From assembly GCA_032718475.1 (NCBI GenBank), contig JAUCBJ010001381.1, positions 27,577 to 91,576 on the forward strand: a stretch of DNA of 64,000 nt, written 5' to 3'. This DNA comes from Nemertoderma westbladi (taxonomy: Eukaryota > Animalia > Xenacoelomorpha). This document shows positions 1 through 64,000 of the stretch, one piece after another (the stretch's first letter is position 1; every line of letters starts with the position of its first letter). The notes below the pieces were generated by a model, which ran no database searches, had not been told where the DNA came from, and saw only the letters and a list, made by a program, of their open reading frames with translations. The translations under genes were made by a program, and so were the position numbers.

Positions 1-89
1 CCATACGCTATTAAATCTATGTTATGAATTTAATAAATGAACACCACAAACATTCACGATTCAGGTGAAATTCGTTTTCTAAAAAATAA

Positions 90-525
90 AAGTCCATAAC
101 GATTTAAGTGTGAGTCCGTAACATTTTTTTCTGTGAGTCCGTAACGAACAATTGACCCTAAAAATGTGGTTTAGCACCACATATTTCTGGTACTAATTTA
201 AAAATTTAAAAATTTGATGTATCTACTTTGCATTGTGAAAGTTATAACGTATGGCGTTAAATATTTCAAGAGAATTTGTCAAAATAAAATTGGGTGATTT
301 TTCTTTGTCCATTTGCATGTGAGTCCGTAACGGGCACTATATTTAAAACATCCTATGAATCAAATGAGATACAACTCTTTTTGATCAAGTCAAAGTAAAG
401 ATGTACCATTAATCCATCAGCCACCATAGGTAAATGTTATTTATATTGTAAAGTTACTAATTAAATATGCCAATTAATTTGGAAAATTGCGTACGAATGT
501 GAGTCCGTAACGATGAAATTGCCCT
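90..525. mobile_element. Probable end of a non-autonomous DNA transposon with subterminal repeats
   Basis: TGTGAGTCCGTAAC occurs at about 109, 132, 318 and 498 (variant at 91), and the last copy is followed by GAAATTGCCCT. The other end is not in the window. Confidence 0.45.
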
Positions 526-2624
526 ATTGCTCCATATAGCTCCATATACCTTTTAGTGTGTACCCTGCTTGCCGACCTCATGGTCGGGAGTCAACTCGGC
601 TGGATAAAAAGCGCCCTAATAACCTCTTTCCGATCCCTCTTTCCATTCCTTATATGATTTCAACGTCAAACCAAAATATAGCCCATTAACCAAAATCCCA
701 AGGCAGGCAGGGGTCGGAGATTTGAATGGAATTTTCACCCATTGTTGATACTATAGCATATAGCTTGATTTCATTGGTGATGCCCTATTTGCAAAAATCT
801 GTTAAGCACTTTATTTCGGATGGTGTCTAAAATTTATCTGATTAGTTTTTTATTAGTCTTAGTTTTTATTAATTGTGATTGATTCTATCCATTGGATTTT
901 CGTATTTAAATTAGTAAACTACTGTAATTATCAGAACCAGGCATTAAGTTTTGAAAATCCTCTGAAAATTTGACATGTTTGAAGAATACCAATTTTGTAA
1001 TATTGAGCTTTCAATTTTAATTATTATTTATAAATTAATGAAATAAAAATTATCTGAAAAAATAATGGAAAATGACTAATAATAAATTGCTAAAGTACTA
1101 ATAAGTATTAAAGAGCTAGTAATTTTAATTTTGTGTTAGCTAGTACTTTTTATTAAAATTATCATACAGTATTATCCCATAGCGTACTCTATTAATACAC
1201 CATGTCCCAGAATATAGTGTCGTAATTCAGTGACACGCCCCCCCCCCCCCCCCCCCTTATTTTTCTACAAATCTTAATGAGATTGCATGAAATTTGAAAC
1301 AGAGATAGTTCCACCTCCCGACCACTGACTGGGTGATCCAGAATTTTTATTTTTGCTTTCAATCTTTAGCTACAAGCGTTTAAAAAATTGTCTCCAGCGA
1401 TATTACACCAGTTTCACCGCAGTTATTATTCTAGCTTATAGCTGTTTGTTGGTACCAATGGAAAGCTGGCCCTGCTAGGATTTCAAATATGTAAGTAACA
1501 CAATTTGAATTTCGTTGGAAAATAGCTGAGATATGGGCGTTCAAATGTTGCATGGTTATGCACCTGCGCGAGGCTATTATATTCTATTTAATAAATGCAT
1601 CATAATCTGGAATATTTTGTTTATCCAAATACGTAGCTGGGCAACAATGCATTACATCTTTAATCATACTATTAAGTAGCTATTCATACATTTAAAAAAT
1701 GTTCCAGAATATGGTTTATTTATTAATAGAATAAAACGTCACCTTCAAGGCAGATCCGCCTAAGTCGATTTTTGCGGTTTTTTTGTTGAAAATTCGCACT
1801 TATGGTGTTTTGCCAAAACAAGGAGAACACCGTTTTCTGGTATTATCCCGTAACTATACGATAGTTGCGGGGTATTGCCTAGAAAACAAGGCATCCTCAA
1901 TTAGGCAAAACACCATAAGTCCGAATTTTTACAAAAAACACGCAAAATATATCAAATTATATCCAAGGCGTTTCGTACGTCCTTAATAATTTAGTGCGTA
2001 GTGCGCACGTAATACATGTGCGCATTTGTTATTAGCTAATACGTGCTATCTAACATGTGTTAACTAGCACATGAGCAGGTGTTAGTATTACCTGTGAACG
2101 CAATAATAACAAATAAGCACATACAATACAGCTAACACACTTGCGCACATGTTGGAAATTTTTGAATTCAAAATTCTAAAGTGTTCCATAAGTTTTTTGG
2201 ATATTTTGGTATTAATTGCTTCTAAAATAAGTACGGGACTGTAGTTAGAATCATGTATCAATACAAATTGAACAAAATGTAGCCAAATGCAGAACTATAA
2301 GAACAAAATTTAGATTCAAGAAAGCGGAACTCTAAGTACAAAATATAGCCATGGGTGGTACTCTACAGTAAGAACAAAGTCTAGCTACGTCATGACGAAT
2401 AATTAAAGACTGTTTTTTCTACAGTACGTGCCAACATTTTGGGGCAACTCTATCAGCAACTTGGTGAGCATGTCAGGTTGCCGATCAAGTTGATCTATGT
2501 AAACGCGAAGTTTGTTGCTGTATAAGATGCCTCATATAACGGAGACTAAAAGTTAATGGTTACTCAAATTAAGTTGCTTGTTGCTGACCAAGTTATCCAA
2601 AACGTCCGGAACCCCATAGCGACT

Positions 2625-3150
2625 TGGACACAAACATTAAATGAAGGCCAGATATTTATCAGCGCCACAAGCATTAATGTGTGACAAACATTAATCAGGG
2701 GGACAAACATTAATCAGGAGGACAAACATTAATGTGGGACACAAACATTAATGAGGGACACAAACATTAATGAGGGACACAAACATTAATGAGGGACACA
2801 CACATTAATGAGGTACACAAACATTAATGAGGGACACACACATTAATGAGGTACACAAACATTAATGAGGTACACAAACATTAATGAGGGACACAAACAT
2901 TAATGAGGGACACAAACATTAATGAGGTACACAAACATTAATAAGGGACACAAACATTAATGAGGTACACAAACATTAATGAGGGACACAAACATTAATG
3001 AGGGACACAAACATTAATGAGGTACACAAACATTAATAAGGGACACAAACATTAATGAGGTACACAAACATTAATGAGGGACACAAACATTAATGAGGGA
3101 CACAAACATTAAACGAGGGACAGATATCCATCAAGGGCACAAACATTAAT
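2625..3150 (+). repeat. 19-bp tandem array (CACAAACATTAATGAGGGA)n
   Basis: Directly visible, more than 20 units. Confidence 0.95.
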
Positions 3151-3754
3151 AAAGGGCACCATCATTGCATTCCATTCATGTTATCCCCCATGGCACTTAG
3201 TATGATTCCTGTTATCACCCATACACATACAATATATTACAGTATTACCTACAATTCTCATTACTGTCAAGCAATACAATAATAACAATAAATAATAACA
3301 TATTAATTTGACCAATAATCTATGTTATTACCAATTGAGGGAAAGGATCAGGTTAAAGAGATGGTTTTTCTAACCAAAACAATAAACGACGTTGTTACAG
3401 TACTAATAAGGGAAGGAGTAAAAAAATAATTAACATGAAGGGGAGACTGGAATGGGGGGGGGGGGGTAACATGAATGGTGGGGGTAGGAGGTAAACTGAA
3501 AATATGGGGGTATAACAGACGGGGGGGGGGGGGGGTAGCAGCAAAACAGGCAGCTGAACAACGTAACCAAACGTCGCTTTCAATTAATTTCCATCTAATT
3601 AGGTAGATGGAATGTATACAAAGCGGCGCTACTTTGATCGAAGCTCACGTTCCCATGGTAGTATTTTTTCAGTATCAGTTTATCACTTATTATCTGATCG
3701 TCTGATGGCAAGCATCACCATCGCTCATATTAATATCCATTGGCAAGCATTCAC

Positions 3755-4272
3755 CCCTGTTTGTGCCCCTGATTAATGTGTGTCCCGCATCAATGTTTAT
3801 GTCCCTCATTAATGATTGTATCCCTCATTAATGTTTGTGTCCCTCGTTAATGTTTGTGTCCCTTATTAATGTGTGTCCCTCATTAATGTTTGTGTCCCTC
3901 GTTAATGTCTGTGTCCATCATTAATGTGTGTCCCTCATTAATGTTTGTGCCCCTTATTAATGTGTGTCCCTCATTAATGTGTGTCCCTCATTAATGTTTG
4001 TGTCCCTCGTTAATGTTTGTGTCCATCATTAATGTGTGTCCCTCATTAATGTTTGTGATAATTGATGATTGTGACCCTGATTAATATCTGTGCCCCTTAT
4101 TAATGCATGTGCCCTTGATTAATATGTGTCCTAATTAATGTTTTTGTCCCTTATTAATGTTTGTACCACTTAATGTGTGTCCCTGATTAATGTTTGTGTC
4201 CCTGATAAATATTTGTATCCCAGATTATACAGCATAAATAAATGTTTGTGTTCCCTCAATAATGTTTGTGTC
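3755..4272 (-). repeat. Inverted, more degenerate copy of the 19-bp array (TCCCTCATTAATGTTTGTG)n
   Basis: Reverse complement of the unit at 2625-3150. Confidence 0.9.
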
Positions 4273-4307
4273 ATGGCCGCAATACAAACTAGTATATAAA
4301 TGAGAAA

Positions 4308-4390
4308 TTACGGGGTTTTGCCAGGTTATTGTTTCTGATTTAAGGGGTTTTACAGGTTGTTATTTCTGATTTAAGGGGTTTTGCCAGGTG
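4308..4390 (+). repeat. About 31-bp tandem repeat (TTAAGGGGTTTTGCCAGGTTATTGTTTCTGAT), about 2.7 copies
   Basis: Directly visible within the middle TIR element. Confidence 0.7.
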
Positions 4391-5365
4391 GACTGAATTC
4401 CATATACTTGAATTTACGGTGTTTTGCAAGCCAATTATTGACTTGTGTGGTTCTGCCTCGAAGTGGGCATAAGTTACGGGGAACTGCCTTTGGCTTATAA
4501 CTCAAAAATGGCTGGTAGAAAAGCTTCGGGGTTCTGCCAGACGAAAAAGCCGATATCGAATTACCCAAAAAGTCAAAAACATGAAAATCGAAAAAAATCG
4601 ACTTAGGGGGTTCTGCCTTGAAGGTGACGAAAATAGCCTCGCGTCGTTGCAAAACCAAGCAAGATTTGAACGCTCATATCTCAGCTATTTTTCAACGAAA
4701 TTCAAATTGTGTTACATATTTGGAATCCTTGCAGGGCCAAACAGCTATAAGGTAGAAGAATAACTGCGGTGTAACTGGTATAATATCGCTGGAGACACTT
4801 TTTTTAAACGCATGTAGCTAAAGATTGAAAGCAAAAATCGAATTCTTGCTCACCCAGTCAGTGGTCGGGAGATGAAACTATCTCTGTTTCAAATTTCATG
4901 CAATCTCATTACGATTTGTAAAAAAATTAGGGGGGGGGGGTGTAGGCGTGTCACTGAAATACGGAAAAAATGTTCTAGAACAAATAAAGTGTTCTAGAAC
5001 CTTAATTTGATAGCTAACATTGTTTTAATTCATGATTGTATTGTAAGGAATTAAATTGAAAGTTTAATTGTTTATAAAAAACACTCCAGTTACAGAAAAC
5101 TCCAATTTCTAGAATATGTAATAACGCAAAGATTTATTAATTGGAATTGTAAGAAAAGTTTACAATTGGTTTAGGAAAATAGTAATAATTATGTAACTTT
5201 CTTATCTAGTCATTTACATTCAAATGAATTAGCAAGTTTATGAATGAAATCAAATCATAATTATACTAATGAAACGAACAAATCTATTACCAGCTCTACC
5301 ATAGTACTGGTACAATATATACCTACGTTATCTGAGAGTACTGTTGGCCTGCAATAATAGTCAAA

Positions 5366-8129
5366 ATGAAAACACTTGCAAAGTTTTATTTTTCACAAAA
5401 GGTGTACACCTCATGTGGACAAGATGATTCTAGCATAAGTAAGCAAGAACGAAAGAGGTTGCAATCTCTGAAACATCCAAACATAGAGGATCAATTTATA
5501 AGTTACGACCCATCAGATCCTTTCAATATGGATTTTTATGAATACGATAACATTGCAATGACAATGGAAAAACGTACTGAGAAAGAAACTATAACAGAAT
5601 CAACTTACAATGTAAATGTAAAACTGGGTCATAAAGTGTGTAATGAGGATCATAATGGTCGAACACACAATGATGATTTCTTCTACTATCGAATCCAGTT
5701 ACAATCGGAGAAAGATAAATTTGGAAGAAATTTTGGTACTCGGCAATCTCATGAAGAAATAACCGTAATACCAATAGGTTTCAAGGTGAAAAAACCAAAT
5801 GTGGAAGTTCTCGCTTATAACGAGAGAAATAAGAAGGAAAAAATAAAATTTGTGTTTTATTTTAATAAAAATGAAAAAACAGTTAATAACGCGTACGATC
5901 TAATAGTTAACGACCTAATGGGCGTGACGGATGCTGCAGAGTGGCAATTCTCAAATAAGAGTTCGCAAGGAGAATACAATAAAGTTGGTATGAAAAATTC
6001 TGATAATCTTAGGCCTAATGATACCGAGTTTAAGTTTAAGCTTGAGTGCATGTACAAAGGAGAACAGCCAAAAAATTACTCACGACTTATGAAACTATTT
6101 AAAGGAACTTCTTGCATTCCGTACAAAGATGTAGAACATCACAAAGTTCCCATTCCTAATCTCCTCAAGGCTGCAGTAATCTGGGTCGAAACGTTTGGCT
6201 TCGGTAATAATGACCTGTATGCGTATGGAGATCCTAACATGATTGATTGTTTAAAAGTAAAAGACAAGTTTCTCGAAAACCTTGAAAAAAAGAACAAACT
6301 TCCCCTTGGAAATAAAGCAGTCGATGCACGTTATCGACACATGGTTTGTAACATAGTAGTTGGATGTTTTCGAGATCACATTAGTGATGGTCACAAATGC
6401 TGTAATGCAGATGGCATTATTGATCTGACAAACATGACGTGCAAATTATTCATGAATCACATTTGTAAAGCAATTAATCGTAATTCGTATGCCTCTGAAA
6501 TAAGTGATGACAACTCTAACAAGTTGAGGGATCACATCAGAATGCGGTTTCCTGAGTTTGAGGGGTGCCACTTATCTACTGATACCCGGCCAATGCATTT
6601 GATAACACAGCATACACGATCCCACGCAGTTGCGAGATCAAGGCAAGACCCTGGGAGATTTGGAAGGGCCAATTTTAATGGTCTCCCTCCAGTACACTGC
6701 CTGGACACAAGAACAGCGCCAGAAAGTAGATTGGAAAGGGTCAATTCTAATGAAGTCCATCAACGACAATACGTGGGCGTGAGAACAGCGCCAGAGAGGA
6801 TATTGGAAAGGGTAAATTCTAATGAAGTCCATCAACGACAATACGTGGGCGTGAGAACAGCGCCAGAGAGGATATTGGAAAGGGTAAATTCTAATGAAGT
6901 CCATCAACGACAATATGTGGATGCGAGAACAGTACCAGAGAAGATATTGGAAAGGGTCAATTCTAATGAAGTCCATCAACGACAATATGTGGATGCGAGA
7001 ACAGTACCAGAGAAGATATTGGAAAGGGTCAATTCTAATGATGAAGTCCATCAACGACAATACGTGGGCGTGAGAACAGCGCCAGAGAGGATATTGGAAA
7101 GGGTCAATTCTAATGAAGTCCATCAACGACAATACATGGATGCGAGAACAGTACCAGAGAAGATATTGGAAAGGGTCAATTCTAATGAAGTCCATCAACG
7201 ACAATACGTGGGCGCAAGAACAGCGCCAGAAAGGATATTGGAAAGGGTCAATTCTAATGATGAAGTCCATCAACAACAATACGTGGGCGTGAGAACAGCG
7301 CCAGAGAGGATATTGGAAAGGGTCAATTCTAATGAAGTCCATCAGCAACAATATGTGGATGCGAGAACAGTACCAGAGAAGATATTGGAAAGGGTCAATT
7401 CTAATGATGAAGTCCATCAACAACAATACGTGGGCGTGAGAACAGCGCCAGAGAGGATATTGGAAAGGGTCAATTCTAATAAAGTCCATCAGCAACAATA
7501 TGTGGATGCGAGAACAGTACCAGAGAAGATATTGGAAAGGATCAATTCTAATGAAGTCCATCAACGACAATACGTGGGCGCAAGAACAGCGCCAGAAAGG
7601 ATATTGGAAAGGGTCAATTCTAATGATGAAGTCCATCAACAACAATATGTGGGCAGTGAGAGCAGCGCCAGAGAGGATATTGGAAAGGGTAAATTCTAAT
7701 GAAGTCCTTCAGCGACAATACATGGACGCGAGAACAGTACCAGAGAAGATATTGGAAAGGGTCAATTCTAATGAAATTCCTCCAGGATTCTTTGATACGA
7801 ATATACTATATCAAGCCAATAACAACCGAGCTAGACTTTACGAGATATTTATATCACAAAGGGCAAATGATTTCAACTACAATCCTAATATGTCTGACAT
7901 CACTTTTGAACAGTGGTTACGAGAAACAAATTTCAGAGAGGTTATACGATCAGAAACGAATCAGCAGGGAGTCAGCAGGGTAATGGTCAATTCTGACAAA
8001 GCCCATGGAGGTGAAGAGATTGAGTATAGCGTCATTGATCCAGTTAGCACAGCGCTATTGCACAATGACATGAAGGAATCGGATGTGGATGACTCGGGTA
8101 CTGTTGAATATGCAAGCTTATCACTTTAG
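5366..8129 (+). CDS. Uncharacterised protein (about 920 aa if corrected): ~450-aa non-repetitive N-terminus, ~15 tandem 24/25-aa repeats and an acidic tail; one frameshift at ~7655
   Basis: ORF 5366-7699 (777 aa) continues in ORF 7500-8129 after one extra A (GTGGGCAGTGAG vs consensus GTGGGCGTGAG). There are no TE motifs. It may be a large exon rather than a complete gene. Confidence 0.6.
6708..7778 (+). repeat. Coding tandem repeat, 72/75-bp units (RTAPERILERVNSN(D)EVHQRQYVGV)
   Basis: About 15 units; the length variants differ by an in-frame GAT. Confidence 0.95.
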
Positions 8130-8499
8130 GTTTTATAGATTATCAGTTTATCAATTACGCTGTACACGAAATGTTTGCATTGAAAGTATTTGTTTATGCA
8201 ATATTATTGTCCTCTTATATTATATATTATAGAAAATGCTATTATAATCAATGATTTGATATGATCAATGATATGGATTCTTCCACATTTAATTCAAAAT
8301 TATTTGTTACTTTTAGTTAACCTAACACCCAGACAATGTAAAACTGGCACAAAACAAAAACCAAGTTTACTAATAAAAAAACATAAAAAGAGAAAGAGAA
8401 AATGTTTATTTATCAAAATTAATTGAGCTAAACTGCAAGGCACAGTAACCGAAGAAAATTCCTCTAGCAAAAGGGAAATAAAATATATATAAGATAAAA

Positions 8500-9255
8500 T
8501 GGTTGGAAGCTACAGTACTCCTTGGATGAAGGGGGGGGGGGGGGGGGGGGACTGTGGCTGTGCGGCGTTCCCAAGCCACATACAGACAGCCAGGTGTTGG
8601 AAGAGATGCCAGATTGTATCACCGGGGGGAAGCCCTCGGCGGAGTTCTAACAGCCGCCCAATCTCCCGGATCAATTGCGCCGACTGCACTTCCCACCCTC
8701 CAAGAGCTTCTACTACAAGTGGGATGAACACCACCCCTGAAAAACGGAGGTCTGCAGAGTGCTCTGTCAGCTTGTTGTCCCTTGCCACAGTATGGGCGTG
8801 GCTGGGGTGCAATGCAGAACACTGGATGGTCAGAGACTGCAGGGCCATTGGCTGCCCTCTATGCCAGTATGGTATGTATACGTCAGCTGGGCAACTGTGT
8901 GAGCCGGCAACTTTCCACCAGGGCACGAGAGCAACTGATTGTGCTGCGGAGAAAATGGCATCCCTGAGAGCGTCATGGTGGCTGATGCGGTCACCACCAC
9001 CACCACACTTAACATTATGGTCCTAAAAGTTGTTGTACACTAACCCGCAAACTGGGCAGAGGGTCGGTCCCTACTCAGTACTGAAGGCATGACTGGTACT
9101 CCCTATCCAGTAGGTGTAGGCCGAGAGGAATGGATGGGATCACCTGCAGCCCGTCAACGGGATGTGGTAAGGATGTAGAATTAGAGATCAATGGAACGGG
9201 TGCCTGGGACAGTGGAGTGGAGTGTTAGAGGTATATTGTATAGGCCATGCCTTAC
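8500..9255 (-). mobile_element. 3' fragment of a CRE-clade non-LTR retrotransposon (zinc knuckle plus restriction-like endonuclease), degenerate
   Basis: Minus-strand translation gives LQVIPSIPLGLHLLDREY, CPVC..DHNVKC, GDRISHHDALRDAIFSAAQS, PADV and FIPLVVEALGGW..LFQHLAVCMWLGNA, with stops and frameshifts. Confidence 0.85.
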
Positions 9256-9279
9256 AGGTGGAGGTCGGTATGCAGCTCT

Positions 9280-9467
9280 CAGTATGTACATATATTATAT
9301 TATTAGTATTATATGTATTAGTATTATATATATAGTATATATTATATTAGTATATATATATATAGTATTAGTATTATTAGTTATTTGGTATTATATTTGT
9401 GTGTATTAAAGTAAAGTGTCAGGCTTGTACTGTATAAACGTGTATTTAACATGGTAGCAGAGCGTGG
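9280..9467 (+). mobile_element. LTR 3' end plus initiator-Met tRNA primer binding site (truncated LTR retrotransposon relic)
   Basis: ...ATTTAACA (9451) is followed directly by TGGTAGCAGAGCGTGG, and an ATTAAA signal lies upstream. Confidence 0.65.
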
Positions 9468-9624
9468 CTGTACTGGCACCAAACAGCTTTAGGCCTATTG
9501 AAAACTTATTTTAATATATAAATATTGGTGTGGCAAAGACAGAGATCAACTACTATGGCGTCTCTAAAGGGTCAAAATATAAATGAATAAAAACCTCTAT
9601 GAAACAAGAAAAATGCCTCCATAT

Positions 9625-9933
9625 TTGTTACTGCAGTAATAAATAATTGTTACTGCAGTAGAAATTATTAATTACTGCAGTAATAAATAAAAATTATTTT
9701 TTACTGCAGTATGAATTATTTGTTACTGCAGTAAAAAAAACTTTTATTTATTACTGCAGTAATAAATAATTGTTACTGCAGTAATAAATAATTGTTACTG
9801 CAGTAATAAATATTTGTTACTGCAGTAACAAATAATTATTGCTGCAGTAATAAATATTTGCTACTGCAGTAATAAATATTTGCTACTGCAGTAGCAAATA
9901 AATGTTACTGCAGTAATAAATAATTGTTACTGC
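9625..9933. repeat. About 22-bp minisatellite with palindromic core TTACTGCAGTAA, cut mid-unit by the BEL LTR
   Basis: About 12 units; the last ends ...TTGTTACTGC|TGTCCGG. Confidence 0.9.
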
Positions 9934-10193
9934 TGTCCGGAATATTTCGGAATCCCGGACATCGAAAATATCACAGACCGAAAGAAAACATGTATTTCTT
10001 GCTTGCTAGTATATTACTCAGTTCGTATATATATCAGTATATGATAGGATAACGTACATACATAAATGTCAGATAACACAAAACTAAAACAGTAAAAACT
10101 AAAAGCACGGTGTACTCTACTGCCGTACTGCCTGACTGAACTACCAACTGAAAGCACCCAGCTGATCATCCTAAATACAGTATATTTGGGACA
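9934..10193 (-). repeat. BEL LTR 1 (3' LTR of copy A)
   Basis: 260 bp, TG...CA termini. Confidence 0.95.
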
Positions 10194-10318
10194 CACTGGG
10201 CCCCAGAGAAAATACATATTTGCACAACAGATACTTAGCTTCATGGATAAGACAAAACTAGTAAGACACAAATATGTTTACATAGAAAATTGATTAAAAA
10301 TATCTTTCAAATATAAAT

Positions 10319-11584
10319 TCAATCGCTTTCACCTTCACTTTCACTTTCATAGACTTGCATAATTTTACGTCTTGCGTCAATAGCAGCTTTACGTTTCGGT
10401 CGAACTACATCAGCTGTTTCAACCGTAGTTTCGGTCGAAGTCAATGTGGGTGTAGGGTCATGAACATCAGGGCACTCCAAGGGATAAAGACGCTTGATTG
10501 GCCTTACACAACTACCATTCTTAGTCCTTAATGTCACTGATCGTACATGACCATCTATACCTTTATGTAACTCGATGACCTTTCCTAATGACCACTGCAT
10601 ACGAGGTATCTTGTCACCAATCAATACAACATCGCCGATATTTGGAGATCATATAATTTCCTTGGCTGTACCCCGATGAAACTCGCGTAATGTTGACAAA
10701 TAATCCTTATTCCACAGACACCATGCTCGATTAAGAATGTTCTCAAGATATTGATGGCGTTCGATTAGCCCCTCTCGAATTCCGAACGGAGGATCATTAT
10801 TCAGATTGTTACTCTCTTCAATATCGACAGGATATCCTGAGATGCGATGTCCGATGAGTAGCATAGAGGGTGTTAAGGGTTCTACTTCTCCAACGTTAGA
10901 ACTAACATAGGTTAATGGCCGGTCGTTCATCATTGCTTCAACCTCTGTTACAATGTTCTGCAGAGCCTCGAAATCGATAATGCGACGTCCTAATGCCCTC
11001 TTCAAAATACTTTTCCCTATTCCGATCAATCGCTCGTAGAGCCCTCCAAACCAAGGAGAATACGGAGGGATGAATTCCCAAGAACAACGTTGTGATAAGA
11101 GGTAACTCTGAACTGATGAGTCACCTTGTAAGTCTCGTAAATCTAGGTCAGCACCAATGAATGTGGTTGAATTGTCACTTATAAAACGCGACGGACATCC
11201 TCTACGCGCTATAAATCTACGTAGCGCACATAATAAAGTTTTGACTGAATTGTCCCGTACGACTTCCCAATGGACAGCCCTAGATGAAGCGCACGTAAAA
11301 AGAACAAGGTATGCCTTAACAATTTCGTTGCATTCTTCCACTTGTAAAGCGCCTGTATAATCAACACCAGTTGTGTTGAAGGGCCGAGACACCTGGACAC
11401 GATAGGCAGGTAAGGGAGGAATGGGAACTGATGAATAAGACGGTCCTTGAACACGAATGCAATTTTTACAACTACGGACTAAGGAGTTTACTCTCTGTCT
11501 GATACGAGGAATCCACCAGTTTTGTCTAATATGCATAATAGTCTGAGAAGCTCCCACATGCATGTGACGATAATGGAAATCCAA
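10319..11584 (-). pseudogene. BEL integrase (DDE core plus C-terminal domain), interrupted by an in-frame TGA at 10649
   Basis: GVDYTG, FISDNSTTF, PWFGGLYERLI, RPLT, WSLGKVIELHKGIDGHVRSV. Confidence 0.9.
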
Positions 11585-14500
11585 GATGATAAGTCGGTAA
11601 TCCTATGTTTAGAAGGCAACAAAATTGGAAATTTCGTGTTCCAATTTAAATCAGCGTAATCAATGCGACCCTTACTACGAATTATATTAGTGTCATCTAA
11701 GAAAAGTTGTAGTTGTTTTACAAGCACTGGTGTTCGTCTAAAACCCATGGGCTTATTTCCCTTTGTCGTAAGGAAATCCAAGACTTCAGTGAAAGTCTCA
11801 CATTGGATTCTATGTACCCAATAAGTTTCGGCTGCCTTAATGTCATTAACACCGAGAACAGGAGCAATATTACAATAAGAGCTACTGTGACATTTGAGAT
11901 TACGGACGAATCTCAGAATCCAGGCAGATACTCGTAATAAACGACTGTAGTCGCTATAATCGGCTGGGTTTAAGACATCGGTAATAACATTCCTTTCTCC
12001 ATCTCCAAGAATGCTGGTAATCTTATCGTTGTCGTTCTTCTCAGCATCAATAAGGTTACTAGCAACAGAAGCTATTACCACGGAATTTGGCCAACTGGTA
12101 CAATCTGGTAACCAATCTGGGCCATATTTCCACAAATCAGAAATAATAAACTTGGAATAATTGATACCCCTTGTTAAAAGATCACTTGGATTGTCATTCG
12201 TATCCACATGTTTGAATGTAGTAGTAGGTAGTAATTCTCGAATTTCTGAAACTCGATTACGTACATACGGTTTATCCAGTTTGATTGACTGTAACCAACA
12301 TAGAGCAATAGTGCTGTCAGACCATAGGAAAAGACAACCGCATAAAAATTCCTTGTAATAAATATTAGAAACGTAAGTTAATAGTCTAGCTCCAACTAAA
12401 ATGGCAGTCAATTCCAACTGCGGCAAAGTGAGGCTGCCACTGGCTAAACGTTCAACACTCTTAACCGGAGTAACACGTGCCTTGGCTGTTACTAAAGCAG
12501 AACCATTGCTGTTAACCATGTAAACAACGGCACCATAAGCCTTAGTTGATGCATCACAAAAGCAATGAAAATCAGTTTGGTCTGATAGTGGCAACATTCT
12601 AGGCATGGAGAAGGCGGATAATAGATTCAAATCACAAACTAATTTTGACCAATCACGAGCCAGATTACTAGGAATGACGTCATCCCATTTCAAATTTAAT
12701 TTCCAGAGTTCTTGAATTAGCATTTTAGAACGAATAGTAACCGGAACTAACCACCCATAAGGATCATATATCTTTGGAGCAGAACTAACAACATGGCGTT
12801 TTGTCAGTTTGTCAATGTCAGGAACGTCAATTTTGCGGGTTGGAAAACCTAAGGTGTCTGCATTAATATTCCAATTAATACCAAAAATCAAGGCGTCAGG
12901 TTTGTCAGTTGTAGGACCGTCACCATTCAGTCTAATAATGTTACTCAATTTCGGTGAATTTGTGAACCATTGTCGCAAAGGAAACCCACCTTCCCTTAAA
13001 ATAGCGCGACTTTGAATGTAAAAATCAATAAGTCGATCTTCGGATACCTCTGTATCCTGTAAATTGTCTACATACATATTTTGCAAAATTATTTTTGCAA
13101 TAGGAGCATTACACTGTTTAAGGTGATGTTGAATAGTTGAGTTCAACAAAAATTGGCTACAGTTTGCACCAAATAAAACCACTTTAAATCTATAAGTCAA
13201 AATTGGACTATTAAGATCAAATGGATCTTTAGGCCAAAGAAATCTAGTGACGTCACGGTCTATTTCGGCTAACACTATTTGAAAATAAGCCTTTTCAATA
13301 TCAGAAATAGCACAGAAATTATGAATACGAAAACGTAACAATAAATCATACAGTAGTTGATTTGTAGGCGGACCAGTTAACAAACAATCATTTAAACTGA
13401 CATTGTTTTTACCGCTACCAGAAGAACAATCATACACTATACGTAAAGGAGTAGTGGCGGATTGCGGTTTTTCTACACCGTGGTGTGGTATATAGTGCAC
13501 CAGATTACCGCTACGAGTGATTCCATTGGATACAAAAATATCATCAACAGGAACTAATTCAATGAAATTTCTAGTTAACTGCTCATTAACTAAGTTATTG
13601 TAACAAGTTAGAAAGTCTGGGTTTCTACGTAATTTATTTAATGTAGATTCTAACCGTTTTCTACATAAACCGTAGTTTAGTGATAAATGGGCGTGGTTTT
13701 GTAACCATGGCAACCTTGTAATGTACATACCATCACTATATTCAATGCTATTATTAAATTCAAGAATAGCTGTTTCGTGATCAAAATTGGTAGCATTCAT
13801 ATTAATACCAATTTCATCTAAACTCCACAAACGTTCTAAACATACAGAAACGTCATTACATTGGAGACATAATTCACTTGGTTTAACATTGCAATATTCA
13901 AAATTATGATTTACACTAATGCCAATGTGCATAACAGAAATAACGTTATTTTGTATATGTGTATCAGAAATCTTACCAGAATGTACATTTCCTACTATGA
14001 TATTACCCAAATTGGATGGTAATACATTTACGTCATTTATAACATTATCATTGTAAACAAAATTGAAATACTGATCACTACCAATAAGTAAACAAATATT
14101 GGAAATGGAATCCCCACGGCAAGGATCCGCTAAACTAAATCCTTGTAATGTAAACCGATCGACGATCGCGGAATGGCCCGGAGTCGACAAACGAGGCAAT
14201 CTATCAACTAAAATAGCGTTTGTTTCCACGAAACCATCTGAGGTTTCAACGTTAAATGAAACTACATCGTACCATTGACACAATCCGTCACTATTAATCC
14301 CATCGATACCGATCCAAATCCGTTCCACAATAGGAAGATGTAATGATTCAGCAGCTTGGCGGAGCAATAGAGTACGTTGCGAGCCTTGATCGAAAAGCGC
14401 CCGCAACTTATAGGTACGACGATTATTATCGCTAATAACCGGAACTACGGCAGTCGGTAGTAGCGTTGAATGGTTATCGGTAACCAGAGTAGAAAAGGAG

Positions 14501-15558
14501 ACGGAGGCAACACTTCCCTTTGAACCACTAGATGCAGTCGGTTGTCGGTTTGTGTCTCTAGAGCTAGATGCTTGGGATTGTAATAACGTGGAACCGTGAA
14601 GCACTGTATGATGGCGACTGTTACAAACGAAACAATTTTGAGTCGAACACTTCGATAAGTTCGAATGTTCCGGTTTTAAACAGTTGGTACACAGCTTTAA
14701 TTCATTGAAGCATTGAAGCATTGTAATTCATTGTGCTTTCTTATCAGGCGTTTTATATATATCGCAGAAACGAACGCTATGCTCACCCTTACACAGGAAG
14801 CATTTTATCGGCCTTATAGGTCTATTAGTGAACGTCTTCGATGATGGAGATGAGACGGAGAACGAACCGGTGGTTCCGCCTCTGACGTCTTCCGGAGAAA
14901 ACCTCTTCTTGTCGACCCAACCTCCCTTTCCCTTCGAAGAAATTGTTGGCTGGGATTCTAGCGAAGTTAACTGCTCGATCTCCTCTTGAAGAGCTTTACG
15001 TAGTTCGTCAAGGGTCCAATATGAAGTTCGAGCCGCACGATTAATGTTATCTCGGATTTTGGCGGGAAGTTTCCTCAACAAAATTTCAGAATAGACATAT
15101 CCCGCCTCTTCCACATTACCACCGAGATTCCTAATGCCACGTATCTGAGCCTCGTACATAGCTCGGAACGCAGCAAGTTCCCGAGATGACGCACCCGGGG
15201 ACTCCAAATCTAGAAGTAGATGTAAACGCGACCGCATAATTAATTGCGGTTTACCGAACGATTCGCGTAGTAACTGGACAGCTTCCTCGTAATCTTCGTT
15301 CGATCTTTGGAAGTTGTCGACTAGTCTGGCAGCATCTCCGCTGAGCTGCCCTTCTAGGTAGGAAAACTTCGTCGCCCCAGCTAAATCAGAACAGCTATGA
15401 ACGGCGTCGTTAAATCTATCCCAAAAGTTAGTCCAGTCGACTGGATTGCCACTGAAAACCGGAAGCTTTAATACCGGAAGCTTCTGAGTTTTATGAGGGT
15501 TTGTAGAGGACGCACCTGATGTATTATGATTGTGAGGATGTTGTGGTTGGCCCATATC
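11488..15558 (-). pseudogene. BEL gag C-terminus, protease, RT and RNase H (copy A), with a stop at 14728 and a frameshift near 11585
   Basis: LPVFSGNPVDWTNFWDRF, three Cys/His knuckles, LFDQGSQRT, YIPHHGV, SDIEKAY, MYVDN, FCDAS, LELTA, WSDS. Confidence 0.92.
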
Positions 15559-16054
15559 ATCGTGTGATAAGTTCTTCTTGCCCTCCCCCGGGTTATATCT
15601 GCACCGACCACAATTGATGCTAAACTCCAATATGATATGATAAGAATAACAAACATACATATAATAATTAAGCAACAATAATTTCATTAATCACAGACTT
15701 ATGTCACCATTGTAAATACCGATAGGCTACCAACTAATTAGCATTAGGCCTACATAAATAATTATTGCAGTAATCGGGTATACACTATTCCCCTTACATC
15801 CTCCCTCACAGGCAAAAGATCGGCTCGATCTTTACATTTACAAATAAAATTTACTTTCAGTTTAAAATTACACAACTGATTAAACAACTGATAACAATGG
15901 TAATATGAATCAATCATAAAACTATACTCTTTCATCTAACAAAATTTCTTAACTTTAAATTAATAAACTTTCATTTTATACCATAAACAAATAATCAACT
16001 TACTACATACTGTATAATGTAATGTCAACAATAATCAACTTGTTTCCTTTATTT

Positions 16055-16273
16055 TTATTTACAATCACTACAGTACCATGTTTCTTCCGCAGGTTCATCA
16101 ATAATACCGACACAATGAAAATGGAACCAATCAAAACAACGGTCACAACTTATCATTGATGGACCTTCTATAAACCATGGAATGCCACAAATCGGGCAAG
16201 GGTAAATTTCTGATTCATCTACACCGTGATCGGTTATGGGTTTATGAGTACGATAGTTTAACACTGCGACCAC
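16055..16273 (-). CDS. PHD finger (C4HC3, TAF3-like), overlapping the pol stop in the +1 frame
   Basis: YPCPICG..PSMISCDRCFDWFHFHCVGI..ETWYCSDCK. There is no ATG ahead of the finger (GTG right after a TGA), so it is probably reached from pol. Confidence 0.85.
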   Translation of the reverse strand: MVAVLNYRTHKPITDHGVDESEIYPCPICGIPWFIEGPSMISCDRCFDWFHFHCVGIIDEPAEETWYCSDCK

Positions 16274-19200
16274 TCACAGGAATATTGGTAGGCAATGACG
16301 GTAAGTACGGTCCTACTCTAAGACGCACATCATCCCTACTAATAACTCTAGTTTTATTATCACATAAACCATTTATATGCGTAATAGTAACATTCTTATT
16401 ATCAATGTGGGTAACACGAAAAGGACCCACAAACTTTGGTGCCAATTTACGATCAGTACCAGGATTAATGGAATGATTTTTGGCCCAAACAATATCACCC
16501 TCTGATATGACCTGATCCTTAACTTTTCGGTCAAAATTACGTTTCTGAGTAATTTGTGATTTCGCAATACACTTTCTAGCCAAATGCCATACTGATGACA
16601 TTTGCTCTCCAATTAATTTTGCTCTTAAATCTGGTGTAAATTTTTCACCTTCAGGTAAAATAAAATTATCTGCTGGGCGCCTGGCCTCAAAACCATGCAA
16701 ACAATAAAAAGGTGTTTGCCCAGTGGACGAATGAACAGTTAAATTGTATGCAAATTGCGCAATGGGTAATACTACATCCCAATCCCTTGATTTATGGTCA
16801 GTTAGAGAACGCAAAAGTCTAGTCATAGTTTGTATCGTCCGCTCAGCCAGCCCATCTGACTGTGGATGGTAAGGTACCGTAAAAACCTTCCTTGTTAAAC
16901 AACGTTGCGCAATTTCCTCAACCAGCTTTGATCTGAAATTCGGACCCTGGTCGGATAATAATATTTCAGGCGCTCCATACCGTAGCACAATCCGGTGCAT
17001 AAACGCATCCGCTGTCGACTTAGCGCTGCCATCACACAAAGGAACAAACTCTGCATACTTTGTTAGATAGTCTATAAAGATAGCAATGTAGGTATTACAA
17101 TTATCGGTGGGTACAAAAGCCCCCATTAAGTCGACCCCAACCCTTTCAAAGGGTCTCTCCACTTCTATTGATTCCAATTCATGTCTTGTTCGTAGGTTAC
17201 GAGTAGTAGCACACTTGGAACAAGACTTATAATGGTTATTCACCTCACTATACATACCAGGCCAGTAATAAAATTTCAGTAGCGATTCATACACTTTAGA
17301 AGTTGCAAAATGACCAGACGAGTTATCACCATGGTATGCATGTAAAATATCACCTCGTAAGGATTCTGGAACTACAGTTAACAGTCGAATTTTATGACTA
17401 TCTTTAGACTTAAATCTATAATAAAGAACTCCGTTACTAAGTTCATAATTAGTTGCCTCCAAAACAATTCTTCTAGCTGCTTTCAATTGTATTGGTAAAG
17501 TACCATCTTCTAAATAATTGATTATACACTTGAGTTTATTATCATTTCTTTGTTTTACAGATATATCTACTTTGAATGAATGAACATCAACTTCATCTTC
17601 AATAACAATCTCTGATACCTCAACTGAAGACACAACTTTATCCAATGGACAGTTACCATTTTCCTTCTCCGAACAACACAAAGGGACTAGTCGACTCAAT
17701 GCATCTGCATCTCTATTTTTTATTCCAGGTCTATATCGAATTTCACAGTTGAATTGACTCAACCAAAGTGCCCATCGAGCTAAACGACCCTCCAACTGTT
17801 TGGCAGTTAATAAACTGGTAAGTGCAGAATGATCGGTATAAACTGTAAACTTTCTCCCATATAGGTAAGGTCGAAAATGTTTAATTGCCCACACAACTCC
17901 AAGACATTCAAGATCACTTATAGAATAATTATGTTCACTCCCTTGTAGAGTACGAGAAGCATAAGCCACAGGTTGTACACGACTACTATCATTAACTTGA
18001 GCTAACACAGCTCCCAACCCACTCCGAGAAGCATCAGTATGTAACAGAAAGTCGGCATTAAAATCCGCATGTGCAAGGCATGGTGGATTTGATAAAGCTT
18101 GTTTAATATCGTCCATCGCAGCTTGTTGCTCCTCTCCCCAAGTAAACCGTATGTTATCCTTCATCAACGATGTCAGTGCTTTCATTCTGTTTGCACAATG
18201 TGGTATATAGATTCTATAATAGGATGCCAAACCAGTAAACATCCTAATCTCCTTCTTACTTGTTAAAGGTTTAATATTCAACAGCTGACTAACTTTCTCT
18301 GGATCTGGGTATCGTCCATTTACATCAATAACATGACCCAAATATACTATACTCGGCATTGAAAATTTACATTTTGAAATCTTCAACTTAATTCCAACTT
18401 TACCCAAAGCCTCCAAGATTATATCTAATCTCTGTATGTGCTCCAATGCACTAAATGCGAACACCAATATATCATCCAGGTAAACTAAACATATGATATA
18501 TTGCAAACCAGAAAGAGTCATATCCATCATTCTTTGAAATGTAGGTGGTGCATTACATAGCCCATATGGCATGCGTTTAAACTGATACAATCCCAAATGT
18601 GTACCAAATGCAGTTTTACAACGATCCTCCGACGCAATCTCAACAGTCCAATAAGCTGAATATGTATCTAATAAAGAACAATATAAACGTTTTGTGTCTG
18701 TAGGTTGTGGACCAATACAGTCAATTAATTCTTGAATAGATGGCAAAGGATATGCATCTTTATGCGTCACTGCATTTAGTGGTCGAAAATCAATGCAGAA
18801 CCTCAGCTCACCCCCTTTTTTCAAGGCAAAGACTGGACGAAATTGCCAAGGACTCTCTGAATGCTCTATGACATCCTTCTCTAGCATAGATTTTACATGT
18901 TCTTCAACTACAGGCCACTGCGACCTTGGAACCCTATGTCCCCGAACCTTGATTGGACTAGCATCTCCCGTATTTATGTGATGTTGCACCCCTTTCACCA
19001 ATCCCAAATCTAACTCATGTTGAGCAAAAACATCGCGGTGTTTATAAAGAACATCAGTTAATTTATCTTTCATTGACTCATCACTGTACTCATCCTCCTC
19101 AATATGTAATCGAGATATAAACTCACCTCTAGACCAGGTTTTACGAGACTTCTCTCCCACTGGCATAGACATTATATTTTCATCATCTTCTGTAACAGAA

Positions 19201-21296
19201 TAATCAGCTGTATTTTTAATACTTAGGCAATCAACTGACCCCAACTTGGTATGTTTATTAATCCTTATAGGAAATTCATTCAGATTCATTACCTGTACGG
19301 GAATACGCTGCAGATCATCTGGATATGAAATTGCAGTTGCAGCACAAACTCCATGTCGTTTATTTACATTCACACCTTGAGTAAATAATAATGGTTGTTT
19401 ATTCGAGATAGGCAATGGTGAACTGAGCTCCCCTGATATCATCAAACGACTTCGTGGTGGTATAGTTACTATCTCGTTACACCACACAGCAGACACTGAT
19501 CCATCACCCATTGGTCTCGATATTGTCTCTGTGGCAACGTCTTGCCCATTAACTATTAATACCATTTCTCCGCAAAAATTCCATTTCAATCCGCACTCAA
19601 ATGCTCCTAATATATCCAGACCAATTAGAAATTCATGACTCGGCTTCCTATTAACTTGTAATTCTACCAAATGTTCTACTCCACCCAAACACATTTTTAT
19701 TTTTACACAACCCACAATATCTAGTGGATGCCCAGAAGCTGACTTTGTTTCAAAATATGGTTTCCTCAACTCAAACTTCATTGAACTGCATGATTGTATT
19801 TCTTCCAATACATCACTAGAAATTATAGATATTTCGCTCCCAGTATCAACAAAAGCTCTCTTAGGAATACCCTCCAAACTCGAAAAAACAAAGCAACGTC
19901 TTAAGCATTGACCCTTCAATTGTAAATTAAATGATTTCTTCTGCTCAATTGTAACTGCAGATGAAGTAATAGGCTCTAGTTTGGATTTAACATCTACCAT
20001 TTCATCATCCCTATAATCATCTTGGGTAAGATTTAATTTATCGAAGCCAACTTGAACTAAACTACAACCAGTTTCTTTAGAGGTAGATTCACGACAATTA
20101 TCATTAGATTTGCTACTATGCTTCAATTTTTCCTTAAAACAGTCCATCTTTCGGTGCCCCAATTTTCCACAACCATAACACTTTACTGGGTTTCTACAAT
20201 CTTTGGCCATATGCCCAATTCTACTACAATTAAAACAAGTAATCTTCGGTTTTGTTGAACTCGAGTCAGAATAATTACTTGAGATTGGTTTAGAATTGCC
20301 CCTAATTGCATTTGTCTCCACTTCATTTGTGTTAACAATTGATTTGACAACTGTATTTGAAAGTTCCATATCTAAAGCATAAGCTTTTCGAAATAACTCT
20401 TTCCAGGTTGATTGCACATTCAATCGTCGCCATCCTCGAAGTCTTCCACTCAACTCACAACGAACATTAGATGCAAAGAAATCCTGCAGTATAGACTCTT
20501 CTCCATTCCCATCGAACTGTTCCCTACGACGGCGAACAGCCATCATGAATCGCTCTACGAATTCCGGCAAAGACTCATTGATCCCTTGTTTACATGTTGC
20601 TATATTAGAAGCTGTATTCTCCTTATGATCAGATAATAAATCAATAACAGCTTTCTTCAATGACAGATAATCACTTCTGTCATCCTCTTCTAATGTTTCC
20701 TCCAACATCGTGTGTAAACGACCAACTTTAGCCAGTAAACGATCCCTACGTTCATCCTGTGGAACCCTAGAGTCATCCATAATTCGATCATAATAATCAT
20801 CAAACCATGTTTGTATAGACATCTTCTTTGGGTCGAAAGGTGGTATGGTCTCTGATAACTTCGTGCAGCGATGTATCTGGTGAGCACCTGTTCCTCTACT
20901 ACCCCGGCCACTATCATCACCATGGTCACGGCGACCACTATTTGGTTCATTTGCAGTGTCTCTTTCATTCGATAGCATATCCTGAAGTTCTCTAAAACGA
21001 CTATCTTCAGTCACCTTATGACTCTCCATTAAATTGGAAAAGAACTCATTTTGTTGCATAGCCATTGCTCTAGAATGTTCCTGCATAAATTGGTATTGTC
21101 TATCCATCATTGCTGTCGTCTGTTGTTGCATCAACTCGGCTTGATTCAACATCATTTGTTTAAACATCTCCATCATTCCCCATGTTGATTCACCCTTACC
21201 AGAAGCGACACTACCGTCATCTTCTTTGTTAAGTTGCTGACCATGACCTTGACTTTGACCCTGGCCCTTCTTGGTCGGGTCGTCCTTCTTCGACAT
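16242..21296 (-). CDS. Gypsy Gag-Pol polyprotein (single ORF; open frame from 21383, first ATG at 21296)
   Basis: Two CCHC knuckles, FVDTGS protease, LRFCIDFRPLN and YLDD RT, TDAS RNase H, integrase GVDLMG/SDQG/PYHPQSDGLAER, GPF motif. Confidence 0.96.
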   Translation of the reverse strand: MSKKDDPTKKGQGQSQGHGQQLNKEDDGSVASGKGESTWGMMEMFKQMMLNQAELMQQQTTAMMDRQYQFMQEHSRAMAMQQNEFFSNLMESHKVTEDSRFRELQDMLSNERDTANEPNSGRRDHGDDSGRGSRGTGAHQIHRCTKLSETIPPFDPKKMSIQTWFDDYYDRIMDDSRVPQDERRDRLLAKVGRLHTMLEETLEEDDRSDYLSLKKAVIDLLSDHKENTASNIATCKQGINESLPEFVERFMMAVRRRREQFDGNGEESILQDFFASNVRCELSGRLRGWRRLNVQSTWKELFRKAYALDMELSNTVVKSIVNTNEVETNAIRGNSKPISSNYSDSSSTKPKITCFNCSRIGHMAKDCRNPVKCYGCGKLGHRKMDCFKEKLKHSSKSNDNCRESTSKETGCSLVQVGFDKLNLTQDDYRDDEMVDVKSKLEPITSSAVTIEQKKSFNLQLKGQCLRRCFVFSSLEGIPKRAFVDTGSEISIISSDVLEEIQSCSSMKFELRKPYFETKSASGHPLDIVGCVKIKMCLGGVEHLVELQVNRKPSHEFLIGLDILGAFECGLKWNFCGEMVLIVNGQDVATETISRPMGDGSVSAVWCNEIVTIPPRSRLMISGELSSPLPISNKQPLLFTQGVNVNKRHGVCAATAISYPDDLQRIPVQVMNLNEFPIRINKHTKLGSVDCLSIKNTADYSVTEDDENIMSMPVGEKSRKTWSRGEFISRLHIEEDEYSDESMKDKLTDVLYKHRDVFAQHELDLGLVKGVQHHINTGDASPIKVRGHRVPRSQWPVVEEHVKSMLEKDVIEHSESPWQFRPVFALKKGGELRFCIDFRPLNAVTHKDAYPLPSIQELIDCIGPQPTDTKRLYCSLLDTYSAYWTVEIASEDRCKTAFGTHLGLYQFKRMPYGLCNAPPTFQRMMDMTLSGLQYIICLVYLDDILVFAFSALEHIQRLDIILEALGKVGIKLKISKCKFSMPSIVYLGHVIDVNGRYPDPEKVSQLLNIKPLTSKKEIRMFTGLASYYRIYIPHCANRMKALTSLMKDNIRFTWGEEQQAAMDDIKQALSNPPCLAHADFNADFLLHTDASRSGLGAVLAQVNDSSRVQPVAYASRTLQGSEHNYSISDLECLGVVWAIKHFRPYLYGRKFTVYTDHSALTSLLTAKQLEGRLARWALWLSQFNCEIRYRPGIKNRDADALSRLVPLCCSEKENGNCPLDKVVSSVEVSEIVIEDEVDVHSFKVDISVKQRNDNKLKCIINYLEDGTLPIQLKAARRIVLEATNYELSNGVLYYRFKSKDSHKIRLLTVVPESLRGDILHAYHGDNSSGHFATSKVYESLLKFYYWPGMYSEVNNHYKSCSKCATTRNLRTRHELESIEVERPFERVGVDLMGAFVPTDNCNTYIAIFIDYLTKYAEFVPLCDGSAKSTADAFMHRIVLRYGAPEILLSDQGPNFRSKLVEEIAQRCLTRKVFTVPYHPQSDGLAERTIQTMTRLLRSLTDHKSRDWDVVLPIAQFAYNLTVHSSTGQTPFYCLHGFEARRPADNFILPEGEKFTPDLRAKLIGEQMSSVWHLARKCIAKSQITQKRNFDRKVKDQVISEGDIVWAKNHSINPGTDRKLAPKFVGPFRVTHIDNKNVTITHINGLCDNKTRVISRDDVRLRVGPYLPSLPTNIPVSGRSVKLSYS

Positions 21297-21726
21297 TTGT
21301 TTGGCAGCTTCAATATCCTTGTGATATTGACGACGTACGTCTAGTGGGTTTTGACGAGTTATCCTCTTCTCCAGTTTAAACAAAAAAACAACAACAACTG
21401 AAATGGCTGGCGATCATAAGCCTGTGAAACTCCAATCCATTAAATTAAACGCTGTTCTCCAGTGGATGCAGTTGGTGGGACCTCCATGTGATAAGTTCTT
21501 CTTGCCCTCCCCCGGGTTATATCTGCACCGACCACAATTGATGCTAAACTCCAATATGATATGATAAGAATAACAAACATACATATAATAATTAAGCAAC
21601 AATAATTTCATTAATCACAGACTTATGTCACCATTGTAAATACCGATAGGCTACCAACTAATTAGCATTAGGCCTACATAAATAATTATTGCAGTAATCG
21701 GGTATACACTATTCCCCTTACAATCG

Positions 21727-22100
21727 AATTGACCATGATAATCACCAGAATTGAAACGATTGTTGTCCTCTCTAATTCGTATGAACTTCTCACAACGTCG
21801 TATTGTGGAAGAAATTCGCATATCGTCCTTGGAATTCGTTTCTATATCCGCAGCAATGACGTCAGCCTCGACAATATGAGAATATATTTCCTCGTTGACA
21901 TCGTTCAACTTCGATTGTTGAACTCGAAGAGCCTCGATAACATCCCGGATCGTGTCGACATCCGGATCGGTTACAAACTCCCTAGTGGCTGCGTCAACAT
22001 AGATTAAACCATCGAGTTGAGTCATTAGTCGAGACGCTACCGACTTGTGACCTCGTCGCTTATTTTTCAGGTGTCGTAAGGTGTCAGCATCCATGTCCAT
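21727..22100 (-). pseudogene. BEL gag N-terminus (copy A), separated from the rest by the Gypsy insertion
   Basis: MDMDADTLRHLKNKRRGHKS...; near-identical to copy B at 27885-28259. Confidence 0.9.
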
Positions 22101-22296
22101 CACGCTATTACGTTGCCGTTAAATCGGGATCCGTTGACCCAATACGCAAGCCTGATTGCTGACTACTGGACTAGCAGACAAGTCTGCTACTGCTAGTGCT
22201 GCGGTAAAACGATTAGGCTCTACCGGTATTACCGGTAAGAGTTATTAAATTGTCAGGACGACACTTTCCGGGCGAGTCCCGGGTCACCGCACCAAA

Positions 22297-22564
22297 TGTC
22301 CGGAATATTTCGGAATCCCGGACATCGAAAATATCACAGACCTAAAGAAAACATGTATTTCTTGCTTGCTAGTATATTACTCAGTTCGTATATATATCAG
22401 TATATGATAGGATAACGTACATACATAAACTGATAAATGTCAGATAACACAAAACTAAAACAGTAAAAACTAAAAGCACGGTGTACTCTACTGCCGTACT
22501 GCCTGACTGAACTACCAACTGAAAGCACCCAGCTGATCATCCTAAATACAGTATATTTGGGACA
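22297..22564 (-). repeat. BEL LTR 2, shared (5' LTR of A, 3' LTR of B)
   Basis: PBS on one side and the copy B 3' end on the other; 268 bp with an 8-bp insertion relative to LTR 1. Confidence 0.95.
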
Positions 22565-23762
22565 CACTGGGCCCCAGAGAAAATACATATTTGCACAACA
22601 GATACTTAGCTTCATGGATAAGACAAAACTAGTAAGACACAAATGTTTACATAGAAATTTGATTAAAAATATCTTTCAAATATAAATTCAATCGCTTTCA
22701 CCTTCACTTTCACTTTCATAGACTTGCATAATTTTACGTCTTGCGTCAATAGCAGCTTTACGTTTCGGTCGAACTACATCAGCTGTTTCAACAGTAGTTT
22801 CGGTCGAAGTCAATGTGGGTGTAGGGTCATGAACATCAGGGCACTCCAAGGGATAAAGACGCTTGATTGGCCTTACACAACTACCATTCTTAGTCCTTAA
22901 TGTCACTGATCGTACATGACCATCTATACCTTTATGTAACTCGATGACCTTTCCTAATGACCACTGCATACGAGGTATCTTGTCACCAATCAATACAACA
23001 TCGCCGATATTTGGAGATCATATAATTTCCTTGGCTGTACCCCGATGAAACTCGCGTAATGTTGACAAATAATCCTTATTCCACAGACACCATGCTCGAT
23101 TAAGAATGTTCTCAAGATATTGATGGCGTTCGATTAGCCCCTCTCGAATTCCGAACGGAGGATCATTATTCAGATTGTTACTCTCTTCAATATCGACAGG
23201 ATATCCTGAGATGCGATGTCCGATGAGTAGCATAGAGGGTGTTAAGGGTTCTACTTCTCCAACGTTAGAACTAACATAGGTTAATGGCCGGTCGTTCATC
23301 ATTGCTTCAACCTCTGTTACAATGTTCTGCAGAGCCTCGAAATCGATAATGCGACGTCCTAATGCCCTCTTCAAAATACTTTTCCTTATTCCGATCAATC
23401 GCTCGTAGAGCCCTCCAAACCAAGGAGAATACGGAGGGATGAATTCCCAAGAACAACGTTGTGATAAGAGGTAACTCTGAACTGATGAGTCACCTTGTAA
23501 GTCTCGTAAATCTAGGTCAGCACCAATGAATGTGGTTGAATTGTCACTTATAAAACGCGACGGACATCCTCTACGCGCTATAAATCTACGTAGCGCACAT
23601 AAGAAAGTTTTGACTGAATTGTCCCGTACGACTTCCCAATGGACAGCCCTAGATAAGCGCACGTAAAAAGAACAAGGTATGCCTTAACAATTTCGTTGCA
23701 TTCTTCCACTTGTAAAGCGCCTGTATAATCAACACCAGTTGTGTTGAAGGGCCGAGACACCT

Positions 23763-24959
23763 TGTAAAAGCCTTTGCTGAATTGCCCCGTTATTTTTATT
23801 ATTTTTACATTAAAATACTCTGTAGTTGATTTAATAGGTGTAAGAGACCGTATTATTGCTGTATCGGTGTTTTTTAGAGGATCTAAGAGCTATTTCCTCC
23901 GTATGTGTACTGTGGAAGGCATAGTTGATGATTCTATGGCAATTCCGTGACGCAAAAGGGGATAGATACTCTTGAACAGTAGTTACTATGACGACGGTTA
24001 ACAGCTGATATTCATACGTGTCGATTTTCTTTGTTCTACGGCATCTCTTAGTTCAGTCAGCCAATCAGAGCATTTTTATGGCTCTTGTACAGAAATTTCC
24101 TAGAAATCACGCAATGCATTATGGGCAGTGTTTACATTCTGTCCTGAGCCAGGAAAGAACGGCTTTGGAATATTTTGTGCTTTTCTGCTTTTAGCCTAAC
24201 ACTAGTAGGCTTAATTATAAGGACATATATCCGTTATCTTAATATCTCACTGGTTATCTCACTGCATTTATCATATCAACCAACCAAACATACATATCTT
24301 ACTTAACATTACTGCTTTGCTGTCGGTTATTCATTATATTTGTTGATGAATTATTATATTTGGAATAACGATAAATAACCCCGAAAACCCAATATTCTTG
24401 ATATACAGAAGGTAAGAGAGACAGGTTACATATAACGATTGTGACTTATGTTAAAGTGGTTTGAAGTGAATCTAATGTTATTTGATAGACCCTACATGAG
24501 TCGGTCTGTGTTCCTTTTATATGTGACTAAAATCAGTGAAGATCGGCAGATTAGTGTGCAGTATTGTGCAGCGTTGTGTATGAGCGAGACTGATAACGAA
24601 GCATTTCCTAAAGAATGCGCCATATATGTGAATTGTAACTAAGCCATATCGTTGTGAGTAGTTTAAGTCATAACTCTGTTTATATAGATAGAGCGCCACG
24701 TCCTAAAGGAACTGTTAATATTCCCCGAAGGTGAATAATATTGTCAGAGATTATATAATACTGTCCGTCGAATAATACATTAGGCTTACATAGCAATAAG
24801 ATTAAGCTGTCGAAGTCAATCTCCCGGGTATATCCAGCGGGTGAATGATCGCGCACAGATTGGTTTCAACTAGTGTAGTGAATCAAATACTTGTCAGAGG
24901 CTAAAAGCGATTTATTATCTAGAAGACATCCTAATTTGGCGGGTTAAACTGCCAAAGGT
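23763..24959. other. About 1.2-kb foreign sequence replacing ~1.2 kb of BEL pol
   Basis: Homology to copy A stops after GAGACACCT (A: ~11394) and resumes at TAATAGATTCAAATC (A: ~12620). Confidence 0.85.
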
Positions 24960-27878
24960 TAATAGATTCAAATCACAAACTAATTTTGACCAATCACGAG
25001 CCAGATTACTAGGAATGACGTCATCCCATTTCAAATTTAATTTCCAGAGTTCTTGAATTAGCATTTTAGAACGAATAGTAACCGGAACTAACCACCCATA
25101 GGGATCATATATCTTTGGAGCAGAACTAACAACATGGCGTTTTGTCAGTTTGTCAATGTCAGGAACGTCAATTTTGCGGGTTGGAAAACCTAAGGTGTCT
25201 GCATTAATATTCCAATTAATACCAAAAATCAAGGTGTCAGGTTTGTCAGTTGTAGGACCGTCACCATTCAGTCTAATAATGTTACTCAATTTCGGTGAAT
25301 TTGTGAACCATTGTCGCAAAGGAAACCCACCTTCCCTTAAAATAGCGCGACTTTGAATGTAAAAATCAATAAGTCGATCTTCGGATACCTCTGTATCCTG
25401 TAAATTGTCTACATACATATTTTGCAAAATTATTTTTGCAATAGGAGCATTACACTGTTTAAGGTGATGTTGAATAGTTGAGTTCAACAAAAATTGGCTG
25501 CAGTTTGCACCAAATAAAACCACTTTAAATCTATAAGTCAAAATTGGACTATTAAGATCAAATGGATCTTTAGGCCAAAGAAATCTAGTGACGTCACGGT
25601 CTATTTCGGCTAACCCTATTTGAAAATAAGCCTTTTCAATATCAGAAATAGCACAGAAATTATGAATACGAAAACGTAACAATAAATCATACAGTAGTTG
25701 ATTTGTAGGCGGACCAGTTAACAAACAATCATTTAAACTGACATGGTTTTTACCGCTACCAGAAGAACAATCATACACTATACGTAAAGGAGTAGTGGCG
25801 GATTGCGGTTTTTCTACACCGTGGTGTGGTATATAGTGCACCAGATTACCGCTACGAGTGATTCCATTGGATACAAAAATATCATCAACAGGAACTAATT
25901 CAATAAAATTTCTAGTTAACTGCTCATTAACTAAGTTATTGTAACAAGTTAGAAAGTCTGGGTTTCTACGTAATTTATTTAATGTAGATTCTAACCGTTT
26001 TCTACATAAACCGTAGTTTAGTGATAAATGGGCGTGGTTTTGTAACCATGGCAACCTTGTAATGTACATACCATCACTATATTCAATGCTATTATTAAAT
26101 TCAAGAATAGCGGTTTCGTGATCAAAATTGGTAGCATTCATATTAATACCTATTTCATCTAAACTCCACAAACGTTCTAAACATACAGAAACGTCATTAC
26201 ATTGGAGACATAATTCACTTGGTTTAACATTGCAATATTCAAAATTATGATTTACACTAATGCCAATGTGCATAACAGAAATAACGTTATTTTGTATACG
26301 TGTATCAGAAATCTTACCAGAATGTACATTTCCTACTATGATATTACCCAAATTGGATGGTAATACATTTACGTCATTTATAACATTATCATTGTAAACA
26401 AAATTGAAATACTGATCACTACCAATAAGTAAACAAATATTGGAAATGGAATCCCCACGGCAAGGATCCGCTAAACTAAATCCTTGTAATGTAAACCGAT
26501 CGACGATCGCGGAACGGCCCGGAGTCGACAAACGAGGCAATCTATCAACTAAAATAGCGTTTGTTTCCACGAAACCATCTGAGGTTTCAACGTTAAATGA
26601 AACTACATCGTACCATTGACACAATCCGTCACTATTAATCCCATCGATACCGATCCAAATCCGTTCCACAATAGGAAGATGTAATGATTCAGCAGCTTGG
26701 CGGAGCAATAGAGTACGTTGCGAGCCTTGATCGAAAAGCGCCCGCAACTTATAGGTACGACGATTATTATCGCTAATAACCGGAACTACGGCAGTCGGTA
26801 GTAGCGTTGAATGGTTATCGGTAACCAGAGTAGAAAAGGAGACGGAGGCAACACTTCCCTTTGAACCACTAGATGCAGTCGGTTGTCGGTTTGTGTCTCT
26901 AGAGCTAGATGCTTGGGATTGTAATAACGTGGAACCGTGAAGCACTGTATGATGGCGACTGTTACAAACGAAACAATTTTGAGTCGAACACTTCGATAAG
27001 TTCGAATGTTCCGGTTTTAAACAGTTGGTACACAGCTTTAATTCATTGACGCGCTGTGCTTTCTTATCAGGCGTTTTATATATATCGCAGAAACGAACGC
27101 TATGCTCACCCTTACACAGGAAGCATTTTATCGGCCTTATAGGTCTATTAGTGAACGTCTTCGATGATGGAGATGAGACGGAGAACGAACCGGCGGTTCC
27201 GCCTCTGACGTCTTCTGGAGAAAACCTCTTCTTGTCGACCCAACCTCCCTTTCCCTTCGAAGAAATTGTTGGCTGGGATTCTAGCGAAGTTAACTGCTCG
27301 ATCTCCTCTTGAAGAGCTTTACGTAGTTCGTCAAGGGTCCAATATGAAGTTCGAGCCGCACGATTAATGTTATCTCGGATTTTGGCGGGAAGTTTCCTCA
27401 ACAAAATTTCAGAATATACATATCCCGCCTCTTCCACATTACCACCGAGATTCCTAATGCCACGTATCTGAGCCTCGTACATAGCTCGGAACGCAGCAAG
27501 TTCCCGAGATGACGCACCCGGGGACTCCAAATCTAGAAGTAGATGTAAATGCGACCGCATAATTAATTGCGGTTTACCGAACGATTCGCGTAGTAACTGG
27601 ACAGCTTCCTCGTAATCTTCGTTCGATCTTTGGAAGTTGTCGACTAGTCTGGCAGCATCTCCGCTGAGCTGCCCTTCTAGGTAGGAAAACTTTGTCGCCC
27701 CAGCTAAATCAGAACGGCTATGAACGGCGTCGTTAAATCTATCCCAAAAGTTAGTCCAGTCGACTGGATTGCCACTGAAAACCGGAAGCTTTAATACCGG
27801 AAGCTTCTGAGTTTTATGAGGGTTTGTAGAGGACGCACCTGATGTATTATGATTGTGAGGATGTTGTGGTTCGCCCAT
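24915..27878 (-). pseudogene. BEL gag-protease-RT (copy B), truncated at the foreign insert
   Basis: 987-aa ORF with the same motifs as copy A. Confidence 0.9.
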
Positions 27879-28462
27879 ATCATCGAATTGACCATGATAA
27901 TCACCAGAATTGAAACGATTGTTGTCCTCTCTAATTCGTATGAACTTCTCACAACGTCGTATTGTGGAAGAAATTCACATATCGTCCTTGGAATTCGTTT
28001 CTATATCCGCAGCAATGACGTCAGCCTCGACAATATGAGAATATATTTCCTCGTTGACATCGTTCAACTTCGATTGTTGAACTCGAAGAGCCTCGATAAC
28101 ATCCCGGATCGTGTCGACATCCGGATCGGTTACAAACTCCCTAGTGGCTGCGTCAACATAGATTAAACCATCGAGTTGAGTCATTAGTCGAGACGCTACC
28201 GATTTGTGACCTCGTCGCTTATTTTTCAGGTGTCGTAAGGTGTCAGCATCCATGTCCATCACGCTATTACGTTGCCGTTAAATCGGGATCCGTTGACCCA
28301 ATAGGCAAGCCTGATTTGTGATTGCTGACTACTGGACTAGCAGACAAGTCTGCTACTGCTAGTGCTGCGGTAAAACGATTAGGCTCTACCGGTATTACCG
28401 GTAAGAGTTATTAAGTTGTCAGGACGACAATTTCCGGGCGAGTCCCGGGTCACCGCACCAAA

Positions 28463-28724
28463 TGTCCGGAATATTTCGGAATCCCGGACATCGAAAATAT
28501 CACAGACCGAAAGAAAACATGTATTTCTTGCTTGCTAGTATATTACTCAGTTCGTATATATATCAGTATATGATAGGATAACGTACATACATAAATGTCA
28601 GATAACACAAAACTAAAAATATAAAGAGGCTAAAAACACAGTGTACTCTACTGCCGTACTGCCTGACTGAACTACCAACTGAAAGCACCCAGCTGATCAT
28701 CCTAAATACAGTATATTTGGGACA
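28463..28724 (-). repeat. BEL LTR 3 (5' LTR of copy B)
   Basis: 262 bp; its A-rich segment diverges from LTR 1 and LTR 2. Confidence 0.95.
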
Positions 28725-29180
28725 GTGGGCGCTACGCTACTCCTATCTGCTAAGTGAGGGTAGGGGTGGGCGCTACGCTACTCCTATCTGCTACCCGAAG
28801 TTAGATGTGGGCGCTACTCCTATCTGCTACCCGAGGGTGGTGTGGGCGCTACTCCTATCTGCTACCCGAGGGTAGGGGTGGGCGCTACGCTACTCCTATC
28901 TGCTACCCGAGGGTAGGGGTGGGCGTTACTCCTATCTGCTACCCAAGGGTAGGGGTGGGTGCTACTCCTATCTGCTACCCGAGGGTAGGGGTGGGCGCTA
29001 CTCCTATCTGCTACCCGAAGGTAGGGGTGGGCGCTACTCCTATCTGCTACCTGAAGGTAGGGGTGGGCGCTACTCCTATCTGCTACCCGAGGGTAGGGGT
29101 GGGCGCTACTCCTATCTGCTACCCGAGGGTAGGGGTGGTTGCTACTCCAATCTGCTACCCGAAGGTAGGGGTGGGCGCTA
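28725..29180 (+). repeat. 36-bp G-rich minisatellite (GGGTAGGGGTGGGCGCTACTCCTATCTGCTACCCGA)n
   Basis: About 12 units, starting mid-unit at the BEL LTR. Confidence 0.95.
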
Positions 29181-31648
29181 TTTCTAACGCAAGTTTGGCT
29201 CCCAGTAATTCAACTGATCCTCTTAATAGAGTTGTATAATAGTATTGTATGTACCATTTAGTTTACTCATTTAGTTGGTGGTACAATATTACCGTGTTGG
29301 TGCACAGGTTTAGATGGTCTATGACAATATAATTTACTATTATTAGTAAAAGTCCATCTGTGTTACTTATCGGATGATTATGAAGCGAACCAGTTTCCCA
29401 GAACTCCAAGTCAGATCCCCTAAGCGCCCATCTAGAACCATCCACACAAGATCCCCTAAGCGCCCATCTAGAACCATCCACACCAGATCCCCTAAGCGCC
29501 CATCTAGAACCATCCACACCAGATCCCCTAAGCGCCATCTTGAACCATCCACACCAGATCCCCTAAGCACCCATCTAGAACCATCCACACCATATCCCCT
29601 AATCGCCCATCTAGAACCATCCACACCAGATCCCCTAAGCACCATCTAGAACCATCCACACCAGATCCCCTAAGCGCCCATATAGAACCATCCACACCAG
29701 ATCCCCTAAGCGCCATCTTGAACCATCCACACCAGATCCCCTAAGCACCCATCTAGAACCATCCACACCATATCCCCTAATCGCCCATCTAGAACCATCC
29801 ACACCAGTTCCCCTCCGCCCATCTAGAACCATCCACACCAGTTCCCCTCCGCCCATCTAGAACCATCCACACCAGATCCCCTAATCGCCCATCTAGAACC
29901 ATCCACACCAGTTCCCCTCCGCCCATCTAGAACCATCCACACCAGTTCCCCTCCGCCCATCTAGAACCATCCACACCAGATCCCCTAAGCGCCCATCTAG
30001 AACCATCCACACCAGTTCCCCTCCGTCCATCTAGAACCATCCACACCAGTTCCCCTCCGCCCATCTAGAACCATCCACACCAGATCCCCTAAGCACCATC
30101 TAGAACCAACCACACCAGATCCCCTAAGCGCCCATCTAGAACCATCCACACCAGATCCCCTAAGCGCCATCTAGAACCATTCACACCAGATCCCCTAAGC
30201 ACCCATCTAGAACCATCCACACCAGTTCCCCATCCGCCCATCTAGAACCATCCACACCAGATCCCCTAAGCGCCATCTAGAACCATCCACACCAGATCCC
30301 CTAAGCGCCATCTAGAACCAACCACACCAGATCCCCTAAGCGCCCATCTAGAACCATCCACACCAGATCCCCTAAGCGCCCATCTAGAACCATCCACACC
30401 AGATCCCCTAAGCGCCATCTTGAACCATCCACACCAGATCCCCTAAGCGCCCATCTAGAACCATCCACACCAGATCCCATCCGCCCATCTAGAACCATCC
30501 ACACCAGATCCCCTAATCGCCCATCTAGAACCATCCACACCAGTTCCCCTCCGCCCATCTAGAACCATCCACACCAGATCCCCCAAGCGCCCATCTAGAA
30601 CCATCCACACCAGATCCCCTAATCGCCCACCTAGAACCATCCACACCAGATCCCCTAAGCGCCATCGAGAACCATCCACACCAGATCCCCTAAGCGCCAT
30701 CTAGAACCATCCACACCAGATCCCCTAAGCGCCATCTTGAACCATCCACACCAGATCCCCTAAGCGCCCATCTAGAACCATCCACACCAGATCCCCTCCG
30801 CCCATCTAGAACCATCCACACCAGATCCCCTAATCGCCCATCTAGAACCATCCACACCAGTTCCCCTCCGCCCATCTAGAACCATCCACACCAGATCCCC
30901 CAAGCGCCCATCTAGAACCATCCACACCAGATCCCCTAATCGCCCACCTAGAACCATCCACACCAGATCCCCTAAGCGCCATCGAGAACCATCCACACCA
31001 GATCCCCTAAGCGCCATCTAGAACCATCCACACCAGATCCCCTAAGCACCATCTAGAACCAACCACACCAGATCCCCTAAGCGCCCATCTAGAACCATCC
31101 ACACCAGATCCCCTAATCGCCCATCTAGAACCATCCACACCAGTTCCCCTCCGCCCATCTAGAACCATCCACACCAGATCCCCCAAGCGCCCATCTAGAA
31201 CCATCCACACCAGATCCCCTAATCGCCCACCTAGAACCATCCACACCAGATCCCCTAAGCGCCATCGAGAACCATCCACACCAGATCCCCTAAGCACCAT
31301 CTAGAACCAACCACACCAGATCCCCTAAGCGCCCATCTAGAACCAACCACACCAGATCCCCTAAGCGAAATCTAGAACCATCCACACCAGATCCCCTAAG
31401 CGCCCCTCTAGAACCACCCACACCAGATCCCCTAAGCACCATCTAGAACCATCCACACCAGATCCCCCAAGCGCCCATCTAGAACCATCCACACCAGTTC
31501 CCCTCCGCCCATCTAGAACCATCCACACCAGATCCCCCAAGCGCCCATCTAGAACCATCCACACCAGATCCCCTAATCGCCCACCTAGAACCATCCACAC
31601 CAGATCCCCTAAGCGCCATCGAGAACCATCCACACCAGATCCCCTAAG

Positions 31649-34600
31649 TGTAATGTTCGCTACACAGCGAATCATGAAAGGATAAACTACCCATTCAGAT
31701 GTCTGACTAAAAGAGGGGAATCCGCTATACAGCAGTAACTTCCATGTATATTCAGAACTAAGAACAGCACATAATATATTTGAATCTCCCGCCACCATTG
31801 GATATCTTAGATCGACTATAACAACTCTCCTTTTTTAGAGATACAAATTGGATCTGAATGTCTAGACTAAATAACCTATGAATGTATTTTAAACTCAATA
31901 TACACTTATACATTATATCATAATACACTTTACACTGTATAATAATGTCCTAGTTCCTTTTTTTTTGAGATTTATTCGTGATGAATCTATATATTTCCAC
32001 CTAGTTGACTATAATCAAGACGATTGGGTTGACATTTGTCACGTGCACTTCGTCGAACACTTGGTGAGTCCAGATCGATTGTATTATCCATTGAATTGTC
32101 GCTTGAATTGTAATTCGATTGCGCCATATTGTCCGAATGATTTATTAGTTCAGCTTGGACTGGGCGGATAAATCTCCGATTCCGCCATAAGTTTCGTCCA
32201 GACGGAAAGCGTAACCGATATCTGCGATCATTGGCAGTTTCAATGACTTTAGCGATGCGATCCCATTTATTAGTTGATGTATTTTGCACTAGGACAGTGG
32301 TGTTTGTCGATATTGGCGTGAGTGCAAAAGCGGATCTGTTATAATAGTATTTCTGTTTCTCAGCTGTATCCAACCTTCGATGGTCGGATAAATCAGCACT
32401 TCTTTGCCATTCTGGCGAATAAGCACGCCAATGAGTTGGTATTAGTGTCCGCGTAGGGTGTCCGAATACACGTTGTGCCGGGGATAGGCCATCAGAATTG
32501 GGAGTGTTATATAATTCTAACATGCCAGACTGAAATTCGTGACTTTCTATGTTACCGCCGGTTTTCGCCAATAAGTATTTAGCTTTTTTGACATTTGCTT
32601 CGGCATGTCCATTTCCCTGGGGATGTTTAGGTGATGAGGGAGTCCATTTAACTCCCCAAGTCTGTAGGAATTTTGACATTGTTTCTGCAGCATATTGGGG
32701 TCCTTGATCCGTTGTTAGTGTGTTGGGTATACCAAGCATTGCAAATAAACGTCGCAATACCTTTATTGTATCGGTTGCAGAAGGTGCACTGGGAAACTTT
32801 TCGACCAATAGATATCCGGAATACCTGTCGGCATATATTATGTAATATTGTGTTGAAAGTTGGTAAAAATCAGATGAGACTGAAACAAATGCTCGTTTTG
32901 GAATGTGTGCTTGAAGAAGTGGTTCATGAGGTAATGAACTCCGATATTTCTGACATTCTAAACATTTATTTACTGTGTTGGTGATATCAGTGGAATAACC
33001 GGGCCAGTATACGGATTGACGTGCGCGTCTTTTTGTGCGGTCTATTCCTTGGTGACTTGCGTGGAGTTTACGGAGAATATCATTAACTGATGTTGGTGGA
33101 ATGACAATCTGATGTCCTTTCAATACGATACCATTTTCTATAGAAAGGTCATTGCGAATACTCTTAAACTTTTGAATGTATCCATTATTATTAGTATTTT
33201 GAAAGTTATTAGAGATTGCTGTAATAAGTTCTTGATAATTAATGTCTCTGTCGGCGCATTTACGCAAATCGTCTACTATTAAGTCAGGTATTTCGAATGC
33301 AGCTATGTTTGTATCAATTGCATGCAGTGCCGAATTTTCCATTTCTATCAGATCATCATCAATATCTGGCTCTAGAACCGGTGCTCTAGACAGTGCGTCT
33401 GGGATTGAGTGTTGTTTTCCGTGTTCCCAAACTACGGAGAAACTGTAGTCGCTTAGTCTAGATCTATAATTGAGAATGCGAGTGTTATCGATCTCTATTA
33501 ATCCATAGTTGTTGAATATTTGGACCAGAGGTTTGTGGTCTGTGATAACAGTAAATTGGGGTATACCTGCCAAATACACATGACATTTTTTGATGGCCCA
33601 TGTTATAGCTAAGGCTTCTAGTTCAATAACCGCGTATCTGGTCTCAACATCCTTCAAGAAGCGGCTTCCGCATTGAATTAATTTCTGAACTCCTGCCTGT
33701 TTTTGCAGTAGTGCAAACCCAAGTCCATTTAACCGTGATGCATCTGTTTTTAATATGGTTTCAGCGGTGGGATCGAACATTCCAAGAATTGGTGGGCTCA
33801 ATAATATTTGTTTTGTTTTTTTGAATGCTATAGAATGCTCTTCCATCCATGTAAAGTTGTTCTTTGTACTTAATAACTGGCGTAACGGAGTGGTTGCAGA
33901 CGAAATTTCTTTGCTGAATGAACCCAATTGGTTTACTAATCCTAAGAAACTACGCAGGTCTGATCTGGTAGTAGGCACTGGAAAATCTGATATTGCACTG
34001 GTTTTCCGTTGATCAATTGAAATTTCACCATAAGAAATATGATATCCTACAAAGTTGATCTGTTCTGCGCACATGATTGACTTCGATTTGTTTACTGTTA
34101 AATTATGGTATGCACACCTCTCAAGTACATTGCAAACAGTTCTGATAAGATCTGGTAGGGTTGATGTACCTATACCAATGTCGTCAATGACCTTTTGAAC
34201 ATTTATACCGGCCATAGCATGATCCCCGCGAAATGAATAACTGTCACCTGTAGACACAAATCCCATAGGTGATCTCAAGTATTTGTATTTCCCAAATGGA
34301 GTTATAAAGACAGTGAGATCTTGTGCTGCTGAATCTAATGGCATTTGCCAATAGCCTTTAACTAAATCAATTTTACTGAAAAATCTGTCATTAAGTGAAA
34401 ATCCACTGATTGCCTCGGCTGGGGTTTTGGTATGATATGCGGTTCTCTCTACCTGTGTATTTAATTTGGTTAAATCGGCACATATACGAACCTCACCATT
34501 CTGTTTTGGAGTGACCACGATGGGATGGCACCATGATGTAGGTATATCTCCTACAGGTTCTATTATTTCACGTTCTACCATGTATTCTAATGCCTTTTTG

Positions 34601-37102
34601 GCTTTGTCTCGCATTGCATATGGTATTTGACGCGCAGCATGGATTGCAAATGGTTTTACTTCAGATTTCAATGTTATGGTCATTGGTGAACCAACAATGT
34701 TTCCCTTCATTGGACGTAGTTCGGTAGAATCATCGAAAACTTTATGGTATACAGTTTGTAATTTTTCTGTTATCATTTCAATGAGGTCTGGCGTTAGATG
34801 GTGAACATTTGGTATAGTTTTAATCCATTCCTCTCGTTTCTGCCATACTGGTTTATGCTTATCATTGGAAGCTATTGTTTGAGTTGTATCAACTGTGTTG
34901 AAATCAGTGGAATCTTTTATACCACTTATGTGATTTGTATATGATGGATTTGGGAATTCAGGTGGTATAATGTGCAGTGCTTGACATGTCTCAAGTGATA
35001 GATAAAATCCAACAACATCGTAACATACCACAACCAAGGTAGTTGTTTGTTTATTACCAGCGGTTATAGAAGCTTTAAATGTACCAATTTGTTCTAAGCT
35101 TTTTCCAGCAACCGATGATAAATTATGCTTCAGTTTTGGTTCAAGAACCAATTTATTAACGATACCTGTATTGTTGAATGTTTCCAAACCCATTACAGTT
35201 CTCCCAGCTCCTGTATCAGCCAGTGCAGTAACAGTAATTGGTGATACTAGACCTTCTGGGATTATGTTTACGTTTAAATATGCATTATTTCTTTTTACTA
35301 TTGTGTTAATTTCACTATTAATTATATCTATATTGTCGTAATTATCGTAATTGTTAAAAATTGTTAATATGTTTAACTCACCATCATCGTTGTTAAATGT
35401 GGGGGAATCTTCATCCTGTTCATCAGATATGGATGAAAATTCATCGTTTGACTCTGAAATGCAAATTGCCCTTATTGATTTCGAAGGACAAACTGGGGCA
35501 AAATGTCCGATTCCACCACAACAAATACATTTCGACCGCGATGCTGGACAAGGTTTCGATTTATCCCGATGATTATTTTGACCACAGTGGAAACAGCGTT
35601 GATAAGTATTTTTAGGATTGCTGTTTTTCTCGTGGATTTCCGTCTTCTGTGTGTTAAATAATCTCCCATTTGATTGGTTCGTTTTCCATTTACGTTTATT
35701 GTAATCAGTTTTTGTTGTGTTTACACTATTATCATTTGAATAATATGTGCCTTTGATCGCCCCGAGAGATAAGGTTGCAATTCGAGCGGTTTCTAGTCCT
35801 ATGATAAATTTCCGTGATTCATTGAAACTCAAAGGAGGGTCCTTGGCAATGAGTTTTTCTTTATCTTCTTCTTCTGACATTGCAAGAATTAATAATGCTG
35901 TGTGTAAACGGTCCGTTGTAACAGTTTTTGTATTAGCATATTCTCCTAATTCTTCGATTTCATTGCAAAGTGACGTATATGTTTGTCTGTCTTTCTGCTT
36001 TATGGTTAACAGAGCACGCCAGTCAAGATTGGTATTTCGTAGAGATCGTAAATAATCTTTTATATCGTTTTGAATTTCGTCTACATTTAGATCTGTGTTT
36101 GCTGGAATTCCCAATGTTCTATTAACAATCTTCAGGAAACCTGGGGAACAACAATCCCAGAATGCTGATAACTGAACATCGTGTGTGCGTTGACTGAGGG
36201 CCATTAGGTTTGAATAATTTATCCATAAAGGTATCCATTCATTAAATTTCCTGAAATCAGTATCTGATTCGAGAATAGGGGGTCTGCGTGGTGAAAGTTT
36301 TGGATGTTCAGAATTATTGCGATTCAGACCTCTATTATCGTCTGCGTATTCTGCAGTTAAACCAATTGTTGCGGTCCTGGCAGCAATTGCGTTTTCTCGT
36401 GCCTGCTTGCATTTTATATGTGCTTCAATATCGGCAAGTTTCTCTTTTGCTTGAAGCAATATTTCTTCCCAATTATCGATGTCATTATCGGCATCCGTTT
36501 CTGTACTTCCTGTACAGCATGTTACCATTGTATCAGCATCTCGGAATTTTTCGAATTTTTTCTCCCAATCTATGATTCTAGTAGCAATCGATGTTGGGTA
36601 TATACCTTCGGTGCTTGTTAATGCTTCATAATGCTGGATTGCATCTAAACCGGCTTTAGATGCTCGCGTCACTGCTGACTTATATCCACGACGTGAAGCC
36701 TTTAAACTCTTTAACTCAGACATAACAGGTATGCTTTACAGCATAAATTACTGTACCGGTATCGAGGATACAAACCCCGTTATGCCGTTGCCAGCTACTG
36801 CTACCGGCAGACCGGTACTATATCTGTCAGTCTGTGTATTATAATGTAAATCAATTACCGGTATTGTTTACTACCGTAAATATTTAGTCTTTAATCTATA
36901 TAGATTCAATAATATCTCGCAGCGCCATGTAATGTTCGCTACACAGCGAATCATGAAAGGATAAACTACCCATTCAGATGTCTGACTAAAAGAGGGGAAT
37001 CCGCTATACAGCAGTAACTTCCATGTATATTCAGAACTAAGAACAGCACATAATATATTTGAATCTCCCGCCACCATTGGATATCTTAGATCGACTATAA
37101 CA
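31649..37102 (-). mobile_element. Intact Gypsy (Mag-like) LTR retrotransposon inserted in the satellite
   Basis: Apparently identical 175-bp LTRs (31649-31823, 36928-37102); 5-bp TSD CTAAG; tRNA-Ser-like PBS TGGCGCTGCGAG; PPT AAAAAAAGGAGAG. Confidence 0.97.
31987..36723 (-). CDS. Mag-like Gag-Pol polyprotein, 1578 aa, uninterrupted
   Basis: CFHCG..CPA..CICCGGIGHFAPVC, ADTGA protease, VRICADLTKLN, VIDD RT motif, TDAS RNase H, HASHQG..C..C, TDQGPQY, HPQGNGHAE. Confidence 0.96.
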   Translation of the reverse strand: MSELKSLKASRRGYKSAVTRASKAGLDAIQHYEALTSTEGIYPTSIATRIIDWEKKFEKFRDADTMVTCCTGSTETDADNDIDNWEEILLQAKEKLADIEAHIKCKQARENAIAARTATIGLTAEYADDNRGLNRNNSEHPKLSPRRPPILESDTDFRKFNEWIPLWINYSNLMALSQRTHDVQLSAFWDCCSPGFLKIVNRTLGIPANTDLNVDEIQNDIKDYLRSLRNTNLDWRALLTIKQKDRQTYTSLCNEIEELGEYANTKTVTTDRLHTALLILAMSEEEDKEKLIAKDPPLSFNESRKFIIGLETARIATLSLGAIKGTYYSNDNSVNTTKTDYNKRKWKTNQSNGRLFNTQKTEIHEKNSNPKNTYQRCFHCGQNNHRDKSKPCPASRSKCICCGGIGHFAPVCPSKSIRAICISESNDEFSSISDEQDEDSPTFNNDDGELNILTIFNNYDNYDNIDIINSEINTIVKRNNAYLNVNIIPEGLVSPITVTALADTGAGRTVMGLETFNNTGIVNKLVLEPKLKHNLSSVAGKSLEQIGTFKASITAGNKQTTTLVVVCYDVVGFYLSLETCQALHIIPPEFPNPSYTNHISGIKDSTDFNTVDTTQTIASNDKHKPVWQKREEWIKTIPNVHHLTPDLIEMITEKLQTVYHKVFDDSTELRPMKGNIVGSPMTITLKSEVKPFAIHAARQIPYAMRDKAKKALEYMVEREIIEPVGDIPTSWCHPIVVTPKQNGEVRICADLTKLNTQVERTAYHTKTPAEAISGFSLNDRFFSKIDLVKGYWQMPLDSAAQDLTVFITPFGKYKYLRSPMGFVSTGDSYSFRGDHAMAGINVQKVIDDIGIGTSTLPDLIRTVCNVLERCAYHNLTVNKSKSIMCAEQINFVGYHISYGEISIDQRKTSAISDFPVPTTRSDLRSFLGLVNQLGSFSKEISSATTPLRQLLSTKNNFTWMEEHSIAFKKTKQILLSPPILGMFDPTAETILKTDASRLNGLGFALLQKQAGVQKLIQCGSRFLKDVETRYAVIELEALAITWAIKKCHVYLAGIPQFTVITDHKPLVQIFNNYGLIEIDNTRILNYRSRLSDYSFSVVWEHGKQHSIPDALSRAPVLEPDIDDDLIEMENSALHAIDTNIAAFEIPDLIVDDLRKCADRDINYQELITAISNNFQNTNNNGYIQKFKSIRNDLSIENGIVLKGHQIVIPPTSVNDILRKLHASHQGIDRTKRRARQSVYWPGYSTDITNTVNKCLECQKYRSSLPHEPLLQAHIPKRAFVSVSSDFYQLSTQYYIIYADRYSGYLLVEKFPSAPSATDTIKVLRRLFAMLGIPNTLTTDQGPQYAAETMSKFLQTWGVKWTPSSPKHPQGNGHAEANVKKAKYLLAKTGGNIESHEFQSGMLELYNTPNSDGLSPAQRVFGHPTRTLIPTHWRAYSPEWQRSADLSDHRRLDTAEKQKYYYNRSAFALTPISTNTTVLVQNTSTNKWDRIAKVIETANDRRYRLRFPSGRNLWRNRRFIRPVQAELINHSDNMAQSNYNSSDNSMDNTIDLDSPSVRRSARDKCQPNRLDYSQLGGNI

Positions 37103-40100
37103 CTAAGCACCATCTAGAACCATTCACACCAGATCCCCTAAGCGCCATCTAGAACCATTCACACCAGATCCCCTAATCGCCCACCTAGAACCATCCACAC
37201 CAGATCCCCTAAGCGCCATCGAGAACCATCCACACCAGATCCCCTAAGCACCATCTAGAACCATTCACACCAGATCCCCTAAGCGCCATCTTGAACCATC
37301 CACACCAGATCCCCTAATCGCCCATCTAGAACCATCCACACCAGTTCCCCTCCGCCCATCTAGAACCATCCACACCAGATCCCCCAAGCGCCCATCTAGA
37401 ACCATCCACACCAGATCCCCTAAGCGCCATCTATAACCATCCACACCAGTTCCCCTCCGCCCATCTAGAACCATCCACACCAGATCCCCCAAGCGCCCAT
37501 CTAGAACCATCCACACCAGATCCCCTAAGCGCCATCTATAACCATCCACACCAGTTCCCCTCCGCCCATCTAGAACCATCCACACCAGATCCCCCAAGCG
37601 CCCATCTAGAACCATCCACACCAGATCCCCTAAGCGCCATCTATAACCATCCACACCAGATCCCCTAAGCGCCATCGAGAACCATCCACACCAGATCCCC
37701 TAAGCACCATCTAGAACCATCCACACCAGATCCCCTAAGCGCCCATCTAGAACCATCCACACCAGATCCCCTAAGCGCCCATCTAGAACCATCCACACCA
37801 GATCCCCTAATCGCCCACCTAGAACCAACCACACCAGATCCCCTAAGCGCCATCTAGAACCATCCTTACCAGATCCCCTAAGCGCCCATCTAGAACCATC
37901 CACACCAGATCCCCTAAGCGCCCATCTAGAACCACCCACACCAGATCCCCTAAGCACCATCTAGAACCAACCACACCAGATCCCCTAAGCGCCCATCTAG
38001 AACCAACCAAACCAGATCCCCTAAGCGCCCATCTAGAACCATCCACACCAGATCCCCTAATCGCCCACCTAGAACCATCCACACCAGATCCCCTAAGCAC
38101 CATCTAGAACCATCCACACCAGATCCCCTAAGCGCCCATCTAGAACCATCCACACCAGATCCCCTAAGCACCATCTAGAACCAACCACACCAGATCCCCT
38201 AAGCGCCCATCTAGAACCAACCAAACCAGATCCCCTAAGCGCCCATCTAGAACCATCCACACCAGATCCCCTAAGCGCCCATATAGAACCATCCACACCA
38301 GATCCCCTAAGCGCCCATCTAGAACCATCCACACCAGATCCCCTAAGCGCCCATCTAGAACCATCCACACCAGATCCCCTAAGCGCCCATCTAGAACCAT
38401 CCACACCAGATCCCCTAAGCGCCCATATAGAACCATCCACACCAGATCCCCTAAGCGCCCATCTAGAACCACCCACACCAGATCCCCTAAGCACCATCTA
38501 GAACCAACCACACCAGATCCCCTAAGCGCCCATCTAGAACCAACCAAACCAGATCCCCTAAGCGCCCATCTAGAACCATCCACACCAGATCCCCTAATCG
38601 CCCACCTAGAACCATCCACACCAGATCCCCTAAGCACCATCTAGAACCATCCACACCAGATCCCCTAAGCGCCCATCTAGAACCATCCACACCAGATCCC
38701 CTAAGCACCATCTAGAACCAACCACACCAGATCCCCTAAGCGCCCATCTAGAACCAACCAAACCAGATCCCCTAAGCGCCCATCTAGAACCATCCACACC
38801 AGATCCCCTAAGCGCCCATCTAGAACCATCCACACCAGATCCCCTAAGCGCCCATCTAGAACCATCCACACCAGATCCCCTAAGCGCCCATCTAGAACCA
38901 TCCACACCAGATCCCCTAAGCGCCCATCTAGAACCATCCACACCAGATCCCCTAAGCGCCCATCTAGAACCATCCACACCAGATCCCCTAAGCGCCCATA
39001 TAGAACCATCCACACCAGATCCCCTAAGCGCCCATCTAGAACCACCCACACCAGATCCCCTAAGCACCATCTAGAACCAACCACACCAGATCCCCTAAGC
39101 GCCCATCTAGAACCAACCAAACCAGATCCCCTAAGCGCCATCTAGAACCATCCACACCAGATCCCCTAATCGCCCACCTAGAACCATCCACACCAGATCC
39201 CCTAAGCACCATCTAGAACCATCCACACCAGATCCCCTAAGCGCCCATCTAGAACCATCCACACCAGATCCCCTAAGCACCATCTAGAACCAACCACACC
39301 AGATCCCCTAAGCGCCCATCTAGAACCAACCAAACCAGATCCCCTAAGCGCCCATCTAGAACCAACCACACCAGTTCCCCTCCGCCCATCTAGAACCATC
39401 CACACCAGATCCCCTAAGCGCCCATCTAGAACCATCCACACCAGATCCCCTAAGCGCCCATCTAGAACCATCCACACCAGATCCCCTAATCGCCCACCTA
39501 GAACCATCCACACCAGATCCCCTAAGCACCATCTAGAACCATCCACACCAGATCCCCTAAGCGCCATCTAGAACCATCCACACCAGATCCCCTAAGCGCC
39601 ATCTAGAACCATCCACACCAGATCCCCTAATCGCCCACCTAGAACCATCCACACCAGATCCCCTAAGCGCCATCGAGAACCATCCACACCAGATCCCCTA
39701 AGCACCATCTAGAACCATTCACACCAGATCCCCTAAGCGCCATCTAGAACCATTCACACCAGATCCCCTAATCGCCCACCTAGAACCATCCACACCAGAT
39801 CCCCTAAGCGCCATCGAGAACCATCCACACCAGATCCCCTAAGCACCATCTAGAACCATTCACACCAGATCCCCTAAGCGCCATCTTGAACCATCCACAC
39901 CAGATCCCCTAATCGCCCATCTAGAACCATCCACACCAGTTCCCCTCCGCCCATCTAGAACCATCCACACCAGATCCCCCAAGCGCCCATCTAGAACCAT
40001 CCACACCAGATCCCCTAAGCGCCATCTATAACCATCCACACCAGTTCCCCTCCGCCCATCTAGAACCATCCACACCAGTTCCCCTAAGCGCCCATCTAGA

Positions 40101-43100
40101 ACCATCCACACCAGATCCCCCAAGCGCCCATCTAGAACCATCCACACCAGATCCCCTAAGCGCCATCTATAACCATCCACACCAGATCCCCTAAGCGCCA
40201 TCTATAACCATCCACACCAGATCCCCTAAGCGCCATCTAGAACCATCCACACCAGATCCCCTAATCGCCCATCTAGAACCATCCACACCAGTTCCCCTCC
40301 GCCCATCTAGAACCATCCACACCAGATCCCCCAAGCGCCCATCTAGAACCATCCACACCAGATCCCCTAAGCGCCATCTATAACCATCCACACCAGATCC
40401 CCTAAGCGCCCATCTAGAACCATCCACACCAGATCCCCTAAGCGCCCATCTAGAACCATCCACACCAGATCCCCTAAGCGCCCATCTAGAACCATCCACA
40501 CCAGATCCCCTAAGCGCCATCTATAACCATCCACACCAGATCCCCTAAGCGCCCATCTAGAACCATCCACACCAGATCCCCTAAGCGCCCATCTAGAACC
40601 ATCCACACCAGATCCCCTAAGCGCCATCTAGAACCATCCACACCAGATCCCCTAAGCGCCCATCTAGAACCATCCACACCAGATCGCCTAAGCGCCCATC
40701 TAGAACCATCCACACCAGATCCCCTAATCGCCCATCTAGAACCATCCACACCAGTTCCCCTCCGCCCATCTAGAACCATCCACACCAGATCCCCCAAGCG
40801 CCCATCTAGAACCATCCACACCAGATCCCCTAAGCGCCATCTATAACCATCCACACCGGATCCCCTAATCGCCCATCTAGAACCATCCACACCAGTTCCC
40901 CTCCGCCCATCTAGAACCATCCACACCAGATCCCCTAAGCGCCATCTAGAACCATCCACACCAGATCCCCCAAGCGCCCATCTAGAACCATCCACACCAG
41001 ATCCCCTAAGCGCCCCTCTAGAACCATCCACACCAGATCCCCTAAGCGCCCATCTAGAACCACCCACACCAGATCCCCTAAGCGAAATCTAGAACCATCC
41101 ACACCAGATCCCCTAAGCGCCCATCTAGAACCATCCTCACCAGATCCCCTAAGCGCCCCTCTAGAACCATCCACACCAGATCCCCTAAGCGCCCATCTAG
41201 AACCACCCACACCAGATCCCCTAAGCGAAATCTAGAACCATCCACACCAGATCCCCCAAGCGCCCATCTAGAACCACCCACACCAGATCCCCTAAGCGAA
41301 ATCTAGAACCATCCACACCAGATCCCCTAAGCGCCCATCTAGAACCATCCACACCAGATCCCCTAAGCGCCCATCTAGAACCATCCACACCAGATCCCCC
41401 AAGCGCCCCTCTAGAACCATCCACACCAGATCCCCTAAGCGCCCATCTAGAACCACCCACACCAGATCCCCTAAGCGAACATCTAGAACCATCCACACCA
41501 GATCCCCTAAGCGCCCATCTAGAACCACCCACACCAGATCCCCTAAGCGAAATCTAGAACCATCCACACCAGATCCCCTAAGCGCCCATCCAGAACCATC
41601 CACACCAGATCCCCTAAGCGCCCATCTAGAACCATCCACACCAGATCCCCCAAGCGCCCATCTAGAACCATCCACACCAGATCCCCTAAGCGCCCCTCTA
41701 GAACCATCCACACCAGATCCCCTAAGCGCCCATCTAGAACCACCCACACCAGATCCCCTAAGCGAAATCTAGAACCATCCACACCAGATCCCCCAAGCGC
41801 CCATCTAGAACCATCCACACCAGATCCCCTAAGCGCCCCTCTAGAACCATCCACACCAGATCCCCTAAGCGCCCATCTAGAACCATCCACACCAGATCCC
41901 CTAAGCGCCATCTAGAACCATCCACACCAGATCCCCTAAGCGCCCATCTAGAACCATCCACACCAGATCCCCTAAGCGCCCATCTAGAACCATCCACACC
42001 AGATCCCCTAAGCGCCATCTAGAACCATCCACACCAGATCCCCCAAGCGCCCATCTAGAACCATCCACACCAGATCCCCTAAGCGCCCCTCTAGAACCAT
42101 CCACACCAGATCCCCTAAGCGCCCATCTAGAACCATCCACACCAGATCCCCTAAGCGCCATCTAGAACCATCCACACCAGATCCCCTAAGCGCCCCTCTA
42201 GAACCATCCACACCAGATCCCCTAAGCGCCCATCTAGAACCATCCACACCAGATCCCCTAAGCGCCCATCTAGAACCATCCACACCAGATCCCCTAAGCG
42301 CCATCTAGAACCATCCACACCAGATCCCCTAAGCGCCCATCTAGAACCATCCACACCAGATCCCCTAAGCGCCATCTAGAACCATCCACACCAGATCCCC
42401 TAAGCGCCCCTCTAGAACCATCCACACCAGATCCCCTAAGCGCCCATCTAGAACCATCCACACCAGATCCCCTAAGCGCCCATCTAGAACCATCCACACC
42501 AGATCCCCTAAGCGCCCCTCTAGAACCATCCACACCAGATCCCCTAAGCGCCCATCTAGAACCATCCACACCAGATCCCCTAAGCGCCATCTAGAACCAT
42601 CCACACCAGATCCCCCAAGCGCCCATCTAGAACCATCCACACCAGATCCCCTAAGCGCCCCTCTAGAACCATCCACACCAGATCCCCTAAGCGCCCATCT
42701 AGAACCATCCACACCAGATCCCCTAAGCGCCATCTAGAACCATCCACACCAGATCCCCCAAGCGCCCATCTAGAACCATCCACACCAGATCCCCTAAGCG
42801 CCATCTAGAACCATCCACACCAGATCCCCTAAGCGCCCATCTAGAACCATCCACACCAGATCCCCTAAGCGCCATCTAGAACCATCCACACCAGATCCCC
42901 TCAAGCGCCCATCTAGAACCATCCACACCAGATCCCCTAAGCGCCATCTAGAACCATCCACACCAGATCCCCTAAGCGCCCATCTAGAACCATCCACACC
43001 AGATCCCCTAAGCGCCCATCTAGAACCATCCACACCAGATCCCCTAAGCGCCATCTAGAACCATCCACACCAGATCCCCTAAGCGCCCCTCTAGAACCAT

Positions 43101-46100
43101 CCACACCAGATCCCCTAAGCGCCCCTCTAGAACCATCCACACCAGATCCCCTAAGCGCCATCTAGAACCATCCACACCAGATCCCCTAAGCGCCCATCTA
43201 GAACCATCCACACCAGATCCCCTAAGCGCCATCTAGAACCATCCACACCAGATCCCCTAAGCGCCCATCTAGAACCATCCACACCAGATCCCCTAAGCGC
43301 CCCTCTAGAACCATCCACACCAGATCCCCTAAGCGCCCCTCTAGAACCATCCACACCAGATCCCCTAAGCGCCCATCTAGAACCATCCACACCAGATCCC
43401 CTAAGCGCCCCTCTAGAACCATCCACACCAGATCCCCTAAGCGCCATCTAGAACCATCCACACCAGATCCCCTAAGCGCCCATCTAGAACCATCCACACC
43501 AGATCCCCTAAGCGCCATCTAGAACCATCCACACCAGATCCCCTAAGCGCCATCTAGAACCATCCACACCAGTTCCCCTCCGCCCATCTAGAACCATCCA
43601 CACCAGATCCCCCAAGCGCCCATCTAGAACCATCCACACCAGATCCCCTAAGCGCCATCTATAACCATCCACACCAGATCCCCTAAGCGCCCATCTAGAA
43701 CCATCCACACCAGATCCCCTAAGCGCCATCTAGAACCATCCACACCAGATCCCCCAAGCGCCCCTCTAGAACCATCCACACCAGATCCCCTAAGCGCCCA
43801 TCTAGAACCATCCACACCAGATCCCCTAAGCGCCCATCTAGAACCATCCACACCAGTTCCCCTCCGCCCATCTAGAACCATCCACACCAGATCCCCTAAG
43901 CGCCCATCTAGAACCATCCACACCAGATCCCCTAAGCGCCATCTAGAACCATCCACACCAGATCCCCTAAGCGCCATCTAGAACCATCCACACCAGATCC
44001 CCTAAGCGCCCATCTAGAACCATCCACACCAGATCCCCTAAGCGCCCATCTAGAACCATCCACACCAGATCCCCTCAGCGCCCATCTAGAACCATCCACA
44101 CCAGATCCCCTAAGCGCCATCTAGAACCATCCACACCAGATCCCCTAAGCGCCCATCTAGAACCATCCACACCAGATCCCCTAAGCGCCCATCTAGAACC
44201 ATCCACACCAGATCCCCTAAGCGCCATCTAGAACCATCCACACCAGATCCCCTAAGCGCCCATCTAGAACCATCCACACCAGATCCCCTAAGCGCCCATC
44301 TAGAACCATCCACACCAGATCCCCTAAGCGCCCATCTAGAACCATCCACACCAGATCCCCTAAGCGCCATCTAGAACCATCCACACCAGATCCCCTAAGC
44401 GCCCATCTAGAACCATCCACACCAGATCCCCTAAGCGCCCATCTAGAACCATCCACACCAGATCCCCTAAGCGCCCATCTAGAACCATCCACACCAGATC
44501 CCCTAAGCGCCCATCTAGAACCATCCACACCAGATCCCCTAAGCGCCCATCTAGAACCATCCACACCAGATCCCCTAAGCGCCCATCTAGAACCATCCAC
44601 ACCAGATCCCCTAAGCGCCCCTCTAGAACCATCCACACCAGATCCCCTAAGCGCCCATCTAGAACCATCCACACCAGATCCCCTAAGCGCCATCTAGAAC
44701 CATCCACACCAGATCCCCTAAGCGCCCCTCTAGAACCATCCACACCAGATCCCCTAAGCGCCATCTAGAACCATCCACACCAGATCCCCTAAGCGCCCAT
44801 CTAGAACCATCCACACCAGATCCCCTAAGCGCTCATCTAGAACCATCCACACCAGATCCCCTAAGCGCCATCTAGAACCATCCACACCAGATCCCCTAAG
44901 CGCCCATCTAGAACCATCCACACCAGATCCCCTAAGCGCCATCTAGAACCATCCACACCAGATCCCCTAAGCGCCATCTAGAACCATCCACACCAGATCC
45001 CCTAAGCGCCCATCTAGAACCATCCACACCAGATCCCCTAAGCGCCATCTAGAACCATCCACACCAGATCCCCTAAGCGCCCCTCTAGAACCATCCACAC
45101 CAGATCCCCTAAGCGCCCCTCTAGAACCATCCACACCAGATCCCCTAAGCGCCATCTAGAACCATCCACACCAGATCCCCTAAGCGCCCCTCTAGAACCA
45201 TCCACACCAGATCCCCTAAGCGCCATCTAGAACCATCCACACCAGATCCCCTAAGCGCCCATCTAGAACCATCCACACCAGATCCCCTAAGCGCCATCTA
45301 GAACCATCCACACCAGATCCCCTAAGCGCCATCTAGAACCATCCACACCAGATCCCCTAAGCGCCCATCTAGAACCATCCACACCAGATCCCCTAAGCGC
45401 CATCTAGAACCATCCACACCAGATCCCCTAAGCGCCCCTCTAGAACCATCCACACCAGATCCCCTAAGCGCCCATCTAGAACCATCCACACCAGATCCCC
45501 TAAGCGCCATCTAGAACCATCCACACCAGATCCCCTAAGCGCCCATCTAGAACCATCCACACCAGATCCCCTAAGCGCCCCTCTAGAACCATCCACACCA
45601 GATCCCCTAAGCGCCCCGCTAGAACCATCCACACCAGATCCCCTAAGCGCCATCTAGAACCATCCACACCAGATCCCCTAAGCGCCCCTCTAGAACCATC
45701 CACACCAGATCCCCTAAGCGCCCCTCTAGAACCATCCACACCAGATCCCCTAGCGCCCCTCTAGAACCATCCACACCAGATCCCCTAAGCGCCCCTCTAG
45801 AACCATCCACACCAGATCCCCTAAGCGCCATCTAGAACCATCCACACCAGATCCCCTAAGCGCCCCTCTAGAACCATCCACACCAGATCCCCTAAGCGCC
45901 CCGCTAGAACCATCCACACCAGATCCCCTAAGCGCCATCTAGAACCATCCACACCAGATCCCCTAAGCGCCCCTCTAGAACCATCCACACCAGATCCCCT
46001 AAGCGCCCCTCTAGAACCATCCACACCAGATCCCCTAAGCGCCCCTCTAGCACCATCCACACCAGATCCCCTAAGCGCCCCTCTAGAACCATCCACACCA

Positions 46101-48329
46101 GATCCCCTAAGCGCCATCTAGAACCATCCACACCAGATCCCCTAAGCGCCATCTAGAACCATCCACACCAGATCCCCTAAGCGCCCATCTAGAACCATCC
46201 ACACCAGATCCCCCAAGCGCCCATCTAGAACCATCCACACCAGATCCCCTAAGCGCCCCTCTAGAACCATCCACACCAGATCCCCTAAGCGCCCCGCTAG
46301 AACCATCCACACCAGATCCCCTAAGCGCCATCTAGAACCATCCACACCAGATCCCCTAAGCGCCCCTCTAGAACCATCCACACCAGATCCCCTAAGCGCC
46401 CCTCTAGAACCATCCACACCAGATCCCCTAGCGCCCCTCTAGAACCATCCACACCAGATCCCCTAAGCGCCCCTCTAGAACCATCCACACCAGATCCCCT
46501 AAGCGCCATCTAGAACCATCCACACCAGATCCCCTAAGCGCCCCTCTAGAACCATCCACACCAGATCCCCTAAGCGCCATCTAGAACCATCCACACCAGA
46601 TCCCCTAAGCGCCATCTAGAACCATCCACACCAGATCCCCTAAGCGCCCATCTAGAACCATCCACACCAGATCCCCTAAGCGCCCCTCTAGAACCATCCA
46701 CACCAGATCCCCTAAGCGCCCCGCTAGAACCATCCACACCAGATCCCCTAAGCGCCATCTAGAACCATCCACACCAGATCCCCTAAGCGCCCCTCTAGAA
46801 CCATCCACACCAGATCCCCTAAGCGCCCCTCTAGAACCATCCACACCAGATCCCCTAGCGCCCCTCTAGAACCATCCACACCAGATCCCCTAAGCGCCCC
46901 TCTAGAACCATCCACACCAGATCCCCTAAGCGCCATCTAGAACCATCCACACCAGATCCCCTAAGCGCCATCTAGAACCATCCACACCAGATCCCCTAAG
47001 CGCCCCTCTAGAACCATCCACACCAGATCCCCTAAGCGCCCATCTAGAACCATCCACACCAGATCCCCTCAGCGCCATCTAGAACCATCCATACTAGTTC
47101 CCCTCCGCCCACCTAGAACCATCCACACCAGATCCCCTAAGCGCCATCTAGAACCATCCACACCAGATCCCCTAAGCGCCCATCTAGAACCATCCACACC
47201 AGATCCCCTAAGCGCCATCTAGAACCATCCACACCAGATCCCCTAAGCGCCCCTCTAGAACCATCCACACCAGATCCCCTAAGCGCCCCGCTAGAACCAT
47301 CCACACCAGATCCCCTAAGCGCCATCTAGAACCACACCAGATCCCCTAAGCGCCCCTCTAGAACCATCCACACCAGATCCCCTAGCGCCCCTCTAGAACC
47401 ATCCACACCAGATCCCCTAAGCGCCCCTCTAGAACCATCCACACCAGATCCCCTAAGCGCCCATCTAGAACCATCCACACCAGATCCCCTCAGCGCCATC
47501 TAGAACCATCCATACTAGTTCCCCTCCGCCCACCTAGAACCATCCACACCAGATCCCCTAAGCGCCCATCTAGAACCATCCACACCAGATCCCCTAAGCG
47601 CCCATCTAGAACCATCCACACCAGATCCCCTAAGCGCCATCTAGAACCATCCACACCAGATCCCCTAAGCGCCATCTAGAACCATCCACACCAGATCCCC
47701 TAAGCGCCCCTCTAGAACCATCCACACCAGATCCCCTAAGCGCCCCTCTAGAACCATCCACACCAGATCCCCTAATCGCCCATCTAGAACCATCCACACC
47801 AGATCCCCTAAGCGCCATCTAGAACCATCCACACCATATCCAGTCGATCTATCCAGTTGCCCTGTCATCTTTTTAACCAAATCGCAATTAACAATTAACA
47901 TGTAAGAATGCAATGTATACTTAAAATTAAAATAGCCCAGGCAAGTCGCTTTAACGCATTCGTGCTGAAACGAAATGGGGTCGATATAATGAAGACCAGT
48001 TGAAATACTGGGAGCAAAACTTGGAATGCGAGTAGCAGATTACAATAAAGAGCCTTTGCACATATAAAAATATATAAGGCCCATTCCACGGAGCTGAACT
48101 CTTCTCTTTAGTATTTTTCCTGGTCGGTGATTGCTTTTATGATGCAGATTCCATGTTTGGCGTATACCTAGAAGTATGTCTGACTATCTGCCAATCAGTC
48201 TGTCTTTCTCTCTGTAAAAATATAACAAAGCATAACATCTAGTTATAATTTATCATTGGGACTTTCGTTGGCAGTTATCATTACGTTCGTTTGGCAGAAA
48301 TTTCATTTCTGACGTCAGTTTTAATGTTT

Positions 48330-48912
48330 ACTACTACTAGGATAGGCATGCTGCATTGCAGCTGCATTTTTAAGAATGCTGTGCCGGCTTGTCAACAAAA
48401 TTGCGCCGCCAAAACTCCCTATCACCCATGACATTTGCTAGATCATCCGCATCTTCAAGGCTAGTGTCCTTTAAGATGCGTCTCAAGAAAGTGATGGGCT
48501 GTCTACCATGCTTATTCACTCCATGAGGCTGCTAAAGTACAAGATTATGCACTAGCTGGTCCTCACGGCGAAAGCAATGTCCTGCAAAGCGGAGGCGATT
48601 TTGTTCTAGTGTCAAGCTTGGGGGAACCAATGAGACACCTCCAATGTTATATAGTGTCTGGTTGGAGATGTGTGCATTGTACATGACACAATGAACCTGG
48701 CATAGCATTCTTGTGATGTGCATCCAGAGATTTGGTGTACTCAGCAGTTAGAGCCCAGCATGGACTCCCATAGATTAGTACTGGAACTACTGCTGCTCTA
48801 AATAATCGGACCTTAAGTTTCCGATTAATTCTCGGTGACTTCCAAATCCTGGAAAGCCTATTCAAGGCTGCCCATGCCTTTCCCTTACGTATTCGAAGGT
48901 CCTCACCTGACT
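48330..48912 (-). mobile_element. 5'-truncated degenerate RTE copy
   Basis: High identity to 61000-61580; (TAG)n 3' tail; frameshift and stop. Confidence 0.9.
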
Positions 48913-49664
48913 ACCGACTTAAGTAAAAGTATAGTTATCCGTGAACACTTGAGGAAACACAAATGCTTCTCTCTCCAGTTTACTTGTAAGGCTGGTAGAG
49001 GGCCCATTAAATATTATGTAGGCCTGCATGACAGCTCTGTTACTATTCAAATCAATCGCGAGCATAAAAAAGGATAAATATTTATGACGAGTAAGGGTCT
49101 TGAGCAAGGTGTACTAAATAACAGGTCATGCGGCGAGCGGATTGCAGAAATTAGCGTGGGCCGATCTTTTCCCTATTTAGGGGACTATTTTCATAATATT
49201 TCCTTAGAAAATTATTTTATGCTTCTTTTGTTAGGTGGATATGATGACTAGGGTTCATAGAAATGTAATAAAATGTCTTTCTGGAATTTTTATCTTGTAG
49301 TTGCCAAGGTAACCGGGTGCGAACTTCAAACTTTGCGCGCCTGTATTTCAAGGCGACAATGGATTCTTCCCTTGAGATTTGGTAGGTGATTAAAGGAAAT
49401 AAAAGACTATCAAAATATTTTACATTTGAATTTGTTTACATTCCCGTTGCCATGGAAAGAAGTATAATGGAAAATTTGAAAAATTGTCTATCAATTCTAT
49501 AAAACACCATTTATATTCGGTTTGTCATTTTAAATAATAAGTTAAAATTGCCAACATTTTATTTTATAATTCGTCAATTGTGAATCATATTTCTAAAAGT
49601 CAATATTTGCCAATAAACTAAACTGTCCAATGAAAGAGCAAGACCTGTGATAGCATCATTTTAG

Positions 49665-50422
49665 CTTTAAGGTAAACACTAGAGTCTTACACCCTTTAAC
49701 TACAAAAAAATATAGAATCAGGACATTAAGCCCAAAATACCTTCCAGACCCTAAGGCCATCAAGGAACACAAAACAAAACAAACAAAAAACACAAACAAA
49801 ATATATTATACCATGCTCCACATACAAGTATGTATCGCAACCCTAACCCTAAAACCTAACCGCCATACACTAAATGATACCGGTATTAAACTGCACAAAA
49901 GCTAAGCCTATATTCTATAAGAAAATATATGACATTTTTGTCGCCGTGAAAGAGGTAGGACTAAGACAAAAATAATTAATTTGTTAAAAATATGGTTGCG
50001 TTTCGGCGTCTAGGACCAGTACGCGCTAATCCTCGACACCTCATCAGCTGGACAGGGAATTAGCCAAGCCTAACTATATTGCACCATTGACCTAAATTAA
50101 TCGCACCATCAACTCAGTTACCACTCAGCCCAAACAGACTTCAGACCTCAGAACATTGGAACCCTATAGGCCTACGGTAAGTAAACATGTTACCAATGGA
50201 AAACTGGTAGTTTGCTAGAGCAAACACACAGCACAAAAATTATATAAGATTTAACAACATGCAGCGTTGCCGGAGTTCTGCTCTATCCCAGTAAAAAATT
50301 GGGATATTCATATGTGATAATTGAATGTACCGACATACTGACTAACAGGGGGTTGTGATGTATATATTAACTTTAAGGTAAACACTAGAGTCTTACATCC
50401 TTTAACTACAAAAAAATATAGA
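49665..50422 (-). mobile_element. 706-bp unit bounded by 52-bp direct repeats (Penelope pLTR or retrozyme-like)
   Basis: CTTTAAGGTAAACACTAGAGTCTTACA.CCTTTAACTACAAAAAAATATAGA at 49665 and 50371 (1 mismatch); internal hammerhead-like core. Confidence 0.5.
49995..50056 (-). ncRNA. Hammerhead-ribozyme-like core (probably degenerate)
   Basis: Minus strand reads CAG-CTGATGA-GGTGTC.AGGA...TCCT.GACGCC-GAAA-C. Stem II is well paired, but no convincing stem III, UH site or stem I partner was found. Confidence 0.45.
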
Positions 50423-51111
50423 TCTAGACAGAACTGAACAGGCATTCCTTGGCTTAACGAGCCTAAAAGATTCTCCCATTCATATTTATAATTTGAGTAT
50501 GCTTATTGCTTACGCCACGAAAGGCATCGTTCCATTACATTACCTTGCTTGATAAAAAAGGATGATTTGAAGAAACTGCTGAGCGAGATAAAATAAATCA
50601 CATTCAATCTATGTGTTTTATGTTTATCTGGCAACATTCCGGTAACTGAAATTAACTAAATTTTCTCATATTCCTATGAAGAACAAAGAATCATTTCCAC
50701 TGCCATATGCTACATCCAATTATAGCATGTGCGCTGCCTGACCTGGTCATGTGATAAATAAGAGCATATAATCTTGCACTAGTGACAGCCTGATAAGTAC
50801 CTTTAAGTGACCTTTTATTAAAAATGTAGTATATGTAAATATAGAATATTACATTCTGTTTAGTGCTCGGTTACAAATCTGAGATCTGCATTTGATCAAC
50901 AGGTTACGAATTGTAGTTCTCCATTTTCCAATACTCCAATTGTAGTTCTTCCCTGAGCACCTGGTTACGAATCTGTGTATCTTGCTACAAATTAGTGTAT
51001 TTGGTTAAAATATGATCACCCTTTTACCAATTTGATGTCCTTGGTTACCCGTATTCTAGAATAGACTTAATAAAAGCGTCAGTAGTATAGTCTTGGGCGG
51101 ACTAGTCTTGA

Positions 51112-51372
51112 CCTGTCTGGGTGACACCCAATGTCACCCTATGGGTGTCATTGGCGCCAGATTGTCTGGGTGACACCTCCTAATTAGGCTAATTAGACCC
51201 TAATTGACCGGTGTCATCAATTAATTAGTACAATTAAACCCTAATAGGTGTCTTACGACTATTAATTAGGGTTTAATTGATTATCCTAATTAATCAATCC
51301 GATACGCAATGGTGTCAGTGTTGTCTAACTGTCGCCTAGAGGGTATTAAGAGGGTGTCATAAGTGACACCGC
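51112..51372. repeat. Small palindromic element with repeated GTGACACC/GGTGTCA motifs
   Basis: Multiple direct and inverted copies of the motif. Confidence 0.5.
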
Positions 51373-51837
51373 AGCTCTTTTATTTATTAATACTTATTTA
51401 TTTGTATTTAATTATAATTTATTTATTTGTATTTCATTTTAATTAATTATTTGTATTTCATTTTACTTTATTTATTTGTATTTATTTTTACTTTAATTAA
51501 TTATATTACTTTAACTTTATACATTGATTTAGCTTTAACAATAAACAGTTTATGTATTACACACCGATGCTAATGACGTCATTATTGGAACCATCTAACC
51601 ATAGACTTGCAGCCTTATTTAGCCCTAGGGTATACAGCTCCCTTACTGGTAACTATTTTGGAGTTAATGTTAGCGAAGGGCCTAAACTTAAGACAAGACA
51701 TGCAAGCTATCGCCTATGTTACCAGTTACGCATGAATGAGCAATTTATAGGGGGCCCTCTTAAAATTTTTTGTGCTGCGTCAGGATTGCCTCATTTAAGG
51801 AAGCCGCTTCCCTATCGATAATGTTAAAATTTTGTAA

Positions 51838-51993
51838 TAAAACTACATACATACTTGTTGCAAAGTACTTTACAGTGTTCTGATCCTCGTGGCTTAATTT
51901 TCACTCACTCACTAACGTTCGTTCGTGTAACAAAGCCACTCGGATCATCACACTGTAAAGAGCTACTTTACACACAAGTATGTAAATAGTTAT
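51838..51993. mobile_element. About 155-bp hairpin MITE
   Basis: ACATACTTGT..CTTTACAGTGT..GATCC..GTGGCTT mirrored by AAGCCAC..GGATC..ACACTGTAAAG..ACAAGTATGT; ends AAATAGTTATT. Confidence 0.75.
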
Positions 51994-51999
51994 TTTTAT

Positions 52000-52680
52000 T
52001 TTGTTGTATAAGACTTGCTCATATATCTTGTCTAGGGTTGAAGTAACTGCAATAGGTCTGTAATTCTGTGGGTCTGTAGAATGCCTTTCTTATAAACTGG
52101 TGTGTTTACTGATAGTTTTAATTTATTGGGAAAGATTGATTTTGTATTTGATTGGTTTATTAAGTAGGTTAAAGGTTTTACAATATTTGGAGCGATCAGT
52201 TTAATTATTTTTGGTGAGATTGTTGAAGGTCCACTTGACTTGTTCATATTTATATTCGTTAAAATATCGTATAATGTTAATTCATCAATATTTGTGAAGG
52301 AAAATAGATTATCGTTATTGGATTGTGTGCTTAATTTTTGGGTACTCTTTGGGTATATTACCTGTGCTAGTAGTGCCTATATATTTACCTAGTTGTATAT
52401 ATGTGTTATTGAATATTTCAGCTATTATTTTTGGTTTATGTATGAGCTTTTGTTGATGCTAAGTTCTAGAATATTCCATATTTATTCCTTTTTAGTTAGT
52501 ATATTCATTATACACTGCATTATACAGTTAGTATATATATTATTAATGATTTTCCATTTTCCATCGGGCTGTAGTACTTTTCGTGTAATTATTGTTGATG
52601 TAATTGTTTTTCATTTTCCTATTGAGGTTATTAAAGTTGTTCCTATGTGTTTTATTTTCATTGAATTTATTATTATTTTT
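52000..52680 (-). mobile_element. Degenerate APE-type LINE (CR1/L2-like) RT fragment
   Basis: KSSGPSTISPKIIK..LTYLINQS..FPNKLKLS..TPVYKKG. Confidence 0.75.
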
Positions 52681-52810
52681 AGATGTGCGGACGATATCAT
52701 TCTTATTTGTGATTCTGTACAAGGCTTGCAAGGTGCCCTGGATATCTAAGTGATTACATATCCTACTTGGGATTTATTGTAAATATGGATAAATCCGACA
52801 AATTGAGGTT
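52680..52810 (+). mobile_element. Short LINE RT fragment in the opposite orientation
   Basis: ADDIILICDSVQGLQGALD, resembling the YADD region. Confidence 0.55.
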
Positions 52811-53820
52811 TTTAGGAGGGGCAGAAGAATTGCTTGTAACAAAAAATGACTCCGGGGCTGTCAATCATAAACTTTATTCGTACTTACACATACACTATCC
52901 TGTAGCTGCCCGAGTGACCAGGGAAATAAACACGCAGGGAAATATAATAATAACAAGCAGTATTTTAATGTAAGAAAAAGTAAAATAAAGATTTGAACTT
53001 ATATTTTATTTTTATGTAGATTCGTTATATTAAGTTCTCTAACAGAAAGGATGAATAATATGTAATTACTGTACATTAAATAGCGTGGCAGTAAGTGCTA
53101 CGTAATTATACACGTGTGCGTGGGGCGTCGCGCAGCACGCGAACTTGAGCAAATTCGAATTGATCTGGAGTCAAAAGTTCGAGAGGTATTATTTGCCTGT
53201 AACTTTCAAAAATATTGTTACCTACAAAGGTCAGGTTAACAAACATTAAGGCTCGCCCAGCGGCCAAACCAAATTTATGTCACGTGGTTGCGTAATCTAC
53301 GATATTACCATACAGTAAATGTATTGTGCATGTAATATATTGCTTGACCAGTGTACACTGTACATATGATGTGTAGGGATGGCTTTATTCCATCCCCAAT
53401 TATGGCATTGTATTAGTGTACGTAGAACCAATGGGGAGGTCCTATGCGAACCCAATTATTGTATCATTACCTCCCAGTTGGAAGACTAGCGGTTCAGGTA
53501 AAAGGTATACCTGGAAATACTAGGAAATACAATACCTTGTATGTCCCCAATTTACGTCATCATGGCCCATCTGTCATCTGTCAATACCATCATATGCTGC
53601 CACTGTCAGACTTTTTTTTTCACTTTTCCGACTTTGCAAAGCTGTGCCCAACGAAATATATAAATTTATTTATTGTTAAAATTTACATTATTTACCGCTC
53701 AGTCAATGGACCAGCGGGAAAAAAATATTTTCATTATTTACCCAGGTAAATGGGGATTATTCCTCTTGAATCAGCCAACTTTGTACTGTAATAAATACTA
53801 TTCTGGGGCATTTAATTTAT

Positions 53821-54088
53821 TTAAAAAAGTAAAGTAAATTTTCTTTGGCCGCTAGGCCAGGGATTACGCACAAAGTCTGACGACTTATTTCCAGTGCGGT
53901 CCCCCCAGAACTTTACTCCCCAGAGGAAACTCCAGTACTCATTTAGCTACCACTTAAGGATGCAAGGCAGATATGCGCCCTGGCTGGTCCCTTTAAAGCA
54001 TTCGTGCCGAAACGAAAACTGCCCTGGCCCATGTGAGGATAGAACCCACGACCTACAAGAGTTGTGAATTCAATGCAACCACTACAAC
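53821..54088 (-). mobile_element. tRNA-derived SINE
   Basis: Minus strand: A-box-like TAGTGGTT, B-box-like GGTTCTATCC, body with AAATGAGTAC, (TTTAC)n tail. Confidence 0.6.
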
Positions 54089-54159
54089 AAGGTGGTACCT
54101 AAATGAGTAGCTACGACTAGTAAAATGACATCAAGTAAATAATAATCTTCAAATAAATA

Positions 54160-54380
54160 ATATGTTCCAGAATATTGTGTATTTATTAAATATAATAAAT
54201 GGCCTGCCCTGCAGGCTGTAACGGATGCAAATACCTGCACTTTTTGAACGCCCATATCTCAGCTATTTCTCAACGACATTAACAGTTACTTATAAATTAA
54301 TTGTAATCCTTGCAGTGACACCTTTTCATTGGTATCAATAAATCACAATAAGGACGGAGAATAATTGCGGTGCGACTATT
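54160..54380. mobile_element. Partial copy of the CACCATG foldback MITE family
   Basis: GTTCCAGAATA..TTTATTAAATA.AATAAATGGCC..TTTGAACGCCCATATCTCAGCTATTT, shared with 1700/4665 and 60260-60340. Confidence 0.65.
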
Positions 54381-54394
54381 AGGATACAATTACA

Positions 54395-54545
54395 CATTGT
54401 ACGATAAATAAAACACGTTATTTCTATTTTCGCCCCTCGATCCTTCTTATTCACCTTCCTCGCTGCGTTCGGGCGGTATATATCAGATCTCGGGACGAAC
54501 GGTAAATAAAGCATATTTTATTTACCGTACAATAAATAGTTATTA
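54395..54545. mobile_element. Hairpin MITE with an architecture similar to 51838-51993
   Basis: ATTGTACGATAAATAAAA mirrored by TTTTATTTACCGTACAAT; ends AAATAGTTATT. Confidence 0.6.
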
Positions 54546-56258
54546 TTATTTAAATCACCCTACTTGTTTATTTTAACAGTATTTCATCGATAAGCCAGCG
54601 TCTTACAGATCAATGTATATGGAATGTACACAGGAGCTGATTTTCAAAGATTGACAGCTCGATAATCCTGGAAACGAATGCTATTCATTATTACTGCAAG
54701 CCATTAGGGTATGAGCCTAAGGCATGAAACAATAGGACTATACAATAGTAAGTGTGGTATGATTGGCAGGTTAAGGCCAGATTAATTTTTAGTTATTGTC
54801 CCCTCACTCTCACAGATTTAGTTAGTAATTTTTTCTTCTTGGGCCAATTAAATTTATATTAAATTTATAAATTACGATAAATTATACAAATAATTCAGAG
54901 GTGGATTTTACAAATTTTTTCTAAATGTCTAACTCACTATTACACATTTACAATTCATTGACATCACATCTAGAATAGAAAATGCTAGAATAACTTTATA
55001 TTGTAATGTTTGATATTGTAACTTGATGGTGGTGGCCTGGATATATTTTTTTTCAAAACTATTTTGCTTGTCTGTTAGTAGCAATCAAACAATATAATAA
55101 ATGGTTAAAAATGGGAATTAATGTTGAAAAAAGTAATGTCCTTATCGTTTGCATACATTAAACCTAAAGTTGGAAGAACAGAAAATATGTTAAAACTGAT
55201 AATATGTGTCACGTTTGGAAGAGCAATGACCGTACTAGATAAAATATAGACTAGACGGGGCAATAATTGTCTTGAGGCATTAATTAAGATGGCGGGGTAA
55301 TTTCCTTAATTATTAATTAATAATGCGGCTCAAAGTAGTCACTTTGGAAAAATTTTTGGCTTTTGGAAAAGAGAAGCTTTTTGAAGAAATACAGTGATTA
55401 AGTTCTGGATTAGTATTTGTACAATGCTCTGATTAGTAGTAATATAAATCGTCACGGGTAGATCCATTCCTTATCCATTCCTTCTACATCTACATCAATG
55501 ATGTTAAAACAATTATACCACTACTGTGGGCTTATAACCTAGCGCCACCGAGACCTTGAAATACAACAGTAGCACAATACTCATTAATACTGAACGATGT
55601 ATTCACACTGTAGCCAAGCATAGCATAAAAGAGCTTATTTCATACCGATATGGAAATGAATTATATATTATTTATTATAATATTTTACTTTACGGCCAAA
55701 TCCAACTCTTTGGTTATCCAAGACTTATTAATAAAATATTTAATTTCAATCATTTGCCTGACTCAAGCAAGACTCTCGAATTTTGATAGTAGAGATAACG
55801 CTTTGTAGAGTAAAATAGTACTAAAATAGGTTTGCGGTGATAATGTAGATGTTTATAAGACACAACATGAATTTACAGCCCCTTCATTGAAGCCATTCCT
55901 ATTTTAGAATATAAGAAGGGTGAGTGGGGGTGTTCTAGGTTACAGTTACCAGCCAATATAGAGAAGCCTCCCGGTTGCGCCGGCAGTTTGCTTATTTGCA
56001 GAAATGCTCCAGTTTATATATAGTGTGTGTGTATACTCCAATACTCACTCGTTTTTTCCTTTCTAGTGATTGGCTTTCACCGATTGCGGCCTGTCCCCAC
56101 AGTATTCTGGCTACCTTGATATAGCTGAAACCGCAAACAATTGGAACCATAAATGATACAATGCAGTCGAGTATGAGAAATGATCTGTAGAAAAGAAAGA
56201 TGATTCCATGAGAACATCAGAGCTAGAAGAAGCGCTGGGTATTCAGGTATTCCACTGA

Positions 56259-58430
56259 TTGGTCAGGATCAAAAAACCAAAAGCTGCAGAGACCCTGGTG
56301 TATGGGTGCTTTGACAATAATATCACTGAAAAGAAATGGTGGGGTATCTGCAAATCTGTAATTGGCCTGCAGGTTAAACCTGCGATTCCGCCAGTATACT
56401 ACAGGGATCGCATTGCGACTAATAGTCGTGAAAAAGCTGATCTCTTTAATGTCTATTTTACAGACCAATATAAACTGGATTGTTCGAACTTTATTATCCC
56501 AGAGGGGCCAATGCCTGAGCCTGTACTTACTGAAATAAACATTTCTAGAATTGACGTTTTAGCTGCAGCCAAAGATCTGTGTCCTGGTAAAGCTGCGTCA
56601 CCTGGGGATAAAATCTCAAATAAAATGATTTTATCTGCTTTACCTTTTATGGCTCGTAATTTTTCCAAACTCTTTCAACTTATATTAGATAAGGCATGGC
56701 ATCCCGCATCTTGGAAAAAAAGGTTCGTTACCCCGGTTTTTAAAAAAGGTTTACGATTTGAATGTCTTAATTATAGGCCAGTGTCCCTAACGAGCTGCCT
56801 TGGTAAACTTTTCGAACGCATTATATTTAAATACGTATTCAATCATATAAAGGGTTATATAACAAAATTTCAATCTGGTTTCAGCCGCGGGGACGGATGT
56901 GTTTACCAATTACTTACATTGTACCACGAGTTGGTTAGTGCCGTTGACAAGGGTAAAGAGGTAAGATTGGTATTTCTCGATGTCAGTAAAGCATTTGACA
57001 AGGTTCATCATGCCGCACTACTACATAAACTAGAGCGGATGGGGATATCTGGCTCTCTGTTGAAATGGTTTCAAAGTTATTTATCCAACAATATGCAGTG
57101 CGTCTTAATTAATGGGTGTCAGTCCACGTGGTTATTAACGCTTGCAGGGGTTCCACAAGGTTCTGTGCTAGGTCCATTGTTATTTTTAGTTTTTATTAAT
57201 GACATTGTCGATATTGTTAGTTCTAAAGTAAAGTTATTTGCGGATGATACATCTCTGTACGTTATTGTGGGGGAACCTAGTGTAGCCACGGCGGCTCTTA
57301 ATGCCGACCTGGCTAATGTTTTTGATTGGGGCAAAAAATGGTTAGTCACATATAACGCTTCAAAAACTGAGGCAATGTTGGTCTCCCACAAACAGGTTAG
57401 GCATATTGAACATGGTATCCTTTATTTGAATAATGACATAATTGAAGAAGTTGAGAGTCATAAACATCTTGGGTGTACTATATCGTCTGATTTAACATGG
57501 GATGCTCATATTAAAAATATTATTACTAAAGCTACGCTTAAACTAAATATGTTGCGCGCTGTTAAATATAAAGTAGATAGGGCAGCACTTCTCAAAATAT
57601 ATGTGGCGTTTATTCGTTCTGGTCTGGAGTATGCAGGGCCAGTGTGGGACAATTGTTCTAACGAACTAAAGTATAAACTGGAGCTGATAAATAAGGAAGC
57701 CATTAGGATAATATGTCGATTAACCATTTCTTGTTCAACTGTCAGTTTATATACTGAATCTGGAATATCGACCCTACAAAATAGAAGGACAATTCAAAAA
57801 TTAATTATTCTATATAAAATGACAAAAAATTCAGCTCCCCCACATCTGCGCGAATTACTTCCGGAAACCTTGGCCCAGTCTTCCCCATATTGTACAAGAA
57901 ATCGAGATAATTATAGGGTACCTTTTGCTCGGAATAATTACTTTAAAAATTCATTTTTACTATCTTCCATACGAATATGGAACGACTTACCGGATAATAT
58001 ACGTAATGCAACATCTGCTAATAGTTTTAAAAATTTAGCAAGTAATCACCTTTACCCATCCGCAGCAGTGCCATCATACTACTTGCTCGGTAGCCCAAAA
58101 ATTAACGGCCTGCTTGCTCGTATGCGATGCATCTGTTCGTCTTTAAATGACGATTTATTTCGTGCAAAGGTTACTAGTTATAGAACTTGTGGGTGCGGCC
58201 ATCCCTGCGAAGATGTGTACCACTATTTTATGGAATGCACGCGGTACACTGGCCCTCGATTGGTACTTAATCAGTCCATGTTACAACTTGACCTCCGTTT
58301 TTCGGTTCATGTTATCTTACATGGACCTACTGGCACCCCCAGCATCGTTGCATCTAAAACACCTGTCCTTATTTCGGCTGTCGCAACTTTTATCGAGGCA
58401 ACAAACAGGTTTAATTCGCTGGGTTACTAA
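56259..58430 (+). CDS. CR1-group LINE ORF2, RT plus C-terminal CCHC (5'-truncated, no APE)
   Basis: NYRPVSLTS, QSGF, FLDVSKAFDKV, GVPQGSVLGPLLF, LFADD, HKHLG, CGCGHPCEDVYHYFMEC. Confidence 0.93.
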   Translation: MVRIKKPKAAETLVYGCFDNNITEKKWWGICKSVIGLQVKPAIPPVYYRDRIATNSREKADLFNVYFTDQYKLDCSNFIIPEGPMPEPVLTEINISRIDVLAAAKDLCPGKAASPGDKISNKMILSALPFMARNFSKLFQLILDKAWHPASWKKRFVTPVFKKGLRFECLNYRPVSLTSCLGKLFERIIFKYVFNHIKGYITKFQSGFSRGDGCVYQLLTLYHELVSAVDKGKEVRLVFLDVSKAFDKVHHAALLHKLERMGISGSLLKWFQSYLSNNMQCVLINGCQSTWLLTLAGVPQGSVLGPLLFLVFINDIVDIVSSKVKLFADDTSLYVIVGEPSVATAALNADLANVFDWGKKWLVTYNASKTEAMLVSHKQVRHIEHGILYLNNDIIEEVESHKHLGCTISSDLTWDAHIKNIITKATLKLNMLRAVKYKVDRAALLKIYVAFIRSGLEYAGPVWDNCSNELKYKLELINKEAIRIICRLTISCSTVSLYTESGISTLQNRRTIQKLIILYKMTKNSAPPHLRELLPETLAQSSPYCTRNRDNYRVPFARNNYFKNSFLLSSIRIWNDLPDNIRNATSANSFKNLASNHLYPSAAVPSYYLLGSPKINGLLARMRCICSSLNDDLFRAKVTSYRTCGCGHPCEDVYHYFMECTRYTGPRLVLNQSMLQLDLRFSVHVILHGPTGTPSIVASKTPVLISAVATFIEATNRFNSLGY

Positions 58431-59045
58431 TATTCCTTATTTTTTCATTTTCTTTTTTCATTGTCCCAGTCAGAATGTTTTATCTTGCTTTTCGTATTTT
58501 ACTAAGAAGTGGGTGATGGTGTGGCATATCTTGTCAAAATTATTCAAAAATTGCATTAATATTAAACAAATGTTATTGTGCACCACTCAATCGTGATTCG
58601 TGGTTATTTTCCCAGATGAAGACTATTACACTCAACTTATTATTTTCGCCATACCTTGCTTAAAAGCACCTTTGTGACATCAGCGACTTAATGCGGCGAG
58701 CGGGTCGGGTTTCTCTCCATTCAGGGTGGGATGGATGTGGGTGGGGTGCAGCGGGATTGGCAGAGGGTTTCTGGGGGGGACAGTGTGTATTGTATGGATG
58801 TATCGAGTGTGTATTGTATGGATGTATCGAGTGTGTATTGTATGGGCTATGTGCATGGTAAGTGTATTGTAACTGTATAGTATTAAGTATTACTTACGTT
58901 ATGTATATCATTTATATATTGTATATTTGTATTCCGTGCCTTACCTGTTTGTAATTATTCTGGCCGAGACGATTCCACATAAGTGTGCAACTTGTTATTG
59001 AATCGGCCCAACTTGTTTTGGAAAAATATACATTATATTATATTA
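56259..59045 (+). mobile_element. CR1-group LINE including its 3' UTR
   Basis: About 600-bp 3' UTR ending in a hairpin (GGCCGA..ATTC...GAATCGGCC) and an (ATTAT)n tail. Confidence 0.85.
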
Positions 59046-59739
59046 TGGGTGGGTATGCAAATAATTGGGATTAGAGAAACCCAGATATAAGTATATAATT
59101 GTATGCACCAAGTTGCTTCTATATTTAAATTCGCGGGATACAGAAATCGTGACAATTTGCTAATGTCCTATTTACTTCCTATTTATTACATTGATGCGAT
59201 TACTAATATTACAATATTGAAATTAACTTTATGCGGTAATAACTTCAAAACCGATATCTGGGCTTCTATATCCCTCTTGTTCGATTAAACTCTACTCTAA
59301 GATCCCTGGAATAGTATCCCATCCGTAAACAAATCGAAATCGAAAATCATATTTTCTAAGTACCTAAAATCTTATTTCATTTTAACTCTGTAAATTGCAA
59401 AGACTTTCTTTCACATTATAAACTCTTATTTAAAAATGCCACTTTCCCTTTGCTCGTTATTCCTCATCATTCCACCAACCTACACGAACCGCGGTAAGTT
59501 GCAAGCCTCGTGATGTATTAAGCTCAGAATTAGAATTAGAATTATTACTATTACTATCTACATCCAAATTTTGTACAGAGTGCGACCCCCCCCCCCCCCC
59601 CCCCCCCTCCCCCCACCGACCACATACCACCTCCCCATCTCAAGAATAATAACGCCATTGGAACCAGCTACACTACCTTCGCTATTGCTGTTCCGACAAA
59701 CACACGAATTACTATGGAACGCCAATAGCGCCATAATGT

Positions 59740-59935
59740 TACTACCAACTAATAGTTGGTAGCTACTTTTTTATTTGGTACAAAAATTATCTACCATGTA
59801 TTGAGCCAATAGAAAAAAAGTACCTACCAACTAGTTGGTAGCTACATTTTTTTATTGGTTAGTTTATTATAGCCAATATGAAAAAACTACCTACCATCTA
59901 TTTAGCCAATAGGAAAAACGTACCAACCATGTATT
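59740..59935. repeat. Degenerate repeat cluster with palindromic TACCAACTAGTTGGTA and AGCCAATA motifs
   Basis: Repeated CTACCA / AGCCAATA units. Confidence 0.45.
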
Positions 59936-60031
59936 TAATTAACCACCCACACCCCGCCGTCTCACTATTTTTACATAAATTTCATTATAAAGGTTAATTA
60001 ATGGTGTGGTGTATTTCTCTATTTCTATATA

Positions 60032-60575
60032 CACCATATTGCTCATATTGCTTGAAATTGAAACACAACTAGTTCAACTCACCATGGTTGTTACCATTGT
60101 TACCGGAATTTTCTATTTCGCCGTTAAATTTTTTTTTTAAAAAAGTGTCTTTTGTGAAATCGCACCATCCGTATCATTGCCATTCTTCACATTAGTCGTA
60201 ATTTTTTCATATCAATAGAAAGCTTGCGTTGCAAGGATTCCAAATATGTAACAATGTGTATTTATTAAATAGAATAAATGGCCTGCAACGAACAATAATT
60301 CTTGCAATCTTTGAACGCCTATTTCTCAGCTGTTTCTCAACGAAATTCAGATATTGTTACATATTTGGAATCCTTGTAACGCATGCTTTCTATTGATATG
60401 CAAAAATGATTCGGATGGTGCGATTTCGCAAAAGACACTTTTTTAAAACGCTTATAAAAAATTTTTTAAGGCAAAATAGAAAATTCCGGCTTCATGGTAA
60501 CAACCACGGTAAGTTGAACTAGTTGTGGTTCAAATTTCAAGCAATATGATAAAGATTTATAGAAACATATGGGGG

Positions 60576-60625
<50 letters not shown>

Positions 60626-60666
60626 CCGTGTCATCATAAAATGACACTATATTACTGGTCATGGTG
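60032..60666. mobile_element. Foldback MITE of the CACCATG family, TA-flanked, with a ~50-nt G tract
   Basis: TA|CACCAT...ATGGTG|TA; arms at 60045-60250 and 60355-60550 are reverse complements; its right end mirrors 1198-1256. Confidence 0.8.
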
Positions 60667-60994
60667 TATACGAGTTAATTAATTAAAGTTAAGTTAAATT
60701 TAAACATTACACATGATGCCAACATACCGGTAAGCAGGAAAAATTATAATGAAAAACTGACAGTTGCTTACAATTGAATCATTGGATTGAGTTGCAATGG
60801 ATATATTGGTAATGACAGCTGAAATCCAATAAATTCGCAATTGTTGATAACATCTAATCAGACAATAATCAATTTTGATGCGATTTTTGAGAGTTCATCA
60901 ATAATATGTGCCATGCTAGAATTGCATAATTATTGTTATACATCAATGCAAACAAGAATAGTTAGTTAGCAGTGGAGTAGCGAGGTCGCCAGAT

Positions 60995-63480
60995 ACTACT
61001 TCTAGGATCGGCATGCTGCATTGCAGCTGCATTTTTAAGAATGCTGTGCCGGCTTGTCAACAAAATTGCACCGCCACAACTCCCTATCACCCATGACATT
61101 TGCTAGATCATCCGCATCTTTAAGGCCAGTGTCCTTTAAGATGCGTCTCAAGAAAGTCATGGGCTGTCCACCATGCTTATTCACTCCATGAGGCTGCCAA
61201 AGTACAAGATTATGCACTGGCTGGTCCTCACGGCGAAAGCAATGTCCTGCAAAGCGGAGGCGATTTTGTTCTAGTGTCAAGCTTGGGGGAACCAATGAGA
61301 CACCTCCAATGTTATATAGTGTCTGGTTGGAGATGTGTGCATTGTACTTGACACAATGTACCCGACGTAGCATTCTTGTGAATGTGCCATCCAGAGATTT
61401 GGTGTCCTCAGCAGTTAGAGCCCAGCATGGACTCCCGTAGAGGAGTACTGGAACTACTGCTGCTCTAAATAATCGGACCTTAAGTTTCCGATTAATTCTA
61501 GGTGACTTCCAAATCCTGGAAAGCCTATTCAAGGCTGCCCATGCCTTTCCCTTACGTATTCGAAGGTCCTCACCTGACTCCCGGATCCATGATCCCAGGT
61601 AACAGAAGTCGTCCACATGCTCAAGCATACCATCCTTTGAGCTTATGCTCATCCGATCAGAGACTTGCTGAGGACTTTCAAAGTTAACTGTCAGAATTTT
61701 GGTCTTTCTGGAGTTAATAAAAAGACCAACACTAGAAGCAGCATGTTCTAATGAGCTGAGGAGCCGCTGGGCTCCCTCTAATGATTCTGAGAGTACTCCT
61801 AAGTCATCAGCAAAGTCTAGATCAGTTAGGTACTTGGCTGGATTTCCTCGACTTCTGGAGCCAGTAGGTGGAGTTATCATCACCCCATCATCATTATGAT
61901 GATCTAAGGACATCCGTAGAACATAGTCAACCACAATAATGAACAAGAATGGTGCAAGTGTGTCTCCTTGGAGGACGCCCCATAACACTTCAAATGGTTC
62001 TGTGTCACCGTCAACAGTAGACACAAATGTTGTCGAACCATCGTATACTGATCTGATTGCTGCAATAATTTCATCAGGAATCCCATATAATGAAAGTATG
62101 CTGAGCATACGTGAGCGAGAGACTGAATCAAAGGCCTTGAAGAAGTCAACAAAGATAACAGCCAGATGCCTGTCTTTCTTTTTTGATAACTCTTCAATTA
62201 TCCTTCTAAGTGCCAAAATGGGCTCCATGGTCCCACGACCTTTACGGAACCCATTCTGATTTCCACGTAGCAGTCTCTCAATGGGATCCCTGATGCGATT
62301 TAATAGAATTCTATTGTATAGTTTTGCAGCAATCGAGATCAATGAGATTCCCCGAAAAGAACCATAGAGTGTTAGGTTGCCCTTCTTGGGAACTGGCACC
62401 AACTTATTTGTTTTCATTTCTTGTGGGACTCTTGTTGTACGGTACATGTCTACTATGATGGGATAGATGAGCTTTAAACACTCAGGTATTTTAAAGACCT
62501 CAGGGGGAACACCATCTACTCCACTGGCACGATTGGTCTTAATGCTCTTTGCAGCAGCCTTCACTTCTGCAAAGGAGATATCGCCAATGGGAATATCTGG
62601 GAGTACAGACTCAGACACTTTTACTTCTATAAAGTTATCAGGCAATACCATGTCATTATTGAGGAGCTTTTCAAAGTGGGCTTTCCAACCATTGAGGCGA
62701 TCGGCTGGTGATTCAGCCTTAACCTTGGTGGTTGGTTGGCTTTTCCGCCCAGTAAGCAGATTGATCGATTTCCATGCCTGGGATGATTGCCTGCTGTCGT
62801 CAGCATCATTGATGGCATCAACCTGTTGGTTTATTCTCCTCCTCTACAGGGACAACACTAGTTAGAGAGTAGCACACAATCAGAACCACCTTAGGAAACT
62901 TCTTAGCCAGTCTTCCAGAACATGAGAAGTGGCAACGGATGATGCGGTTAGAGATTTGGTATATTTTGTCCAAGGCTACATGTGCAGTTGGATTCATCAA
63001 TAGACCAATACCACCATTGCCACTATCATCTGCTGACGCGAGGGCGAATCGCCAACCACACCCCATGTCCTTAATCAGAACCTCATCAGTCTGTATTCGG
63101 TGCTCTTGAACACCCACTGCGCTAAGAGAAAACTTATCTGCCAAGGCAGTCAGCTCACCTTGTCGAATTGGGGACCCGAGTGTTAGGGTGTTTACTGAGG
63201 CTAGTCTAGTGACTTGCCTCAGATTCACCAATGGCTTGTTGGTCGGGGTGGAACATGAGAGTAGCCTCCACCCCAGAATCCCTCTCCCCCTCACAATCTG
63301 GCCTCCCTGATGACCCAGGGTTTGGGCCAGAAAGGTCATCAGGGAAAGGGACTCAAAGAATTGTTGGCTGTTGTCTCTCCAGTAGGGGGTAAGGACAGGC
63401 AGCCGGTCAGGAGATAACGGACGCCTGTGAGGCCGATTGTGTCCGGTAATTCAACTGGCCTCTAGTGGCCGGACCCTCCG
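60995..63480 (-). mobile_element. RTE-clade LINE with an internal deletion in the APE/linker region
   Basis: APE N-terminal half (RLASVNTLTL, VGVQEHR, GGIGLLM) is joined near 62840 to the pre-RT linker in another frame; short 3' UTR with a (TAG)-like tail. Confidence 0.9.
61035..62651 (-). CDS. RTE reverse transcriptase domain
   Basis: FRGISLISIAAKLYNRIL, QNGFRKGR, FVDFFKAFDSV, GVLQGDTLAPFLF, DLDFADD, FCYLGS, RLRFAGHCFR. Confidence 0.93.
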   Translation of the reverse strand: MVLPDNFIEVKVSESVLPDIPIGDISFAEVKAAAKSIKTNRASGVDGVPPEVFKIPECLKLIYPIIVDMYRTTRVPQEMKTNKLVPVPKKGNLTLYGSFRGISLISIAAKLYNRILLNRIRDPIERLLRGNQNGFRKGRGTMEPILALRRIIEELSKKKDRHLAVIFVDFFKAFDSVSRSRMLSILSLYGIPDEIIAAIRSVYDGSTTFVSTVDGDTEPFEVLWGVLQGDTLAPFLFIIVVDYVLRMSLDHHNDDGVMITPPTGSRSRGNPAKYLTDLDFADDLGVLSESLEGAQRLLSSLEHAASSVGLFINSRKTKILTVNFESPQQVSDRMSISSKDGMLEHVDDFCYLGSWIRESGEDLRIRKGKAWAALNRLSRIWKSPRINRKLKVRLFRAAVVPVLLYGSPCWALTAEDTKSLDGTFTRMLRRVHCVKYNAHISNQTLYNIGGVSLVPPSLTLEQNRLRFAGHCFRREDQPVHNLVLWQPHGVNKHGGQPMTFLRRILKDTGLKDADDLANVMGDRELWRCNFVDKPAQHS

Positions 63481-64000
63481 CATTACTAAGTTGTGGTTGG
63501 GGGTGCTTTTTTGCCGAGTCAGATAGGGGGGAGGGAGTGTAGTCCAAAAATTGTTCGAGCATGGAACAGATGCCATTTCCTTCACTGATTTTAAATTTAA
63601 ATACTCATGTAACTTTTCTGGAATATAACCATGTTGTCATGAATAGGATAGCTCATATAATGTATTCCATAAAAAAATGTTTTATTCTTAAATTGTTACA
63701 TTTTACATTGAAGCTATATTTTTGATGTCACAATGAATATAACGCGAGATGAAAAATATCGAAAATAATGAGGTGTTGAAAAAATATCGAGTGTTGAAAA
63801 AAGTCGAGAGTAAAAATATTGCATTTTGCATGAGCATTTTATTTAGAATTATGGGACAATATTGCATTGCATGGGTTACAAAAAGTGCAAGTGCAAATAA
63901 ATGGCATTAATACACCTTGGGTGCCCATTTACCAGATTTATTAGCAAGTCGTTAGACTTGATTACTGTAAGAATTGACAGCGGGATACTTACTGTAAAAA

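What the first reader, a model, noticed from the sequence alone, without database searches (positions are those of the whole stretch)
16055..16300. Gypsy integrase with a TAF3-like PHD finger where chromoviruses carry a chromodomain
Seen: a complete C4HC3 PHD finger lies inside the Gypsy, between the integrase GPF tail and the PPT/3' LTR. It keeps the aromatic-cage pattern (Y before Cys1, M in SMISC, W in DWFH). Established: TAF3/ING-type PHD fingers use this cage to read H3K4me3, and chromoviruses use a C-terminal chromodomain to steer integration. Inference: this lineage may use a histone-mark-reading PHD to target integration to H3K4me3 chromatin. I cannot tell from here whether this architecture is already catalogued.
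Basis: partly seen in the sequence, partly recalled or inferred. Interest (0 to 1): 0.85.

Follow-up and report, generated by a model that had tools for sequence, protein, structure and literature searches.

The report
Gypsy integrase PHD finger, often lost
A young jumping gene of an animal belongs to a family whose insertion enzyme ends in a well-kept PHD finger that likely grips the histone mark of active promoters and would help choose where new copies land, but in this copy the finger has slipped out of frame and other copies have lost it.

Summary
The PHD finger is real (PF00628 E=8.6e-9; best solved relative TAF3 by sequence and fold). It lies between the integrase GPF motif and the PPT of a very young Ty3/Gypsy element (identical 236-nt LTRs, 4-nt TSD) nested in a BEL/Pao gag. 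Contigs from two studies are 20 nt longer there, which puts the PHD in the Pol frame. A distant relative (P0205, 46% identical integrase) is a natural one-frame integrase-PHD protein with a 52% identical finger. One sample also holds the window-type form and PHD-deleted forms. H3K4me3 binding and targeting are untested; the one insertion seen lies in a window of repeats only. PHD fingers on Gypsy-type elements are published (Chlamydomonas Gypsy-7a_cRei, Ginger1, cnidarian retrotransposons), and this scan noted the same architecture in other genomes (e1-9099856, e1-8075470). Verdict: a new variant of a known kind; the added value is the natural PHD-plus/PHD-minus variation within one family.

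The parts
21723..21726 (.). left copy of the 4-nt target-site duplication
   Evidence: sequence; empty-site joint 15558->21723 with 4 letters fitting both sides in X1, X2 and X3
21487..21722 (-). 5' LTR, 236 nt, TG...CA
   Evidence: 100% identical to 15563-15798; ends read
21474..21486 (-). primer-binding site directly after the 5' LTR (TGG...; likeness to the tRNA-Gln 3' end is recalled, not tested)
16242..21413 (-). single gag-pol frame, 1723 codons stop to stop (first ATG at codon 40): two CCHC knuckles, protease (DTG), RT (YLDD), RNase H, integrase
16863..17372 (-). integrase H2C2 zinc-binding domain and catalytic core
   Evidence: PF17921 aa 1348-1405 and PF00665 aa 1420-1517
16419..16427 (-). 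GPF motif of the integrase tail
   Evidence: aa 1663
16254..16255 (-). break in this copy: 20 nt shorter than the main contigs of X1 and X2, which leaves the PHD outside the Pol frame; the short form also stands in X3
   Evidence: (tables 4 and 8)
16055..16273 (-). PHD-coding frame (72 codons); C4HC3 core at 16061-16198; cage positions Y24, W33/F34, M40, W49
15799..15807 (-). polypurine tract
15563..15798 (-). 3' LTR, 236 nt
15559..15562 (.). right copy of the 4-nt target-site duplication
9934..22564 (-). host BEL/Pao element (LTRs near 9934-10193 and 22297-22564); the Gypsy sits in its gag, about 575 nt downstream of its 5' LTR
   Evidence: (PF03564, PF05380)

Best explanation
This is a recently inserted Ty3/Gypsy retrotransposon whose longer sister copies carry a PHD finger in the integrase frame; the finger likely binds methylated H3K4 tails and would tether the integration complex to promoter-type nucleosomes, while this copy has the finger out of frame and would make a PHD-less integrase. 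Shown: element anatomy, PHD fold, the longer form in two studies, a one-frame integrase-PHD protein in a distant relative, and short and PHD-deleted forms in one sample. Inferred: protease releases an integrase that keeps the PHD; the PHD binds two zinc ions and an H3K4me2/3 tail; this biases integration, as chromodomains do for chromoviruses and as the RAG2 PHD does for RAG (RAG2 listed as an H3K4me3 reader in PMC3241642). PHD-less copies would move either with a less selective integrase of their own or with protein from intact copies.
For: PF00628 E=8.6e-9. TAF3 is the best hit by sequence and by fold: model pLDDT 83, the first four Foldseek hits are TAF3 PHD, rmsd 1.3-2.0 A. Cage Tyr, Met, Trp and the Asp after Cys3 are kept, matching the H3K4me3-reader description in PMC3241642. 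The only X1 contig across the site and the main X2 contig are 20 nt longer; frame offset 1 plus 20 nt is a multiple of three, and by eye the listed extra letters hold no stop in the Pol frame. P0205 has H2C2, rve and PHD in one frame; PHD identity 27/52, integrase 209/451; window plus P0205 at 100/100, and with two more integrase-PHD proteins (P0106, P0180) and PHD-less P0121 at 94/93. 17 of 27 listed single-letter differences among family copies are silent against 21% expected (P=3.5e-6). An ESM Atlas cluster of 80 members has PHD 99% and rve 94% (score 0.88, query P0106, lead only).
Against: No binding or insertion data. The one insertion seen lies in a window where the ORFs of 150 codons or more that I scanned gave retroelement domains or nothing, amid satellites: not promoter-like, although it is about 0.6 kb behind a BEL LTR promoter. 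PHD-deleted joints in X2 and X3, the window-type form in X3 and a 1-nt insertion inside the finger in X2 show the finger is often lost. The cage Met is Val in P0205, and TAF3 M882A binds over 100-fold more weakly (PMC8246079). An acidic stretch before Cys1 (DESE) is a mark of unmodified-H3K4 readers. The five-row group has bootstrap 94, below the starred level, and the quick tree did not find it.
Confidence: 0.5

Rival explanations
1. The finger reads H3 tails but steers copies away from active promoters: it binds unmodified or lowly methylated H3K4, or its binding to H3K4me3 holds back integration there, so copies pile up in repeats.
For: The only insertion seen is in a repeat-only window, inside another retrotransposon. 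Acidic stretch before Cys1; Met replaced in P0205. Chlamydomonas Gypsy-7a_cRei, which has a PHD, inserts between genes 2.6 times more often than chance.
Against: The invariant cage Trp and an aromatic residue before Cys1 are kept in window and P0205; H3K4me0 readers lack the cage. This copy is PHD-less, and selection after insertion also favours repeats.
Confidence: 0.2
2. The PHD was useful over long times but is now dispensable in this family; it adds little to site choice and is being lost.
For: Three independent PHD-damaging forms in one sample. The window copy has identical LTRs and an unbroken gag-pol up to the break, so a PHD-less form sits in a very recent insertion.
Against: X3 also holds deletions elsewhere in pol (147, 544 and 3530 nt), so damage is not special to the PHD. 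X1 shows only the long form with no listed difference in the finger. Broken copies can be moved in trans or be damaged after insertion.
Confidence: 0.17
3. The finger has a non-histone job, such as binding a host or element protein, nucleic acid, or the element's own chromatin after insertion.
For: Some PHD fingers bind non-histone partners (abstract listing of PMC3241642). PHD fingers sit at varied places in transposons.
Against: Position at the integrase tail, where relatives carry chromo, PWWP or SH3 domains, and the kept cage residues fit a chromatin tether.
Confidence: 0.1
4. The PHD is a chance host fragment or an assembly artefact, not part of the element's proteins.
For: Out of frame and without a start codon in the window. 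No PF00628 among the 43 hits or in the 15 loci.
Against: In-frame length in contigs of two studies; one-frame relative P0205 with the same linker start and finger; the short form also stands in X3, so it is no assembly slip.
Confidence: 0.03

Closest known systems
Chromoviruses (Ty3/Gypsy with a chromodomain after the integrase; MAGGY, Tf1), as summarised in PMC3601003, PMC6673714 and bioRxiv 2021.11.30.470311 (passages read)
   Same: Histone-reader module at the integrase C-terminus, after the GPY/F region; same proposed tethering logic.
   Different: No chromodomain is found. The integrase falls outside the 7-row chromodomain clade (rows unnamed, picked by Pfam label).
Gypsy-7a_cRei of Chlamydomonas reinhardtii (bioRxiv 2022.06.16.496473 / PMC9940879; passages and figure legend read, figure not seen)
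   Same: Gypsy Gag-Pol with a PHD finger; authors propose targeted insertion.
   Different: Green alga, 15.4 kb. The legend lists PHD between RNase H and integrase, not after it. Cage type not given in the passages read.
Cnidarian retrotransposon fusions with PYGO1/2-type PHD (bioRxiv 2021.11.30.470311; passages read, Supplementary Table 6 not seen)
   Same: Animal retrotransposons fused to an H3K4me-reading PHD.
   Different: The passages name no Gypsy integrase-tail position. The finger here is closest to TAF3, not PYGO. The unseen table may list this architecture.
Ginger1-9_HM DNA transposon (PMC2836005; passages read)
   Same: Gypsy-like integrase with GPY/F followed by C-terminal add-ons that include a PHD.
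   Different: DNA transposon with TIRs, no RT, and a Ulp1 protease. The element here has LTRs, RT, RNase H and no Ulp1.
Gypsy elements with a cytosine methyltransferase (KnitGypsy-Dnmt3, PMC5890265, passages read); P0026 and P0035 carry PF00145 plus PF00628
   Same: Gypsy integrase followed by a PHD in P0026 and P0035.
   Different: Separate clade (100/100). Their PHD has G or Y where the cage Trp lies. No methyltransferase here.
TAF3 / ING / BPTF / PHF2 H3K4me3-reading PHD fingers
   Same: C4HC3 fold and cage positions; 45-48% identity to TAF3 PHD in the top four fold hits.
   Different: Binding not measured. Best-hit likeness does not show descent from TAF3. The Met is Val in P0205.

Membership tests
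Ty3/Gypsy LTR retrotransposon | Two LTRs (TG...CA), PBS, PPT, target-site duplication | tested here: met
Ty3/Gypsy LTR retrotransposon | Order gag, protease, RT, RNase H, integrase; GPY/F motif | tested here: met
Chromovirus | Chromodomain after the integrase | tested here: not met
   no PF00385 in either frame scanned
Chromovirus | Placement in the chromovirus clade | tested here: inconclusive
   outside the 7-row chromodomain clade in an integrase tree, but no named references and no RT tree
Errantivirus (env-bearing Gypsy) | env ORF between pol and the 3' LTR | tested here: not met
   about 250 nt between the PHD stop and the PPT, no ORF of 60 codons there
PHD finger (PF00628) | C4HC3 ligands and PHD fold | tested here: met
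H3K4me3-reading PHD subset (TAF3/ING/BPTF) | Invariant cage Trp, further aromatic or Met cage residues, acidic Arg2 pocket | tested here: met
   Y24, M40, W49, D44 align with TAF3; criteria from PMC3241642; Met is Val in P0205
H3K4me3-reading PHD subset (TAF3/ING/BPTF) | Measured binding to H3K4me3 | not testable with these tools
   needs a peptide-binding assay
Integrase-PHD fusion | PHD in the Pol frame in this copy | tested here: not met
   stop at 16242-16244; PHD in the +1 frame
Integrase-PHD fusion | PHD in the Pol frame in sister copies and relatives | tested here: met
   X1 and X2 contigs; P0205, P0106, P0180
Reader-targeted retrotransposon (works like a chromovirus) | Insertion bias that depends on the reader domain | not testable with these tools
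   no genome held; one insertion site only
Ginger1 DNA transposon | TIRs, no RT, OTU or Ulp1 tail | tested here: not met
   LTRs and RT present, no Ulp1/OTU hit
Gypsy-DNMT3 | Cytosine methyltransferase in Pol | tested here: not met
   no PF00145

The most novel reading that the evidence does not exclude
An animal Ty3/Gypsy lineage uses a TAF3-type PHD finger on its integrase to read H3K4me3 and aim new copies at active promoters: a promoter-seeking counterpart of chromoviruses and a retroelement parallel to the RAG2 PHD. PHD-plus and PHD-minus copies coexist in one family and offer a natural test of that aiming.
Probability: 0.3. Interest if true: 0.75.

Novelty: new variant of a known kind. 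Interest (0 to 1): 0.45.

Why it matters
How most animal LTR retrotransposons choose insertion sites is not known. PHD fingers in transposons have been proposed to guide insertion or remodel chromatin (passages), but no test of that turned up in my 10 literature searches. A small, well-folded finger with an H3K4me3-type cage at the chromodomain position can be assayed by itself, and a family with natural PHD-plus and PHD-minus copies allows site comparisons. If true, it would add a direct histone-mark route to promoter-proximal insertion, with consequences for gene regulation and mutation load in the host. If the finger is dispensable, the case still shows how quickly reader modules are swapped or lost at the integrase tail (chromo, PHD, PWWP and SH3 all occur among relatives).

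Tried and rejected
No genome is held, so copy number, other insertion sites and host PHD genes could not be examined. Single-sequence fold of the 72 aa was poor (pLDDT 55) and was replaced by a 7-sequence fold. PHD query against longer proteins: 2 candidates, no hit (weak evidence). Viral contigs: no locus for the integrase or P0205. Metagenome contigs: 15 distant Gypsy loci, 0 with a PHD; only 3 of the 15 hold 1 kb or more after the integrase. Profile search with A2: 43 hits, none with PF00628. Whole-length search: 2 of 53 hits carry PF00628, both with a DNA methylase. No RNA holder listed. Programmed frameshifting as the normal route was rejected: no slippery heptamer in the overlap and the longer form needs none. 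Assembly error was rejected: the short form stands in X3 (61-nt contig, no differences), though that sample may be the window's source. The quick tree left window+P0205 apart from P0106+P0180; holding the four together gave a tree 26.7 log-likelihood units better, p-AU 0.74; the careful tree grouped them with P0121 at 94/93. The first tree run timed out. Contig depths were not used as copy numbers. No complex prediction was run: no histone tail or methyl-lysine could be supplied. The journal version of the chromatin-evolution paper and its supplements were not available. PMC3286476, PMC3118150 and bioRxiv 2026.05.21.726589 gave nothing on this point. The scan's own index found no look-alike by sequence for the PHD or P0205 and no note nearby.

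Full report
What is at the coordinates. The stop-to-stop frame 16055-16273 on the minus strand encodes 72 residues with a complete C4HC3 pattern. Pfam gives PF00628 at E=8.6e-9, above the curated cut-off. Among solved structures the best sequence hits are TAF3 PHD fingers (E=1.2e-8), followed by PHF2, BPTF, YNG2 and ING1. A fold from a 7-sequence alignment has mean pLDDT 83, and its first four Foldseek hits are TAF3 PHD structures at 1.3-2.0 A; a fold without alignment was poor. Y24, M40 and W49 align with the TAF3 Trp before Cys1, the Met and the cage Trp, and the Asp after Cys3 is kept. This fits the description of H3K4me3 readers in PMC3241642 (passages). The finger is real and more than chance.

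The element. It is a Ty3/Gypsy retrotransposon on the minus strand: LTRs at 21487-21722 and 15563-15798, 236 nt and 100% identical; a PBS after the 5' LTR and a PPT before the 3' LTR; and one gag-pol frame of 1723 codons with two CCHC knuckles, protease, RT, RNase H, integrase H2C2 and core, and a GPF motif. There is no env frame. It sits in the gag of a BEL/Pao element about 575 nt behind that element's 5' LTR. Contigs of all three laid runs show the empty site, with 4 letters fitting both sides, which is the TSD. BEL/Pao elements are confined to animals (PMC3601003, passage), so the host is likely an animal. The rest of the window is satellites and retroelements: 24 frames of 150 codons or more, of which I scanned 12 plus the PHD frame against Pfam, and several tandem arrays.

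In this copy the PHD is not fused to the integrase. Gag-Pol stops at 16242-16244; the PHD frame is shifted by +1, overlaps by 32 nt, has no ATG before Cys1, and no slippery heptamer lies in the overlap. Three public runs from two studies hold the element (X2 and X3 are one sample). The only X1 contig across the site (1266 nt) and the main X2 contig (188 nt) are 20 nt longer at 16254-16255. The offset of 1 plus 20 is a multiple of three, and by eye the listed extra letters hold no stop in the Pol frame, so those copies read from integrase into the PHD. The window's short form stands in X3 as a 61-nt contig without differences; that sample may be the window's source, so this shows a real variant but not independent spread. 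The full-length fusion of this family was not folded, which leaves the linker geometry open.

Variation in the family. One search lists, besides the long and short forms, joints that remove the PHD (16004->16229 in X2, 16004->16256 in X3) and a 1-nt insertion at 16101 inside the finger in X2. Contig depths in X3 are 527 upstream, 408 over the PHD, 93 for the short form and 132 for the PHD-less joint; the tool warns these are not copy numbers. X3 also has deletions elsewhere in pol (147, 544 and 3530 nt), so damage is not special to the finger. Of the 40 single-letter differences shown (32 more were not shown) I classed 27, dropping 11 outside the frames and 2 where a different element overlaps. 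17 of 27 are silent against 21% expected (P=3.5e-6); three silent ones lie before the first ATG. Only 1 lies in the PHD, and it is silent. The family is under purifying selection; the PHD alone has too few changes to judge.

Relatives. The closest integrase in the 1.84-billion-protein search is P0120 (50% identity). Its cluster-mate P0205 is a natural one-frame protein with H2C2, rve and PHD. It matches the window's integrase at 209/451 and the PHD at 27/52 (19/44 without the eight zinc ligands). It keeps an aromatic residue before Cys1, a Trp-Phe pair in the first loop and the cage Trp, but has Val where the window has Met. In TAF3, M882A weakens binding over 100-fold (PMC8246079, passages), so the cage is not uniform in the lineage. 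Among the 203 proteins match a C4HC3 pattern. P0106 and P0180 have a PHD with the cage Trp after the integrase. For the tree, 254 of 257 proteins had an integrase hit and 211 covered the core; I used 53 rows (window, top 30 by score, all PHD rows, up to 22 chromodomain rows by my own profile from 10 Pfam-labelled seeds, three extras), dropping one long branch and two identical rows. Window plus P0205 group at 100/100, P0106 plus P0180 at 99/92, and these four with PHD-less P0121 at 94/93. A 7-row chromodomain clade (100/99) and a clade holding the two methylase-bearing elements (100/100) lie apart, and P0196, whose PHD scores below the Pfam cut-off, is unplaced. A quicker tree missed the grouping, and the AU test does not reject it (p=0.74). 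The ESM Atlas lists, for the tail of P0106, an 80-member cluster with PHD 99%, rve 94%, commonest phylum Mollusca (score 0.88, a lead only). Searches that found no more members.

How it likely works. Shown: anatomy, fold, in-frame length in sister copies, deep conservation, and loss in some copies. Inferred: Gag-Pol is cut by its protease into an integrase that keeps the PHD; the finger binds H3 tails methylated at K4 and tethers the integration complex to promoter-type nucleosomes, as chromodomains do with other marks (confidence 0.5 for this chain; about 0.9 for the fusion, 0.6 for H3K4me binding, 0.3 for a promoter bias). The single site seen does not support promoter targeting: it is inside a repeat in a repeat-rich window, though shortly behind a BEL LTR promoter, and this copy is PHD-less. 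Rivals are avoidance of active chromatin (0.2), present-day dispensability (0.17), a non-histone role (0.1) and chance capture (0.03).

What is known. Ten literature searches were run. PMC6673714 states that many retrotransposons encode a PHD and draws the chromovirus analogy (passages). Chlamydomonas Gypsy-7a_cRei has a PHD in Gag-Pol and an intergenic bias (passages). Ginger1-9_HM joins a Gypsy-like integrase to Ulp1 and PHD (passages). bioRxiv 2021.11.30.470311 reports 823 transposon-chromatin fusions, mostly PHD and Chromo, including cnidarian retrotransposons with PYGO-type PHD (passages; Supplementary Table 6 not seen, and it may bear on novelty). PMC8557442 lists PHD in CR1, Rehavkus and Chlamys elements (passages). 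PMC5890265 describes KnitGypsy-Dnmt3 with no PHD in its main text. PMC5408684 notes that Mag lacks GPY/F (passage), which argues against Mag here. I found no paper in these searches that describes an animal Gypsy with a TAF3-type PHD at the integrase tail or tests such a finger; Repbase and subscription journals were not searched. Earlier notes of this scan report the same architecture in shellfish and sea urchin genomes; they are unchecked and not used as evidence.

Verdict. Observation partly confirmed; interpretation partly supported. It works like a chromovirus in layout but is not one by the chromodomain test. New variant of a known kind, interest 0.45. Most novel reading: a promoter-seeking, H3K4me3-reading Gypsy integrase with natural PHD-plus and PHD-minus copies; probability 0.3, interest 0.75 if true.

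Noticed in passing
protein P0138, residues 1075-1154: A Gypsy Pol (RT, RNase H, integrase) ends in a PWWP domain (PF00855, E=8e-14), a built-in counterpart of the host PWWP tether LEDGF used by HIV integrase (recalled).
   Followed up: partly
protein P0181, residues 1331-1383; P0019; P0016: Other add-ons in Gypsy Pol proteins: a canonical SH3 after the integrase; PF00856 with a chromodomain in P0019 and PF02023 in P0016 (precomputed Pfam accessions).
   Followed up: no
window 9934-28724: Two BEL/Pao units in tandem sharing a middle LTR (three LTRs, about 99% identical internal parts); the first has a stop between gag and pol near 14728, the second breaks elsewhere in pol.
   Followed up: partly
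window 21461-21495 and 17289-17321: Contigs in all three runs match only the LTR end plus PBS, or only the integrase zinc-binding motif, then diverge (loose ends): likely a second Gypsy family in this genome with the same primer site.
   Followed up: no
window 21722, run X3: A loose end gives the flank of another insertion of this family; it holds a 10-nt word also found in the 22-nt tandem repeat at 9621-9933 next to the BEL element. May be chance.
   Followed up: no
window 31987-36735: A second, distant Gypsy gag-pol frame (1582 codons) lying between blocks of the 36-nt satellite (29412-31648, 37103-47841); no PHD or chromodomain hit.
   Followed up: partly
window 5336-7699: 787-codon open frame that runs into a 72-nt tandem repeat (14.6 copies); only a Pfam hit with no passing stretch. 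Unexplained.
   Followed up: no
window 1235-4951: Nested inverted repeats with two opposed 19-nt minisatellite arrays (2626-3122, 3758-4221), a foldback-like layout.
   Followed up: no
window 56259-58430 and 61035-63450: Two non-LTR-type RT frames (PF00078; PF20049 in the second).
   Followed up: no
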